Positions 1-64,000 are shown, counted from the stretch's first letter. The stretch: 64,000 nucleotides of DNA from a virus (IMGVR_UViG_3300032270_000796:41506-105505), one strand, 5' to 3'. A program made the numbers and translations. The notes: generated by a model from the sequence alone, not told the origin.

Positions 1-597
1 CTTAAGAGCTGAGTTAAATACTGCACGAGAAATTCCCGCACCAGCAGCATCGACTACACGTCCGTGTGTCTTTGCCTTCTTAACTACACCGTCAAATGAC
101 TTGTATAGTGCATCGCTTGAAAGTGATGTATCACCGTTAAGAATAACATCTTCGATGTCATTTCCTGCTTGTGTTGCCATCATACGTGCAATGTGATCTT
201 CTAGATCTGCACCTTCAATGTTGTCTTCTAGAGACTCTGTTGAAAGCTCCCAGTCCATGCGGAGTTTCTTTGTTGAAAGAGAAATTTTTGAGAAAGTAAC
301 ACCGCTGTTAGCAGCTGTGTTTTCGCCTTCGGATGCAAGCTTTACAAGCTTTTCTCCTACGGACATACGATCAATTTCTGTTGTGTCGGATTTCATTCGG
401 ACTGTACGTGCAACCTTACCAATTACGGTAGCATCGAACATATAGTCCAAGAATCGTGCTGATTGTTCTGGGTTTAGAAGTCCACCGTTGCCATTTTCTG
501 AAGCAACATGAACGCCTGAACCACCTGTTGAAGAACCGAACCCAGTTGATACTGTTGCACCAGCTGCTGCGGCCTTTTCTAATAATTCATTACTCAT
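1..597 (-). CDS. Major capsid protein (HK97-like), 5' part; runs off the window start
   Basis: Open frame from ATG at 597 (MSNELLEKAAAAG...GGLLNPEQSARFLDYMFD...WELSTESLEDNIEG) with RBS AGGTAGGTG; lies downstream of portal and protease; absent from the ORF track because truncated. Confidence 0.9.
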   Translation of the reverse strand, partial: MSNELLEKAAAAGATVSTGFGSSTGGSGVHVASENGNGGLLNPEQSARFLDYMFDATVIGKVARTVRMKSDTTEIDRMSVGEKLVKLASEGENTAANSGVTFSKISLSTKKLRMDWELSTESLEDNIEGADLEDHIARMMATQAGNDIEDVILNGDTSLSSDALYKSFDGVVKKAKTHGRVVDAAGAGISRAVFNSALK

Positions 598-618
598 TTT
601 TATTTCACCTACCTTATT

Positions 619-1185
619 TTAGTTAAAGATTTCATTTACGGAACCGAGGAAAGCTCCAGACCATTTTGATTTTGATTTGGTAAATACCTCAGACCCGCCA
701 AGGTCAGAGGACTTCTTAATTGCGGTATCGCCTTCTACGGCATCAACCTGCTTTTGAACACCATCAATGGTGCCCTTTATTTCTGTCACAGCTGCACTAA
801 GTGCACTGTGCTTTTCTGCCAACTCAGAAATTCTATCATCGACGCTCTTGCTGAAAGCTTCAACAGATGTTTTAATTTCTGTAACTTGTGCAGCATTTGC
901 TTCTGTAGCTTTTGTGAGTGTCTCTGCGAAAAAGCCTTTGAGATCGCCTAACATTTTTGCAAAATCAGGTTCATCAACCATAACTTCTACTGTATCGGCT
1001 GCTTTTTCAACGTTGTCGGCAGAGGTATCTTCAGCTGTAACTTCTACAGCTTCCAATGATTTGTCAAAAAGATCGACATTTGCTTCATCTGCTGCTGGAG
1101 CCTCTACGGCTGCTGCTTCAGTTGATTCGATTGCTGCTTCTGCTACTGGAGCTTCTGCAACATTATCAATGTTTGTATCTGACAT
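619..1185 (-). CDS. Nested in-frame scaffold protein (internal start MSDTNIDN)
   Basis: Strong RBS GAAGGAGGTAATAAAATG inside the protease gene, in frame. Confidence 0.6.
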   Translation of the reverse strand: MSDTNIDNVAEAPVAEAAIESTEAAAVEAPAADEANVDLFDKSLEAVEVTAEDTSADNVEKAADTVEVMVDEPDFAKMLGDLKGFFAETLTKATEANAAQVTEIKTSVEAFSKSVDDRISELAEKHSALSAAVTEIKGTIDGVQKQVDAVEGDTAIKKSSDLGGSEVFTKSKSKWSGAFLGSVNEIFN

Positions 1186-1971
1186 TTTATTACCTCCTTC
1201 TACGTTTGCCTGTTTTGCTAATTGTGTTTCAGGCAACGGTAATCTTGACTTCTTAAATGAAGCAAGAATCTTATCTATCTCTTTTGACTTATTAATATCT
1301 GAACTTTCTACCCAACCAATTAGCGTAGCTGGTTTTCCAGATATAGGAGAATCAAAAGTTTTTTCTGTAGACATAAACACTGAGTCGCTGTCTTCGCAAT
1401 AAAAAATATTTTCTGTCACTACATTTGTAGCAAGGCCTTTGTAAATTATTTGTCCATTAACCTTTTCGATTGATAGAATGTTACATAGCTCATTTGCTGG
1501 TGAGTCAACAATTGAAAGTTCAACAAGATCATAGTCTTTAATAAATCTTACTGCCTCTCCTGTTGCTTTGTTAACTTCATTATCAGACTCTTTAATTTTT
1601 CCGCCGATTGAAAAACCAGAAAGAGTACCATCAAGAACTTTTTCCCAAGTATCTTGTGCACCCTTTGAAATGTATGAAGTTACATAAACTCCATTGTAAA
1701 AAGTTTGAGACTTTTGATCGTAGTATGTTTCTGGCTTAAATGAAACAACTTTACCAACTGCAATTGACTGATGCATCTCACGAAGATTTCCTCTGAAATT
1801 TTCAAAAGCTTTTACGCTTGCTTCCGCTGTGACTACATCGCCTGTCTGGTCAACATTGTCTAATGTTGCAAAACCAGATACAGTTCTATTTTCTCGGTTG
1901 ACCTTAGTAAATGGAATCGACAAATGTAAGTTGTCGCCATTACTAGACCAATGGCCTTTTTCAATGTTCAT
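619..1971 (-). CDS. Prohead (capsid maturation) protease with C-terminal scaffold region
   Basis: RTVSGFAT.DNVDQTGD, LREMH, GFSIGG, ELSIVDSPAN are HK97-type protease motifs; acidic Ala/Glu-rich coiled-coil C-terminus. Confidence 0.9.
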   Translation of the reverse strand: MNIEKGHWSSNGDNLHLSIPFTKVNRENRTVSGFATLDNVDQTGDVVTAEASVKAFENFRGNLREMHQSIAVGKVVSFKPETYYDQKSQTFYNGVYVTSYISKGAQDTWEKVLDGTLSGFSIGGKIKESDNEVNKATGEAVRFIKDYDLVELSIVDSPANELCNILSIEKVNGQIIYKGLATNVVTENIFYCEDSDSVFMSTEKTFDSPISGKPATLIGWVESSDINKSKEIDKILASFKKSRLPLPETQLAKQANVEGGNKMSDTNIDNVAEAPVAEAAIESTEAAAVEAPAADEANVDLFDKSLEAVEVTAEDTSADNVEKAADTVEVMVDEPDFAKMLGDLKGFFAETLTKATEANAAQVTEIKTSVEAFSKSVDDRISELAEKHSALSAAVTEIKGTIDGVQKQVDAVEGDTAIKKSSDLGGSEVFTKSKSKWSGAFLGSVNEIFN

Positions 1972-2024
1972 ATGCTTAATTTTAGTGGTTTATCTACTAT
2001 AACGCAAATAACAGTTGATTAAAC

Positions 2025-3617
2025 TTATTTGACTTTTGGACCATCGCCTTTGGGGTTTCTGGCCTCTCCGCTTTTATCTGGGGCATTTGCGGATCTTTGC
2101 TGATCTCGCAATCTATTGCCAGTAGACTTGGCATTTTGATCAGCCACTTGCTGTGGCTTTAAATCTACCATTTCGTCCCCGCCGTCGACGGTTGTCATAT
2201 TTTTTCTAATACGGACTTCGTTAGGGGTAATTACCTGCATTCTCAAATAGATTTCATCAATACGGCTTTGGGTCTCTTCGTCTGTGAGACTGAGCTCGTT
2301 AAACTTTAATTGAACAACATCTGTTTTTTCTGCAATTAAATAATTTAATTTCTTTTCAAGTCTATCTTGTGCTGGACGGCAAACTTGCTCTTTAAATGTC
2401 TTATCCGCATCCCTAGCAGCGGCCAAGTTAATTCCTTCTGGGATACCTATTTTGCTAATTGGAACACGATGAGCCAAAAGGATTTCATCTCTATTAGACT
2501 TACGATAGATATTAAATGAAGACTCTTGCTCTCCTGCTTCAATTGGCTCCATCTTAAATTCGGTCTTTGAGTCTGGGGTATCTGCTGGAAGCGGGATATA
2601 CAATGATCTGTGGTTCTTACCCTTTAGTCCAACCTGGAAAAATTCAAGAAGTTTTCTTTCTGACTCTGGTGAAAGCTTTGCTCCCTTTACTGTAATAATA
2701 TATCTTGGGACCGCTTTATTTTCAAAGTAGTCTAAGTTATATCTACCAGCAAATTCATTTCCTGCCAGCGCTTGCTGCGCTGCAATGATGTCTGGGACTC
2801 CGTAGTAGTTGTTCATTGGAGTGTATTTCTTTAAGTGAATAATTTCATTTGGTCGATCTTCTTGTCCTGCAATTGGGCTTGTGGTTTCTAGGTCTCCAAA
2901 GTTACGGAAGAACACAGCCTTGCCGTAAAGTAGCTGAATGAATCCGTCACGGAATCTACGCACACGCATTGTTTTAGCTGGTATGTGGCCGATATAGCCT
3001 ATGTCTCCTGCTGTTGTGCGTCCTACCTCTATGTAGCCATTTCCAGTTGCCTCAAGGTCTGTGTATGCCTTTATAAGGGTCTCTGTAAAAGACTCTTCTT
3101 CATTGCAATCATCAAGCCATTTGTCTAGCTGTGTTTTAATTCTATCAATTTTTGCACGGGCCCTATCTAATTGTTTGTCATCATTAATGGCATCCATTGC
3201 ATCTTTAGCCTTTGATGTTTCTGCGAACATGTATCCAAGACCAACAATATTTGAAACCTTTGCATTAATTGCTGCGTAGTTATATGTTGACACTTCATAA
3301 ATTTTTGATAAATACTCTAAATTATAAGTTGGCTCTACAAGATCAAATAATGCATACCCGCTAATTGCTTGCTGCAAAAGGTTTTGTTGTGTACCGACGC
3401 CAGAAGTTCCTACAAAGGCTTTTGAAAAATCACGGTTAATTTTACGTTTAAAGTTTGTTCCAAGGCCTCTTAGCTTTTTAATCTCATCTAGGCCTATCTT
3501 GAATGGATCTTCGTGCTCCTCTGATTTTTGAAAATGGAACCAGTCTGAGGTGTTAGATATATCGATAGTGTTTCCATTATCAATCTCGTCTTCTAAAAAT
3601 TCTACTTTTCTATTCAT
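2025..3617 (-). CDS. Portal protein
   Basis: GNGYIEV, EIIHLKKY..YYGVP, YFENKAVP, AHRVPISKIG, ITPNEVR portal motifs; adjacent to protease and capsid. Confidence 0.92.
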   Translation of the reverse strand: MNRKVEFLEDEIDNGNTIDISNTSDWFHFQKSEEHEDPFKIGLDEIKKLRGLGTNFKRKINRDFSKAFVGTSGVGTQQNLLQQAISGYALFDLVEPTYNLEYLSKIYEVSTYNYAAINAKVSNIVGLGYMFAETSKAKDAMDAINDDKQLDRARAKIDRIKTQLDKWLDDCNEEESFTETLIKAYTDLEATGNGYIEVGRTTAGDIGYIGHIPAKTMRVRRFRDGFIQLLYGKAVFFRNFGDLETTSPIAGQEDRPNEIIHLKKYTPMNNYYGVPDIIAAQQALAGNEFAGRYNLDYFENKAVPRYIITVKGAKLSPESERKLLEFFQVGLKGKNHRSLYIPLPADTPDSKTEFKMEPIEAGEQESSFNIYRKSNRDEILLAHRVPISKIGIPEGINLAAARDADKTFKEQVCRPAQDRLEKKLNYLIAEKTDVVQLKFNELSLTDEETQSRIDEIYLRMQVITPNEVRIRKNMTTVDGGDEMVDLKPQQVADQNAKSTGNRLRDQQRSANAPDKSGEARNPKGDGPKVK

Positions 3618-3960
3618 GAACTTTACCGCCTCTTAGTACTGAGTCTTTGTAGACTCCGATATCGTATGGATCTGGTGGGAGTCCCCACTTAAGTCTTTGT
3701 TCTTGTTCTTCAAGCTCTTCGTCATTAATTTTTCTGCGTCCAGATAAGAACTTGGGTTGGCCGACATCAATACCAAATGAGCGAACCTCTCTAGCCAAAG
3801 CATCGATTCTGGATCTATTGCCTTTGATTGACGTGATCGAAAGAAAATTCCCATCGTCATCTCCAATCCACCTACCATCAGGCATTTCCCACACATAGAT
3901 TCCTAGGGTTGTCTCTTCAACAATCCTGGTATTTTTCTTTAAGATATCCATAGACCACAA
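3610..3960 (-). CDS. Hypothetical protein (head module)
   Basis: ORF overlapping the portal start, same strand. Confidence 0.65.
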   Translation of the reverse strand: MWSMDILKKNTRIVEETTLGIYVWEMPDGRWIGDDDGNFLSITSIKGNRSRIDALAREVRSFGIDVGQPKFLSGRRKINDEELEEQEQRLKWGLPPDPYDIGVYKDSVLRGGKVHE

Positions 3961-4009
3961 TCATACCATTATCTGGTGCCAAAGTCCATATTTTGTAACA
4001 GATAATACA

Positions 4010-5839
4010 CTAAATTACAATATTTGAACTAGCAAATTCAATAGAGTAAACCGAGTACGGGGTTAAGTCATTCCCTGATGTAGATTCTGATATGGAGAGC
4101 TGTTCTGATCCAACAGAATTTGACCAATTACCAATATAATAGTTATAATGCCTTAATATTTGTCCAGATGTCAATACTGATGGGTAGATGGCTATATTGT
4201 TATACTTAGATCCTACCCCGTATACAGTCCCGCCAACATTCTGATTGATCTTAATTATGCCAGAAGTGGCACCTGATAGGGTGATGACTATGTGATGGGG
4301 AAACCCAACCGTAAAGTAATTTGAGACATTTGTCTGGCTTGTCACATTTTGTCCGTTTACATATATTTCAGACACTCCGCTTTTATTTATAGTGCCATCA
4401 GATGACCATTCAAATATCTTGGAGCCATTTGAGAATAAAACATTTTTCCCAGATCCAGGTGTATATATCATTTCAATGCTTCTTGTTGCTACTGTGGAGT
4501 CTATATTAAACCCGCCAATATCATGCATGGACAGCCCATTATTTTTGTTATAAGATAAGATTCTTTCGTTATATCTAGACAGGTCATAGTCTTGATCTGA
4601 ATATATTCTATCCCCAGAATTATCTGCGTAGTAGTCTAAATTATTAAAGAAATCAATTGAAAGAGATTCAATTTTTGGAATATCAAAAGACGTGTCATCT
4701 GATGACATTGTTGTCTTAATATATACACGCTCATTTGTTGTTAAATCATTTTTGCTGAAGTAGGGCAAAGACTTATTATTCTGACAAGGCTGCCAACTAG
4801 TAAGACCATCTAAACTAATTTCAACAGATATATTATCGTAGTCTGGAGAGTAAGTTAGCTGTGAGCTATTTATTCCAATTCCTGAAGGCACTAGTATTTC
4901 TTGTGTAAAGCTAAAGCTGGCTGACTGTGCCGTATCTGTTTTTGCAAATGTTATGTAGTCATGGTCTATAGATAGTATGGCATCTCCGCTAGTTAATTCC
5001 GACCATTTAGTTGCAGATGGATAGTAGTACTGTTTAACGGGCATTATTTTTGAATGATTTAGAGTAAATAAAACTCCACCATCTGGCTCTACTATTTGCA
5101 AATGATTTAGCTCATATGAACCAGAGTCATAATGATTTTGTATTTTGCTTTCTGATAAAGCATATCTATAGAATGCAACGCAGTCTATAACAAATGGCTC
5201 AATTTCATTCGATGGTCCAGACATAAAAGAAATTGTCTGGCTATCAAAAGGATATTCTTCTGGGATACTCTTTGTTGATTTGTTGATTCCATTTACATAT
5301 AACAAAATTGAAGATCCGTTATACACCGCAGATATATACGATGCAAAAGTTTTTTCTATTTTAGCTACTGCGATTGCCGACCCTATATAGAATAATACGT
5401 TGCCGTCTTTATAGGTTAGTCCAATTAAATTAGACGTATCAAATGCCAATGGTATTTCATTTGTAGAATTTTGTGGTGGCTTAAACCACAAGTCTATAGA
5501 AAATGGATTATTCTTATATATAGACGTTGCCATTCCTGGCGTATAATATATTATTTTTGTATCTGAGTTCATTTTAGTTCCAGATATAGATCCTGGCACA
5601 AGTGGCATTAGTATTGAATTTGATGAGTTAAATGAGACTCCATTGTTGCCGCTTCCTGAATAGTCATAAACTACTGCTCCGCCTAAGTTTGCATAAGATA
5701 TGCCATTATCTCTTAAGTCTGCGTATGTGGGGTATTGAGTTCTAAGTGCATCGTAGGATACTGTTGTTCCAGATATAACTTCGTCTAGCAGGTAGAATGA
5801 TGTTGGGTGGTCATTTAAGACTACGCTTTTGTATGACAT
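4010..5839 (-). CDS. Virion structural protein with LamG/ConA-like domains
   Basis: YDYSGSGNNG, FSIDLWFKP, LYVNG, IDCVAFYRYALS..I..HY pattern, repeated at the C-terminus. Confidence 0.7.
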   Translation of the reverse strand: MSYKSVVLNDHPTSFYLLDEVISGTTVSYDALRTQYPTYADLRDNGISYANLGGAVVYDYSGSGNNGVSFNSSNSILMPLVPGSISGTKMNSDTKIIYYTPGMATSIYKNNPFSIDLWFKPPQNSTNEIPLAFDTSNLIGLTYKDGNVLFYIGSAIAVAKIEKTFASYISAVYNGSSILLYVNGINKSTKSIPEEYPFDSQTISFMSGPSNEIEPFVIDCVAFYRYALSESKIQNHYDSGSYELNHLQIVEPDGGVLFTLNHSKIMPVKQYYYPSATKWSELTSGDAILSIDHDYITFAKTDTAQSASFSFTQEILVPSGIGINSSQLTYSPDYDNISVEISLDGLTSWQPCQNNKSLPYFSKNDLTTNERVYIKTTMSSDDTSFDIPKIESLSIDFFNNLDYYADNSGDRIYSDQDYDLSRYNERILSYNKNNGLSMHDIGGFNIDSTVATRSIEMIYTPGSGKNVLFSNGSKIFEWSSDGTINKSGVSEIYVNGQNVTSQTNVSNYFTVGFPHHIVITLSGATSGIIKINQNVGGTVYGVGSKYNNIAIYPSVLTSGQILRHYNYYIGNWSNSVGSEQLSISESTSGNDLTPYSVYSIEFASSNIVI

Positions 5840-5846
5840 CCCGAAC

Positions 5847-6947
5847 CTACTTTTCTTCTAGTAATTTTACTCTTGCTGTAAGTTCTTGGACTGCTTTAAT
5901 TAGTGGAGAAATAAATTCTTCGTATCTTAATGCTTGCTGTCCTTCTGGATCATTCACATCAGAAATTACCCAACCGCCAAAGTCTGCAATGTTAGCTTCA
6001 TCTAATACAGACTTAACCTGTTGTGCAATTAATCCGTAATGTGTTCTGTCCCCGCCAACTTTATTATATTTAACTGCGCTAAGGTTATTAATGAAACTTA
6101 ATCCTAAATCTGATGCCGCTATATTCTCTTTTGTTCTTTCGTCAGAAATTACTGTTGCTGCTGTATTTAAATATATATTTTTCCAAGCTCTTGTAACGTT
6201 ATCTGGGCCAGAGTTAATAGGTCCTAATAGGCCTAAAGAAAATGAATTTGTTACGAATGGATACCACGATGAGTTTACTCCAGTTGATGAAGTTGCTGTT
6301 GTTTGCAAAGCAATTCTTGTTGCAATCGGATCTATAACTGCATTTGATCCTGATGGACCTGCTGGGCCTGTTGGGCCTTGTGCGCCATCTGCTCCACGAG
6401 GAATTACAAAATCTAATAAAACTGCACTAGATGTTCCAGTATTTGTAACTGTTGCGCTAGTTCCTGCTGCTGATGTGGTTGTTGAATTTACAGATATAGT
6501 TGCTGCAGCATCTCCTTTGGGGCCTGTTGTGCCTGTAGCACCAGTTGCTCCAGTATCTCCCTTTGGTAGAACTAAATTTAAAACTTGAGACGGAGATGTA
6601 CCAGTTATAGTTGCAGATGCTGTCACTCCTGCTGTGACTGTTCCAATAGATAAAACATTAGACGGTCCAGGACCTCCCAAAATTCCATCTTGTCCTCTTG
6701 GAATGTTAAAAATTAAAGATTGCGATGGGGATGTTCCAGTAATCGTTACAGATGCATTTTGGCCAGCACTGAGTGTATTCGTTGCAGATACAGTTAAAAC
6801 ATTTGATGGGCCAGTTAATCCTTGCGGACCAGGATGTGCTGCTATGTATGTTGCAATATCTTCGCCTAAAATACCAAGATCCCTAGGTACATCGGGTGAA
6901 TCCGAGTAACTTGGGAAGTGCCATCCATTAACGCCTACTGTTGCCAT
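5847..6947 (-). CDS. Tail fibre with collagen-like segments and C-terminal S74 intramolecular chaperone
   Basis: GxY triplets; SDERTKENI...YGLIAQQV...LRYEEFISPLIKAVQEL. Confidence 0.8.
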   Translation of the reverse strand: MATVGVNGWHFPSYSDSPDVPRDLGILGEDIATYIAAHPGPQGLTGPSNVLTVSATNTLSAGQNASVTITGTSPSQSLIFNIPRGQDGILGGPGPSNVLSIGTVTAGVTASATITGTSPSQVLNLVLPKGDTGATGATGTTGPKGDAAATISVNSTTTSAAGTSATVTNTGTSSAVLLDFVIPRGADGAQGPTGPAGPSGSNAVIDPIATRIALQTTATSSTGVNSSWYPFVTNSFSLGLLGPINSGPDNVTRAWKNIYLNTAATVISDERTKENIAASDLGLSFINNLSAVKYNKVGGDRTHYGLIAQQVKSVLDEANIADFGGWVISDVNDPEGQQALRYEEFISPLIKAVQELTARVKLLEEK

Positions 6948-6963
6948 TTTTTAATTATACCAC

Positions 6964-7581
6964 CTATGAAATTATCTTACTTCTTTTAAACATGAATGCT
7001 GGGCACATATACTTATTGCCAGAAACAAGTGGAGTTGAGGCATGAAAATATGGTTTTACTGAAGGGAATATGACGAGGCTGCCAGCCTCTGGCTTAATCT
7101 TTATATCTTGTTCTGGGAATGCCAAGTCGCCTCCAACATAGTCATCATTTAAATAAAGAACAATTGAGGCAGTTAGTCTTGCCTCATCGTCATCTTCTTC
7201 ACAATCTATGTGGGGCCCCATTTGAGCTGGTGGGAAATACTTTCTTATTGTAACTTCATTCGGTAAAAACCCTAAATCTTTATTTAAAGATTCGGAATAG
7301 TCTGCTACGCACAAATTAATTGCATTAAGTATTGTAGCCACAATTAAAGCATATCTTTTATCTATATCGTTGTTTGACTGTGGGGCAGTGAACGCACCAG
7401 ACTTGTATTCTCCAAAAATATCATTTGGGTTATTGCTTGATGTCCATCTCATCCATTTTGTTAAATGAGCATTTTCTTGAGATAGGCTGTCTAGTCTTTC
7501 AATTTCTTTTACAAACTCGTTTGGGTTGGCAATAACATTTTTATAATAATAAATGTTATTATCAAGAAGTTCTTTTATCAT
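6964..7581 (-). CDS. Fe(II)/2-oxoglutarate oxygenase, prolyl-4-hydroxylase-like
   Basis: HID...YLNDDYVGGDLAF...FHASTPL..GNKY; start moved to the ATG overlapping the upstream stop. Confidence 0.85.
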   Translation of the reverse strand: MIKELLDNNIYYYKNVIANPNEFVKEIERLDSLSQENAHLTKWMRWTSSNNPNDIFGEYKSGAFTAPQSNNDIDKRYALIVATILNAINLCVADYSESLNKDLGFLPNEVTIRKYFPPAQMGPHIDCEEDDDEARLTASIVLYLNDDYVGGDLAFPEQDIKIKPEAGSLVIFPSVKPYFHASTPLVSGNKYMCPAFMFKRSKIIS

Positions 7582-8276
7582 TCTCTGCCTTCTGGCATTA
7601 CTGGTTTGCCTTCTGGTGTTGCCCACTTTTTATAAATCTTTTCTTGTTCTGCTCTTACTGCCTTTAATTCTGTTGCCCAAGCTTCTCTCTGCTCTTCAGT
7701 ATATTCTATGCTAGCGTCGTCCCAAAATGAACCGATTGTATATCTTATGCCACCCTTTACTGTAGTAACCATATGCTCTCGTGTATGTCCACCAGCAAAT
7801 ATTGCAGTTAGACCAACCTTTGGCTTTATGTCGATATCGCTATCTTTAAACTTTAGGTGACCACCTTCAAAATCATCATTTAAATAAATAAATACCGCAT
7901 ACTTACTTCTTTCAAATGCTGTAGGGTTCCCAAGTTCATCTGAGTTGTCGGAATGATAGTCTGCAAAAGCGCCCTCAATCCATCTCTGTGCATGGTAGCT
8001 AACTTCAGAAACTTCAAACCCTAAAAGCTCTTCAGTCTTTGCTTTTATTTTTTCTTTGAGCTGATTAAAGAAATCTTCTGGCAAACCAAAAAGTTTTAAA
8101 TTAGGGTCTGAAGGCCAGTATCCCATAGCTTCTGATCCGTAAAATGATATCTCATTCCACTTTAATATCTTGTTTTCAACCAAAAAATCAAAATAATTTA
8201 TAATAGCAGAACAGGTTTTTTGATCTACAAAATTTTCTACTATAAAGAATTCATCTCTTATTTTTGGAATTGGCAT
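7578..8276 (-). CDS. Fe(II)/2OG oxygenase, P4H-like
   Basis: HSD...YLNDDFEGGHL...HMVTTVKGGIRY. Confidence 0.88.
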   Translation of the reverse strand: MPIPKIRDEFFIVENFVDQKTCSAIINYFDFLVENKILKWNEISFYGSEAMGYWPSDPNLKLFGLPEDFFNQLKEKIKAKTEELLGFEVSEVSYHAQRWIEGAFADYHSDNSDELGNPTAFERSKYAVFIYLNDDFEGGHLKFKDSDIDIKPKVGLTAIFAGGHTREHMVTTVKGGIRYTIGSFWDDASIEYTEEQREAWATELKAVRAEQEKIYKKWATPEGKPVMPEGRE

Positions 8277-8277
8277 G

Positions 8278-9060
8278 TCAGTATCCTAAATTCTTTCTTT
8301 CAGAATATCTCATGTTTGCTGGGTTTTCTCTTTCAATTCTTTTTTGCTCCATCTTAGCCCATGTATAAGCTCCATAGTGCTTTTGATTTGCAATCCATTG
8401 TGGGTGACCATCATAATAGTATTGGATAAAGTTTCTTATAAAGAACTTGTTGCCATTTCTAATTGTTCTTACTCCATGGAAATAAGGGTCTTGTGAAGGG
8501 AATACAAGGATGTCTCCAGCTTTTGGCTTATATGGAAAATATTCTTCTCCTATATAAAACTCAATGTCTCCACCCTCATAATCATCATTGATGTAAGTTG
8601 TACATGTAAGCAAAAACTTTGGACCAGGCATATCTCTTTCTGAAATAATAAAGTCTGTATGGTACTGCATTGACATTTCATTGCCCATTGTATCAACATT
8701 TGCATCATATTTTGAAAAAGATGATGTCATCAATTTAGCTGATTCTGGCAATACAACCCCGTATGTCTTTTTGTAATCTTCGATAGCAGTATTATAAGCC
8801 TCATAGACTCTATCTGAAAGCATCTTTTCTTCATCGTATCTTTGGCCGAATTCTCTAGGCTCATCTTCGTTATGTTTTTGTTGAGAGTATGTTCCAAATA
8901 TTGACCACTCGTCCCAATTTCTTAAATAGTATCTGCCTTCTGCATCGTGATCTGACTCTTTCATGATTCTATACAGCTCGTCAGCATCTGGGAGAAGCCC
9001 CTGGTATATTCTTACATTTGGCAAAAGCTCAAAAGATGTATACTCATAATTATTTGTCAT
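8278..9060 (-). CDS. Fe(II)/2OG oxygenase, P4H-like
   Basis: HTD...YINDDYEGGDIEF...HGVRTIRNGNK. Confidence 0.88.
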   Translation of the reverse strand: MTNNYEYTSFELLPNVRIYQGLLPDADELYRIMKESDHDAEGRYYLRNWDEWSIFGTYSQQKHNEDEPREFGQRYDEEKMLSDRVYEAYNTAIEDYKKTYGVVLPESAKLMTSSFSKYDANVDTMGNEMSMQYHTDFIISERDMPGPKFLLTCTTYINDDYEGGDIEFYIGEEYFPYKPKAGDILVFPSQDPYFHGVRTIRNGNKFFIRNFIQYYYDGHPQWIANQKHYGAYTWAKMEQKRIERENPANMRYSERKNLGY

Positions 9061-9724
9061 TGTCTACTCTACCTAATCTAGTTATTGTCCAAAAGAATGG
9101 TGCGGTATATCTTGTTCCGCTTGTTACTTTTGTTACCCCATGAATATAGTTCTTATCTCCTGGGAAAAAATATGCAGCCCTTGGCTTTGGCTTAAACTTT
9201 ATATTTTGCAATGGGAAGAATAGCTCTCCACCTTCATAATCGTCATTTAGATAGAATACGGTTCCTATGTCATACCAAGGAAACTCATTTTCTGTTCCAG
9301 CATCTGGGCCTTCGTGCAGCTCTTTATCCGCATGTGGGAATTGCATTGCTCCTACTGGCCACCGTACTATAGCTGCATCAGTAGGTGAAACTTCTACATC
9401 AAACTTCTCTCTAATGTAAGGAGTCATTCTTTTTATAACAAGATTTAATATTCTAACAACTTCTGGATCAGCTTTCATTAGGGAGTCTTTTGTTGCAACT
9501 CTATCTTCCCATACTCTGTGGTCATAAATAATATTTCCGTTTTCGTTCCACTGTGACTCTGTGACGTCCCAAATTTTGTTGTTTCTTGCAAAATTTAAAA
9601 GATATTCTTGCTCTTCTAGCGTAACCATGTCTTCTAGCTCTACTACATTGTCTGGGGAGTTCCCGAAATGACCAGATGGGGTAATTGACATTCTTGCAAA
9701 CCTAGCTCTTTTTGTGTATTCCAT
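9050..9724 (-). CDS. Fe(II)/2OG oxygenase, P4H-like
   Basis: HAD...YLNDDYEGGELFF...HGVTKVTSGTRY. Confidence 0.9.
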   Translation of the reverse strand: MEYTKRARFARMSITPSGHFGNSPDNVVELEDMVTLEEQEYLLNFARNNKIWDVTESQWNENGNIIYDHRVWEDRVATKDSLMKADPEVVRILNLVIKRMTPYIREKFDVEVSPTDAAIVRWPVGAMQFPHADKELHEGPDAGTENEFPWYDIGTVFYLNDDYEGGELFFPLQNIKFKPKPRAAYFFPGDKNYIHGVTKVTSGTRYTAPFFWTITRLGRVDNDK

Positions 9725-9731
9725 TTTTCAC

Positions 9732-10460
9732 CTATTCATATTTCTTTAAAGACCTGACGTTGAGCTTATACGCTCCACCATCTTTTGTTCTAAACTTTTT
9801 TGCCTGCTGGTTGTGCCTTTTTTCTATTTCATCTTTAGAATAGAATTTCTTTTCCATTTTCCAGTCTTCTCTTCTGTATGGTATTAACTGCATGTAAGGT
9901 GTTCCTGCTGGAATGGTGCCCTCAAAATCTTTTTTAAGAAAAAATGGCATTAGGCCAGGAGTATCCATCTTATCATTATCTATTATAGCAGAAGTGGTAA
10001 TAAATGGTAAATCAAATCTATTTATTGGATGAATGTACATTACGCTATATCCATCTGGAACGGATGGTGCCCAGTTTGGATACCAGTGAAAATGATAGTC
10101 ATCGCATCCAATTGGTGTTGGGAAACTTTTCATTGGCTGTCTCACTCCTATAAAATCTTCATAGCCAGCTTCCGTTTTTGCAAAAGTAGTTCCATCTGTA
10201 TTCTTTTTAAAAGTTATATTACATGGTGTTACGTAAACATATCCGCTTATAAATATATCAAGTAGTCCTGGGCATGATCTAAATGTTCTTACTGGGCCGC
10301 CCTCTGTATTTAGATATGGCTCCTGGGTATTTGGGTCAATTTCAAATTTTGGAGCATCCTTAAACCATTCTGGCATTAAAGACTTTGTAGTTTGCGGGGC
10401 ATACGAATCAGAAATAATGTTATATAGTCTATTAGAATGAAATGTTATTTTATTTGTCAT
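9732..10460 (-). CDS. DUF6065-like protein
   Basis: PEWFK...TFRSCPG...GY; HPINRFDLPF...IIDND...IPAGTPYMQLIP; family recalled from motifs. Confidence 0.55.
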   Translation of the reverse strand: MTNKITFHSNRLYNIISDSYAPQTTKSLMPEWFKDAPKFEIDPNTQEPYLNTEGGPVRTFRSCPGLLDIFISGYVYVTPCNITFKKNTDGTTFAKTEAGYEDFIGVRQPMKSFPTPIGCDDYHFHWYPNWAPSVPDGYSVMYIHPINRFDLPFITTSAIIDNDKMDTPGLMPFFLKKDFEGTIPAGTPYMQLIPYRREDWKMEKKFYSKDEIEKRHNQQAKKFRTKDGGAYKLNVRSLKKYE

Positions 10461-19275: not shown

Positions 19276-20823
19276 TTATGCATAGCATGTAGCTCTTGTT
19301 CCGTCTGAGTTATAACGAGCATCGCAAGAACCTTCAGTATAGCATGTTGAATAGTTTGTACTTGCTGAGTTTGTTACGTCATATGACTTACATGCATATT
19401 TTCCAGTAGCTGTCTTAGTAACATTTGGGCAATTAGCATTTGTTGTTGTTCCGCTAAGGGATCCTGCTCTTGCAGATCCTCCTGGGCAGGACTCTGGGGC
19501 AAAGTGATAGCTCATTGTAGGTGTAGTGTAATAATTACATACACATGCAACATAAGTACATGCCCGTGACTGATAGAATGGTCCATATTCAGTTCTAGTT
19601 TCTGTAGTACAATCTGCATTTACCCAAGTTCTTGTTCTATTTGCAGCAGTTCCACCTTCAATGCTATTTGATCCACATGTCCCTGACCAGGTTATGTTGT
19701 TATATGTATAGTCAGATCCAGCCTGCCATCCTGCTGTACATGTTGGTGTACATGCTCGTGATGTAGCATAGCTTCCGTATTCTATTAAATTATCTTGTGT
19801 ACAATCTGCATACTGCCAAAGTCTATATCTCCAGCTATAGGTTCCAGCCTCAACACTATTTACACAGCTTCCACTCCATGTAGCTCCGCCATATGTCCAA
19901 TTAGCATCTACCCATCCTGCTGTACATCCTATTGTTATTGTTCCTGTTGCAGTTGCGGCAGATTTATTTGACACTGTAAGTGTTCTTTGTATTCCATAGC
20001 CTTGATATAAGGCAGATCTTGGATATACGCTAAAGTAGTTTCCTTCATTTCCATCTGCAATTGACCAAGTATAGCTAAGCTGTGAAGAAGGAACATTAAC
20101 TGTGTCTTGTACGTTATTTCCATATTTTACAATATCATATGACGCTGCTCCTGGTGCTGCAGTCCATGAAATTAAAGCCTTCTTATTTGTGTTTATTGGT
20201 GTAACTGAAACTGTTGTTGATCCAGCAGATCCTGATCCGCTAAATGTTAGGCCAGATGGTGTAACTGAACCGTTATTAGTAGTTACGCTATATGTAGTTG
20301 CATTTGTAGATGCAGTAAAGCTTCCACTGTAAGAAGTTCCGCTCTTTGAAATTGTTACAGATGTTGCTGATGGTGTCTCGGTAGCATCTGAGACTGTGAC
20401 AGAAGAAACGGTAGGAAGAATAATTGTTCCAGAGTTTTGGCTTGCAGTTGTATTGCCTCTTAAATTTGTTGCAACAACAGTTACGCCAATTGTTGAATCT
20501 ATGTCGGCAATTACTGTTGTATATGTTGCGGAGGTGGCGCCAGAAATATTTGTATTCCCACGCTTCCATTGATATGTATACGAAACTGGGGCATTTGCTG
20601 GATCCATATTCCAGTTTCCCTGCACAGCCCAAACTGTTCCTACGGTTGGATATGTTGTGCCTGAATATGTGAGGGTAAGTCCTGAAGTTGATGGTAGGTT
20701 TGGATATGAGATTTGCCAACCGTTATTATAGACATAAGCTTTTTTTGCTGGCTCAAATCCTGAGCCTGTGTGTATTCTTAAGGCTTTTGCTTCTTTCCAG
20801 GCTGAACCATCATTTATTTTCAT
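19276..20823 (-). CDS. Ig/FN3-like virion protein with Cys-rich C-terminal repeats
   Basis: YTYQWKRG...ISGATSATY Ig-like motif; CTAGW...TWSG.C...ADCT repeated twice. Confidence 0.65.
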   Translation of the reverse strand: MKINDGSAWKEAKALRIHTGSGFEPAKKAYVYNNGWQISYPNLPSTSGLTLTYSGTTYPTVGTVWAVQGNWNMDPANAPVSYTYQWKRGNTNISGATSATYTTVIADIDSTIGVTVVATNLRGNTTASQNSGTIILPTVSSVTVSDATETPSATSVTISKSGTSYSGSFTASTNATTYSVTTNNGSVTPSGLTFSGSGSAGSTTVSVTPINTNKKALISWTAAPGAASYDIVKYGNNVQDTVNVPSSQLSYTWSIADGNEGNYFSVYPRSALYQGYGIQRTLTVSNKSAATATGTITIGCTAGWVDANWTYGGATWSGSCVNSVEAGTYSWRYRLWQYADCTQDNLIEYGSYATSRACTPTCTAGWQAGSDYTYNNITWSGTCGSNSIEGGTAANRTRTWVNADCTTETRTEYGPFYQSRACTYVACVCNYYTTPTMSYHFAPESCPGGSARAGSLSGTTTNANCPNVTKTATGKYACKSYDVTNSASTNYSTCYTEGSCDARYNSDGTRATCYA

Positions 20824-20830
20824 TTATATC

Positions 20831-22975
20831 CTAGTATTGTATATAAATATCTCCAGCAACCATACCAGTAGTAGGTAGTGTGCCAGTATTATTATAGAAT
20901 GTTTTTGCACCAGCAGCAATTGTTGCAGTTCCACCAAGTGAAACTGATGTACCATTAATTGTTATACTTGAATTAGCTAGCATTGTATTGGAAATAGTTG
21001 CGGTATCTGCTAAAGTTACTGCTGTACCAGAAATTTTTGTTTTTGATATAGCGGCTGATGCTGATATATCATTGTCAACAATTGTTCCGTCTGCTAACAT
21101 TGACGATGTTATGGTGCCAGATGGTGCAGAAAATGTTCCAGTAAATGAGGCATTGTTGATTGGTGCATATGCAGTTAAATTAAGATCTGCCCATGAGGCT
21201 ACTGTTCCATTTGTTGTTAAATATTTGCCAGTATTATTTAATTGTGTTGGAAGTGCTGTTATTCCAGTTACTGTTGCACCAGAAAAATCTACTGTTCCAG
21301 TAAATACTGGTGAGGCTTTTGTTGCATAAGTTGATGCTGCGACTGATGTAGCCAATTTAGCATCTAATGCTGTTTGGGTTGCAGTAGATATAGGCTTTAA
21401 TAGATCTGTTGTATTGTCAACATTTCCTAAGCCAACCATTGTCTTTGTTATGCCACCCACTGTACCAGTGAATGTAGGGGAAGCAATTGGAGCATATGTG
21501 GATGCTGCATCTGTTGAAGAAAGCTTAGTCCCTACTAATGTTGTTAATGCTGTTCCTGCTGTTTGGTCTGAGGCAATATAGTCTGAAATTTCCTTAAGTG
21601 TATCAAATGAAGCTGGTGCTGCGTTTACAACATTTGCTATAGCTGATGTTATATCTGATGTTCTTGCAATTGTAGTAGGAATTACGGAGTCTAGAATTTT
21701 ACCGCTTGACACTCCAAGTCTTGCATATCCTCCTGCTAAATCTGCATCTGCTTCGGCAACATAACCGTTTAAAGTGTTGCCCAAGCCTGTAGATGTTAAA
21801 TAATTAGCATTTGCATATGTTAATAAGTCGTCTGTTGCTTGATTTAAATTAACATAGACATCTGTAAATCTTTGGTTTGTTGCTGCTATTGCTCGTGCAT
21901 CTGTAAAGTAAAGATTTGTTGTGCCTTCTGCTACTGCGTCTGTGTTTCCAGAAAAAGTTGATCCTCCGCTTGAGCCATCTGCTCCACGAGGAATAGTAAA
22001 GTTTAGAACAGCCGCTGAAGTTGTTCCAGCATTTGTAACAACTGCTGACGAACCAGCAGCTCCTGTTGTAACTGTTCCAATAGATATTGTTGCTGCAGAA
22101 CCAGCAGCTCCTGCTGCTCCAGTTGCTCCAGTTGCGCCTGTTAATCCAGTTGAGCCCTGTGGTCCTGTGTCTCCTGTGTCGCCTTTTAAGCCCTGTGGTC
22201 CAGTGTTTCCAGTTGCGCCTGTTGCGCCACGTGGAATAGTAAAATTAAATACTGCTGCAGTTGGGGTTCCAGAATTTACAATTGAAACAGAAGAGCCTGC
22301 GTCACCAGTTAATACAGACCCTAATGTTATTGTTGAAGATCCTCCACCTGAAGATAGACCTGATACTGCTGTAGAAATTGCATTATTTCTATTTGTGACC
22401 TCTGTGGCAATTTTTGCATCAGTATATGAATTTACAGATACTGTATTTGACTGTATAGCTGTATTAAGTTCTGCTTTGGCTGCGATAACTTTTGCAGAAG
22501 CATCGTCTGCTGCTGCTGTAATTGCTTGGGTCTTTGCAGTTGCAATAGCTGCTGTTGTAGCTGTTGCCTGTGTTGCAATTGCACTATTTCTATTTATTAT
22601 TTCTGTTGCAAGAGCTGCTGATATGGCAGAAGCAGCGGCGTCGATTGCTCTTTGATTTGTAAAATATTTATTGGTTGATCCCTCTGCAATTGAATTTGTT
22701 GTCAATGCAGCAATAGCTCCATTTAAATCAACTGAAGCAGAAATAGAGTCTGGAAGCTGTGATGTTGGAATTTTACCAATAGAGTTAAGTGTAGCTACTC
22801 CATTTGCTTCGCCTAATTTTAATGCATATGAGGTTGTGGAATTCCATCTAGAGCCGTTACCAACTTTAAACTTTAATGTGTCTGTTTCAAAGCCTAGTTC
22901 ACCAGAAAGCAATATTGGATTATTTGCTACCCAATTTGCTGCTGTGTCTCTTCTTAATTGTATTCTTAATGCCAT
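20831..22975 (-). CDS. Tail fibre protein (Mtd-like N-terminus, collagen-like segment)
   Basis: RIQLRRDTAANW..NNPILLSGELGFETDT; GATGATGNTGPQGLKGDTG; start moved to MALRIQ. Confidence 0.8.
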   Translation of the reverse strand: MALRIQLRRDTAANWVANNPILLSGELGFETDTLKFKVGNGSRWNSTTSYALKLGEANGVATLNSIGKIPTSQLPDSISASVDLNGAIAALTTNSIAEGSTNKYFTNQRAIDAAASAISAALATEIINRNSAIATQATATTAAIATAKTQAITAAADDASAKVIAAKAELNTAIQSNTVSVNSYTDAKIATEVTNRNNAISTAVSGLSSGGGSSTITLGSVLTGDAGSSVSIVNSGTPTAAVFNFTIPRGATGATGNTGPQGLKGDTGDTGPQGSTGLTGATGATGAAGAAGSAATISIGTVTTGAAGSSAVVTNAGTTSAAVLNFTIPRGADGSSGGSTFSGNTDAVAEGTTNLYFTDARAIAATNQRFTDVYVNLNQATDDLLTYANANYLTSTGLGNTLNGYVAEADADLAGGYARLGVSSGKILDSVIPTTIARTSDITSAIANVVNAAPASFDTLKEISDYIASDQTAGTALTTLVGTKLSSTDAASTYAPIASPTFTGTVGGITKTMVGLGNVDNTTDLLKPISTATQTALDAKLATSVAASTYATKASPVFTGTVDFSGATVTGITALPTQLNNTGKYLTTNGTVASWADLNLTAYAPINNASFTGTFSAPSGTITSSMLADGTIVDNDISASAAISKTKISGTAVTLADTATISNTMLANSSITINGTSVSLGGTATIAAGAKTFYNNTGTLPTTGMVAGDIYIQY

Positions 22976-22976
22976 T

Positions 22977-23435
22977 TTATGAACCCCCTGCATCAACAAT
23001 TATACCATCGATGTCTGCAGAGTTACCTCCCTCTAGAATTTGATCTTCTGCTTGCTGTATTTGTCCTTCAACGTTTCCGCCATCAAGTAATGTTTGGTCT
23101 GTTATAGATCCGCCATCATTTAGAGATGAAGCATTTTGACCATCATATCCAACTATGATAGGCAGGGTGACTCCTGGTGTGTCTTGAACGTTTGTTTCTT
23201 TAAATGTAATCTTGTTTTGTACATCAATTGTATGTACATCTCCATCAAATGTATGGGTGTGCATATAGAATGGAGTTGGATCCGTGCTAGGTGGGGTCAA
23301 TTCAACCCAAAGCAGTCCATTATATATTCTTAAGTTCTTCGTTACCGTATTAAAATAGATATCTCCAACTGTGGCTACGTCTGGATTCTCCATTGAGGTA
23401 AGAAGATTAAGGGCAACCTTCATCTGTCTGGACAT
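22977..23435 (-). CDS. Virion structural protein (hypothetical)
   Basis: GDIYFNT...LRIYNG..W motif; tail context. Confidence 0.65.
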   Translation of the reverse strand: MSRQMKVALNLLTSMENPDVATVGDIYFNTVTKNLRIYNGLLWVELTPPSTDPTPFYMHTHTFDGDVHTIDVQNKITFKETNVQDTPGVTLPIIVGYDGQNASSLNDGGSITDQTLLDGGNVEGQIQQAEDQILEGGNSADIDGIIVDAGGS

Positions 23436-23439
23436 ACTG

Positions 23440-24411
23440 TTATCCTACAACTACTACTTTATATTCTCCAGCGGTTGGCGCTATTGCAAAATCTACTGTC
23501 ACAACATTTGAGCTTGTTCTTTTTACATCTGCCTCAACTTGTGCAAATGGAGAAGCTGCTTCAAAAATTTGAACAGTTACATCAGTTGTGCCTAAGTTGT
23601 GAGTAATTGTATAAGATGTTGCAGATGCACCAAGTGTTTCTGCATACTTTCTAGCAATTGCATGATACGCTGTACCATTGTTTGTCAATGTCCATGTATC
23701 AGATGTCTCATTCCATAGTATTTCTACATCTGTTTCTAATCCACGCTCAACTGTAACTCCAGCATCTGTGGTTGGGGTTCCAGCAAAATTACTATTAAGC
23801 TTTACCTTATTATCTTCAATGTTAATCTGTGTTGTATTTACAGAGTTAACTGTTCCAATTACATTTAGGTTTCCGCCAACTTGCAAGTTACCAGTAATTT
23901 CTACATTGTCTGGTAGGCCAATTGTTACAGCCGCATTATGTCCGCTATTTGGTGAAACTGTAACTTCATTTGCTGTTCCAACAATTGTTGCTACATAGTC
24001 ACCAGTTGTTTGTGAGTCTAGTGGTATAACTAAATTAGCTTCGCTTGCTGATGTTATTCTACCTTGCTGATCTACTGTAAATGTTGGAACTTTTGTAATA
24101 GATCCATATGTTCCTACTGCTACTGCGGTATCATTTAATTTTATTGTGTGTGTTCCTGCTGCATCGCTATATGTTGCAGTTAAACCTGTTCCGCCAACAA
24201 CTGTCGAGCCAATTAAATCTTGAATAACTTCTGTTGAACCAGAGGTTGGTGTCCACTCTGTTCCATTGTAGAAGTACAGTACATGTGTGCCTGTATCAAA
24301 GTAAATCTGACCTGCAACTGGTGATGAAGGGGCTGACCCTAAATTCTGAATTCTAGCATTGAGTAACTCATTCTTGTTAAGATCAATGCTAACTAAAAAC
24401 TTTTTTGCCAT
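23440..24411 (-). CDS. Virion structural protein (hypothetical)
   Basis: GQIYFDT, TVDQQGRIT, ITHNLGT motifs typical of tail accessory proteins. Confidence 0.7.
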   Translation of the reverse strand: MAKKFLVSIDLNKNELLNARIQNLGSAPSSPVAGQIYFDTGTHVLYFYNGTEWTPTSGSTEVIQDLIGSTVVGGTGLTATYSDAAGTHTIKLNDTAVAVGTYGSITKVPTFTVDQQGRITSASEANLVIPLDSQTTGDYVATIVGTANEVTVSPNSGHNAAVTIGLPDNVEITGNLQVGGNLNVIGTVNSVNTTQINIEDNKVKLNSNFAGTPTTDAGVTVERGLETDVEILWNETSDTWTLTNNGTAYHAIARKYAETLGASATSYTITHNLGTTDVTVQIFEAASPFAQVEADVKRTSSNVVTVDFAIAPTAGEYKVVVVG

Positions 24412-24423
24412 TTTTTTTCTCCC

Positions 24424-24858
24424 TTATGACAGATATGCTGTCCCTGAGAACGGTTGCGCCATTGTCAGTGTTATTTGATTAATACTATTATAGTCTATTC
24501 CAGTTTCTAGGATGTCCCCAGCGCTAGATTTGACGGTTACGTTTGGGTGGAACCCAAGGTTGTGATTTATCTGAACTGAATAGACTCCAGAGATTGGCCC
24601 AGTTATTTGTGCCATTTCCCATGGATATGTCAATGAAATTTGTTTATCCAAGATAAAGCTATTGTTTATATTCCAAGTATTTGTTGAAGCCTTTGGGCCC
24701 CAAAACCTTGTTGTGTTTGTATCAAAATAAAAGTCTCCTGGGACTCCAAGGGTGGCATCTGGGTTTCCGCCCCCACTTATTATTGTTCTTCCAGGCGCTC
24801 CAGTAGACCTAACTACTACAAGTGGGTTATTTTCTGTAACTATTAATTTTGTTGCCAT
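24424..24858 (-). CDS. Virion structural protein (hypothetical)
   Basis: GDFYFDT, INHNLGFHPNVTV, FSGTAYLS. Confidence 0.7.
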   Translation of the reverse strand: MATKLIVTENNPLVVVRSTGAPGRTIISGGGNPDATLGVPGDFYFDTNTTRFWGPKASTNTWNINNSFILDKQISLTYPWEMAQITGPISGVYSVQINHNLGFHPNVTVKSSAGDILETGIDYNSINQITLTMAQPFSGTAYLS

Positions 24859-25202
24859 TACACTGTTACCGATCTATTCAATGTCATATATCCTTCTAGG
24901 AGCCTAGTCTTGTTTACGCTTGGATCAACTAATACTAGGTCGTATGCGGATTTTGGGAAAAACATTTTGTTTGTTCTATCTGGAGATATAGAAATTTGTA
25001 TTTTTCCTTCTACTGGACTTATTGTTAAGCCATCTTGTTCTGTTAAAGTAAACGCTAGCTTTTTACCGCCTTGAGTATCTCTAACTTGAAGTTTTGCTGT
25101 GTGATTATGAAGTTGAATAGGTGTCTGATCTTCGTCTAGGTACTGGACCTCAAACGTAAACGTTGTATTTTGATCAACTTCAAAATTCTTTTGCGCTGCC
25201 AC
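24858..25202 (-). CDS. Tail/baseplate adaptor-like protein
   Basis: AKLQVRD...G.IQISI...AYDLVL...RLLEG.....SVT. Confidence 0.6.
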   Translation of the reverse strand: MAAQKNFEVDQNTTFTFEVQYLDEDQTPIQLHNHTAKLQVRDTQGGKKLAFTLTEQDGLTISPVEGKIQISISPDRTNKMFFPKSAYDLVLVDPSVNKTRLLEGYMTLNRSVTV

Positions 25203-25221
25203 ATTTACCCCTAAATTAGAA

Positions 25222-25254
25222 AAGCCCTTATGCCAATTTTAGCATAAGGGCGTT
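25222..25254 (-). terminator. Intrinsic terminator-like hairpin
   Basis: gcccttatgc...gcataagggc stem, followed by Ts on the minus strand. Confidence 0.6.
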
Positions 25255-25270
25255 CCTAATCAACTATAAC

Positions 25271-25510
25271 TTAGGCTTTATTGGTAAATCCAAAATTCTT
25301 ATCATTTGGATTTAATGCCTTTAAAATTACGGGTGCTACTGCTGCCACTCCGCCAAGCAATAAATCTCTAGGATTTGTATTGCCTGTCATGTATAAAGCT
25401 AGCGCTGCTGAAAGAAATGCTCTTCCGTAGCTAGCCAATGCTGCTAGGATCTGTTCTTGCATAGTTACTTTCCCATCTTTATTTAAATCTGCTTTTGCAA
25501 ATTTAGCCAT
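25271..25510 (-). CDS. Small membrane protein, holin-like
   Basis: Two hydrophobic segments; DLNKDGKV EF-hand-like N-terminus; LNPND..FG tail. Confidence 0.5.
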   Translation of the reverse strand: MAKFAKADLNKDGKVTMQEQILAALASYGRAFLSAALALYMTGNTNPRDLLLGGVAAVAPVILKALNPNDKNFGFTNKA

Positions 25511-25579
25511 TTTATTATCTCCTTGTGGGCAATTTGCCCTTGGAATTTTCGGCTGTGGCCGAATACTATAATTCTACCA

Positions 25580-27514
25580 CTATGCTGAAATATCTACAAG
25601 TTCGCAATTGCCGTCAGAGCTACAGGCAAGGGTGGCAGAGGGTGATGTTCCATCTTCTGTTTCATAGAAAGACAAATCTTCCCAACGAATATTTTTTGGC
25701 ATTTTTTCAACAAGAGCATCATACTCTTCTTTAGAAACTTCCTGGTATGGCGCTTGCTTGTATGTATGCTCTGAATGGGGGAGGAAAGAAATTCCAGAAA
25801 CTTCATCAAAATTCTTATAAACCCAGGCCCCTACCTCCATCCACTCATCTTCTTTTACGGAAACAGTAATTGATGGCTTATGTTCACACCAAGCACGTTG
25901 GTACACTAACCAAATGTTTAGATGATCAATTGCTGTAAGATCATTTCTTACAATTGCTCCTTCTGGTGCTTTTACTGGAAATGAGAATACGTATGTATCG
26001 TTTGGCTTCATTACGTCGTCTTCTACTGGGATTCCGACTTCCTTCAAGAAAGTTGAAATTGGATCTCCTTTTGACCCACGAACCGTACGAATGTAATATG
26101 GCGAATGCCATGGATGCATTCCAGAAGAAACTCCAACTAATTGAGAAACTGTTCCCGAAGGCTTTACGCATGTAATGGCCGCTGATTCTGGAATACCTAT
26201 TTTAGAAGACTCTTCTCTATTTACTTCTCTTGCCTTTTCACGCAAAGTCATAAGAAATGCCTCAAGTGAAATTAGGTCTTCTTTGCCAGACATAAACTTA
26301 TGTCCAAATTGCCCAGTTAAAGAAACTCCAAGTAGTCGCTCTTCTTCTGTGTTGTCTTTCCAAATTTTTCGTAAATACTTAAAATCAGTTATAGTTGACT
26401 GCCACGTACCAAGAATTGTTGCAAGCTCAACTTTACGCTGGATATCTTTCTTTGTATCATTTTCACGTAATACGACTTCTGAAAGGTTACAAAACTGGTA
26501 AGGACGTAAGATAATTTCTGAGCATGGGTTAGTTCCGTAGTGTATATCTGGATCTCTTCTTCCAAACTTTGCTGCTTGGGCCTGAGCTGCGGCCACATTA
26601 TATATACCTCGCTCTCCCGACTTAGAGTCATATAAAGATTTCCATTCTGCTATAAATTGTTCCATCTCTGGCTTGCGAGAATATGCAACAGAGTTATTTG
26701 ATAGTGCACGTTGTGGGCTTTGCTCCCACCAATTTCCAGATTTTGCTTGAGCCATTTCAATATCGTTAATGTTTGAAAGAGAAATCATTGCTGATCTGCG
26801 AACTCCACCTACTACAACAACTTCACCAATCTTGCACATAATGTCATGACACTCGATTGGCTTAAGGCTTCTTCCTGTGGCATTTTTAAACTTTGCAACT
26901 GTAAAATCAAATAGATTTACAAGTGGTTGTGGTCCTGAAGACCTTCCACCCATTGTCTTAAGTCTTGCGCCTGCAGGTCTAACTTTTGAAACATCAATTG
27001 CTGGAATATGTCCAGTCCAAAGCAATGCAAGCAGTTCACGATATGCTTTTGCCCAGCCTTGTTTAGAATCTTCTACAACAATTACAGTATCTGACTTTTC
27101 TAGTTTTTCTGGTACTGGCGGTAGCTTATTAATATACTTATATTCTACCGAAAACCCTACGCCTGTTCCACACATCAGAACATACATTGTTTCATCAAAT
27201 GATCGTGGTGAGTCAACTGGAAGAAAAGCACAATTGTACCCAGCAACATTATCTCTTTCAAGTGCCGCTCCAGAAGTCATTACAGCTCTCATGGATGGCA
27301 TAACATTTCGTTGAAATACAAACTCTTTTAATTCCGCAACTAGCTTTTCATTTGGAATATAATTATGGTTTGTCTTTAAATGGTTAGTCATAAATGAAAA
27401 ATATCTGTCTACTGTCTCTCCCCATGTTTCTCTACGACCTTCTGCTTCTACCCATTTTGCATATCTAGATAAAGCAATAAAGTTTTCATAAGGATTTTCA
27501 ATAGTTTGTGACAT
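25580..27514 (-). CDS. nrdJ: Class II (adenosylcobalamin-dependent) ribonucleotide reductase
   Basis: YNCAF, GTGVGFS, GGVRRSA, GTNPCSEI, TCVKPSGT, C-terminal Cys pair; no beta subunit nearby. Confidence 0.9.
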   Translation of the reverse strand: MSQTIENPYENFIALSRYAKWVEAEGRRETWGETVDRYFSFMTNHLKTNHNYIPNEKLVAELKEFVFQRNVMPSMRAVMTSGAALERDNVAGYNCAFLPVDSPRSFDETMYVLMCGTGVGFSVEYKYINKLPPVPEKLEKSDTVIVVEDSKQGWAKAYRELLALLWTGHIPAIDVSKVRPAGARLKTMGGRSSGPQPLVNLFDFTVAKFKNATGRSLKPIECHDIMCKIGEVVVVGGVRRSAMISLSNINDIEMAQAKSGNWWEQSPQRALSNNSVAYSRKPEMEQFIAEWKSLYDSKSGERGIYNVAAAQAQAAKFGRRDPDIHYGTNPCSEIILRPYQFCNLSEVVLRENDTKKDIQRKVELATILGTWQSTITDFKYLRKIWKDNTEEERLLGVSLTGQFGHKFMSGKEDLISLEAFLMTLREKAREVNREESSKIGIPESAAITCVKPSGTVSQLVGVSSGMHPWHSPYYIRTVRGSKGDPISTFLKEVGIPVEDDVMKPNDTYVFSFPVKAPEGAIVRNDLTAIDHLNIWLVYQRAWCEHKPSITVSVKEDEWMEVGAWVYKNFDEVSGISFLPHSEHTYKQAPYQEVSKEEYDALVEKMPKNIRWEDLSFYETEDGTSPSATLACSSDGNCELVDISA

Positions 27515-27710
27515 TTATTATACGACCTTTTCTCCGCCTTGCGGTGCTAATTTTGAATGAAGTCCTAGTGTATCAAACTTTTATTTAATGGTCTAGGGGC
27601 AAAAAATACTTTTATAAGTATCAGTATGTGAGATATAGTTTCAGTTAACTAACTTGACAGTTACTTATATTCAATGCTATTCTTAGAGTTCGTTATCTCT
27701 ATAGGAGGAA

Positions 27711-28259
27711 ATGCCAATGGAGAATATAAAACAACAGTTTAGCGATTTGGTTCGTGACTGGACAATAATAGCAGTGACAACACTGTTTTTGTTTTCTGGA
27801 AGCCCAGCAAATGCTTTGACTGTAAAACCTTTAGTGAAAACTGAAGCCCAATTAAAGCAAGAAGTCTTAGATAGTTTTAGTAAAGAGATTTACAAGCCAT
27901 CTGAGATGCTTACAGACGAAGAGTTAGTAACATTACTTAAGGCTGTAGGATTCGAAGGACTAGGCCTTAAGAAAGCATGGTCAATAGCAAAGCGTGAATC
28001 TAATGGAAGACCGCTTGCATATAACGGGAATAAGAATACAGGAGACAGTTCTTACGGATTGTTTCAGATAAACATGATTGGAAATCTTGGTCCTACAAGA
28101 CTTGAGAAATTTGATCTACAGAGTAACAAGGAGTTATTCGACCCAGTAACAAACGCAGAGATAACGTACTACATGACCAATGGCGGAAATGATTGGTCGG
28201 CTTGGAAGGGTATGACCCCAAAAGCTAAGGAATTTTATTTAAAATTTCCGACAAAGTAA
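27711..28259 (+). CDS. Secreted lytic transglycosylase (SLT/lysozyme-like)
   Basis: Signal/TM segment; IAKRESNG...SYGLFQIN...N..I.Y......WSAW. Confidence 0.8.
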   Translation: MPMENIKQQFSDLVRDWTIIAVTTLFLFSGSPANALTVKPLVKTEAQLKQEVLDSFSKEIYKPSEMLTDEELVTLLKAVGFEGLGLKKAWSIAKRESNGRPLAYNGNKNTGDSSYGLFQINMIGNLGPTRLEKFDLQSNKELFDPVTNAEITYYMTNGGNDWSAWKGMTPKAKEFYLKFPTK

Positions 28260-28269
28260 AGGAGATGGG

Positions 28270-28485
28270 ATGAGGGTACAGTATGTATCAACCTACATCT
28301 CCATGTCAGAAGAAGGATTGGTTGAAAAGCTTTTATGCCCAGTAGACCAGTCCCTTCTTTTTTCAAATCAAAACCTTTTAGATGAGGTATACTTATATTG
28401 CCTAGAGTGTGACTATAAAAAAGCACTTGGCTCAGCTAGCTATCAAAAAATAGTCGATGAGGTAAATAAACATAAAAATGTGTGA
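28270..28485 (+). CDS. Hypothetical protein, possible Zn-ribbon
   Basis: CPVD...CLEC; RBS GGAG. Confidence 0.65.
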   Translation: MRVQYVSTYISMSEEGLVEKLLCPVDQSLLFSNQNLLDEVYLYCLECDYKKALGSASYQKIVDEVNKHKNV

Positions 28486-28568
28486 AGATAATTGTACTTG
28501 TAATTTAGAAAACGAATCGGCCCCAATGCGGGTAACCGATGCAATGGGTAGAGAGGCTTTTTGGTTAG

Positions 28569-28781
28569 ATGCAGGAAGACCTGAATGAAATAAATACCTC
28601 TGATTTAGAGGACAACCTTCCTATGGTAAATTATATAATGCTACATAGGATATACGATTTGCTAACTCTGATGTCCAATAAAATTGTTGGTGGAGAAGAC
28701 ACGCAAAAAATGGTAGAATATCATAATAAGGGCTATCTACTAGGACCAGCCCCATCATTTAGACCAAACGAGGAAGAATAA
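28569..28781 (+). CDS. Hypothetical protein
   Basis: ORF in a plus-strand operon. Confidence 0.6.
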   Translation: MQEDLNEINTSDLEDNLPMVNYIMLHRIYDLLTLMSNKIVGGEDTQKMVEYHNKGYLLGPAPSFRPNEEE

Positions 28782-28782
28782 A

Positions 28783-28971
28783 ATGGAAAAAGAAAAAGTA
28801 GTACTTTTAATGCTTGAAAAATTAAATAACGATACAAGATTTGCTGGTGTGTCCAGTGGTGCAGATATTGCAGATGTTGAACAGCAGATTATTAAGAATC
28901 AGCCATTTTTGCAATGGCAGATGAACAACATGTATGACACACTTGTTGAAAAAGGCGTAATTATTCCTTGA
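28783..28971 (+). CDS. Hypothetical protein
   Basis: ORF with RBS GAGGA. Confidence 0.6.
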   Translation: MEKEKVVLLMLEKLNNDTRFAGVSSGADIADVEQQIIKNQPFLQWQMNNMYDTLVEKGVIIP

Positions 28972-28996
28972 CATTGAATCTTTATTAACTTATAAT
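28968..28996 (+). promoter_or_regulatory. Consensus primary-sigma promoter
   Basis: TTGACA-N17-TATAAT. Confidence 0.75.
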
Positions 28997-29029
28997 AAAG
29001 TGTTGGTCGAGACTCGTCTCCCAATTGTA

Positions 29030-29068
29030 AAGCCCCCTTTTGGATCCGCCTCCGAAGGGGGTTTTTTA
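29030..29068 (+). terminator. Intrinsic terminator
   Basis: aagccccctt...aagggggtttttt. Confidence 0.7.
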
Positions 29069-29095
29069 CATCTCTGGTGGTATAATAATTATATA

Positions 29096-29254
29096 ATGGC
29101 AAGGGATCACTTTTCACAAGCATCAAGGAATCCTCGATATAAAAGTAGTTTTTATACTAATCAGGAATCTAAAGAATCCCTGTCAGAAAGAAAAATTGAA
29201 CTATTTTTCTCAAAAATAAATTACGCTCTAAAAAGAATAGTTGGTAAAAAATAA
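29096..29254 (+). CDS. Small hypothetical protein
   Basis: ATG shortly after an extended -10 TGGTATAAT; stop overlaps the next start. Confidence 0.5.
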   Translation: MARDHFSQASRNPRYKSSFYTNQESKESLSERKIELFFSKINYALKRIVGKK

Positions 29255-30078
29255 TGTTTACAGATAACCCCAATGTAGAACAAATTGCAGAGCAGGTCTG
29301 GATTTACAGAGGCTTTATAACACCAGAAGAAAATGAAAATATCATGCGTTTAATGAGAGAGCATGAGGCTGCTTACAAAGATTCAAAAGATGCATTTGTA
29401 TTTAGAGATCAGTATATAGACTGGTACAAGGACAAGACTGGCCCATCAATGCCTGAGCTAAAACCAATCTGGGACAGGCTTTCAATGATGCTTTATCCAG
29501 AACACTACATTCATCCACAGCTATTTGTAAATGTAATGCGTCCTGGCGATGAAGGAATGTTTGTACATGCCGATAGTCCAGGAATGAACATGGAGCATGA
29601 CCTAACTCAACTAGACAGATGGTCAACTTGCTGCAGATTAAGCCATGGAGTAGTTGCCTATATGGGAGACTACGAAGGCGGAGAAATATTTTATCCAAAT
29701 ATTGAAGCAGATGGAAGAATTAAAGATAGACCAGGAGATCCTGATGATTGCTTGCAGGTAGACGTAAGACCTGGAGATGTAGCAATCCATGGAGCAACTC
29801 ATCCATGGGAACATGGAGTAAGGAAAATAACAAGTGGGATTAGATTTGCATACTCTAACTTCTGCATGGAAAAGGAACATGCTCCAGGAACATATGAGCT
29901 ATTTGATCCAGCTAAACATCCATTTATGACAGATCCAAAAGAAATCATAAACTGGAACAACACTGTTTATCCTGAAACAACTTTCTGCAAAAAGAAATGT
30001 ATATGCGGGGACTCTGCTGACTTTCCTTATTGCGACAACACTCATAAAGAAGTAAATAAACTTAAATATAAGAAGTAA
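29254..30078 (+). CDS. Fe(II)/2OG oxygenase fused to a C-terminal CDGSH-type 2Fe-2S motif
   Basis: HAD...DYEGGEIFY...HGVRKITSGIR; tail CICGDSADFPYCDNTH. Confidence 0.8.
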   Translation: MFTDNPNVEQIAEQVWIYRGFITPEENENIMRLMREHEAAYKDSKDAFVFRDQYIDWYKDKTGPSMPELKPIWDRLSMMLYPEHYIHPQLFVNVMRPGDEGMFVHADSPGMNMEHDLTQLDRWSTCCRLSHGVVAYMGDYEGGEIFYPNIEADGRIKDRPGDPDDCLQVDVRPGDVAIHGATHPWEHGVRKITSGIRFAYSNFCMEKEHAPGTYELFDPAKHPFMTDPKEIINWNNTVYPETTFCKKKCICGDSADFPYCDNTHKEVNKLKYKK

Positions 30079-30222
30079 TTGAGCATATAGTGCGAAAGTG
30101 CGAAAAGTGCGGCGGTAGAAGACATTTTCAAATGTTATTAAAAGCCCTCAAAGGGCCATATAGCAATTTTAGAACATACGGTCTATCCCAAAGTATGCAA
30201 ATCAATAAAAGAGGGTCTTAGA

Positions 30223-30900
30223 ATGGCTTACAAGTCCTTTTATTATTTACAGATACCTAAAACAGGATCTAAATACTTCATAAGCAACATGTACTCACCA
30301 TTAAAAGATGAGTTTAATAAACATGGCATTGAATTTCTTAATATGTGGGACCAATATAGCAATCCTTTAATAACGGGGTGGCATCCAGAAATAGATAAAG
30401 ATACATATGTAGCATCAACATTTAGAGATCCAGTAAAACAGATAGTCAGCAAGTATTGTGATCAATTTAAATCATCCAACAAGTCAGAAACAAAATATTA
30501 TAGTAATGATCTTCCAGATAAAGAAGCATTTATGCAGAATGCAAATACATATGCTAACAATATGTCTAGATATCTAGTTAGTCATTCAGATGTATATGGT
30601 AAGGATATATTGCAGTCAACTGAAATTAATATTAATAGTGCAGTGCGGCGAAGTAAGAGAGTCAATAAATTCATATTAGAATCAACTAACCCAAATGACA
30701 CAATGCGAAGTATATTACAGGATATGGATCTGCCTGTTCCAAGTCACCTTGAAAAAGGTAAAGTAAACCATAAGATCAATGTGAACAATAGCTCTAGACT
30801 TTTATATGAGTCTTTGACCGCTGAAGAAGTTGAAGCAATTAGATCTATATCTGATATTGATGAGTATGTATATAATTACGCAAAGGGATTAGATTCTTGA
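30223..30900 (+). CDS. Sulfotransferase-family-like protein
   Basis: YLQIPKTGS (5'-PSB loop) and FRDPVKQIVSKY (3'-PB) motifs. Confidence 0.7.
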   Translation: MAYKSFYYLQIPKTGSKYFISNMYSPLKDEFNKHGIEFLNMWDQYSNPLITGWHPEIDKDTYVASTFRDPVKQIVSKYCDQFKSSNKSETKYYSNDLPDKEAFMQNANTYANNMSRYLVSHSDVYGKDILQSTEININSAVRRSKRVNKFILESTNPNDTMRSILQDMDLPVPSHLEKGKVNHKINVNNSSRLLYESLTAEEVEAIRSISDIDEYVYNYAKGLDS

Positions 30901-31157
30901 TCTATATCTTCATCTAGGTCAAAATCAAAGATTTCTACGTTTCCCGCCCACTTTAAAAACTTAGATAGCAAAGCTCCAGAGAGAATTGCTGTCGCAATTA
31001 TTGCTATTGATGCCCATAACTTCTTCATATATATCCTAGTTGAATGAGATTATTAGTATCGATATCATGATTACTAATAGAATACAAATTGATCTTACTT
31101 TTTTCCTTCTTGGCCATTCTTGAGGTACCTTTACGTTATCCATTTTCTACTCCTTTG

Positions 31158-31232
31158 TAGGGATAATCGGATTTGAACCGATAGTCGATTGTATATAAGA
31201 CAATTGCTTTAACCAGATTAAGCTATATCCCC
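31158..31232 (-). tRNA. tRNA-Ile, anticodon UAU
   Basis: GGGGATA-TA-GCTT...AAGC-A-ATTGT-CT(TAT)AT-ACAAT...ATCGG-TTCAAAT-CCGAT-TATCCCT-A cloverleaf. Confidence 0.88.
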
Positions 31233-31451
31233 TAGTTTATATATAGTTGTAGGATGAACCCACATATATTAACTAGGATAGCTATAACACCTACCCAAAT
31301 AATTGTCTTCACTTTCCCGCCTTTGTTTTTTGAACTAACTTCTCAATACAATGTGTACAAAAATTTTCAAGTACGCCTTTAGAGTTAATACGCTCTACAT
31401 ACTTTGGGTTTTCGCAAAAGTCACATTTCATGATATTAGTATACCATAATT

Positions 31452-32354
31452 CTAGTCAACTGCTTTAATTACACAAGTTATCTGATTTGGGTTTCCGCCA
31501 TTACCAATTTCTTCTTTAGAATTAAATACTCTACATTGCCATCCATATTTAGCAAAACCTTCTTTTTCTTTTTCTTTAAGCAATGCTTCAAAATCTTCTT
31601 CTGACATAGAATTTTTTGTATTTAAAAAATCTTCTTTAAACATTGCTGTTAGGAATTGACGAACATAGAATTTGTTTCCTATTACTGGCATTACTGCGTG
31701 ATATAAATCTGTTCTAAATAATAGCCCATCTCCTGCTTGCATCTTATACCTAACTGGTGGATCTATCATCAAACATTTTTGCTCGTTTCCATCAGCATCT
31801 ATATACGTAGACTCTTCACCACCTTCTGTATTAATTAATAGAATTTCTCCGCCCTGGTAGTCATCGTTAGTGTAAATATTGAAATTAAAAATATGTGGAG
31901 TTCCGCCAAACCAAGGTCTTCTATCCTGGTGGTATTCCATTGACAATTGAAGCTTATTGTCAGTATTTTCTGATTCCAGTATAACAACATCTGCCGAGCA
32001 ATAGTTTGGATTAGATCTAGCTTGCTTCATAGATGTTGGAATATCTGGGCTCTCACCAATTAAATTAAAGTAATCTTCATTAAGATAATTTTCTTTGTAT
32101 ACCTTTATTGCATCCCAAAATATATCTAGAAATTCTCTTAGATACACTCCGCCTTCATTTCTACAAACCTCATAAGATGGATCAGTCCATGGATATGCTT
32201 TAGAGTATTGCCCCCATGGCCTCCAATCTTGCCATTGACCAAACCATTGATCATTATTTGTCTTAGATCGAATAATAAAATCTTGTGTGGCTAGTGGGTC
32301 TTTTAAAACGTTTTTAAAAAGTATTACATCTTTTGCTAAAAGCATATGCTCCAT
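31452..32354 (-). CDS. Fe(II)/2OG oxygenase
   Basis: HQD...YTNDDYQGGEI...YHAVMPV.GNK. Confidence 0.8.
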   Translation of the reverse strand: MEHMLLAKDVILFKNVLKDPLATQDFIIRSKTNNDQWFGQWQDWRPWGQYSKAYPWTDPSYEVCRNEGGVYLREFLDIFWDAIKVYKENYLNEDYFNLIGESPDIPTSMKQARSNPNYCSADVVILESENTDNKLQLSMEYHQDRRPWFGGTPHIFNFNIYTNDDYQGGEILLINTEGGEESTYIDADGNEQKCLMIDPPVRYKMQAGDGLLFRTDLYHAVMPVIGNKFYVRQFLTAMFKEDFLNTKNSMSEEDFEALLKEKEKEGFAKYGWQCRVFNSKEEIGNGGNPNQITCVIKAVD

Positions 32355-33011
32355 TTACTTGTCTTCTTCCTCTAATACGCTCCACCAAGACCACTCTTTT
32401 TGCCAGCGCTTTCCAATTGGTGACTCTAGCCACTCTTTAGATTCACGAATTGTTTTATTTCTATGTTCTGTATGCCATTCTTGGCTCATCTCTACTGAAT
32501 CTTGTAATGTATCATATGCAACAAATGTTACTGTTCTTTTATTATTGCCTGTAACAGAATTTGCTCCATGTAAACAGGCTGAGGATTGCACTACTACATC
32601 TCCCTTATGTGGTTGCATCCATGTATTAGATACTGGGTAGTACAGCTCTCCTCCATCCATTTCTGCTAAGTATATTACTCCGCCAAAAGTTTTTTTCTTT
32701 GGATGTGGATCATGAGCTTGGTCATCTCTGTGCAAACCAAAAGGTTTTCCTGGCTCTGAATACCAGTGAAGAAAATTCCCTATTTCGTATTGAGTTCCTT
32801 CAAACAGACTTTCTATTTTTTCAACTAAGCTTGGTAACATGCTTCCACCAATTAGTTCAATTCCTTTATTTTCAGGATTTACATATTTGTTTGGTGAGTT
32901 TGAACCACGAAGTGATTCTTCAAATGCTTCATCGCACATATCTTCTGGTATAAATCCCCTAAGAACATATGCGTCTTCATTTATTTTTTCCCAACCAGTA
33001 AAATCAAACAT
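32355..33011 (-). CDS. Fe(II)/2OG oxygenase (paralogue set with 33789 and 34475)
   Basis: HRD...IYLAEMDGGELYYP...HGANSVTGNNKR. Confidence 0.85.
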   Translation of the reverse strand: MFDFTGWEKINEDAYVLRGFIPEDMCDEAFEESLRGSNSPNKYVNPENKGIELIGGSMLPSLVEKIESLFEGTQYEIGNFLHWYSEPGKPFGLHRDDQAHDPHPKKKTFGGVIYLAEMDGGELYYPVSNTWMQPHKGDVVVQSSACLHGANSVTGNNKRTVTFVAYDTLQDSVEMSQEWHTEHRNKTIRESKEWLESPIGKRWQKEWSWWSVLEEEDK

Positions 33012-33032
33012 TTGTATTCCTCCTATATTTAA

Positions 33033-33686
33033 TTATAGCACTGCAATGTCTATAAACATATCGTACAGCTTTTGTGTTAATTCTTGGTTTAGCCCATCGA
33101 CATCATGTCCTTTTGTTTTGTCGCTGCAGTCTAGGGTAAATTGTTGTAGCCCTGTTGCTTCAAATATCTCTTTTTGAGTAATTATTCTTAGCCCAAGGGC
33201 GGAACCATACTCGTTTAGTGCGGCGCAAAATTCATTATTCTGCTGAAGACGCTCATCATAGGAGTATTCATCTACTTCTTCCCAATACGGAATAATGTTC
33301 TCTTTAAACTGAGGATGTGGTTCTGCAAGTATTAGCTGAGAGTTTGGAAAATATTGAAGTAAAAAATCAACATAGCGTTTGACACATTCAGCAGCATTTT
33401 TGTATTTAGGTAATAGGTACTTTATGTCAATGTATCCAAACCAGGCTATTACTATGCCATCATCTTGGATCTCTGACCATCCTACTCTTCCCCCCTTTGG
33501 TTTTGGAGTTTCCATTAGTGAAGAGTATCGATTCATTTTTAAAAGATCATATGGATTAAATTTCCAAGCTGAGTGTCCGCCTTTACCCCAAGCTTTTAAT
33601 TCAACTCTTGTTTCGTTATCAGTATAATGTTCAAATATTCTAGTTGACTGACAATCACCTATTAGGTATAATTTTTTAGATATCAC
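33033..33686 (-). CDS. SGNH/GDSL-hydrolase-like protein (degenerate)
   Basis: LIGDCQ block I-like, FGYIDI block III-like; catalytic Ser and His not canonical. Confidence 0.45.
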   Translation of the reverse strand: MISKKLYLIGDCQSTRIFEHYTDNETRVELKAWGKGGHSAWKFNPYDLLKMNRYSSLMETPKPKGGRVGWSEIQDDGIVIAWFGYIDIKYLLPKYKNAAECVKRYVDFLLQYFPNSQLILAEPHPQFKENIIPYWEEVDEYSYDERLQQNNEFCAALNEYGSALGLRIITQKEIFEATGLQQFTLDCSDKTKGHDVDGLNQELTQKLYDMFIDIAVL

Positions 33687-33788
33687 TTGATCTTAGGTCT
33701 TAGGTCTATATATATTAATTTATATGATTTATTGATTTGCTGACCCCCCGACCCCCCTATTGGAAGTATACTATTTAGAAATTCTATG

Positions 33789-34439
33789 TCAAGGGTAAGT
33801 TATATTTATATTATAATCTTTAATCCAAAGCTTACCAAATTCAGATTCTAGCCATTCCTTAGATGCCATTACTTGCCTATCTTTTTCAGCTGCAACTACT
33901 TCTCCGTGTGGTTCTATACTTGGATCTATTTCATTTGTTTTATCGTAAACCACAAAAGTTATTGTTCTTTTATTTCCGCCAGTTACTGGTGTTGCTGCAT
34001 GTGGAATTACAGCTGTATGCAAGACCATGTCACCCTTGCCAGGATGTACGTATGTATTATTTGTAGGATACAGCAGTTCTCCACCACTCATGTCTGATAG
34101 ATATATGACACCAGCCCATGTTTTTTTAAATGGAGTTGGGTCATACGCTTCATCATCTCTATGTACGCCAAACCAAAGCCCATCTTTTGTATACCAGTGT
34201 AAAAAAGATCCAACAAAGAACTCAGTGCCTTCAAAAAATGATTCTACCTTGCTAACAATTCTTTCATCCATTGCTCCGCCAAGCAGCTCAACTTGATCTA
34301 TATCTCTAACAATTCTATCAGGATGAGTAGACAGACTTATTGATTCATTGAATGCATCATCGCATATAGCGTCATCTAAAAATTTACGCCATATATAAGC
34401 TTCATCATTTATTTTTTCAAAATTGCTAAAATCTATCAC
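33789..34439 (-). CDS. Fe(II)/2OG oxygenase (paralogue)
   Basis: HRD...IYLSDMSGGELLYP...HAATPVTGGNKR. Confidence 0.85.
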   Translation of the reverse strand: MIDFSNFEKINDEAYIWRKFLDDAICDDAFNESISLSTHPDRIVRDIDQVELLGGAMDERIVSKVESFFEGTEFFVGSFLHWYTKDGLWFGVHRDDEAYDPTPFKKTWAGVIYLSDMSGGELLYPTNNTYVHPGKGDMVLHTAVIPHAATPVTGGNKRTITFVVYDKTNEIDPSIEPHGEVVAAEKDRQVMASKEWLESEFGKLWIKDYNINITYP

Positions 34440-34474
34440 TATGTACTCTTTCTTAGTATGTAATTTCTAGTTGA

Positions 34475-35173
34475 CTAGTTTAACTTTAAATCTTTATCTT
34501 CAATCCAATAATCTTTTCTCCAGGCTTTTCCAATATCAGTATTTAGCCAATCTGTTGCTGAGTAAACAGCATTAAGAGTTTTTGCAGACTCTCCATGGGC
34601 TCTATCTGATACCGCTATGCAGCTGTTTTCTTTACCTGATGTATTTGTAGGATCAACAGGTAAATCTCTATCATATAAGCTAAAGGTTATGGTTCTTTTA
34701 TTACTAGTAGTTACAGGTGTAGCTCCATGAGGACATGAAGCAGCATGAATAAGAAGATCTCCCTTATGTGGCTTTACCGTCAAATTTTCTTCTGGGTAGA
34801 ACACAATTCCGCCATCTGGATTTGTCTCTGATAAATATATTACAGCAGACCATACTTTTGTATAAGGAGTTTCATCATCAGCTTCGTTGTCTCTGTGTAT
34901 ACCAAACCATGTGTTTGCAGGAGTATGCCAATGTAAAAAATATTTTAGTTCCCAATTAAGATCCTTAAATATATCTTTTGCCTTCTCTAATATTCCATTG
35001 TCTACTGCCGCTCCAAGAACTTCAATCTTGTCATAAGGTCTTATTTCTTTTTCATCGTTATTAGATGAATACTCTGATGCTCTAAATGCTTCGTCAGCTG
35101 TTTCGTTGTCTAAAAATCCACGCCATATATAAGAATGGTCACTTATTTTTTCAAAATTGGTAGTATCAAACAT
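34475..35173 (-). CDS. Fe(II)/2OG oxygenase (paralogue)
   Basis: HRD...IYLS....GG..FYP...HGATPVTTSNKR. Confidence 0.85.
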   Translation of the reverse strand: MFDTTNFEKISDHSYIWRGFLDNETADEAFRASEYSSNNDEKEIRPYDKIEVLGAAVDNGILEKAKDIFKDLNWELKYFLHWHTPANTWFGIHRDNEADDETPYTKVWSAVIYLSETNPDGGIVFYPEENLTVKPHKGDLLIHAASCPHGATPVTTSNKRTITFSLYDRDLPVDPTNTSGKENSCIAVSDRAHGESAKTLNAVYSATDWLNTDIGKAWRKDYWIEDKDLKLN

Positions 35174-35466
35174 TTAGATCCCCCTATTAATAATTAATAA
35201 TTAATTATATCATGAATAGATTCTGGTCAAGTAAAATATCAGATTTCATAAAATGTTAATATATTTTTATTTTGTACGATACACACCTAAAAATAAATCG
35301 GACATTTAGGATAGACCGCACATAATGAGCGTGTGCCTATGGGCAATGTGAGTCATCTCACAAAGTATTTTTTCAATTTGTCCCTAATGTCCGAATTTGG
35401 AGTTGATAAATGTCAGACCCCCATGCTACGCTTATACTATAACAAACAAACGAAAGGAGTCAGACA

Positions 35467-35643
35467 ATGACTCAACTAAATGAAACACTATTCAGCACTA
35501 TCGTGCATGACTTCCATAATGGTGGAGTAAAGTCCTCTTATGGACTATCTGCCTATGACCGCAAGGCTATGGTCAAGTACCTAATCTCTAGCCCTGCTTG
35601 CTACTGTATCGAGTGCGTGTGTGAGGTAACTCACACCGCATAA
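35467..35643 (+). CDS. Small hypothetical protein (58 aa)
   Basis: Promoter, AACGAAAGGAG leader and ATG; MTQLNETLFSTIVHDFHNGG... Confidence 0.7.
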   Translation: MTQLNETLFSTIVHDFHNGGVKSSYGLSAYDRKAMVKYLISSPACYCIECVCEVTHTA

Positions 35644-35720
35644 GGTGCGTGTCGCCTTGATAATGTCAGACCTATACCCTATAATTCCATTATAACCAAC
35701 TAACGAAAGAAGAACAGACA

Positions 35721-35873
35721 ATGACAATCACATACTCACTATGGGACGGCGCTCAACTACTAGGCGCAGGTTTCACCGCTAATAGCGCAGACGAAATGAA
35801 TAAGGTTGTAGCAGACCTACAAAAGGTTTCTAAAAATGTTGTAGCACACATGCGAAAGGTAGAACAGAACTAA
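35721..35873 (+). CDS. Small hypothetical protein (50 aa)
   Basis: Promoter and AACGAAAG leader; MTITYSLWDGAQLLG... Confidence 0.7.
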   Translation: MTITYSLWDGAQLLGAGFTANSADEMNKVVADLQKVSKNVVAHMRKVEQN

Positions 35874-36055
35874 TGTCATACGCATACTCATACAATACAA
35901 ACACGATAGATAAATACGAGTCTATCCAATCAGATGTTTCAGACGCATACGCATACCTTGATGAGGTAGATGAGGAACAACCTCCCGTTGATGACTTTGA
36001 TGATGTTGATGATGAAGAACTAGCAAAAGTATTCGCACTAAGTTGGGATAACTAA
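35873..36055 (+). CDS. Small acidic protein
   Basis: TAATG coupling to the upstream gene; D/E-rich C-terminal half. Confidence 0.7.
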   Translation: MSYAYSYNTNTIDKYESIQSDVSDAYAYLDEVDEEQPPVDDFDDVDDEELAKVFALSWDN

Positions 36056-36510
36056 TAATGACACTAGAACTAAATGACTATGGCTTAGAGTTTGATACCT
36101 ATGTATGCTACATAGCGTTATCTTGGCAGGTAATTATTCCCGCCCTAATTAGCGTAATCGCTTACAAGATTTACAAGAGAAAGAAGAATAAGTAATGACT
36201 ACTAATCGCCTACTAACTACGCTAGTCCAACTAGGTATCGGTATCCCCGCCCTACTTATGCTGCGCCTAGTAATTCGTGATCTAATTCATAATAAATTAG
36301 ACTAACGCTACGGCGTGTCGGCTTGACAAAATCAAGCTGGCCCGCAAAGGCACGGGGTCGGGCGTGTCGTTACGTTACTGTTATAAAAGCCCTGGAAATT
36401 TGTGAGATTTATCACATAAAAAGATTTATGAAAACACGGCGTGTCGATTGGATAATGTCGGTGCAATACGCTATAATTCCTACTATAACAACAACGAAAG
36501 AAGGTCAGAA

Positions 36511-36639
36511 ATGAACCTAGAAGAATACAAGGCGCATGTAGAGGCGCAACGCAAGGCAAGCCTTCTAAAGGCTATCGCAACAATGTCAGAGGCTAATGAT
36601 AAGATGTCCTCTCTATTCAATACTAAGGAGGCAGAATAA
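36511..36639 (+). CDS. Small hypothetical protein
   Basis: Start after promoter and leader (MNLEEYKAH). Confidence 0.7.
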   Translation: MNLEEYKAHVEAQRKASLLKAIATMSEANDKMSSLFNTKEAE

Positions 36640-36899
36640 TGGGTTATGTAGAAATCTTTCGCCTAGATGACGAGGGTGCTGGCTGGGTAGATTTATCCGA
36701 GGCAACACCAAAAGAATTGCTAGATTTAGAAATTGGTTTATTTCAGGAAGGTGCGCTCTAATGAAAAAATACACATTCGGCGTTTGGCTAGACATAGACG
36801 CAGAAGATGAAGAAATGGCGTTATCTTTATTTGATGAGGTTGTAAAGAAAAGTCCTTTTGTTTCAGACTCTTATTGTTTTGAATGGAAAGAGGTTGCAG

Positions 36900-37094
36900 A
36901 TGAAATCGCAATTTGAAAAAGATTTAGAAATCAAGGAAAGTTTTATTGATTTACTAAATGATGTTTATCCTACTGTAAAAATTGGATACTCTACTTTTAC
37001 ACCCGCCGAAATCTTAGAATGTTGCGACCCTGTTGCTTTTGCAATCGGATTAGTTGAACACGAAGATTACTTAGCAGAAATGGAAAACGAATGA
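36900..37094 (+). CDS. Hypothetical protein
   Basis: RBS GAGG; MKSQFEKD...LLNDVYPTVKIG..F.PAEILE.CDP. Confidence 0.7.
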   Translation: MKSQFEKDLEIKESFIDLLNDVYPTVKIGYSTFTPAEILECCDPVAFAIGLVEHEDYLAEMENE

Positions 37095-37442
37095 GCGACT
37101 TATTTGGATTTGAAAAAGCAATTCAATTAGATCATCTTAGCGATGAGCAAATAAATCAGCTAGAGGAAATCCTAAAAGATTTTCAATAACTAACGGCGTG
37201 TCGACTTGACAAAGTTGATCCGCCCCCATAAGCACGGGGTCGGGCGTGTCGTTATGAAAGAGTTATAAAAACCCTGGAATTTTACGGCGTGTCGACTTGA
37301 CAGACAAAACGGACATATTTATGTGATTAGTATCACATGGCTTGAGCGTCTCAATATTTGGAATTACTGGCTAGTAATGTGAAAATGTCAGTAGGCTCGT
37401 GTATAATTCCATACATAACAACAAACGAAAGAAGGTCTGCCA

Positions 37443-37649
37443 ATGGCTACCAAACTCTACACAATCGAAAGCCTACTCGTAGGACAAAACTACCGCTCAC
37501 GCAATCGCCACTTTTCTGGCGAAATTGTATCCGCTAAGCCTCGCCCCGAAATTTGGTATGGCGATAAAACCGAAGCCTTTTTAATTGAGGTTCGCACAGG
37601 TGGTCTGCGAAATAAATTCGCAACTGTTGCCGTAAAGGTAGGTGAATAA
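37443..37649 (+). CDS. Hypothetical protein
   Basis: Promoter and leader. Confidence 0.7.
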   Translation: MATKLYTIESLLVGQNYRSRNRHFSGEIVSAKPRPEIWYGDKTEAFLIEVRTGGLRNKFATVAVKVGE

Positions 37650-37978
37650 ATGAAAAGTTTTTCATCTGATGTAATTGACCAAAATGAATTTTATCTTATA
37701 CACGACACAACTTTTATGTGTTGCGATGAAAGTCAATTTCGCTATTCTTGTAAGGCTCACGGCGAAATGATGGGTTGCTACTTTTGCGAATTTGATTACT
37801 CAAAAGAATGTGAGTGTGAGGAATAATGATAAACTCAGTAATGCGTATAGATTGCTCAGAGTGTAATTCAACTGGACTAATCTTTTTTGGCGATAACAAT
37901 AATTTTGATGTCGAAACTTGCGATTGCGATTTCGGCAAAGAGCAAGACTCATTTTTTAACTAACGAAAGGGAAAACCT

Positions 37979-38185
37979 ATGTATAAAATAACTATTGCTT
38001 ATGATGAAAATGCTCCGCATTGGAGTAAGCCGTTTAATGATGAATTCGAAGCGTGGAAAGATTTTTTTTCTTTCACCGATTGGGGTTTTGCTAATGAATA
38101 CTCAACTGTAAATTTATTTACACCCAGCGGAAAATGCTACACAAAAATTTTCTATCGTGAAGGACGAAAGGTCGTAACAAAATGA
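37979..38185 (+). CDS. Hypothetical protein
   Basis: AACGAAAGG leader. Confidence 0.7.
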   Translation: MYKITIAYDENAPHWSKPFNDEFEAWKDFFSFTDWGFANEYSTVNLFTPSGKCYTKIFYREGRKVVTK

Positions 38186-38373
38186 TGACTCGTAAAGATT
38201 ATGTCGCAACGGCAGAAATTCTAAAGTATCTAAGCAACAAAACTCACCCTGCTGTTTTTTCTAAAACTGTTCACGATTTTGCTGAGATGTTTGCAAAAGA
38301 TAATGAAAGATTTGATGTAAAGCGATTTCATGAAGCGAGTGGGTATCATGTTCCTAACTTCACTTCAAGATAA
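38182..38373 (+). CDS. Hypothetical protein
   Basis: ATGA overlap; MTRKDY...F..DN.RFD..RF. Confidence 0.7.
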   Translation: MMTRKDYVATAEILKYLSNKTHPAVFSKTVHDFAEMFAKDNERFDVKRFHEASGYHVPNFTSR

Positions 38374-38628
38374 AGTAAAGCGAATTCAGGAATTGCGTCG
38401 CAGTAATGCGGCGCAACCTGTTCGCAATAAAAAGAAATACACACGCAAGATCAAACACAAAAATAAATATTCAGAGTAGCGCATAAATATGCAGCTGCCC
38501 TCTCTTTTGTGGGGGGTCTAGTGTGAATTACGTCACATTTTAAAAATACCCTGAAAATTCGGCGTGTCGATTTTGATCTGTCAGTCCATTCTGCTATACT
38601 TGCCACTTAACCAACGAAAGGCTAACTA

Positions 38629-38838
38629 ATGGATAATTTTACTGTTGCTTGCTTGAACTATGAAATTTGTGGTGCTCAAGAAACTTTTGATAACGATGCA
38701 GAATATGAAATTTATGGCGATGACTATATTTGTGCTGAATGCTATGCATCTGAGGAAATGGAATTCTTTGAAACTATAGGCTGGTCTGATAGCGACGCTC
38801 TTGCGTCTGCTGGCCACGGAATGGATGAGGACTACTAA
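38629..38838 (+). CDS. Small acidic Cys-containing protein
   Basis: Promoter and leader; DALASAGHGMDEDY tail. Confidence 0.7.
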   Translation: MDNFTVACLNYEICGAQETFDNDAEYEIYGDDYICAECYASEEMEFFETIGWSDSDALASAGHGMDEDY

Positions 38839-38959
38839 TGGATACCTGTATCGCTTGTAATCAAGAAACTACTCAATTTGTAACCGATGACGGGGAATTC
38901 TATTACCCTGTGTGTGGAGAGTGCTACTAATGTCAGTCCCGCCCGCTATAATTACCCCT

Positions 38960-39679
38960 ATGAAACTGAAACGTTCTAATGATAGAAAGGTGGCTAACCT
39001 TGTCACAAAAAATGGAAAGCAAGCCGCAATTGCAAACACGTTCGGGCTCCCTGCTGGAAAAGCTTACTCATGCCCTGGTGCCACTAGTATTTGTGAGAGC
39101 GTATGCTATGCAGGAAAACTTGAAAAACTATTCCCAGGAGTAAAAACTAATCTGCTTCACAATTGGGCCCTACTTAAGGACGCCGATAGCGAAACTATGG
39201 TCCGCCTATTAGAAGAGATGATTGTTGATTTTGTTGCTGATTGTAATAAGAAGAATGCGCCTAAGTTATTCCGTATCCACTGGGACGGGGATTTCTTTAG
39301 CGATACTTATACATATGCGTGGAAGACTGTTATTGAAAACCATTCCGATATTCAATTTTGGGTTTATACACGTGTAAAGTCTGCAGCGCTTATTATCAAG
39401 GATGTTGCTAATCTTTCACTGTACTATTCTACGGATGATGAAAATAAAGAAATAGCATTCGATTTAAAAAAGAATTCTAAGGTCCGCCTGGCCTACCTTG
39501 GAAAGACATTTGCTTCAACCGAAGACACAATGAAAGAGTTAACGGGCAAGCCTGGCGCTAAGTGTCCTGAGAATATGAAAAGCATTCCGCTAATCTCTAG
39601 CAATGGGTCCGCATGTGTATCTTGTGGTCTCTGTGTTTATGGTAAAGCCGATATTAGATTTTCTGCGAGTAAAAAATAA
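38960..39679 (+). CDS. Gp88-like Cys-rich protein (probably leaderless)
   Basis: FGLPAG...SCPGAT..C..VCYA...FRIHWDGDF...FWVYTR; ATG 7 nt after TATAAT. Confidence 0.7.
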   Translation: MKLKRSNDRKVANLVTKNGKQAAIANTFGLPAGKAYSCPGATSICESVCYAGKLEKLFPGVKTNLLHNWALLKDADSETMVRLLEEMIVDFVADCNKKNAPKLFRIHWDGDFFSDTYTYAWKTVIENHSDIQFWVYTRVKSAALIIKDVANLSLYYSTDDENKEIAFDLKKNSKVRLAYLGKTFASTEDTMKELTGKPGAKCPENMKSIPLISSNGSACVSCGLCVYGKADIRFSASKK

Positions 39680-40021
39680 TGATTGATATTATTGGATCTG
39701 TTATTGCAATTATATTAATTGCATTCTTGTGCTCACCAATTGTGCTAGCCGTGTACATGTGGAATGGTGCAAAAATAGATAGCGATAATGACGGTAAAGA
39801 AGATCTGCCTAATCGTTGGAGCAAATAACGGAGTGTCGAGTTGACAATTGTCAGCTCGGCCCCCAATATTGTGGGGGGTTATCCACAGGCTTACGGGAGT
39901 TATCCACAGACCCTGAAAATTTGTGATTAATCTCACAAAAGCTGCGACACGCCGAGAATGGATTAGGTAATGTCAGTGGCCTATGCTAAAATACTCTTAT
40001 ACCAACAACGAAAGGTAATCT

Positions 40022-40246
40022 ATGTCTAATCTAATGAAAGTTCCACACACTATCGAGTTCGAGGCAATTATTGACTTGGATAAAATTCCCGCTAACTTAC
40101 TACCTGCACTAATTGCACTTGATACTTATTCAGTTACAAAGATGTGCAAAGAAGCAACACTACACGCACTTGGTATGTCTAATGTATTACCACTTGCTAA
40201 TGAAAATAACACTTGGGCTGAAGTAACAATTAAGGAGAATAACTAA
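40022..40246 (+). CDS. Hypothetical protein
   Basis: Promoter and leader. Confidence 0.7.
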   Translation: MSNLMKVPHTIEFEAIIDLDKIPANLLPALIALDTYSVTKMCKEATLHALGMSNVLPLANENNTWAEVTIKENN

Positions 40247-40512
40247 TGGGATACACAACAGCAGTAAGTCTATCTGAGGAATTAGATTTAGAAGTAGCAC
40301 TAGGCTATCACTTACAAGGTAATCATTACCCGCCCGTTCCCCTCTCAATGGTCGAGCCTTGCATCGAGGCTATTGACGCTTATTGGGAAGAAGATTTTGA
40401 TCGAGCAATCGAAATGCCTGAAGGCGTATCTTATAAAGGTCAGACTCACGCACCCGCTTGGGCTATTGTCGAGCAGCACCACTTGGACGCTTGGCTACCT
40501 GAAAGTGACTAA
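40246..40512 (+). CDS. Hypothetical protein
   Basis: HL..NHYPPVP...IVEQHHLDAWL. Confidence 0.75.
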   Translation: MGYTTAVSLSEELDLEVALGYHLQGNHYPPVPLSMVEPCIEAIDAYWEEDFDRAIEMPEGVSYKGQTHAPAWAIVEQHHLDAWLPESD

Positions 40513-40607
40513 GGTAACACAATAACTTTCTCAAATACTGAGATAGGGCTAGACAAATGTCAGACCCCAATGTTATACTATCCACCTAACAAAGAAAAGA
40601 GGCAAAA

Positions 40608-40790
40608 ATGACAATAGATAATCATCTCTATCAGGTTGGCGATTTATTCACCACCCTAAAGTCAAAAAAGACGGGCGTTATCAAAGAGATACACCCACAA
40701 GCATCTGGCTCGGTGCGTGTCCTACTAGAAATGCCAACGAAGGAAACTCGCTGGACTTCAGTATCGGCAAAGACCCTTCTAGGCGCATAA
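40608..40790 (+). CDS. Small hypothetical protein
   Basis: Promoter and RBS. Confidence 0.65.
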   Translation: MTIDNHLYQVGDLFTTLKSKKTGVIKEIHPQASGSVRVLLEMPTKETRWTSVSAKTLLGA

Positions 40791-40925
40791 CCTAGAACGA
40801 AACAGGGACAGTTTAGAGAGTATCTAGTCCAATGTCGTAAGTAAGAACTCTCCACCTTCGGGTGGAAATGTCAGACCCCCCTGCTATACTATCCATAACA
40901 ACAACCAACCAACGAAAGGTATCAA

Positions 40926-41342
40926 ATGTCAAGAGCAATAACAGTAAAGGTGGCAACACCTAAAGTAATCAAGGCACTAGAAACTCGTCTAGCAACACTA
41001 GAAAAAGACTATGCTAGTCAAACAGCAAATGAAGCAAAGTATCAGAAGGCAGTAGAAGCGTGGCGTAAGGAAATTGGAAAGTGGGCTATTGCTAACTTCT
41101 CAAAGGCTGAGAACCTTCGCACAAACTATCGCAACTGGAACAACACTCTCAATGTTGATTTTGACATCATCACAAAGGAAGGCAACTTCCCTGCTGAACC
41201 TGAAAAGGATTTTGAGACAATTCATCAGCACTCTTATCGTGAGATGAAAGAGGACATCACAAATGCTCTCACAATTCTCAAGATGACAGATGAGGAAACA
41301 GTAAATGCTTCTACTATGAAGCAAATTGCTAAGTATCTCTAA
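40926..41342 (+). CDS. Hypothetical protein
   Basis: Promoter and leader. Confidence 0.75.
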   Translation: MSRAITVKVATPKVIKALETRLATLEKDYASQTANEAKYQKAVEAWRKEIGKWAIANFSKAENLRTNYRNWNNTLNVDFDIITKEGNFPAEPEKDFETIHQHSYREMKEDITNALTILKMTDEETVNASTMKQIAKYL

Positions 41343-41464
41343 ATAATTTGGGGGGCAGAACTAAAGTCCTGAACCCAATCGTTCTCGCATAACGATAAAT
41401 TGCGAACGACCTGAGTAAGTCGCCAAACTGCTCTCCTTCGGGAAACTACTAACAAAGGCATTAA

Positions 41465-41863
41465 ATGAAAAAACTAACGGCAACCATACTTGGAATTATC
41501 CTTGTTGGAACACTTGCAACTGCTTGCGGTTCGGAAGATACAGAAATCTTAAACAATGCAGGAGAACCTTATGTTGAAAAAACAATTACTGATTCATATG
41601 ATTGGAGAATAAAATCTTCTTGCAAACATTTTAGACGAGCCTTGGCCAATGCAGATATTACAACATATCAAGAACAACTTAAAGAACTTAAAGACGCCTA
41701 CACTGGAGCAGCATGGGCATACGAAGATGGAGTATGGCAAAGTGGCCCTATATACCACGCAATGAGGATAACACTTGCTGCAGCGGTAGATAACAATTTT
41801 AATGATGAGGCAGTTGCAGCAATGGCTGAAGTTGCAGTTCTGTGCTCCAGCGTTCCAAACTAA
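41465..41863 (+). CDS. Predicted lipoprotein
   Basis: MKK + hydrophobic stretch + LATA-C lipobox. Confidence 0.65.
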   Translation: MKKLTATILGIILVGTLATACGSEDTEILNNAGEPYVEKTITDSYDWRIKSSCKHFRRALANADITTYQEQLKELKDAYTGAAWAYEDGVWQSGPIYHAMRITLAAAVDNNFNDEAVAAMAEVAVLCSSVPN

Positions 41864-41891
41864 TAAACCCCCAACTAACAAAGGAAACAAA

Positions 41892-42152
41892 ATGGCTAAT
41901 CGTTTCAGAGTAGAAATCTACGATGCAAACAAACTTAATGACATCACGATTTATTCGGATCAAGGTGTTGATAAAGAATACTTAACTGAATTAGTATTCA
42001 GCAACATCAGAAACTTTAGCGGAAAGATTAACGCTTATGTTTTTGATAATGTAAAAAAGAAAAAGACAACTGCTATGTTTCTTGATGAAAGTACAGTTGA
42101 GTTTAATAAGAACTTAATTAAAAATGCGACAAAGGTAGAGGTGGGGATTTAA
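41892..42152 (+). CDS. Hypothetical protein
   Basis: RBS AAAGGA; MANRFRVEIYD. Confidence 0.7.
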   Translation: MANRFRVEIYDANKLNDITIYSDQGVDKEYLTELVFSNIRNFSGKINAYVFDNVKKKKTTAMFLDESTVEFNKNLIKNATKVEVGI

Positions 42153-42330
42153 TCCCCAGCTCGGCCCCCGCTTTTGAGGGGTTATCCACAGCGTTACGAC
42201 AACCTGTGGAAAACCCTGAAAATTTGTGAGAATGATCACACCGCACAATTCGGACAAATGACTGTCTAATCTAGACAATGTCAGTGCCACCTGTTATACT
42301 TACAACTAATCAAACGAAAGGTAAAAAATA

Positions 42331-43335
42331 ATGGCTCATAATCTAGAAATGGAAAACGGCGAAGTTGCTTTCGCTCTCCGTGGCGCACCTGCTTGGCACA
42401 ATCTAGCAAATCGCATCTTCACACAAGATGAAGAAGTAACTACACAATCTATGCTTGAAGAAGCAAAGTTGGCTAATTGGAATGTTCGTTTATCTCCAAT
42501 CACCGAGCACATTCCAGAATCTTGGAATGATGTTTCTACTGCATCTCTTGTCATTCGTGACAACCCATTCAATGGCGGAACTGATGTTCTTGCAACTGTT
42601 GGAAAGCGTTACAAGCCTGTGCAGAATGAAGAACTATTCGCATTCGCTGATGCAATTCACGATGCCAATGCTGATTGCCGTTGGGAATCTGCTGGCTCAC
42701 TCAAAAAGGGTAAAGTTGTTTTCGGCACTGTGGACATTCCTCGCACAATGGTGCTTGACCCACAAGGCGCTAACGATGAGACTAAACTCTATCTAATTGT
42801 ATGGACATCTCATGACGGGTCTGTTGCTGTTCAAGCAGCGGTTACACCTGTTCGTGTTGTATGCCAAAACACACTGAATCTTGCAATGCGTAATGCTAAG
42901 CAATCATTCAAGATTCGTCACACGCAATCTGTTGAAGGTCGCATTCAAGTTGCCCGTGAGACTCTTGGTCTTGCTCTTGGATACTTTGATGAATTTGAGA
43001 TTGAGGCTCAGGCATTGTTTAATCAAGCAATCACCGATGCTGAATTCTCTAAGTTGATTCAGACAATTTATCCTAAGCCTGAAAAAGATGCTAAGGGTGC
43101 AATCAAGAAGTGGGAAAACAAAGTTGTCCTGCTTGACGATTTGTATCACAACTCACCAACCAATGCTAACATCAAGGGAACTAAGTGGGGTGCATTTAAT
43201 GCACTTACTGAGCGCCTTGATTACTATCGTTCAGGTCGTGGCAATGGTGAAACTCTTATGGCAGGTGCATCAGGATTTGACCCTGTTCTAACTGCTGAGA
43301 AAAACAAAATCAAGAAATTGGTTTCTGCTTTCTAA
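42331..43335 (+). CDS. DUF932/DUF945-family phage-plasmid protein
   Basis: PAWH, RY.PVQN.E.F, ESAGSL..G, SHDGS, TPVRVVCQNTL, GT.WGAFNA.TE. Confidence 0.85.
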   Translation: MAHNLEMENGEVAFALRGAPAWHNLANRIFTQDEEVTTQSMLEEAKLANWNVRLSPITEHIPESWNDVSTASLVIRDNPFNGGTDVLATVGKRYKPVQNEELFAFADAIHDANADCRWESAGSLKKGKVVFGTVDIPRTMVLDPQGANDETKLYLIVWTSHDGSVAVQAAVTPVRVVCQNTLNLAMRNAKQSFKIRHTQSVEGRIQVARETLGLALGYFDEFEIEAQALFNQAITDAEFSKLIQTIYPKPEKDAKGAIKKWENKVVLLDDLYHNSPTNANIKGTKWGAFNALTERLDYYRSGRGNGETLMAGASGFDPVLTAEKNKIKKLVSAF

Positions 43336-43382
43336 TTAAAAAAATCCTGAGCATGATTTAAAACTGCTCACATTTTTTATTT

Positions 43383-43456
43383 GGTCTGTTAGCTCAGTTG
43401 GTTAGAGCGCTACCCTGTCACGGTAGAGGTCGACGGTTCAAGTCCGTTACAGATCG
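43383..43456 (+). tRNA. tRNA-Asp, anticodon GUC
   Basis: GGTCTGT-TA-GCTC...GAGC-G-CTACC-CT(GTC)AC-GGTAG...GGTTCAAGTCC...ACAGATC-G. Confidence 0.92.
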
Positions 43457-43583
43457 CAAATCGCCCGCAATGTTAAGGGAACCAAAACTGTGTTACGACT
43501 CACATAAAAAATCCCCTGAAATCTATTGCATATGTCAGTGGGGTCGTGTACAATACTCCATATACAACAACGAAAGGTATAAA

Positions 43584-44009
43584 ATGTCATCACGAACTAA
43601 AGGTTACATTGGAACACTAGTGGACGGCAAAAAGCTTGCCACAATTGCAAATGGTATATATAACTTACAATACAGTTCAGACTTCTCTGAGTGCACAGTA
43701 GATAATCTATTGTTTATTGAATTAGAAGAGAAGAACGTATTTGGGGATCCTAAATATGCCCTGGTTTGTTCAGAGGGTGTTGGCTGGGAACAAGATACAT
43801 ATGGTTGCCTAGAAGTACCAACAAACATCGGTGCTATGGGTCTATGGAATGGCCGTGTCTTTATCTCAGTAGATACTGTTAAGTCTTGCCTTACTGATAA
43901 GACTGAGGATATATCAGATTACATTAGAGTCTTTGGCTCCCGCCTTGACTCCAACTGCTCCCTATGGCAGTCCAAGATGTCAGTGGTCTCTGATAGAATA
44001 CTCGTATGA
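43584..44009 (+). CDS. Hypothetical protein
   Basis: Start corrected to the ATG after promoter and leader (MSSRTKG). Confidence 0.7.
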   Translation: MSSRTKGYIGTLVDGKKLATIANGIYNLQYSSDFSECTVDNLLFIELEEKNVFGDPKYALVCSEGVGWEQDTYGCLEVPTNIGAMGLWNGRVFISVDTVKSCLTDKTEDISDYIRVFGSRLDSNCSLWQSKMSVVSDRILV

Positions 44010-44662
44010 CCAACGAACTAGTATCAAGTAAATATACATTTGTCTGCGACCCAGATGAATGTGATTGTCTAATTGAATTAACATCATCTGACGGGTTTGG
44101 ATTCCCATCAGGTGTGACAGAACTCACATGTCCATGTGGCCGTAAGACAACCTTATTGTCAGTGGAGCATGCTACAATTGCACCAACAACAACGAAAGAG
44201 GAACAAATGGAAACAACAACACCTGCAGTAACTGTCCCTGATACATACAACTCTAATCTATTGGTAACCTATAAGGTTATCCGTGGCTACTCAGATGCAG
44301 AATATGCAACTGATAAGGTTGCATCTATCGAGTGGGATTTACACAATGGACGTCAATCACAGAAGCAAGTAAGTCTTTACTTATCTAAGATTGATGCCGT
44401 CAAAGATATCATTACTGAATCATATGCTGATTCAAGCGACCAAGAAACACTTCAAGCAATTGCTGAGGCGCTAGATATTTCTTTAACACGTGAAGTCGAG
44501 TGGTCTGCAACAATTGAAGTTAGCGGAACATTAACAATTGATTTACTTGAAAGCACAGTTGATGATGTCGAGCAAGAAATCTACGACAATCTTTATGTTG
44601 ATTCACAAAATGGTCAGATTGAAATTGTCGATACTGAAATCTGTAATGTGAGAGAAAACTAA
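44006..44662 (+). CDS. Hypothetical protein; second in-frame start at 44207 has its own promoter and leader
   Basis: Leaderless ATG after TAGAAT; internal promoter at 44157 and AACGAAAGAGG RBS. Confidence 0.7.
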   Translation: MTNELVSSKYTFVCDPDECDCLIELTSSDGFGFPSGVTELTCPCGRKTTLLSVEHATIAPTTTKEEQMETTTPAVTVPDTYNSNLLVTYKVIRGYSDAEYATDKVASIEWDLHNGRQSQKQVSLYLSKIDAVKDIITESYADSSDQETLQAIAEALDISLTREVEWSATIEVSGTLTIDLLESTVDDVEQEIYDNLYVDSQNGQIEIVDTEICNVREN

Positions 44663-44874
44663 TGTACTTTGAACTTACTGCTCCCGATAGGTTGTCCATG
44701 GAGATGGCCTATTGGGATGCACAAATCACAGGGCTTGACCCTGAAGCAATGTCACCGTTGACTTTCAACATCGGAACTGGTAGTATTGAGAAAGTAAGTC
44801 GTATTCGTGATAAGTATAACTTGACAGAGTCCTACTGGTCAGATAGAGAAGCGACAGGATATAAGGAGAAGTAA
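44662..44874 (+). CDS. Hypothetical protein
   Basis: TAATG coupling. Confidence 0.7.
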   Translation: MYFELTAPDRLSMEMAYWDAQITGLDPEAMSPLTFNIGTGSIEKVSRIRDKYNLTESYWSDREATGYKEK

Positions 44875-45016
44875 TGTCAGATTACAAAGATGGTTTTACA
44901 GACGGGTATAAATTTGCTCGTGAGGAACTAATGGAAAAGTTAGCAGAGATTGATATTGCTGACATTGACTCTTGGATTCTTGACCGTCTTTCAGAGATGA
45001 TTGAAGGTAATCAACT

Positions 45017-45208
45017 ATGATGGCTGAATGGCTTAAGTGTGATCAGTGTGCAGCTCAGGCAATGTGGGAAGCAAAGAAAGACGCCATGTCTCTTTATTTC
45101 TGCGGACATCATAAGAACGCACAGGGCGAGTCTCTTGTGGACTGGGCCCATGAAATGGTACAATTACTCAACTACGAAAAAGAACACCAACTAGAAACGG
45201 CGGAATAA
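45017..45208 (+). CDS. Small Zn-binding hypothetical protein
   Basis: CDQC...FCGHH. Confidence 0.7.
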   Translation: MMAEWLKCDQCAAQAMWEAKKDAMSLYFCGHHKNAQGESLVDWAHEMVQLLNYEKEHQLETAE

Positions 45209-45209
45209 A

Positions 45210-45578
45210 ATGGGCGACAGAGCAAACTTTGGATTTAAAGATTCCAAGGACAATATTGTATTTCTATATGGACACTGGGCAGGGCACCGAATGCTAGAGA
45301 ACCTAGCGGATGCTGTAGGCGCTGCAGAGCCACGTTGGCAGGACGAATCATATGCAACACGTATTGCTATCTCACAATTAATTAAAGACGAATGGGCTAG
45401 CGAAACAGGGTGGGGCATTACAGTAAATGAATTAGCAGACAATGAGCACAAGGTCCCTATTATCGATTGGAAGAACCAAACGTTTACATTAATGGAAGAG
45501 GACCTGAAGACGGTTGTATTTAGTACAACACTGGATGCATTTGTAACCAAGTATTCCAGTCAACCAAGTATGGTATAA
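45210..45578 (+). CDS. Hypothetical protein
   Basis: MGDRAN...LYGHWAG...RW.D.SYATRI. Confidence 0.75.
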   Translation: MGDRANFGFKDSKDNIVFLYGHWAGHRMLENLADAVGAAEPRWQDESYATRIAISQLIKDEWASETGWGITVNELADNEHKVPIIDWKNQTFTLMEEDLKTVVFSTTLDAFVTKYSSQPSMV

Positions 45579-45583
45579 TTAAT

Positions 45584-45736
45584 CCAGGACCTATGGTCTT
45601 GGTTTTAATATAGAAATGAAATGGTGCGTCTAACTAGTCTACGGGCCAGGCGCTAAGTAAAGCGGTTTATTTCTTTCGTTGGAAATCTAGCAGCCATATT
45701 CATAACCCCCCAGCTAATCCTGGGGGGTATTCTTTT
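45584..45736 (+). ncRNA. Candidate ~150-nt structured small RNA
   Basis: Extended -10 TGGTATAAT at 45571, 5' hairpin, three-way junction, terminator cccccca...tgggggg followed by a T-run. Confidence 0.55.
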
Positions 45737-45912
45737 GCCCACAAAAGATATGAGGGTATCAGATCTCTTTTAAGAAGTCAATATAAAATACCCTGAAAAT
45801 TTGTGATCTTGACCACATTCTGAATAAAATGTGGTGTGACTCACACCCAAATACTATTCCAAATGTCAGTGGTCCATTGTATAATTGGAACATATCAACG
45901 AAAGGATATAAA

Positions 45913-46656
45913 ATGCCAAATTGGGTAATGAATGGTTTAACTATAGAAGGCTCACCTGAGCAAGTTAAATCTTTAATGGAACAAATGAACAAACCATTCA
46001 AAATGGTCCATGACTCATGGAACACGGAAACTGGACAAATGGAAAAGAAGTTAGTTACTTATCCTAATCCTGTGTTTGCTTTTCATAATATCTATTCTTA
46101 TCTAGATGCAGGTATTACTGAGGAAGACTATCTTTCTCAACCGCCCCATAATCCTGATATGACTGAATGGTTTAAGTTTGAGGGTAATGATTGGTACAAC
46201 TTCAATGTCCGTGAGTGGGGCACCAAATGGGATGTTGCTATCTCAGATAATGATAAGTACTCAGATACATCTATGGAAGATGCTGCTAACGGTGAGAACC
46301 ATGTGGTCCACTACAACTTTAATACTGCTTGGTCCCGACCTATGCCTGCCCTCCAAAAATTATCTGCACAATACCCAACATTACTCTTTACTTTATCATA
46401 TGAGGAAGAGACAGGTTGGGGTGGGGAACTAGAAATTCTTCGTGGAGAAGTTATCTCAGAATCAGAATATGACAACATGTGCCGTGATTGTGATGCAACA
46501 GACCAAATGGAATACTGCGAAAATGACTGTGGTGAAATCTGTGGCAACTGCAACTGGCTTGGTGAGGCTGACCTAGATGCTGTCGCAAAATGTCAGACCC
46601 ATGCTATATACTTAGAAACTAAAGTACCCGAATATCGAAAGGCGGAGGTAAAATGA
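45913..46656 (+). CDS. DUF1281/YubB ferredoxin-like domain protein
   Basis: MPNW..N.L.I.G...DWYNFN..EWGTKWD...F.TAWS.P...YEEE.G. Confidence 0.75.
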   Translation: MPNWVMNGLTIEGSPEQVKSLMEQMNKPFKMVHDSWNTETGQMEKKLVTYPNPVFAFHNIYSYLDAGITEEDYLSQPPHNPDMTEWFKFEGNDWYNFNVREWGTKWDVAISDNDKYSDTSMEDAANGENHVVHYNFNTAWSRPMPALQKLSAQYPTLLFTLSYEEETGWGGELEILRGEVISESEYDNMCRDCDATDQMEYCENDCGEICGNCNWLGEADLDAVAKCQTHAIYLETKVPEYRKAEVK

Positions 46657-46883
46657 GTTTTCTAGAGAACGAAAACCAAATGGTAATAGACGCAACATAT
46701 TCAGAGATTGGCGAAATGCTAGTTGAAGATTGGGTCAATTCCAATTTAGATGAAGGGCAGATGTATGCAGATTTTAGATTTGCAGAAATGTCAGATAACA
46801 ATTACCTAAAAGGTAGATTTAATCAGTTCTATGATTTAAATGAAGGCGACCAGTATTACCTAGAATGGAATGAGGAACTATGA
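46653..46883 (+). CDS. Hypothetical protein
   Basis: RBS GGAGG, ATGA overlap. Confidence 0.65.
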   Translation: MSFLENENQMVIDATYSEIGEMLVEDWVNSNLDEGQMYADFRFAEMSDNNYLKGRFNQFYDLNEGDQYYLEWNEEL

Positions 46884-47167
46884 TGTTAGGTTATTCTAAA
46901 GAAGATCTAGATGAAATGATTAACTCGGTCCATGATGCTAAATTGTTTTACATTAGAAATTCAGATGTTGAGCAAGTAGACAAAGACCCTTTAGTTGAAG
47001 GTTTATTAAAAGCAAATGATTTCCTACAGGGATTATGGGCAGAAGGGTATTTTGACTAATGCATAAACATCATTGGGAATGCACAGATACACCAGGTATC
47101 TTTATGTGCCACGCAGAAGGAACTATTGGATACTTTAATAGTTTAATTAAACAGATTGTTGAAGACA

Positions 47168-47389
47168 ATGACTAAATCATCAATGTTCCTAGAGTATATG
47201 AAACTTCATTTAATTAGTCTTAACCAGGATTGGGAAGATACTAAAAATGGAGAACCTTTGAAGGATGATGAATATGACCCTTCAGATGATTACTTCCAAG
47301 GAGCAATTGAAGCAACCGAACATTTATTGTCAGTGGCAACTGATATAATGGAATCTACTAACGAAAGGTATAACAATGACAATATCTGA
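47168..47389 (+). CDS. Hypothetical protein
   Basis: ORF; carries the 47328 promoter in its 3' end. Confidence 0.6.
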   Translation: MTKSSMFLEYMKLHLISLNQDWEDTKNGEPLKDDEYDPSDDYFQGAIEATEHLLSVATDIMESTNERYNNDNI

Positions 47390-47669
47390 TGATATGTTTA
47401 CTGATAAGGAATCTCTTGTACTCCCGCCCCACCTTCAACGTATGGTGGACGCAGGGGTAACGGGACTAGACATCATGCACGGGGAACTAAAAAACCTAAT
47501 GCTAATTGCAGAGCAGGAACTTGCTGACGCAATTGCACGGGAGGAAGAAACCGAAGAAGCAATGGATTCTATGGACCGCACAAATGCAGAAGGGCGCCTA
47601 GATATGCTTGTCGAACTTTACCAACTAACTTATCAATTATCATTTGCGATTGGAGCACGTACACTATGA
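47376..47669 (+). CDS. Hypothetical protein
   Basis: Promoter and leader. Confidence 0.7.
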   Translation: MTISDDMFTDKESLVLPPHLQRMVDAGVTGLDIMHGELKNLMLIAEQELADAIAREEETEEAMDSMDRTNAEGRLDMLVELYQLTYQLSFAIGARTL

Positions 47670-47992
47670 AGCCTGAAGATAAAGACAAATTAAATGAATG
47701 TTTAAAGATTCTCGACAGCACCGACCTTGGCCTGTCGCTAGTGTGGCTGTGGACATGGTCCACAATTAACAACATCTTTGAGGATGAGACCTACAAGCAG
47801 AACTGCACCATAGACGACATGTGGGACCACCTCTGTGAGGCCGTGGAGGCTGGTATGGGCTTCTCCCTAGAGTACGGGGCGGAACAGCACAATGATGACG
47901 TCCTTGAATGGATGATGAATCGTGAATACATTGTGGACACAATGTTTGAAGAGGATGACGAAGAGGAAGAAGACGAAGATGAAGATGAGTGA
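47666..47992 (+). CDS. Hypothetical protein with poly-acidic tail
   Basis: Ends EEDDEEEEDEDEDE. Confidence 0.7.
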   Translation: MKPEDKDKLNECLKILDSTDLGLSLVWLWTWSTINNIFEDETYKQNCTIDDMWDHLCEAVEAGMGFSLEYGAEQHNDDVLEWMMNREYIVDTMFEEDDEEEEDEDEDE

Positions 47993-48125
47993 CAACTATC
48001 TCAATGATCAGTTAAACAAAGCCCAAAAGCTTTTGTGGGGTGGATCTGAGACTGAGAATATCGAGGCGCATAACATCATTGCTGAATTAATTAAAGATCG
48101 TATTGAACAAGCAGATCTTTCGTAA
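47985..48125 (+). CDS. Small hypothetical protein
   Basis: MSDNYLNDQL...; overlaps the upstream stop. Confidence 0.55.
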   Translation: MSDNYLNDQLNKAQKLLWGGSETENIEAHNIIAELIKDRIEQADLS

Positions 48126-48232
48126 GGGCCAAATTCGGCGGTTACGACACAATTAAATAAACTCCTGAAACTATTTACAAAATTGCAAATAGTTGATATA
48201 CTAAATAAAACATCTCTTGAAAGGGGATTCAA

Positions 48233-48382
48233 ATGACAACAAAGCGTGAATATCTAAAGCAGCAAGGCATCACAGTAGGTGTACGTGGGCGCTTCTCAGG
48301 AGCAGCCAAGGTAGCTCTAGCGGAAGCTGTAGCCAAGGGCGTTACATTTACTGCAGAGACCCCAGCCAACAAGGCTAAGTAA
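48233..48382 (+). CDS. Lsr2-like DNA-binding-domain-only protein (49 aa)
   Basis: RBS GAAAGGGG; MTTKREYLKQQGITVGVRGRFS.. resembles the Lsr2 C-domain (R.W...G..V..RGR). Confidence 0.6.
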   Translation: MTTKREYLKQQGITVGVRGRFSGAAKVALAEAVAKGVTFTAETPANKAK

Positions 48383-48389
48383 TCCAGGG

Positions 48390-48434
48390 TGGAGGTCGGG
48401 GCTTCGTTGGTCCTTGACCTCCTCTCTTATTTTT
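48390..48434 (+). terminator. Intrinsic terminator
   Basis: ggaggtcggggc...gtccttgacctcc followed by a T-rich tail. Confidence 0.55.
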
Positions 48435-48467
48435 GGTACAATTGACAGTTAGGCGGAAGGCGGACAT

Positions 48468-48839
48468 ATGAGTAAGACACCTGAAATCAAAGTAGCAGAA
48501 TCATTAGTTAATCTAATGGATGACCATTGGTTTAATCCAACAATGTTTGGTCGATATTTGGCGGAACAGCCATTGTATACAATTGACCGAGTTATGGAAA
48601 TGGTTGTATCAGTTATATCAGAGCAAGCAAAGATATATGATGTATATCTAAATAGGGGTACATCTTCTGAAGGTCTACTATTAGCCAATGAACTGAATGA
48701 ATGTATCAAGGCTTATCAACAAGATAACAATTTAAACAATCTTAAGTTGCCGTCCCGTTCTTACAAAGTAAAACGGGAGGAACCACTAGCAAGACCAAAC
48801 ATATTTGGATGGAAAGAAGAAACAGATCCATTCAGTTAA
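48468..48839 (+). CDS. Hypothetical protein
   Basis: Last plus-strand ORF of the module. Confidence 0.7.
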   Translation: MSKTPEIKVAESLVNLMDDHWFNPTMFGRYLAEQPLYTIDRVMEMVVSVISEQAKIYDVYLNRGTSSEGLLLANELNECIKAYQQDNNLNNLKLPSRSYKVKREEPLARPNIFGWKEETDPFS

Positions 48840-48899
48840 GTATAGGCATATACCAATGAATAGAAGAATGCCTGGTTAGATAGATAAACATATCTAGCC

Positions 48900-49400
48900 C
48901 AAATTATCCACAGGGTTATCCACATCCTGTGGATTTTTTGTATGCTGTGGGCATGAGGGCAACATTTTGCTTTTACGACACATGATCCAAATCCCTGAAA
49001 TTTCTAGCTCATGGGCCAAATTTTCTATTTACGAAGCCTTGACAAAAATCCCTGAAAATGCTACACAATAATGTCTATATGATTAATTATACATATAGAA
49101 TGTCGACAAATGTGTAGAGAATATGGCAAAATAGATCAAAATTCCTCATGAAATCTATTGACAAATATGGATCAATATGCTGCTATATATGTCCGAATTG
49201 TCCTATTGACATTACGTTTATGATGGGGTATGCTCAATTACATATGTATGTTTATATAGATATAACTATAGTATTTGATATGCTATCTATAGTATAAATT
49301 CTCCACTATGCTCCACTTTACTCCACTATATAAGCCTTAGAAGGGCTATTAGAGACTGGAGAAAAGGGAGGGGGATATAGGAGTTAGCTCCTAATTGGAT
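48900..49400. other. Non-coding repeat-rich region (origin- or terminus-like)
   Basis: DnaA boxes TTATCCACA at 48904 and 48916, AT-rich tract ~49230-49300, CTCCACT x3 with 10-bp period at 49301-49327. Confidence 0.5.
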
Positions 49401-49592
49401 CTATTTACAGACAGTGCAGTAGAACGGAGTTCTCATATTGTCTATATGGATCACAATTGTCTGAGCACATTTAGCGCATGTAGCTTGCATGAGGTCATGC
49501 TCCTCTAAATCATACATTGAGACTGTGAGACTTCTTGTGTAATATACCTTAGTTAGGTACCATGTAAGTGCTATTAGTATTATAGTTATCAT
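49401..49592 (-). CDS. Small membrane-anchored Zn-ribbon protein
   Basis: N-terminal TM; CAKC...CTVC. Confidence 0.55.
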   Translation of the reverse strand: MITIILIALTWYLTKVYYTRSLTVSMYDLEEHDLMQATCAKCAQTIVIHIDNMRTPFYCTVCK

Positions 49593-49601
49593 TGTTCTAG
49601 T

Positions 49602-49886
49602 TTACCATATTTTGCTCTTATTGACTTTAGACTTTCTAGTCCAGGTTGAGACTTTATGGCTAGGTGTTCCCATATATGTATCTTCAATTAATGCTTTATT
49701 CTTCTCTAGGTCTTGTATTGCTCTATTGAGTTCTATCATATCCTTAGCAGAAAGTCTCTTGCTTTCCAATTCCCGCCCATCAATTGCTTGAAGCTTGCGT
49801 CTAGTCTTTTCAATATCAGACAGACTCTTCTTTTTCTCAGCTTCGATAGATGCTCTAGATTGACCCTTGTATTTCTTTTTAGCCAT
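49602..49886 (-). CDS. Basic hypothetical protein
   Basis: ORF coupled to the upstream gene. Confidence 0.6.
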   Translation of the reverse strand: MAKKKYKGQSRASIEAEKKKSLSDIEKTRRKLQAIDGRELESKRLSAKDMIELNRAIQDLEKNKALIEDTYMGTPSHKVSTWTRKSKVNKSKIW

Positions 49887-50077
49887 TATCTATTAGGTCC
49901 AAATACGGGGGTTATTGTTGGATGCATATCGTCATCATCCGACCATTTACCTGTGGAATATCCTATTTGTGGATTTGGCATATCATCGCCCATGGCACCA
50001 CAATTGTCGCATGTGACCTGACCATCAAGATCTAATTTATAATCACACCCATATTTACCACATATTGCATCGCTCAT
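49886..50077 (-). CDS. Small Cys-rich protein
   Basis: Follows a TTGTCA-N17-TACAAT promoter. Confidence 0.6.
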   Translation of the reverse strand: MSDAICGKYGCDYKLDLDGQVTCDNCGAMGDDMPNPQIGYSTGKWSDDDDMHPTITPVFGPNR

Positions 50078-50287
50078 ATATTTATTGTAGCATATACGTC
50101 AGGTACTGACAATAGGGGTTCTTATTTTCCGCTTCACTTTTTCGCTTCACTAATTGCGATCTATATTAGACTATATAATCCTAGTCAACTACTTTAGCAA
50201 TTATGTGTTAATCCACATACGGTGCATTTACTGTCTAAGACAACGCAATCATCACACCAATCTGTGATAGGTTTATCTGAAGGTAAA

Positions 50288-50479
50288 TCAGTCATTTGCT
50301 TTCTCCATCTTCTTGCCAATTGACTCAGCTTTCTTTCTTACTCTTTCAGCTGATTCTATTGTATGATTTATGGATGCTTGAAAGGATTTGCACATTTTGC
50401 ATAGATCGAGCATATCTGGATAATTTGCCCAGGCTGCTCTATTTGTCTCTATTGAGCATGTTTTGCACATTGTAGCCAT
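50288..50479 (-). CDS. Small Cys-rich protein
   Basis: CKTC...CKMC. Confidence 0.6.
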   Translation of the reverse strand: MATMCKTCSIETNRAAWANYPDMLDLCKMCKSFQASINHTIESAERVRKKAESIGKKMEKAND

Positions 50480-50533
50480 TGTAGTTCTTTCTCTAATAAA
50501 GGGAAATCTCCCTTATAGAACTATTATACACCT

Positions 50534-50818
50534 TTAGGCTTCCCCGCCTTCTTCGTGCCCCAGAGGGCTATCACTCACGCCATATCTATCTGGATCGTCT
50601 AGTATCTCTTGCAGTAGCCCCACAGGCACATTGTGGCCAGCCTTGATATGTTCTCTTATATGAGTGATCAAATGTCCATCATCATGTATTTCTTCAGACA
50701 ATGAAAACAATGAATACTCATCTGTACGTTCATTGAGCCAACAGGCTTGACATTCGATCCATCCACCAACATGTGGATAAATATAGATATCGCTGTCAGA
50801 AAATCTGGCGTATGCCAT
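50534..50818 (-). CDS. Hypothetical protein
   Basis: MAYARF.DSDIYIY...ECQAC...H..EH...GH.VP. Confidence 0.7.
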   Translation of the reverse strand: MAYARFSDSDIYIYPHVGGWIECQACWLNERTDEYSLFSLSEEIHDDGHLITHIREHIKAGHNVPVGLLQEILDDPDRYGVSDSPLGHEEGGEA

Positions 50819-50929
50819 TACATTGCTTTCTTAACTTTGTTTAGGGCTCTATGAAACTTGATATATCTAATTGGGTTCTTCCAAAATCTAAGTGGAAGCT
50901 TTATCTTCTTATTTGCCATTGTATCCTCC

Positions 50930-51157
50930 TTATAAATGTATCTTATTCACAGGCTCTTTGGACCAGTGGATGTATGATTTAATATAAACTACAGCATAAG
51001 CAATAGCTGAAAATATAAACCCGTATTGTTTAGTTATTAAAGCATATGTTATCCATAGACATTCATTAAATAGAAGAACAAACCATCCCCATTTATCTTT
51101 TCTGCCTACGAAATATATACCCGCTACACCAATTACTGCCAATATCCATGACCACAT
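50930..51157 (-). CDS. PnuC-like small membrane protein
   Basis: WSW.L...G..G....GRK..WGW......LWI.Y.....QYGF. Confidence 0.6.
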   Translation of the reverse strand: MWSWILAVIGVAGIYFVGRKDKWGWFVLLFNECLWITYALITKQYGFIFSAIAYAVVYIKSYIHWSKEPVNKIHL

Positions 51158-51253
51158 GTTATACCCTTATCGTTAGATATCTATTATAGCATTAAATATG
51201 TCAACGTAGTTGACTAAACTGTCTCTACCGCCGCCGATTTCACTAATTGCGAC

Positions 51254-51907
51254 CTATATATGTAATTTATTAATTGGTTCTTTATGGCGAATATGTAAAA
51301 TAAAATTAGCTCTTTCTCCAGAAACAACATTTTCAACTGAATGTTGGGTATATCCATCAAAAAATACTAAAGAACCAGTTTTTGGATTGTACGATGTTGG
51401 ATTGTTTAATTCTAGCTTTTCATCAAAGGTGAGGTTATTATCATAAAAGGTGATACTTCCACCTTCATACTGATCGTTCAAATATAAGATTGCTGTATAT
51501 ATTTTGCCGCCTTCACCCCAATGGTCACAATGTGCATTTTGCCCATTTTCACCAATTTTATCAGAGCCAAAGCCTGCGCCAATTTTTTCTACACCAAAAC
51601 ATTTGTAATGCGAAGTTTCGTATATTATTTCTGAGTCTCTAAATCCAAATACTCTACACATACTCTTACCAATTAAATTAAATAAATCATATATTAAAGA
51701 ATCTTCCATTCCTTCATTTTTAAAAGAATTTAATAAGGAAAAAATGTCTGGGGTCCAGCCCATACAAACAGCATTGGATCCGCTATCTTCGTTTACATGA
51801 ATTATACATTTACCGTCTATATCTAGTAAATTAGATTCTTTCATATAAGAATTTATATATTTACAAGTTTCATTGCTAATGAAATTTTCAATTATTTGTG
51901 GTTTCAT
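51254..51907 (-). CDS. Fe(II)/2OG oxygenase
   Basis: HCD...LYLNDQYEGG...HSVENVVSGER. Confidence 0.88.
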   Translation of the reverse strand: MKPQIIENFISNETCKYINSYMKESNLLDIDGKCIIHVNEDSGSNAVCMGWTPDIFSLLNSFKNEGMEDSLIYDLFNLIGKSMCRVFGFRDSEIIYETSHYKCFGVEKIGAGFGSDKIGENGQNAHCDHWGEGGKIYTAILYLNDQYEGGSITFYDNNLTFDEKLELNNPTSYNPKTGSLVFFDGYTQHSVENVVSGERANFILHIRHKEPINKLHI

Positions 51908-51916
51908 TTATATCTC

Positions 51917-52153
51917 CTAATTTAAAGCTTCAGGTGAAGGAGTCGGACCTTCGTTATCAGGTTCGGAACCTGGAGTACTGCCGTTATACGAACCTGAAAT
52001 ATTCTTAGGAACAATTCGCTTAATTTCATATAAACAGTCTGGGCATTCGCCCTTGTACAACCAATTACCTGAATCTAAGATAACCATTTCGGTTAACCTT
52101 CCTTCTACATTCTTATTACACGGAACGCAGAAAGCACTCAACATTATTGTCAT
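51917..52153 (-). CDS. Small Zn-ribbon protein; reads through the tRNA-like element
   Basis: AFCVPC...YKGECPDC. Confidence 0.6.
   Translation of the reverse strand: MTIMLSAFCVPCNKNVEGRLTEMVILDSGNWLYKGECPDCLYEIKRIVPKNISGSYNGSTPGSEPDNEGPTPSPEALN
51928..51998 (-). tRNA. tRNA with CCG (Arg) anticodon on a Gln-like body; possibly degenerate
   Basis: TTCAGGT-TC-GTAT-AACGGCA-GTAC-T-CCAGG-TT(CCG)AA-CCTGA-TAAC-GAAGG-TCCGACT-CCTTC-ACCTGAA-G. Confidence 0.65.
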
Positions 52154-52270
52154 TCCTCTAAAAGGTGTTCATTTTCTTTAAATGCTTTTAGAATAGCTTC
52201 TCTTATTTTATCATTCTTTAATGCATTGTGCGTACCATTGCATTCTGGATACGCATCTGATAAGCCACAT

Positions 52271-52549
52271 TTACATAGCGCCATTTGTTTCAGCCTCTCT
52301 TAGCCACTGATCTTCCCATAATCCCATGAGAGATTCGTTACCTATATCATCAAAGTAGTAGCGATTGTTTACTGGATTAAATGTCCATCCGTACCATCTA
52401 TCTCCCTCTGACCATGTTAGGTTAGTTGGTCCTGCTTTTTCATATTCCCACATTGATCTATCTACAGATTGATATAGTCTCACTTCATCAAAAACTGCCT
52501 TGCGGAGTGGATCCCATTTAAATATTCTATTAACTAACCAATTAATCAT
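52271..52549 (-). CDS. Hypothetical protein
   Basis: ORF in a minus-strand operon. Confidence 0.65.
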   Translation of the reverse strand: MINWLVNRIFKWDPLRKAVFDEVRLYQSVDRSMWEYEKAGPTNLTWSEGDRWYGWTFNPVNNRYYFDDIGNESLMGLWEDQWLREAETNGAM

Positions 52550-52661
52550 TATTCTCTGGATCCTTTTCCCATGTAAGCTTTCCGTCTTTATACACTGGCC
52601 AATATCCTAACGGACGCCAGTCCATTTTCATAATCTTTGGCTCTTTCATATATTGAGTATA

Positions 52662-52811
52662 CTATATATGAGGGGGGCCGTCAATAGTCTTTAGGCGCTC
52701 CTGGCTCTCATGATACTGTAAATGAAAATCCATTAGTTGATATGTGACGGCACAGAAACAGATTGAGCAATGTGTTAGCCACTGAGACTTATCCTCCCAG
52801 TGTTTAGCCAA
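52662..52811 (-). CDS. Small C2H2-like Zn-finger protein
   Basis: TTG start; AKHWEDKSQWLTHCSIC...DFHLQYH. Confidence 0.5.
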   Translation of the reverse strand: MAKHWEDKSQWLTHCSICFCAVTYQLMDFHLQYHESQERLKTIDGPPHI

Positions 52812-52900
52812 CTACTTCATGCCCCTTAATTTTTTATACTCTTTAATAAAAGCAATTGCTGTAATTATTACTACTGACATGCACATAATTGAATAAAGTA

Positions 52901-53512
52901 TCATAGGAATTCACCAGTAAAATTAACATTTGCGCTTAATCTAAATTGAGATGTGTGCGGGTAGCTCCAACTATGAAACCTGTCTGAGTAGAATATAGCG
53001 CATGCTCCAGCTTTAGGGTGTATCTCTTTAATTATACTAAGATCTTCTACCGTTGTCTTTTTCCCATCGTACATCTTGTTATAAAGGGTTGTAGGGCCTT
53101 CTGAGTCATTAATATAGTACATGAAAGAGAACCCTCCAAACCTTCCATTAAGGTCTGTGTGGATTGGCAGAGTCCTTTGATCGCTATTCTTTACTGTCAG
53201 GTTAACTCTTACTCTTAAAAATTTATCAACACGAATATTATACTTATCTGCAAAGGCATTTAATATCTCTGATAAGATAGGGGTAGATAGACTTGGCATT
53301 CCTAGAATAGACTTGTCTCCAAGAAGTATCAGACCATCTTGTGTTTGATCGGTATCTATACCAGACAGTCCGTCAGTTTCTGCCCCAACAGTTTCCTGCA
53401 TATAGTAAGGCATATTCATAAATATTTTTTTATATTTTTCTATTTGTTCTTTGCTAAATATGTCTTCGTCATAGATATACCCTGGGTCTACCAAAAGGTG
53501 TTCGTTGCTCAT
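52901..53512 (-). CDS. Fe(II)/2OG oxygenase
   Basis: RVRVNL...HTD...YYINDSEGPT...FH...P....R. Confidence 0.75.
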   Translation of the reverse strand: MSNEHLLVDPGYIYDEDIFSKEQIEKYKKIFMNMPYYMQETVGAETDGLSGIDTDQTQDGLILLGDKSILGMPSLSTPILSEILNAFADKYNIRVDKFLRVRVNLTVKNSDQRTLPIHTDLNGRFGGFSFMYYINDSEGPTTLYNKMYDGKKTTVEDLSIIKEIHPKAGACAIFYSDRFHSWSYPHTSQFRLSANVNFTGEFL

Positions 53513-53673
53513 GTATATATCCTACTATTTCTATTAGTTTATTGCAATACTAGCTGACGTAAAAATTTCTCATATGAGTCTTACATACGGAAATTATTGT
53601 TGCCCCTAGCTGATCCCAGTAAATACCTGGCTCACTACAAAAATGACATTTGTCATCGTATGGTTTATTAACA

Positions 53674-53895
53674 TCAGTCGTGTTCATATCTATCTTTAAT
53701 TCTCCTCCACCTTCCCCATTGGGTAGGTACATCGAGTCCAATATACTCCTGGCCAGTTTCTAAGTCAATAAGAAGCCATTTCCCAGGAGATTTTGTATGA
53801 ATTGTTAAGTTAACAGCCTCTTCAAATTCGTGAACTTCTGCTCCTTGATACATTTTAGGTAAAAAGGTATAGACATTGTTAAGTAATTTTCTCAT
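53674..53895 (-). CDS. Hypothetical protein
   Basis: TKSPGKWLLIDLETGQEYIG. Confidence 0.65.
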   Translation of the reverse strand: MRKLLNNVYTFLPKMYQGAEVHEFEEAVNLTIHTKSPGKWLLIDLETGQEYIGLDVPTQWGRWRRIKDRYEHD

Positions 53896-54183
53896 ACAGA
53901 TACTATTATATCTTATTTAAACTGCTAATTCCTTTGGTAACATTATTTCGCATTTGTCACAGTAGTCATAAATAGATCCAGTGTACGGACATTGCCCAGC
54001 TTCAATTAAATTATGCCCATTAAAGTAACATTTAATTCTTTTAAAGTAATGACTAATCATCTTGCTTTTCTTTATCCCAAGGTGGAGGCTCAACTGGAGG
54101 TCTGCCATGTGACCCATCGCATACTGGATAGGACAAAGACCTACCGCATTGACACATTACTACTGCTGGATATTTTGTAGCCA

Positions 54184-54696
54184 TTATGCTGAAAGTATCT
54201 TTGATAAAGCGTTAATTGTTGCAGATATTCTACCGATATCTCTTAACTGCTCCACTGTGTATCCCTCTTCTTTTAATGTCTCATAATGTGCTTTTACACA
54301 AAAATGACACTTTCCTATAATAGATGAGGCTAGGGAGTAGGCTTCAAACTTTGCCTTTGTAGTTCCGCCATGAGTTGCAATAGCATTCATTCTTAGCTGT
54401 GCTGGTAACCCTTTAAGATTTGCATCGTTTGCCATTTCTATAAATGGATACCAAACATTATTTTGTGCCATGATTGCGCCAGCAGTAAGGGCTGCATTTT
54501 TTTCAACCTCATCCGTTGCATTTGCAACAATAAAAGTTAGCAGCTTAGAATTGCCAGTAGAAAAAGCAGCAGCTATTGAAAGATACAATGCATGTTCTGG
54601 ATCAATAGTTGATCTGTTTATCACAGCATCAAGATTTAATCTAATATCTTTTGCATACTCTGGAAGATTTTCGTTTAGCTGTCCTACCCAAGACAT
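54184..54696 (-). CDS. ahpD: Alkyl hydroperoxide reductase AhpD
   Basis: LPEYAKDIRLNL, MAQNNVWY, LRMN, FE..SLA.S...KCHFCV..H; directly after ahpC. Confidence 0.9.
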   Translation of the reverse strand: MSWVGQLNENLPEYAKDIRLNLDAVINRSTIDPEHALYLSIAAAFSTGNSKLLTFIVANATDEVEKNAALTAGAIMAQNNVWYPFIEMANDANLKGLPAQLRMNAIATHGGTTKAKFEAYSLASSIIGKCHFCVKAHYETLKEEGYTVEQLRDIGRISATINALSKILSA

Positions 54697-55232
54697 TATA
54701 GCGTTTCTCCACCAAGAGGTCTATTGCATGCACAAAGCTCACCAGTTTGGAGGGCATCTAGAACACGCAATGCTTCTCCTGCATTACGACCTACATCTAA
54801 GTTGTTGCATGTTACATGCTGAATAATGTTATCTGGATCTATAATAAATGTTGCACGGTATGTTACGCCAGATGTGTGATGTACCCCTAGATCATTTGCT
54901 AAGGCATGTGATGTATCTGCAAAAGACCATGAGTTAGTTTTCTTAAGATCTTCATGAGCATTTCTCCATGCAATCTTACAGAACTCGTTGTCTACTGATC
55001 CAGTCATAAGAACTGCATCTCTATCATTAAAGTCATTTACTAGTGCATCATAGGCAACAATTTCTGTTGGGCAAACAAATGTAAAATCTTTTGGATAGAA
55101 AGCAATAATCTTCCATTTTCCTGGGAATGAATCCTGCGTTAACACTTCAAATGAGCTATCTTCATAAGATAAAGCTCCTGGCTTAACTCCAGTTACTGCG
55201 AAGTTGCCTAATTTCTCTCCTACTGTTTTCAT
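54696..55232 (-). CDS. ahpC: 2-Cys peroxiredoxin AhpC
   Basis: FYPKDFTFVCPTEI; GRN..E.LRVLDALQT.ELCAC. Confidence 0.93.
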   Translation of the reverse strand: MKTVGEKLGNFAVTGVKPGALSYEDSSFEVLTQDSFPGKWKIIAFYPKDFTFVCPTEIVAYDALVNDFNDRDAVLMTGSVDNEFCKIAWRNAHEDLKKTNSWSFADTSHALANDLGVHHTSGVTYRATFIIDPDNIIQHVTCNNLDVGRNAGEALRVLDALQTGELCACNRPLGGETL

Positions 55233-55320
55233 ATTACTACCGAATCTAATACAATGTCTACAGCATCATCCAATGATGTAGTGTGTTCTTTGGAACAATT
55301 ACCGCATTCTTTGCACACGG

Positions 55321-55527
55321 TTAAACTTTCTTTCTGCCGCTTTTCTTTGGAGGTCTAGGTACTAAGCTAGTCTCTCTTCTTATCCCATGTTTATTTGTAT
55401 CAATCTTAACACCTTGTCTTGGATACCTTTTAGGGGTGCTTGTGCTTGTAACAGCACCAGCTGGTGCACCAGCATTTGCTGGTGGCACCGTGCCAGTACC
55501 ATCTTCTTTTTTTAAACTATCTGACAC
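55321..55527 (-). CDS. Small basic hypothetical protein
   Basis: ORF track. Confidence 0.5.
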   Translation of the reverse strand: MSDSLKKEDGTGTVPPANAGAPAGAVTSTSTPKRYPRQGVKIDTNKHGIRRETSLVPRPPKKSGRKKV

Positions 55528-55657
55528 TAATCTATATCCTGTCCGTTTGCGCCTTTAGGCTCTGACATTTCATGTGTCGATGATTCTTCTATTTCCACAG
55601 ACATCATTCCTGATGCTGATCCGACAGAGTTAGACTGACAACCGCATTCAATACACA

Positions 55658-55852
55658 TTAGTTGCAGTTCTCACAATCTTTTACTGCACATTCGGCATCG
55701 CCTCTTGTGTCTCTAGTGCATTCTGCTCCAGACTTAGCTGGGGCTGCAACTGGTGCAACTGCAGGTGTTGCTACTGCAGGTGTTGCTACTACTACTGCTA
55801 CTACTGCTTCAACTGATGGAGCAACAACTTCTTCTTTATCAAATAGACCCAT
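55658..55852 (-). CDS. Small Ala/Val/Pro-rich protein with Cys tail
   Basis: ORF track. Confidence 0.5.
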   Translation of the reverse strand: MGLFDKEEVVAPSVEAVVAVVVATPAVATPAVAPVAAPAKSGAECTRDTRGDAECAVKDCENCN

Positions 55853-56085
55853 TTTTACTTTGGGCCCTGTGCTGATGCTTGGTTAGAAACATCTGTTGCT
55901 GGAAATGCAGCTGCTGGTGCTTCTGTGTAGTTTTCTGTTGCCCATGGTGATGATCCTACTGGCTTTGTTTCGTTAAATCCTTTTAAATCTTTTCCGTCTG
56001 ACATGTTGTGCTCCTATAGGTTATTTATTTAAGCGGGACTAGTATTCCGCTTATGGATCTATTATAGCATTTGGTTGATTAAAAC

Positions 56086-64000: not shown

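Follow-up and report, generated by a model that had tools for sequence, protein, structure and literature searches.

Seventeen promoters in a single gene block of an uncultured freshwater phage share their upstream box, spacing and -10 element with the PafBC promoters of actinobacteria, and the phage probably borrows this DNA-damage switch of its host. A first-pass annotation had proposed a PafBC-driven module, and the geometry of the sites, the extended word around the box, the assignment to the actinophages and the failure to find a PafBC in the phage agree with that proposal; we infer the reader of the sites (PafBC) and the identity of its trigger. The annotation knew of no described phage regulon of this kind, and we found no published description of one in the literature searched.

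Phage genome and the plus-strand gene block

The phage (record IMGVR_UViG_3300032270_000796) looks virulent and has a genome of 105.5 kb (105,505-base record) with 38.6% GC. The window is the 64,000-nucleotide stretch of this record that was analyzed, and coordinates refer to it unless record positions are indicated. The promoters lie in a plus-strand block, and the genome has no other long block on that strand.

35411..48934 (~13 kb), plus strand: gene layout of about 41 small genes, holding all 17 promoters
48906..48934, plus strand: strong terminator-like hairpin of 11 pairs, followed by a T run, closing the block
62647..63024, minus strand: WhiB-family gene, a marker of actinobacterial hosts; searches of the phage gave no other clear family of transcription factors

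A Pfam and PHROGs scan of the 41 block proteins gave matches to GP88, DUF932, DUF1281_C, DUF7455 and an Lsr2-like family (phrog_6269), while the remaining proteins, most of the 41, could not be tied to any family of named function, and the same goes for many proteins elsewhere in the genome. The block resembles a takeover-like module of small, takeover-type genes, and we infer its early timing from gene content alone. Outside the block, the genome has weak matches to HTH_23 (E 3.7e-4) and MerR_1 (E 1.8e-3).

Judged by its sequence, the phage is an actinophage, because it codes for WhiB and Lsr2-like proteins and its capsid protease is like those of Streptomyces phages (139 phage records matched, 127 of Streptomyces and 9 of Rhodococcus), and also because of its GAAAGG ribosome-binding sites and leaderless genes. 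The actinobacterial affiliation implied at first pass is therefore borne out by the WhiB, Lsr2-like and capsid protease matches.

An array of 17 promoters

Both strands of the window were searched for TGTCRG-N10-TANNNT, and the counts were compared with those of 100 shuffles. The window contains 18 matches versus 1.13 expected (sd 1.02, largest shuffle 4), a number reached in 0/100 shuffles. Seventeen are plus-strand copies within 35411-47349, at exactly the coordinates annotated previously, 16 with TGTCAG and one with TGTCGG (at 36456), and the 10-nt spacer is exact in all of them.

35411..35432, plus strand: PafBC-type promoter 1 (TGTCAGACCCCC..TACGCT), ATG 35467
35664..35685, plus strand: PafBC-type promoter 2, ATG 35721
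36456..36477, plus strand: PafBC-type promoter 3, the single TGTCGG box, ATG 36511
36584..36605, plus strand: PafBC-type promoter 4, ATG 36639
37386..37407, plus strand: PafBC-type promoter 5, ATG 37443
38579..38600, plus strand: PafBC-type promoter 6, ATG 38629
38931..38952, plus strand: PafBC-type promoter 7, TATAAT then 7 nt, leaderless ATG 38960 (GP88-family gene 38960-39679)
39971..39992, plus strand: PafBC-type promoter 8 (TGTCAGTGGCC..TGCTAAAAT), ATG 40022
40558..40579, plus strand: PafBC-type promoter 9, ATG 40608
40869..40890, plus strand: PafBC-type promoter 10, ATG 40926
42279..42300, plus strand: PafBC-type promoter 11, ATG 42331 (DUF932 gene)
43533..43554, plus strand: PafBC-type promoter 12, ATG 43584
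43978..43999, plus strand: PafBC-type promoter 13, TAGAAT then 6 nt, leaderless ATG 44006 (frame 44006-44662)
44157..44178, plus strand: PafBC-type promoter 14, within frame 44006-44662, ATG 44207 in the same frame
45864..45885, plus strand: PafBC-type promoter 15, ATG 45913 (DUF1281_C-domain protein)
46591..46612, plus strand: PafBC-type promoter 16, ATG 46653
47328..47349, plus strand: PafBC-type promoter 17, ATG 47376

The earlier claim that no copy exists elsewhere stands save for two strays, namely the 18th match, a minus-strand TGTCGG at 28232 outside the block, and one extra TGTCAG site in the whole 105,505-base record, at record position 11810, within the coordinates of the DNA polymerase III alpha ORF on the minus strand (10278-13565). 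Over the record, the TGTCAG pattern occurs 17 times forward and 0 times in reverse, with 2 and 0 matches for the reversed-pattern controls. The spacing is equally restricted, as TGTCRG occurs 21 times on the plus strand and once on the minus strand of 35300-49000, and in 17 of the 21 a TANNNT follows at exactly N10; spacers of 6-9, 11, 13 and 14 gave no sites there and spacer 12 gave three. Sites with one mismatch were at chance level (37, the 17 perfect ones included, versus 21.7 expected).

Leaders are present at 15 sites, where the ATG lies 26-40 nt downstream and is preceded by a GAAAGG-type ribosome-binding site, and the two leaderless ATGs reported previously lie 7 nt (38931) and 6 nt (43978) after the -10. 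For the GP88 gene, the Pfam GP88 model begins exactly at ATG 38960, its position 1 being residue 17 of a longer GTG frame. Both leaderless ATGs fit a predicted transcription start 6-7 nt after the -10. The description of the other promoters as TTGACA/TATAAT types holds for a few strong matches (e.g., 28968, identical at 12 of 12 positions), although matches of this type are about as frequent as in shuffles (66 versus 63.2; 75 versus 70.4).

CRP-type palindromes upstream of the promoters

The block also contains TGTGA-N6-TCACA palindromes, eight versus 0.08 expected, all in the block and upstream of 8 of the 17 promoters.

35347..35362: TGTGA-N6-TCACA, 64 nt before box 1
35620..35635: TGTGA-N6-TCACA, 44 nt before box 2
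36401..36416: TGTGA-N6-TCACA, 55 nt before box 3
37322..37337: TGTGA-N6-TCACA, 64 nt before box 5
38522..38537: TGTGA-N6-TCACA, 57 nt before box 6
39922..39937: TGTGA-N6-TCACA, 49 nt before box 8
42225..42240: TGTGA-N6-TCACA, 54 nt before box 11, neighbouring block kept in relatives
44113..44128: TGTGA-N6-TCACA, 44 nt before box 14

These CRP-type palindromes are a putative second conserved input, absent from the earlier reading, and the eight of them indicate that other factors act at these promoters.

Conservation in related phages

A motif scan of the full record and its relatives, as the first-pass annotation had proposed, found the sites kept in 80 related IMG/VR contigs, with 1156 forward versus 6 reverse sites. 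The window and these relatives provide 828 distinct site contexts, in which consensus is found in the box, in the W-S-S that follows it and in a TGn before the -10 (T 67%, G 79%), the -10 itself being near consensus (TGnTAtAAT); a -35 consensus was looked for in the same contexts and none was found. No conservation extends into the flanks of these 828 sites, so what is repeated is only the box, the -10 and the ribosome-binding site. In the 42 distinct sequences from upstream of the DUF932 gene, neither the box nor the extended -10 changes, in contrast to the -35 zone and the spacer, which both vary. Contigs assembled from RNA libraries have joints with an end near a promoter copy (43558 to 44006 and 38617 to 38960, for example). 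Eight cultured actinophages have only 0-2 sites each (D29 and Bxb1 have 0), and by this contrast the array appears specific.

Match to cellular PafBC promoters

PafBC-dependent (RecA-NDp) promoters, which work by "sigma adaptation," are described for Mycobacterium, Streptomyces and other actinobacteria in excerpts of PMC8635444, PMC11804915 and PMC6789036. The in vivo motif given in the first of these excerpts is tGTCgg(N10)tA(N3)T; its 5' part, in which GTC is conserved, lies at -23..-28, and there is no -35. All 17 phage sites have TGTC(A/G)G, all 17 have the 10-nt spacing to a tAnnnT -10, and the 828 distinct sites lack a -35, so that the consensus match claimed at first pass holds for the invariant GTC, N10 and the -10, and the absent -35 is likewise as published. 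The extended box TGTCAG-W-S-S...TGnTAnnnT without a -35 is, as far as sequence can tell, that of a cellular PafBC/RecA-NDp promoter. The layout of the two leaderless phage genes is shared by the RecA-NDp promoter of S. coelicolor SCO6735, which reads TGTCAGTGG.., TACGGT, 6 nt and ATG in the primer text of PMC5087735.

The extended word is itself abundant in cells. TGTCAGWSS-N7-TANNNT occurs 66, 61, 49, 47, 46 and 34 times in six actinobacterial genomes of 7.9-9.9 Mb, versus 0-1 for reversed-pattern controls in the same six, and its prevailing form there is TGTCAGTGG. Two 1.8 Mb genomes have 11 versus 0, with ACC and TGG types mixed, as in the phage, whose second box type is TGTCAGACCCC. In the order holding genome G001, a [TC]GTC-N12-TAnnnT box, mostly TGTCACACCCC, precedes recA in 31/32 cases, a LexA-type box adjoins it in 26/32, and the recA box is present in 7/7 genomes of G001's low-GC family. 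Three closed genomes of 1.4-1.5 Mb, from the class with Streptomyces-sized genomes, carry HTH_PafC; their recA genes are preceded by TTGTCAGTGGCTCCTGCTACCTT or TTGTCGGTG.. boxes, and they hold 7, 8 and 5 boxes genome-wide versus 2, 2 and 1 in controls. The recA promoter of G948 is a cellular PafBC-type promoter that also has TGn before its -10.

Cellular and phage sites thus share the box, N10, tAnnnT, the missing -35, the TGTCAG-TGG/ACC forms and some leaderless genes. They differ in that the phage sites are on a virulent-looking phage, before small genes without a named function rather than host repair genes, and in density, since 17 in 12 kb is more than a whole 1.4-1.5 Mb cellular genome contains (5-8). 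The phage -10 is also stronger (TGnTAtAAT) than that of cellular PafBC promoters, and half of the phage sites have an upstream CRP-type palindrome.

Availability of a reader

The search for WYL genes in the rest of the genome that had been suggested at first pass was run, and a WYL profile gave 0 matches at E<=1 in the phage. PafB and PafC of G001, compared with 1612 phage frames, found no likeness (best E 0.62), and no sigma-factor family is among the 25 of 34 Pfam families listed for the phage. HTH_PafC was found in 88/96 genomes of the class with Streptomyces-sized genomes and in 316/401 of G001's class, leaving 8/96 and 85/401 sampled genomes where PafC was missed. Of the 20 misses listed for G001's class, 17 fall on genomes of 0.9-1.1 Mb, so a very streamlined host could lack PafC; HTH_PafC also occurs in low-GC genomes of 1.4-1.6 Mb.

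Host searches led only to look-alike cellular genomes. G001 carries two WYL genes in tandem, of which the second has HTH_PafC, and a phage-type AhpC (66% identity), but its box is TGTCGT, not TGTCAG, whereas the three small genomes have the most phage-like boxes and lack this AhpC (25-29%). The best box and the best AhpC are thus in different genomes, and the two clues to the host lead to different lineages. The host likely has PafBC, to judge from the two classes sampled.

Comparison with other phage systems

T4 middle promoters combine a MotA box at -30 with a sigma-70 -10, and MotA and AsiA are phage-made adaptors that remodel sigma (sigma appropriation). The phage sites are like them in having a normal -10, no -35 and a box near -30/-26 for an adaptor of sigma domain 4, but T4 makes its own adaptor, whereas the searches found none in this phage, whose box is that of the host and presumably differs from the MotA box. 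No MotA or AsiA family is among the Pfam and PHROGs matches listed for 104 phage proteins (25 of 34 families in the whole-genome list). T4 middle promoters are named as a related phage case in excerpts of PMC8635444.

The dense one-way block, with small genes, short operons, own promoters and strong ribosome-binding sites, resembles the takeover modules of SPO1 and T5. Those modules place many strong early promoters with ordinary -35/-10 elements before many small genes, under the main sigma factor of the host, unlike the signal-gated host activator implied here. Other phages are tied to the LexA/RecA SOS response by repressor cleavage or by LexA boxes on phage genes, and, if our reading is true, this phage would likewise read the DNA-damage state of its host; they, however, use it for prophage induction, whereas here a LexA-independent activator of a lytic gene block is implied. 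The actinobacterial LexA box, which we take to be of the TCGAAC-N4-GTTCGA type, occurs in that form before recA in the cellular genomes sampled and has 0 matches in the 64-kb window at up to 1 mismatch.

Stoperators are asymmetric sites of a phage repressor, spread over the genome in no fixed register to a -10. The phage sites do not fit this description, since they all fall in one block and keep N10 to the -10; D29 and Bxb1 have 0 sites of the phage pattern, and no repressor or integrase family is among those listed.

Proposed mechanism and alternatives

We consider it somewhat better than an even bet that host PafBC drives the takeover-like module by sigma adaptation. The 17 sites would be read by the housekeeping RNA polymerase of the host (SigA) together with PafBC, the helix-turn-helix of PafB reading GTC in the -28 to -23 box and PafC contacting sigma domain 4, so that no -35 would be needed. 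The TAnnnT -10, mostly with an extended TGn in the phage, would be read as usual. PafBC is always present and active only with single-stranded DNA in its WYL domains, and for this reason the block of ~41 genes would fire upon the appearance of such DNA in the infected cell, whether from phage ends, replication or recombination intermediates, or prior host damage. With a near-consensus extended -10, SigA alone may suffice, and the box would then be a modulator, not a requirement.

The box at -26 could instead be read by a phage-encoded protein, either a -35-contact activator like MotA/AsiA or a PafB mimic unlike PafB in sequence, and the block would be a middle class under an earlier phage gene. 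Such a reader is conceivable because a large number of phage proteins, including most of the 41 in the block, have no assigned function; in addition, WhiB-family proteins, one of which the phage encodes, bind sigma domain 4, the HTH_23 and MerR_1 matches offer weak candidates, and the few canonical TTGACA/TATAAT promoters could serve a still earlier class. A phage factor would not, however, have to imitate the host word, and the box, W-S-S, N10 and missing -35 are all cellular; as no WYL, PafB or PafC likeness was found and no sigma-factor family is among the 25 of 34 listed, we regard a phage reader as unlikely. Less probable again is that these are plain extended -10 promoters used by SigA alone, TGTCAG being the operator of a phage or host repressor or a decoy that soaks up PafBC. 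The near-consensus -10 suits this idea, a box in the spacer could block RNA polymerase, cluster A mycobacteriophages do have one-way repeated operator words (stoperators), and 17 boxes versus 5-8 per small genome would suit titration. Against it, cellular PafBC promoters also carry TGn (e.g., recA of G948), stoperators keep no constant distance to a -10, the families listed (25 of 34 in the whole-genome list) include no repressor or integrase, and the fixed register together with the identity with an activator site points to activation. A spreading promoter cassette without a special regulator, whose PafBC likeness is a coincidence of short words, seems very improbable: the RNA-library contig joints hint at recombination at repeats, but the flanks of the 828 sites are not conserved, the counts are 18 versus 1.13 expected and 1156 versus 6 on the other strand, and the 9-letter word with its spacing is enriched in cellular genomes (34-66 versus 0-1).

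If control by host PafBC, the reading that we prefer, is true, the phage would use the LexA-independent DNA-damage activator of its host for a lytic gene block.

Promoter sites and their strand and spacing

The pattern TGTCRG-N10-TANNNT, the PafBC-type or RecA-NDp site whose TGTC hexamer part is called here the box, has 18 matches in the 64-kb window, against 1.13 in dinucleotide-preserving shuffles (largest value, 4). The first-pass annotation had placed 17 plus-strand sites at 35411-47349, and we recovered the same coordinates, 16 with TGTCAG and one with TGTCGG. Its statement that no copy lies elsewhere nearly holds, the exceptions being a stray minus-strand site at 28232 and, in the rest of the 105,505-base record, a single TGTCAG site within the range of a minus-strand polymerase ORF. 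The block contains 22 copies of TGTCRG, all but one on the plus strand, and 17 of the 21 plus-strand copies have TANNNT at N10, which agrees with the exact 10-nt spacer claimed earlier; other spacers in the block gave no match (6 to 9, 11, 13, and 14) or three (12). One-mismatch boxes, considered as extra sites, were at chance level (37 including the 17 perfect ones, against 21.7 expected). From the shuffle, strand, spacer, and one-mismatch counts, the promoter signal is real, strand specific, register specific, and all or none, and the observation of a 17-site array is confirmed. LexA boxes, the alternative form of control, were absent from the window, where matches to ordinary sigma-70-type promoters were not enriched.

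Gene content of the block and of the phage

The genome has a single long block of plus-strand genes, about 41 small ones at 35.4 to 48.9 kb, and it is this block that the sites serve. Scanning the 41 block proteins against Pfam named GP88, DUF932, DUF1281_C, and DUF7455, while 19 PHROGs families were matched, the sole named one being an Lsr2-like DNA-bridging protein. Among 50,697 phage records, megablast detected no match to the block. The block resembles the host takeover or early blocks of large virulent phages, so that its genes may be early ones. The virus record is assigned to the IMG/VR class "linear," with a CheckV completeness of 97 and a GC content of 38.6%, and codes for a WhiB-family protein, RecA, DNA polymerase III alpha, a primase, a DnaB-type helicase, a PD-(D/E)XK nuclease, ribonucleotide reductase, a portal protein, tail fibers, an AhpC/AhpD-like pair, and many 2OG-Fe(II) oxygenase paralogues. 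Its capsid maturation protease matched 139 phage records, all at <60% identity, from phages of Streptomyces (127), Rhodococcus (9), Serratia (2), and Alicyclobacillus (1).

Features of the block and its surroundings (coordinates, strand, description)
48906-48934, plus: strong terminator-like hairpin that closes the block
43383-43457, plus: tRNA-Asp gene in the block, between the DUF932 gene and promoter 12
45579-45863, plus: intergenic gap of 285 nt inside the block, with no gene
31157, 51927, 63192, and 63279: four further tRNA genes of the window, outside the block
54184-55232, minus: AhpC-type peroxiredoxin gene, then an AhpD-like (CMD) gene
6964-12548, 31452-35173, 51254-56904, and record positions 6444-7415, minus: paralogous genes of about 200 to 270 aa, those tested matching 2OG-Fe(II) oxygenase families

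One array of five of these paralogues directly adjoins the block on the opposite strand. The order AhpC then AhpD is presumably that of the mycobacterial ahpC-ahpD operon. The intergenic gap contains a stable RNA fold (162 nt tested, -52 kcal/mol, z = -2.9), ends this RNA with a strong hairpin and T run at 45705-45728, and has at 45672 the sequence TCTTTCGTTG, the complement of the leader common to block genes. In the predicted fold, TCTTTCGTTG does not clearly occupy a loop. The hairpin at the end of the block has TTATCCACA within its loop and stem, which we take to be the DnaA-box consensus.

Anatomy of a site and leaderless starts

At 15 sites, an ATG lies 26 to 40 nt downstream, preceded by a common leader that ends in a ACGAAAGG-type ribosome-binding sequence. 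The remaining two sites had been described as leaderless, and they do have an ATG after 7 nt (38960) and 6 nt (44006). As the Pfam GP88 model begins exactly at ATG 38960, this GP88-family gene is best read as leaderless, and its transcript would start about 7 nt after TATAAT. The frame at 44006-44662 (plus strand) has two promoters, one located 6 nt before ATG 44006 and an internal one before the in-frame ATG 44207, so two protein forms of 218 and 151 aa may be made. Pooling the window with 80 related contigs gave 828 distinct site contexts with the consensus aaaTGTCAG(T/A)(G/C)(C/G)c...tGnTAtAAT, in which the positions set by the search pattern are invariant by construction. The TGn ahead of the -10 element is conserved in these pooled contexts (T 67%, G 79%), and the zone of a -35 hexamer shows no conservation. 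In a check independent of the search pattern, the region upstream of the DUF932 gene was aligned for the window and 60 of 80 related loci (the gene start expression missed the other 20). Across the 42 distinct sequences obtained, three elements are invariant, namely, the box, the extended -10 element, and the ribosome-binding site, and variation is found in the spacer, the -35 zone, and the remaining leader.

Similarity to cellular PafBC promoters

PafBC is the main DNA damage activator of mycobacteria and other actinobacteria. In published work, its in vivo motif is tGTCgg(N10)tA(N3)T, with the 5' part at -23 to -28, a strictly conserved GTC, and no -35 element, and the activator is placed between sigma domain 4 and the DNA (PMC8635444); PafBC is activated by single-stranded DNA at its WYL domains (PMC11804915). 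Every sequence feature of this published motif is present in the phage sites, and the match between phage and cells extends beyond the minimal motif to a 9-letter word with its spacing, TGTCAGWSS-N7-TANNNT. This word occurs 66, 61, 49, 47, 46, and 34 times, against 0 or 1 in controls, in six genomes of 7.9 to 9.9 Mb drawn from a 381-genome phylum sample, in which the phylum-wide counts rest partly on genomes flagged as unpublished (G704, G539, G511, G805, G812, and G577). Its commonest form there is TGTCAGTGG. Two 1.8-Mb genomes gave 11 against 0 in the control, and they mix the TGG, ACC, and AGS forms, as the phage does. The promoter of SCO6735 in Streptomyces coelicolor, of the RecA-NDp type according to its authors, reads TGTCAGTGG..TACGGT, 6 nt, and ATG in the primer text of that article (PMC5087735), which is the layout of phage site 43978.

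Similar boxes precede recA in two actinobacterial lineages. G001, a 1.6-Mb metagenome-assembled genome (MAG) reached through the AhpC scan, with loci at 36 to 40% GC, contains a tandem pair of WYL genes with HTH_PafC on the second one, and upstream of its recA, a LexA-type box is followed by TTGTCGTACCCCC..TATATT. A relaxed pattern found 12 sites in G001 against 4 in controls, 8 of the 12 being TGTCGTASS, and these sites precede recA, an HD-domain hydrolase, a DUF559-type nuclease, and a Fic/RhuM protein, among others. Such a box lies upstream of recA in 7 of 7 genomes of the G001 family and in 31 of 32 recA upstream regions of its order (without two loci, L269 and L273, that lack upstream sequence), where it is mostly TGTCACACCCC; the second box type of the phage is TGTCAGACCCC.

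In the second lineage, the class that holds genomes of 8 to 9 Mb and that, judging from genome size, is presumably Actinomycetes, HTH_PafC was found in 88 of 96 sampled genomes and not in the other 8, a tally that includes unpublished-flagged genomes (G904, G869, G877, G886, G897, G893, and G891). Three closed genomes of this class, of 1.4 to 1.5 Mb, have HTH_PafC, and upstream of their recA lies a LexA-type box with TTGTCAGTGGCTCCTGCTACCTT, or TTGTCGGTG... Genome-wide, they have 7, 8, and 5 boxes (controls, 2, 2, and 1), so one phage genome has two to three times as many as such a small cell.

Which factor reads the box

Given these similarities, the phage promoters would be read by host RNA polymerase together with host PafBC, and we consider this reading of the sequence fairly probable. 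A protein made by the phage itself is an unlikely reader. A six-frame search of the phage for WYL domains gave no match at an E value of ≤1, and PafB and PafC of G001 had no homologue among 1,612 phage frames (best E value, 0.62), so that neither search yielded a phage-encoded PafBC homologue; among 63 further phage proteins, Pfam matched WhiB and only weak HTH families, a result that covers 25 of 34 families and leaves some room for a small phage sigma factor or HTH protein.

It is even less probable that the box is an operator or decoy at ordinary extended -10 promoters, although a strong extended -10 element could function with SigA alone. Work of 2025 by Rafique et al. (cited in PMC12848934) reportedly links PafBC to mycobacteriophage resistance and may bear on the dependence of phages on PafBC.

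Candidate second inputs at the promoters

The window contains eight exact copies of the palindrome TGTGA-N6-TCACA, where 0.08 would be expected; every copy is inside the block, and they lie 44 to 64 nt upstream of eight boxes. We take this palindrome to be the consensus of CRP/GlxR-type regulators.

TGTGA-N6-TCACA palindromes (16 nt each, start position)
35347
35620
36401
37322
38522
39922
42225, in a stretch kept in relatives
44113

The hexamer GTGTCG, presumably the reverse complement of a WhiA-type GACAC core, has 9 plus-strand copies at 35649-39833, the first third of the block, and 12 in the whole window; three of them (35649, 36441, and 38564) lie exactly 15 nt before a box.

Conservation and spread

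Relatives of the DUF932 protein are encoded on 327 IMG/VR stretches, the best 80 being 92 to 99% identical, and the phage group is abundant in IMG/VR. Over the 80 related loci (1,311,141 bases), the pattern has 1,156 matches oriented like the block and 6 on the opposite strand, compared with 12 and 9 for reversed-pattern controls. Scanning IMG/VR with one longer box form matched at least 120 stretches. Among the 80 loci listed, 37 hold at least three sites, all at 36 to 42% GC, while contigs with a GC content of ≥50% have one or two sites. In 11 of the 37 multisite loci, only 4 to 21% of the length is shared with this genome by blastn, yet they have 3 to 12 one-way sites. The promoter type outlives the genes downstream of it, a pattern in favor of a regulatory role. 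The trait is not general among actinophages, as the eight cultured ones analyzed (Jay2Jay, Moab, D29, TM4, Bxb1, phiC31, Bxz1, and Giles) have 0 to 2 sites each.

Contigs at least 88% like the block were present in RNA library assemblies from four runs, one on wastewater and three on fresh water, the latter from three studies, which indicates a freshwater phage group. The runs were selected through the block itself, so low depth in the flanks is uninformative, and the four assemblies compared with the block consist of assembled contigs. Contig joints lie near promoter copies at 36220-44150 (for example, 43558 to 44006, 38617 to 38960, and 37409 to 44150). They suggest that gene cassettes come and go among relatives through recombination at these promoter repeats, although metagenome joints at 88% likeness may be artifacts.

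Host range clues

WhiB and Lsr2 proteins are characteristic of actinobacteria and of the phages that infect them. With a WhiB protein, an Lsr2-like gene, and leaderless genes, an actinobacterial host is very likely. Within the phylum, the TGTCAG form of the box points to the class with large genomes and its 1.4- to 1.5-Mb members, while the phage AhpC points instead to the G001 lineage, with 66% identity to the G001 protein and 25 to 29% in the three small genomes. These three, which have phage-like PafBC boxes, lack the phage type of AhpC, and the phage may supply peroxide defense to a host without it. The closest cellular AhpC proteins, on long contigs, are 70 to 76% identical to that of the phage; the genome scan gave, among the matches listed, mostly proteobacteria at 59 to 66% and two actinobacterial MAGs.

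Some candidates were discarded. Two short contigs of 32 to 37% GC (L095 and L096), with an AhpC 69% identical to that of the phage, belong to a MAG of 70% GC (G002) whose other loci have 70 to 72%, and they are probably misbinned phage contigs. The WhiB protein, searched as a host marker, had matches of only 33 to 39% identity, and the phylum sample (which includes the unpublished-flagged G789) held no rhodopsin-bearing small low-GC genomes, as 30 of 30 loci had 56 to 76% GC.

Ten other small genomes, chosen by size alone, seem to belong to other lineages. Upstream of recA, one has a TGTC box, one has a CGTC box, and five have neither. PafC was not found in 85 of 401 sampled genomes of the G001 class, and 17 of the 20 misses listed are genomes of 0.9 to 1.1 Mb; the PafC percentages rest partly on unpublished-flagged genomes (G079, G060, G094, and G395 for this class, with G120, G060, and G143 as further ones in the tallies).

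Implications for actinophage biology

The promoter class and its mechanism are already known, and its carrier and use are new. The first-pass annotation knew of no described phage regulon of this type, and we likewise found no description in those parts of the literature on PafBC, RecA-NDp, and phage promoters that were consulted. To our knowledge, the only targets described so far for PafBC are repair genes of the cell itself, and a phage family with an entire gene block under PafBC-type promoters would be the first known case of a virus plugged into this LexA-independent alarm. The natural counterpart is the appropriation of sigma by T4, while the phage described here would use a host adaptor. 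Such a family would offer a simple model in which a virulent actinophage takes the appearance of single-stranded DNA as the signal for timing its genes. The 17 natural promoter variants would be material for studying sigma adaptation, and the promoter type would hint at which hosts these very abundant uncultured phages of fresh water infect.

A broader reading, which we regard as speculative and rather doubtful, is that this abundant family of lake phages uses PafBC as the master switch of takeover, joined at half of the promoters by a CRP-type input, and drains PafBC from host repair and defense genes while replicating, as each phage copy would have two to three times more high-quality boxes than the host chromosome. 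The phage would then be both client and sponge of the host DNA damage regulator, and titration of PafBC by the boxes would bear on how phages blunt host damage and defense responses.
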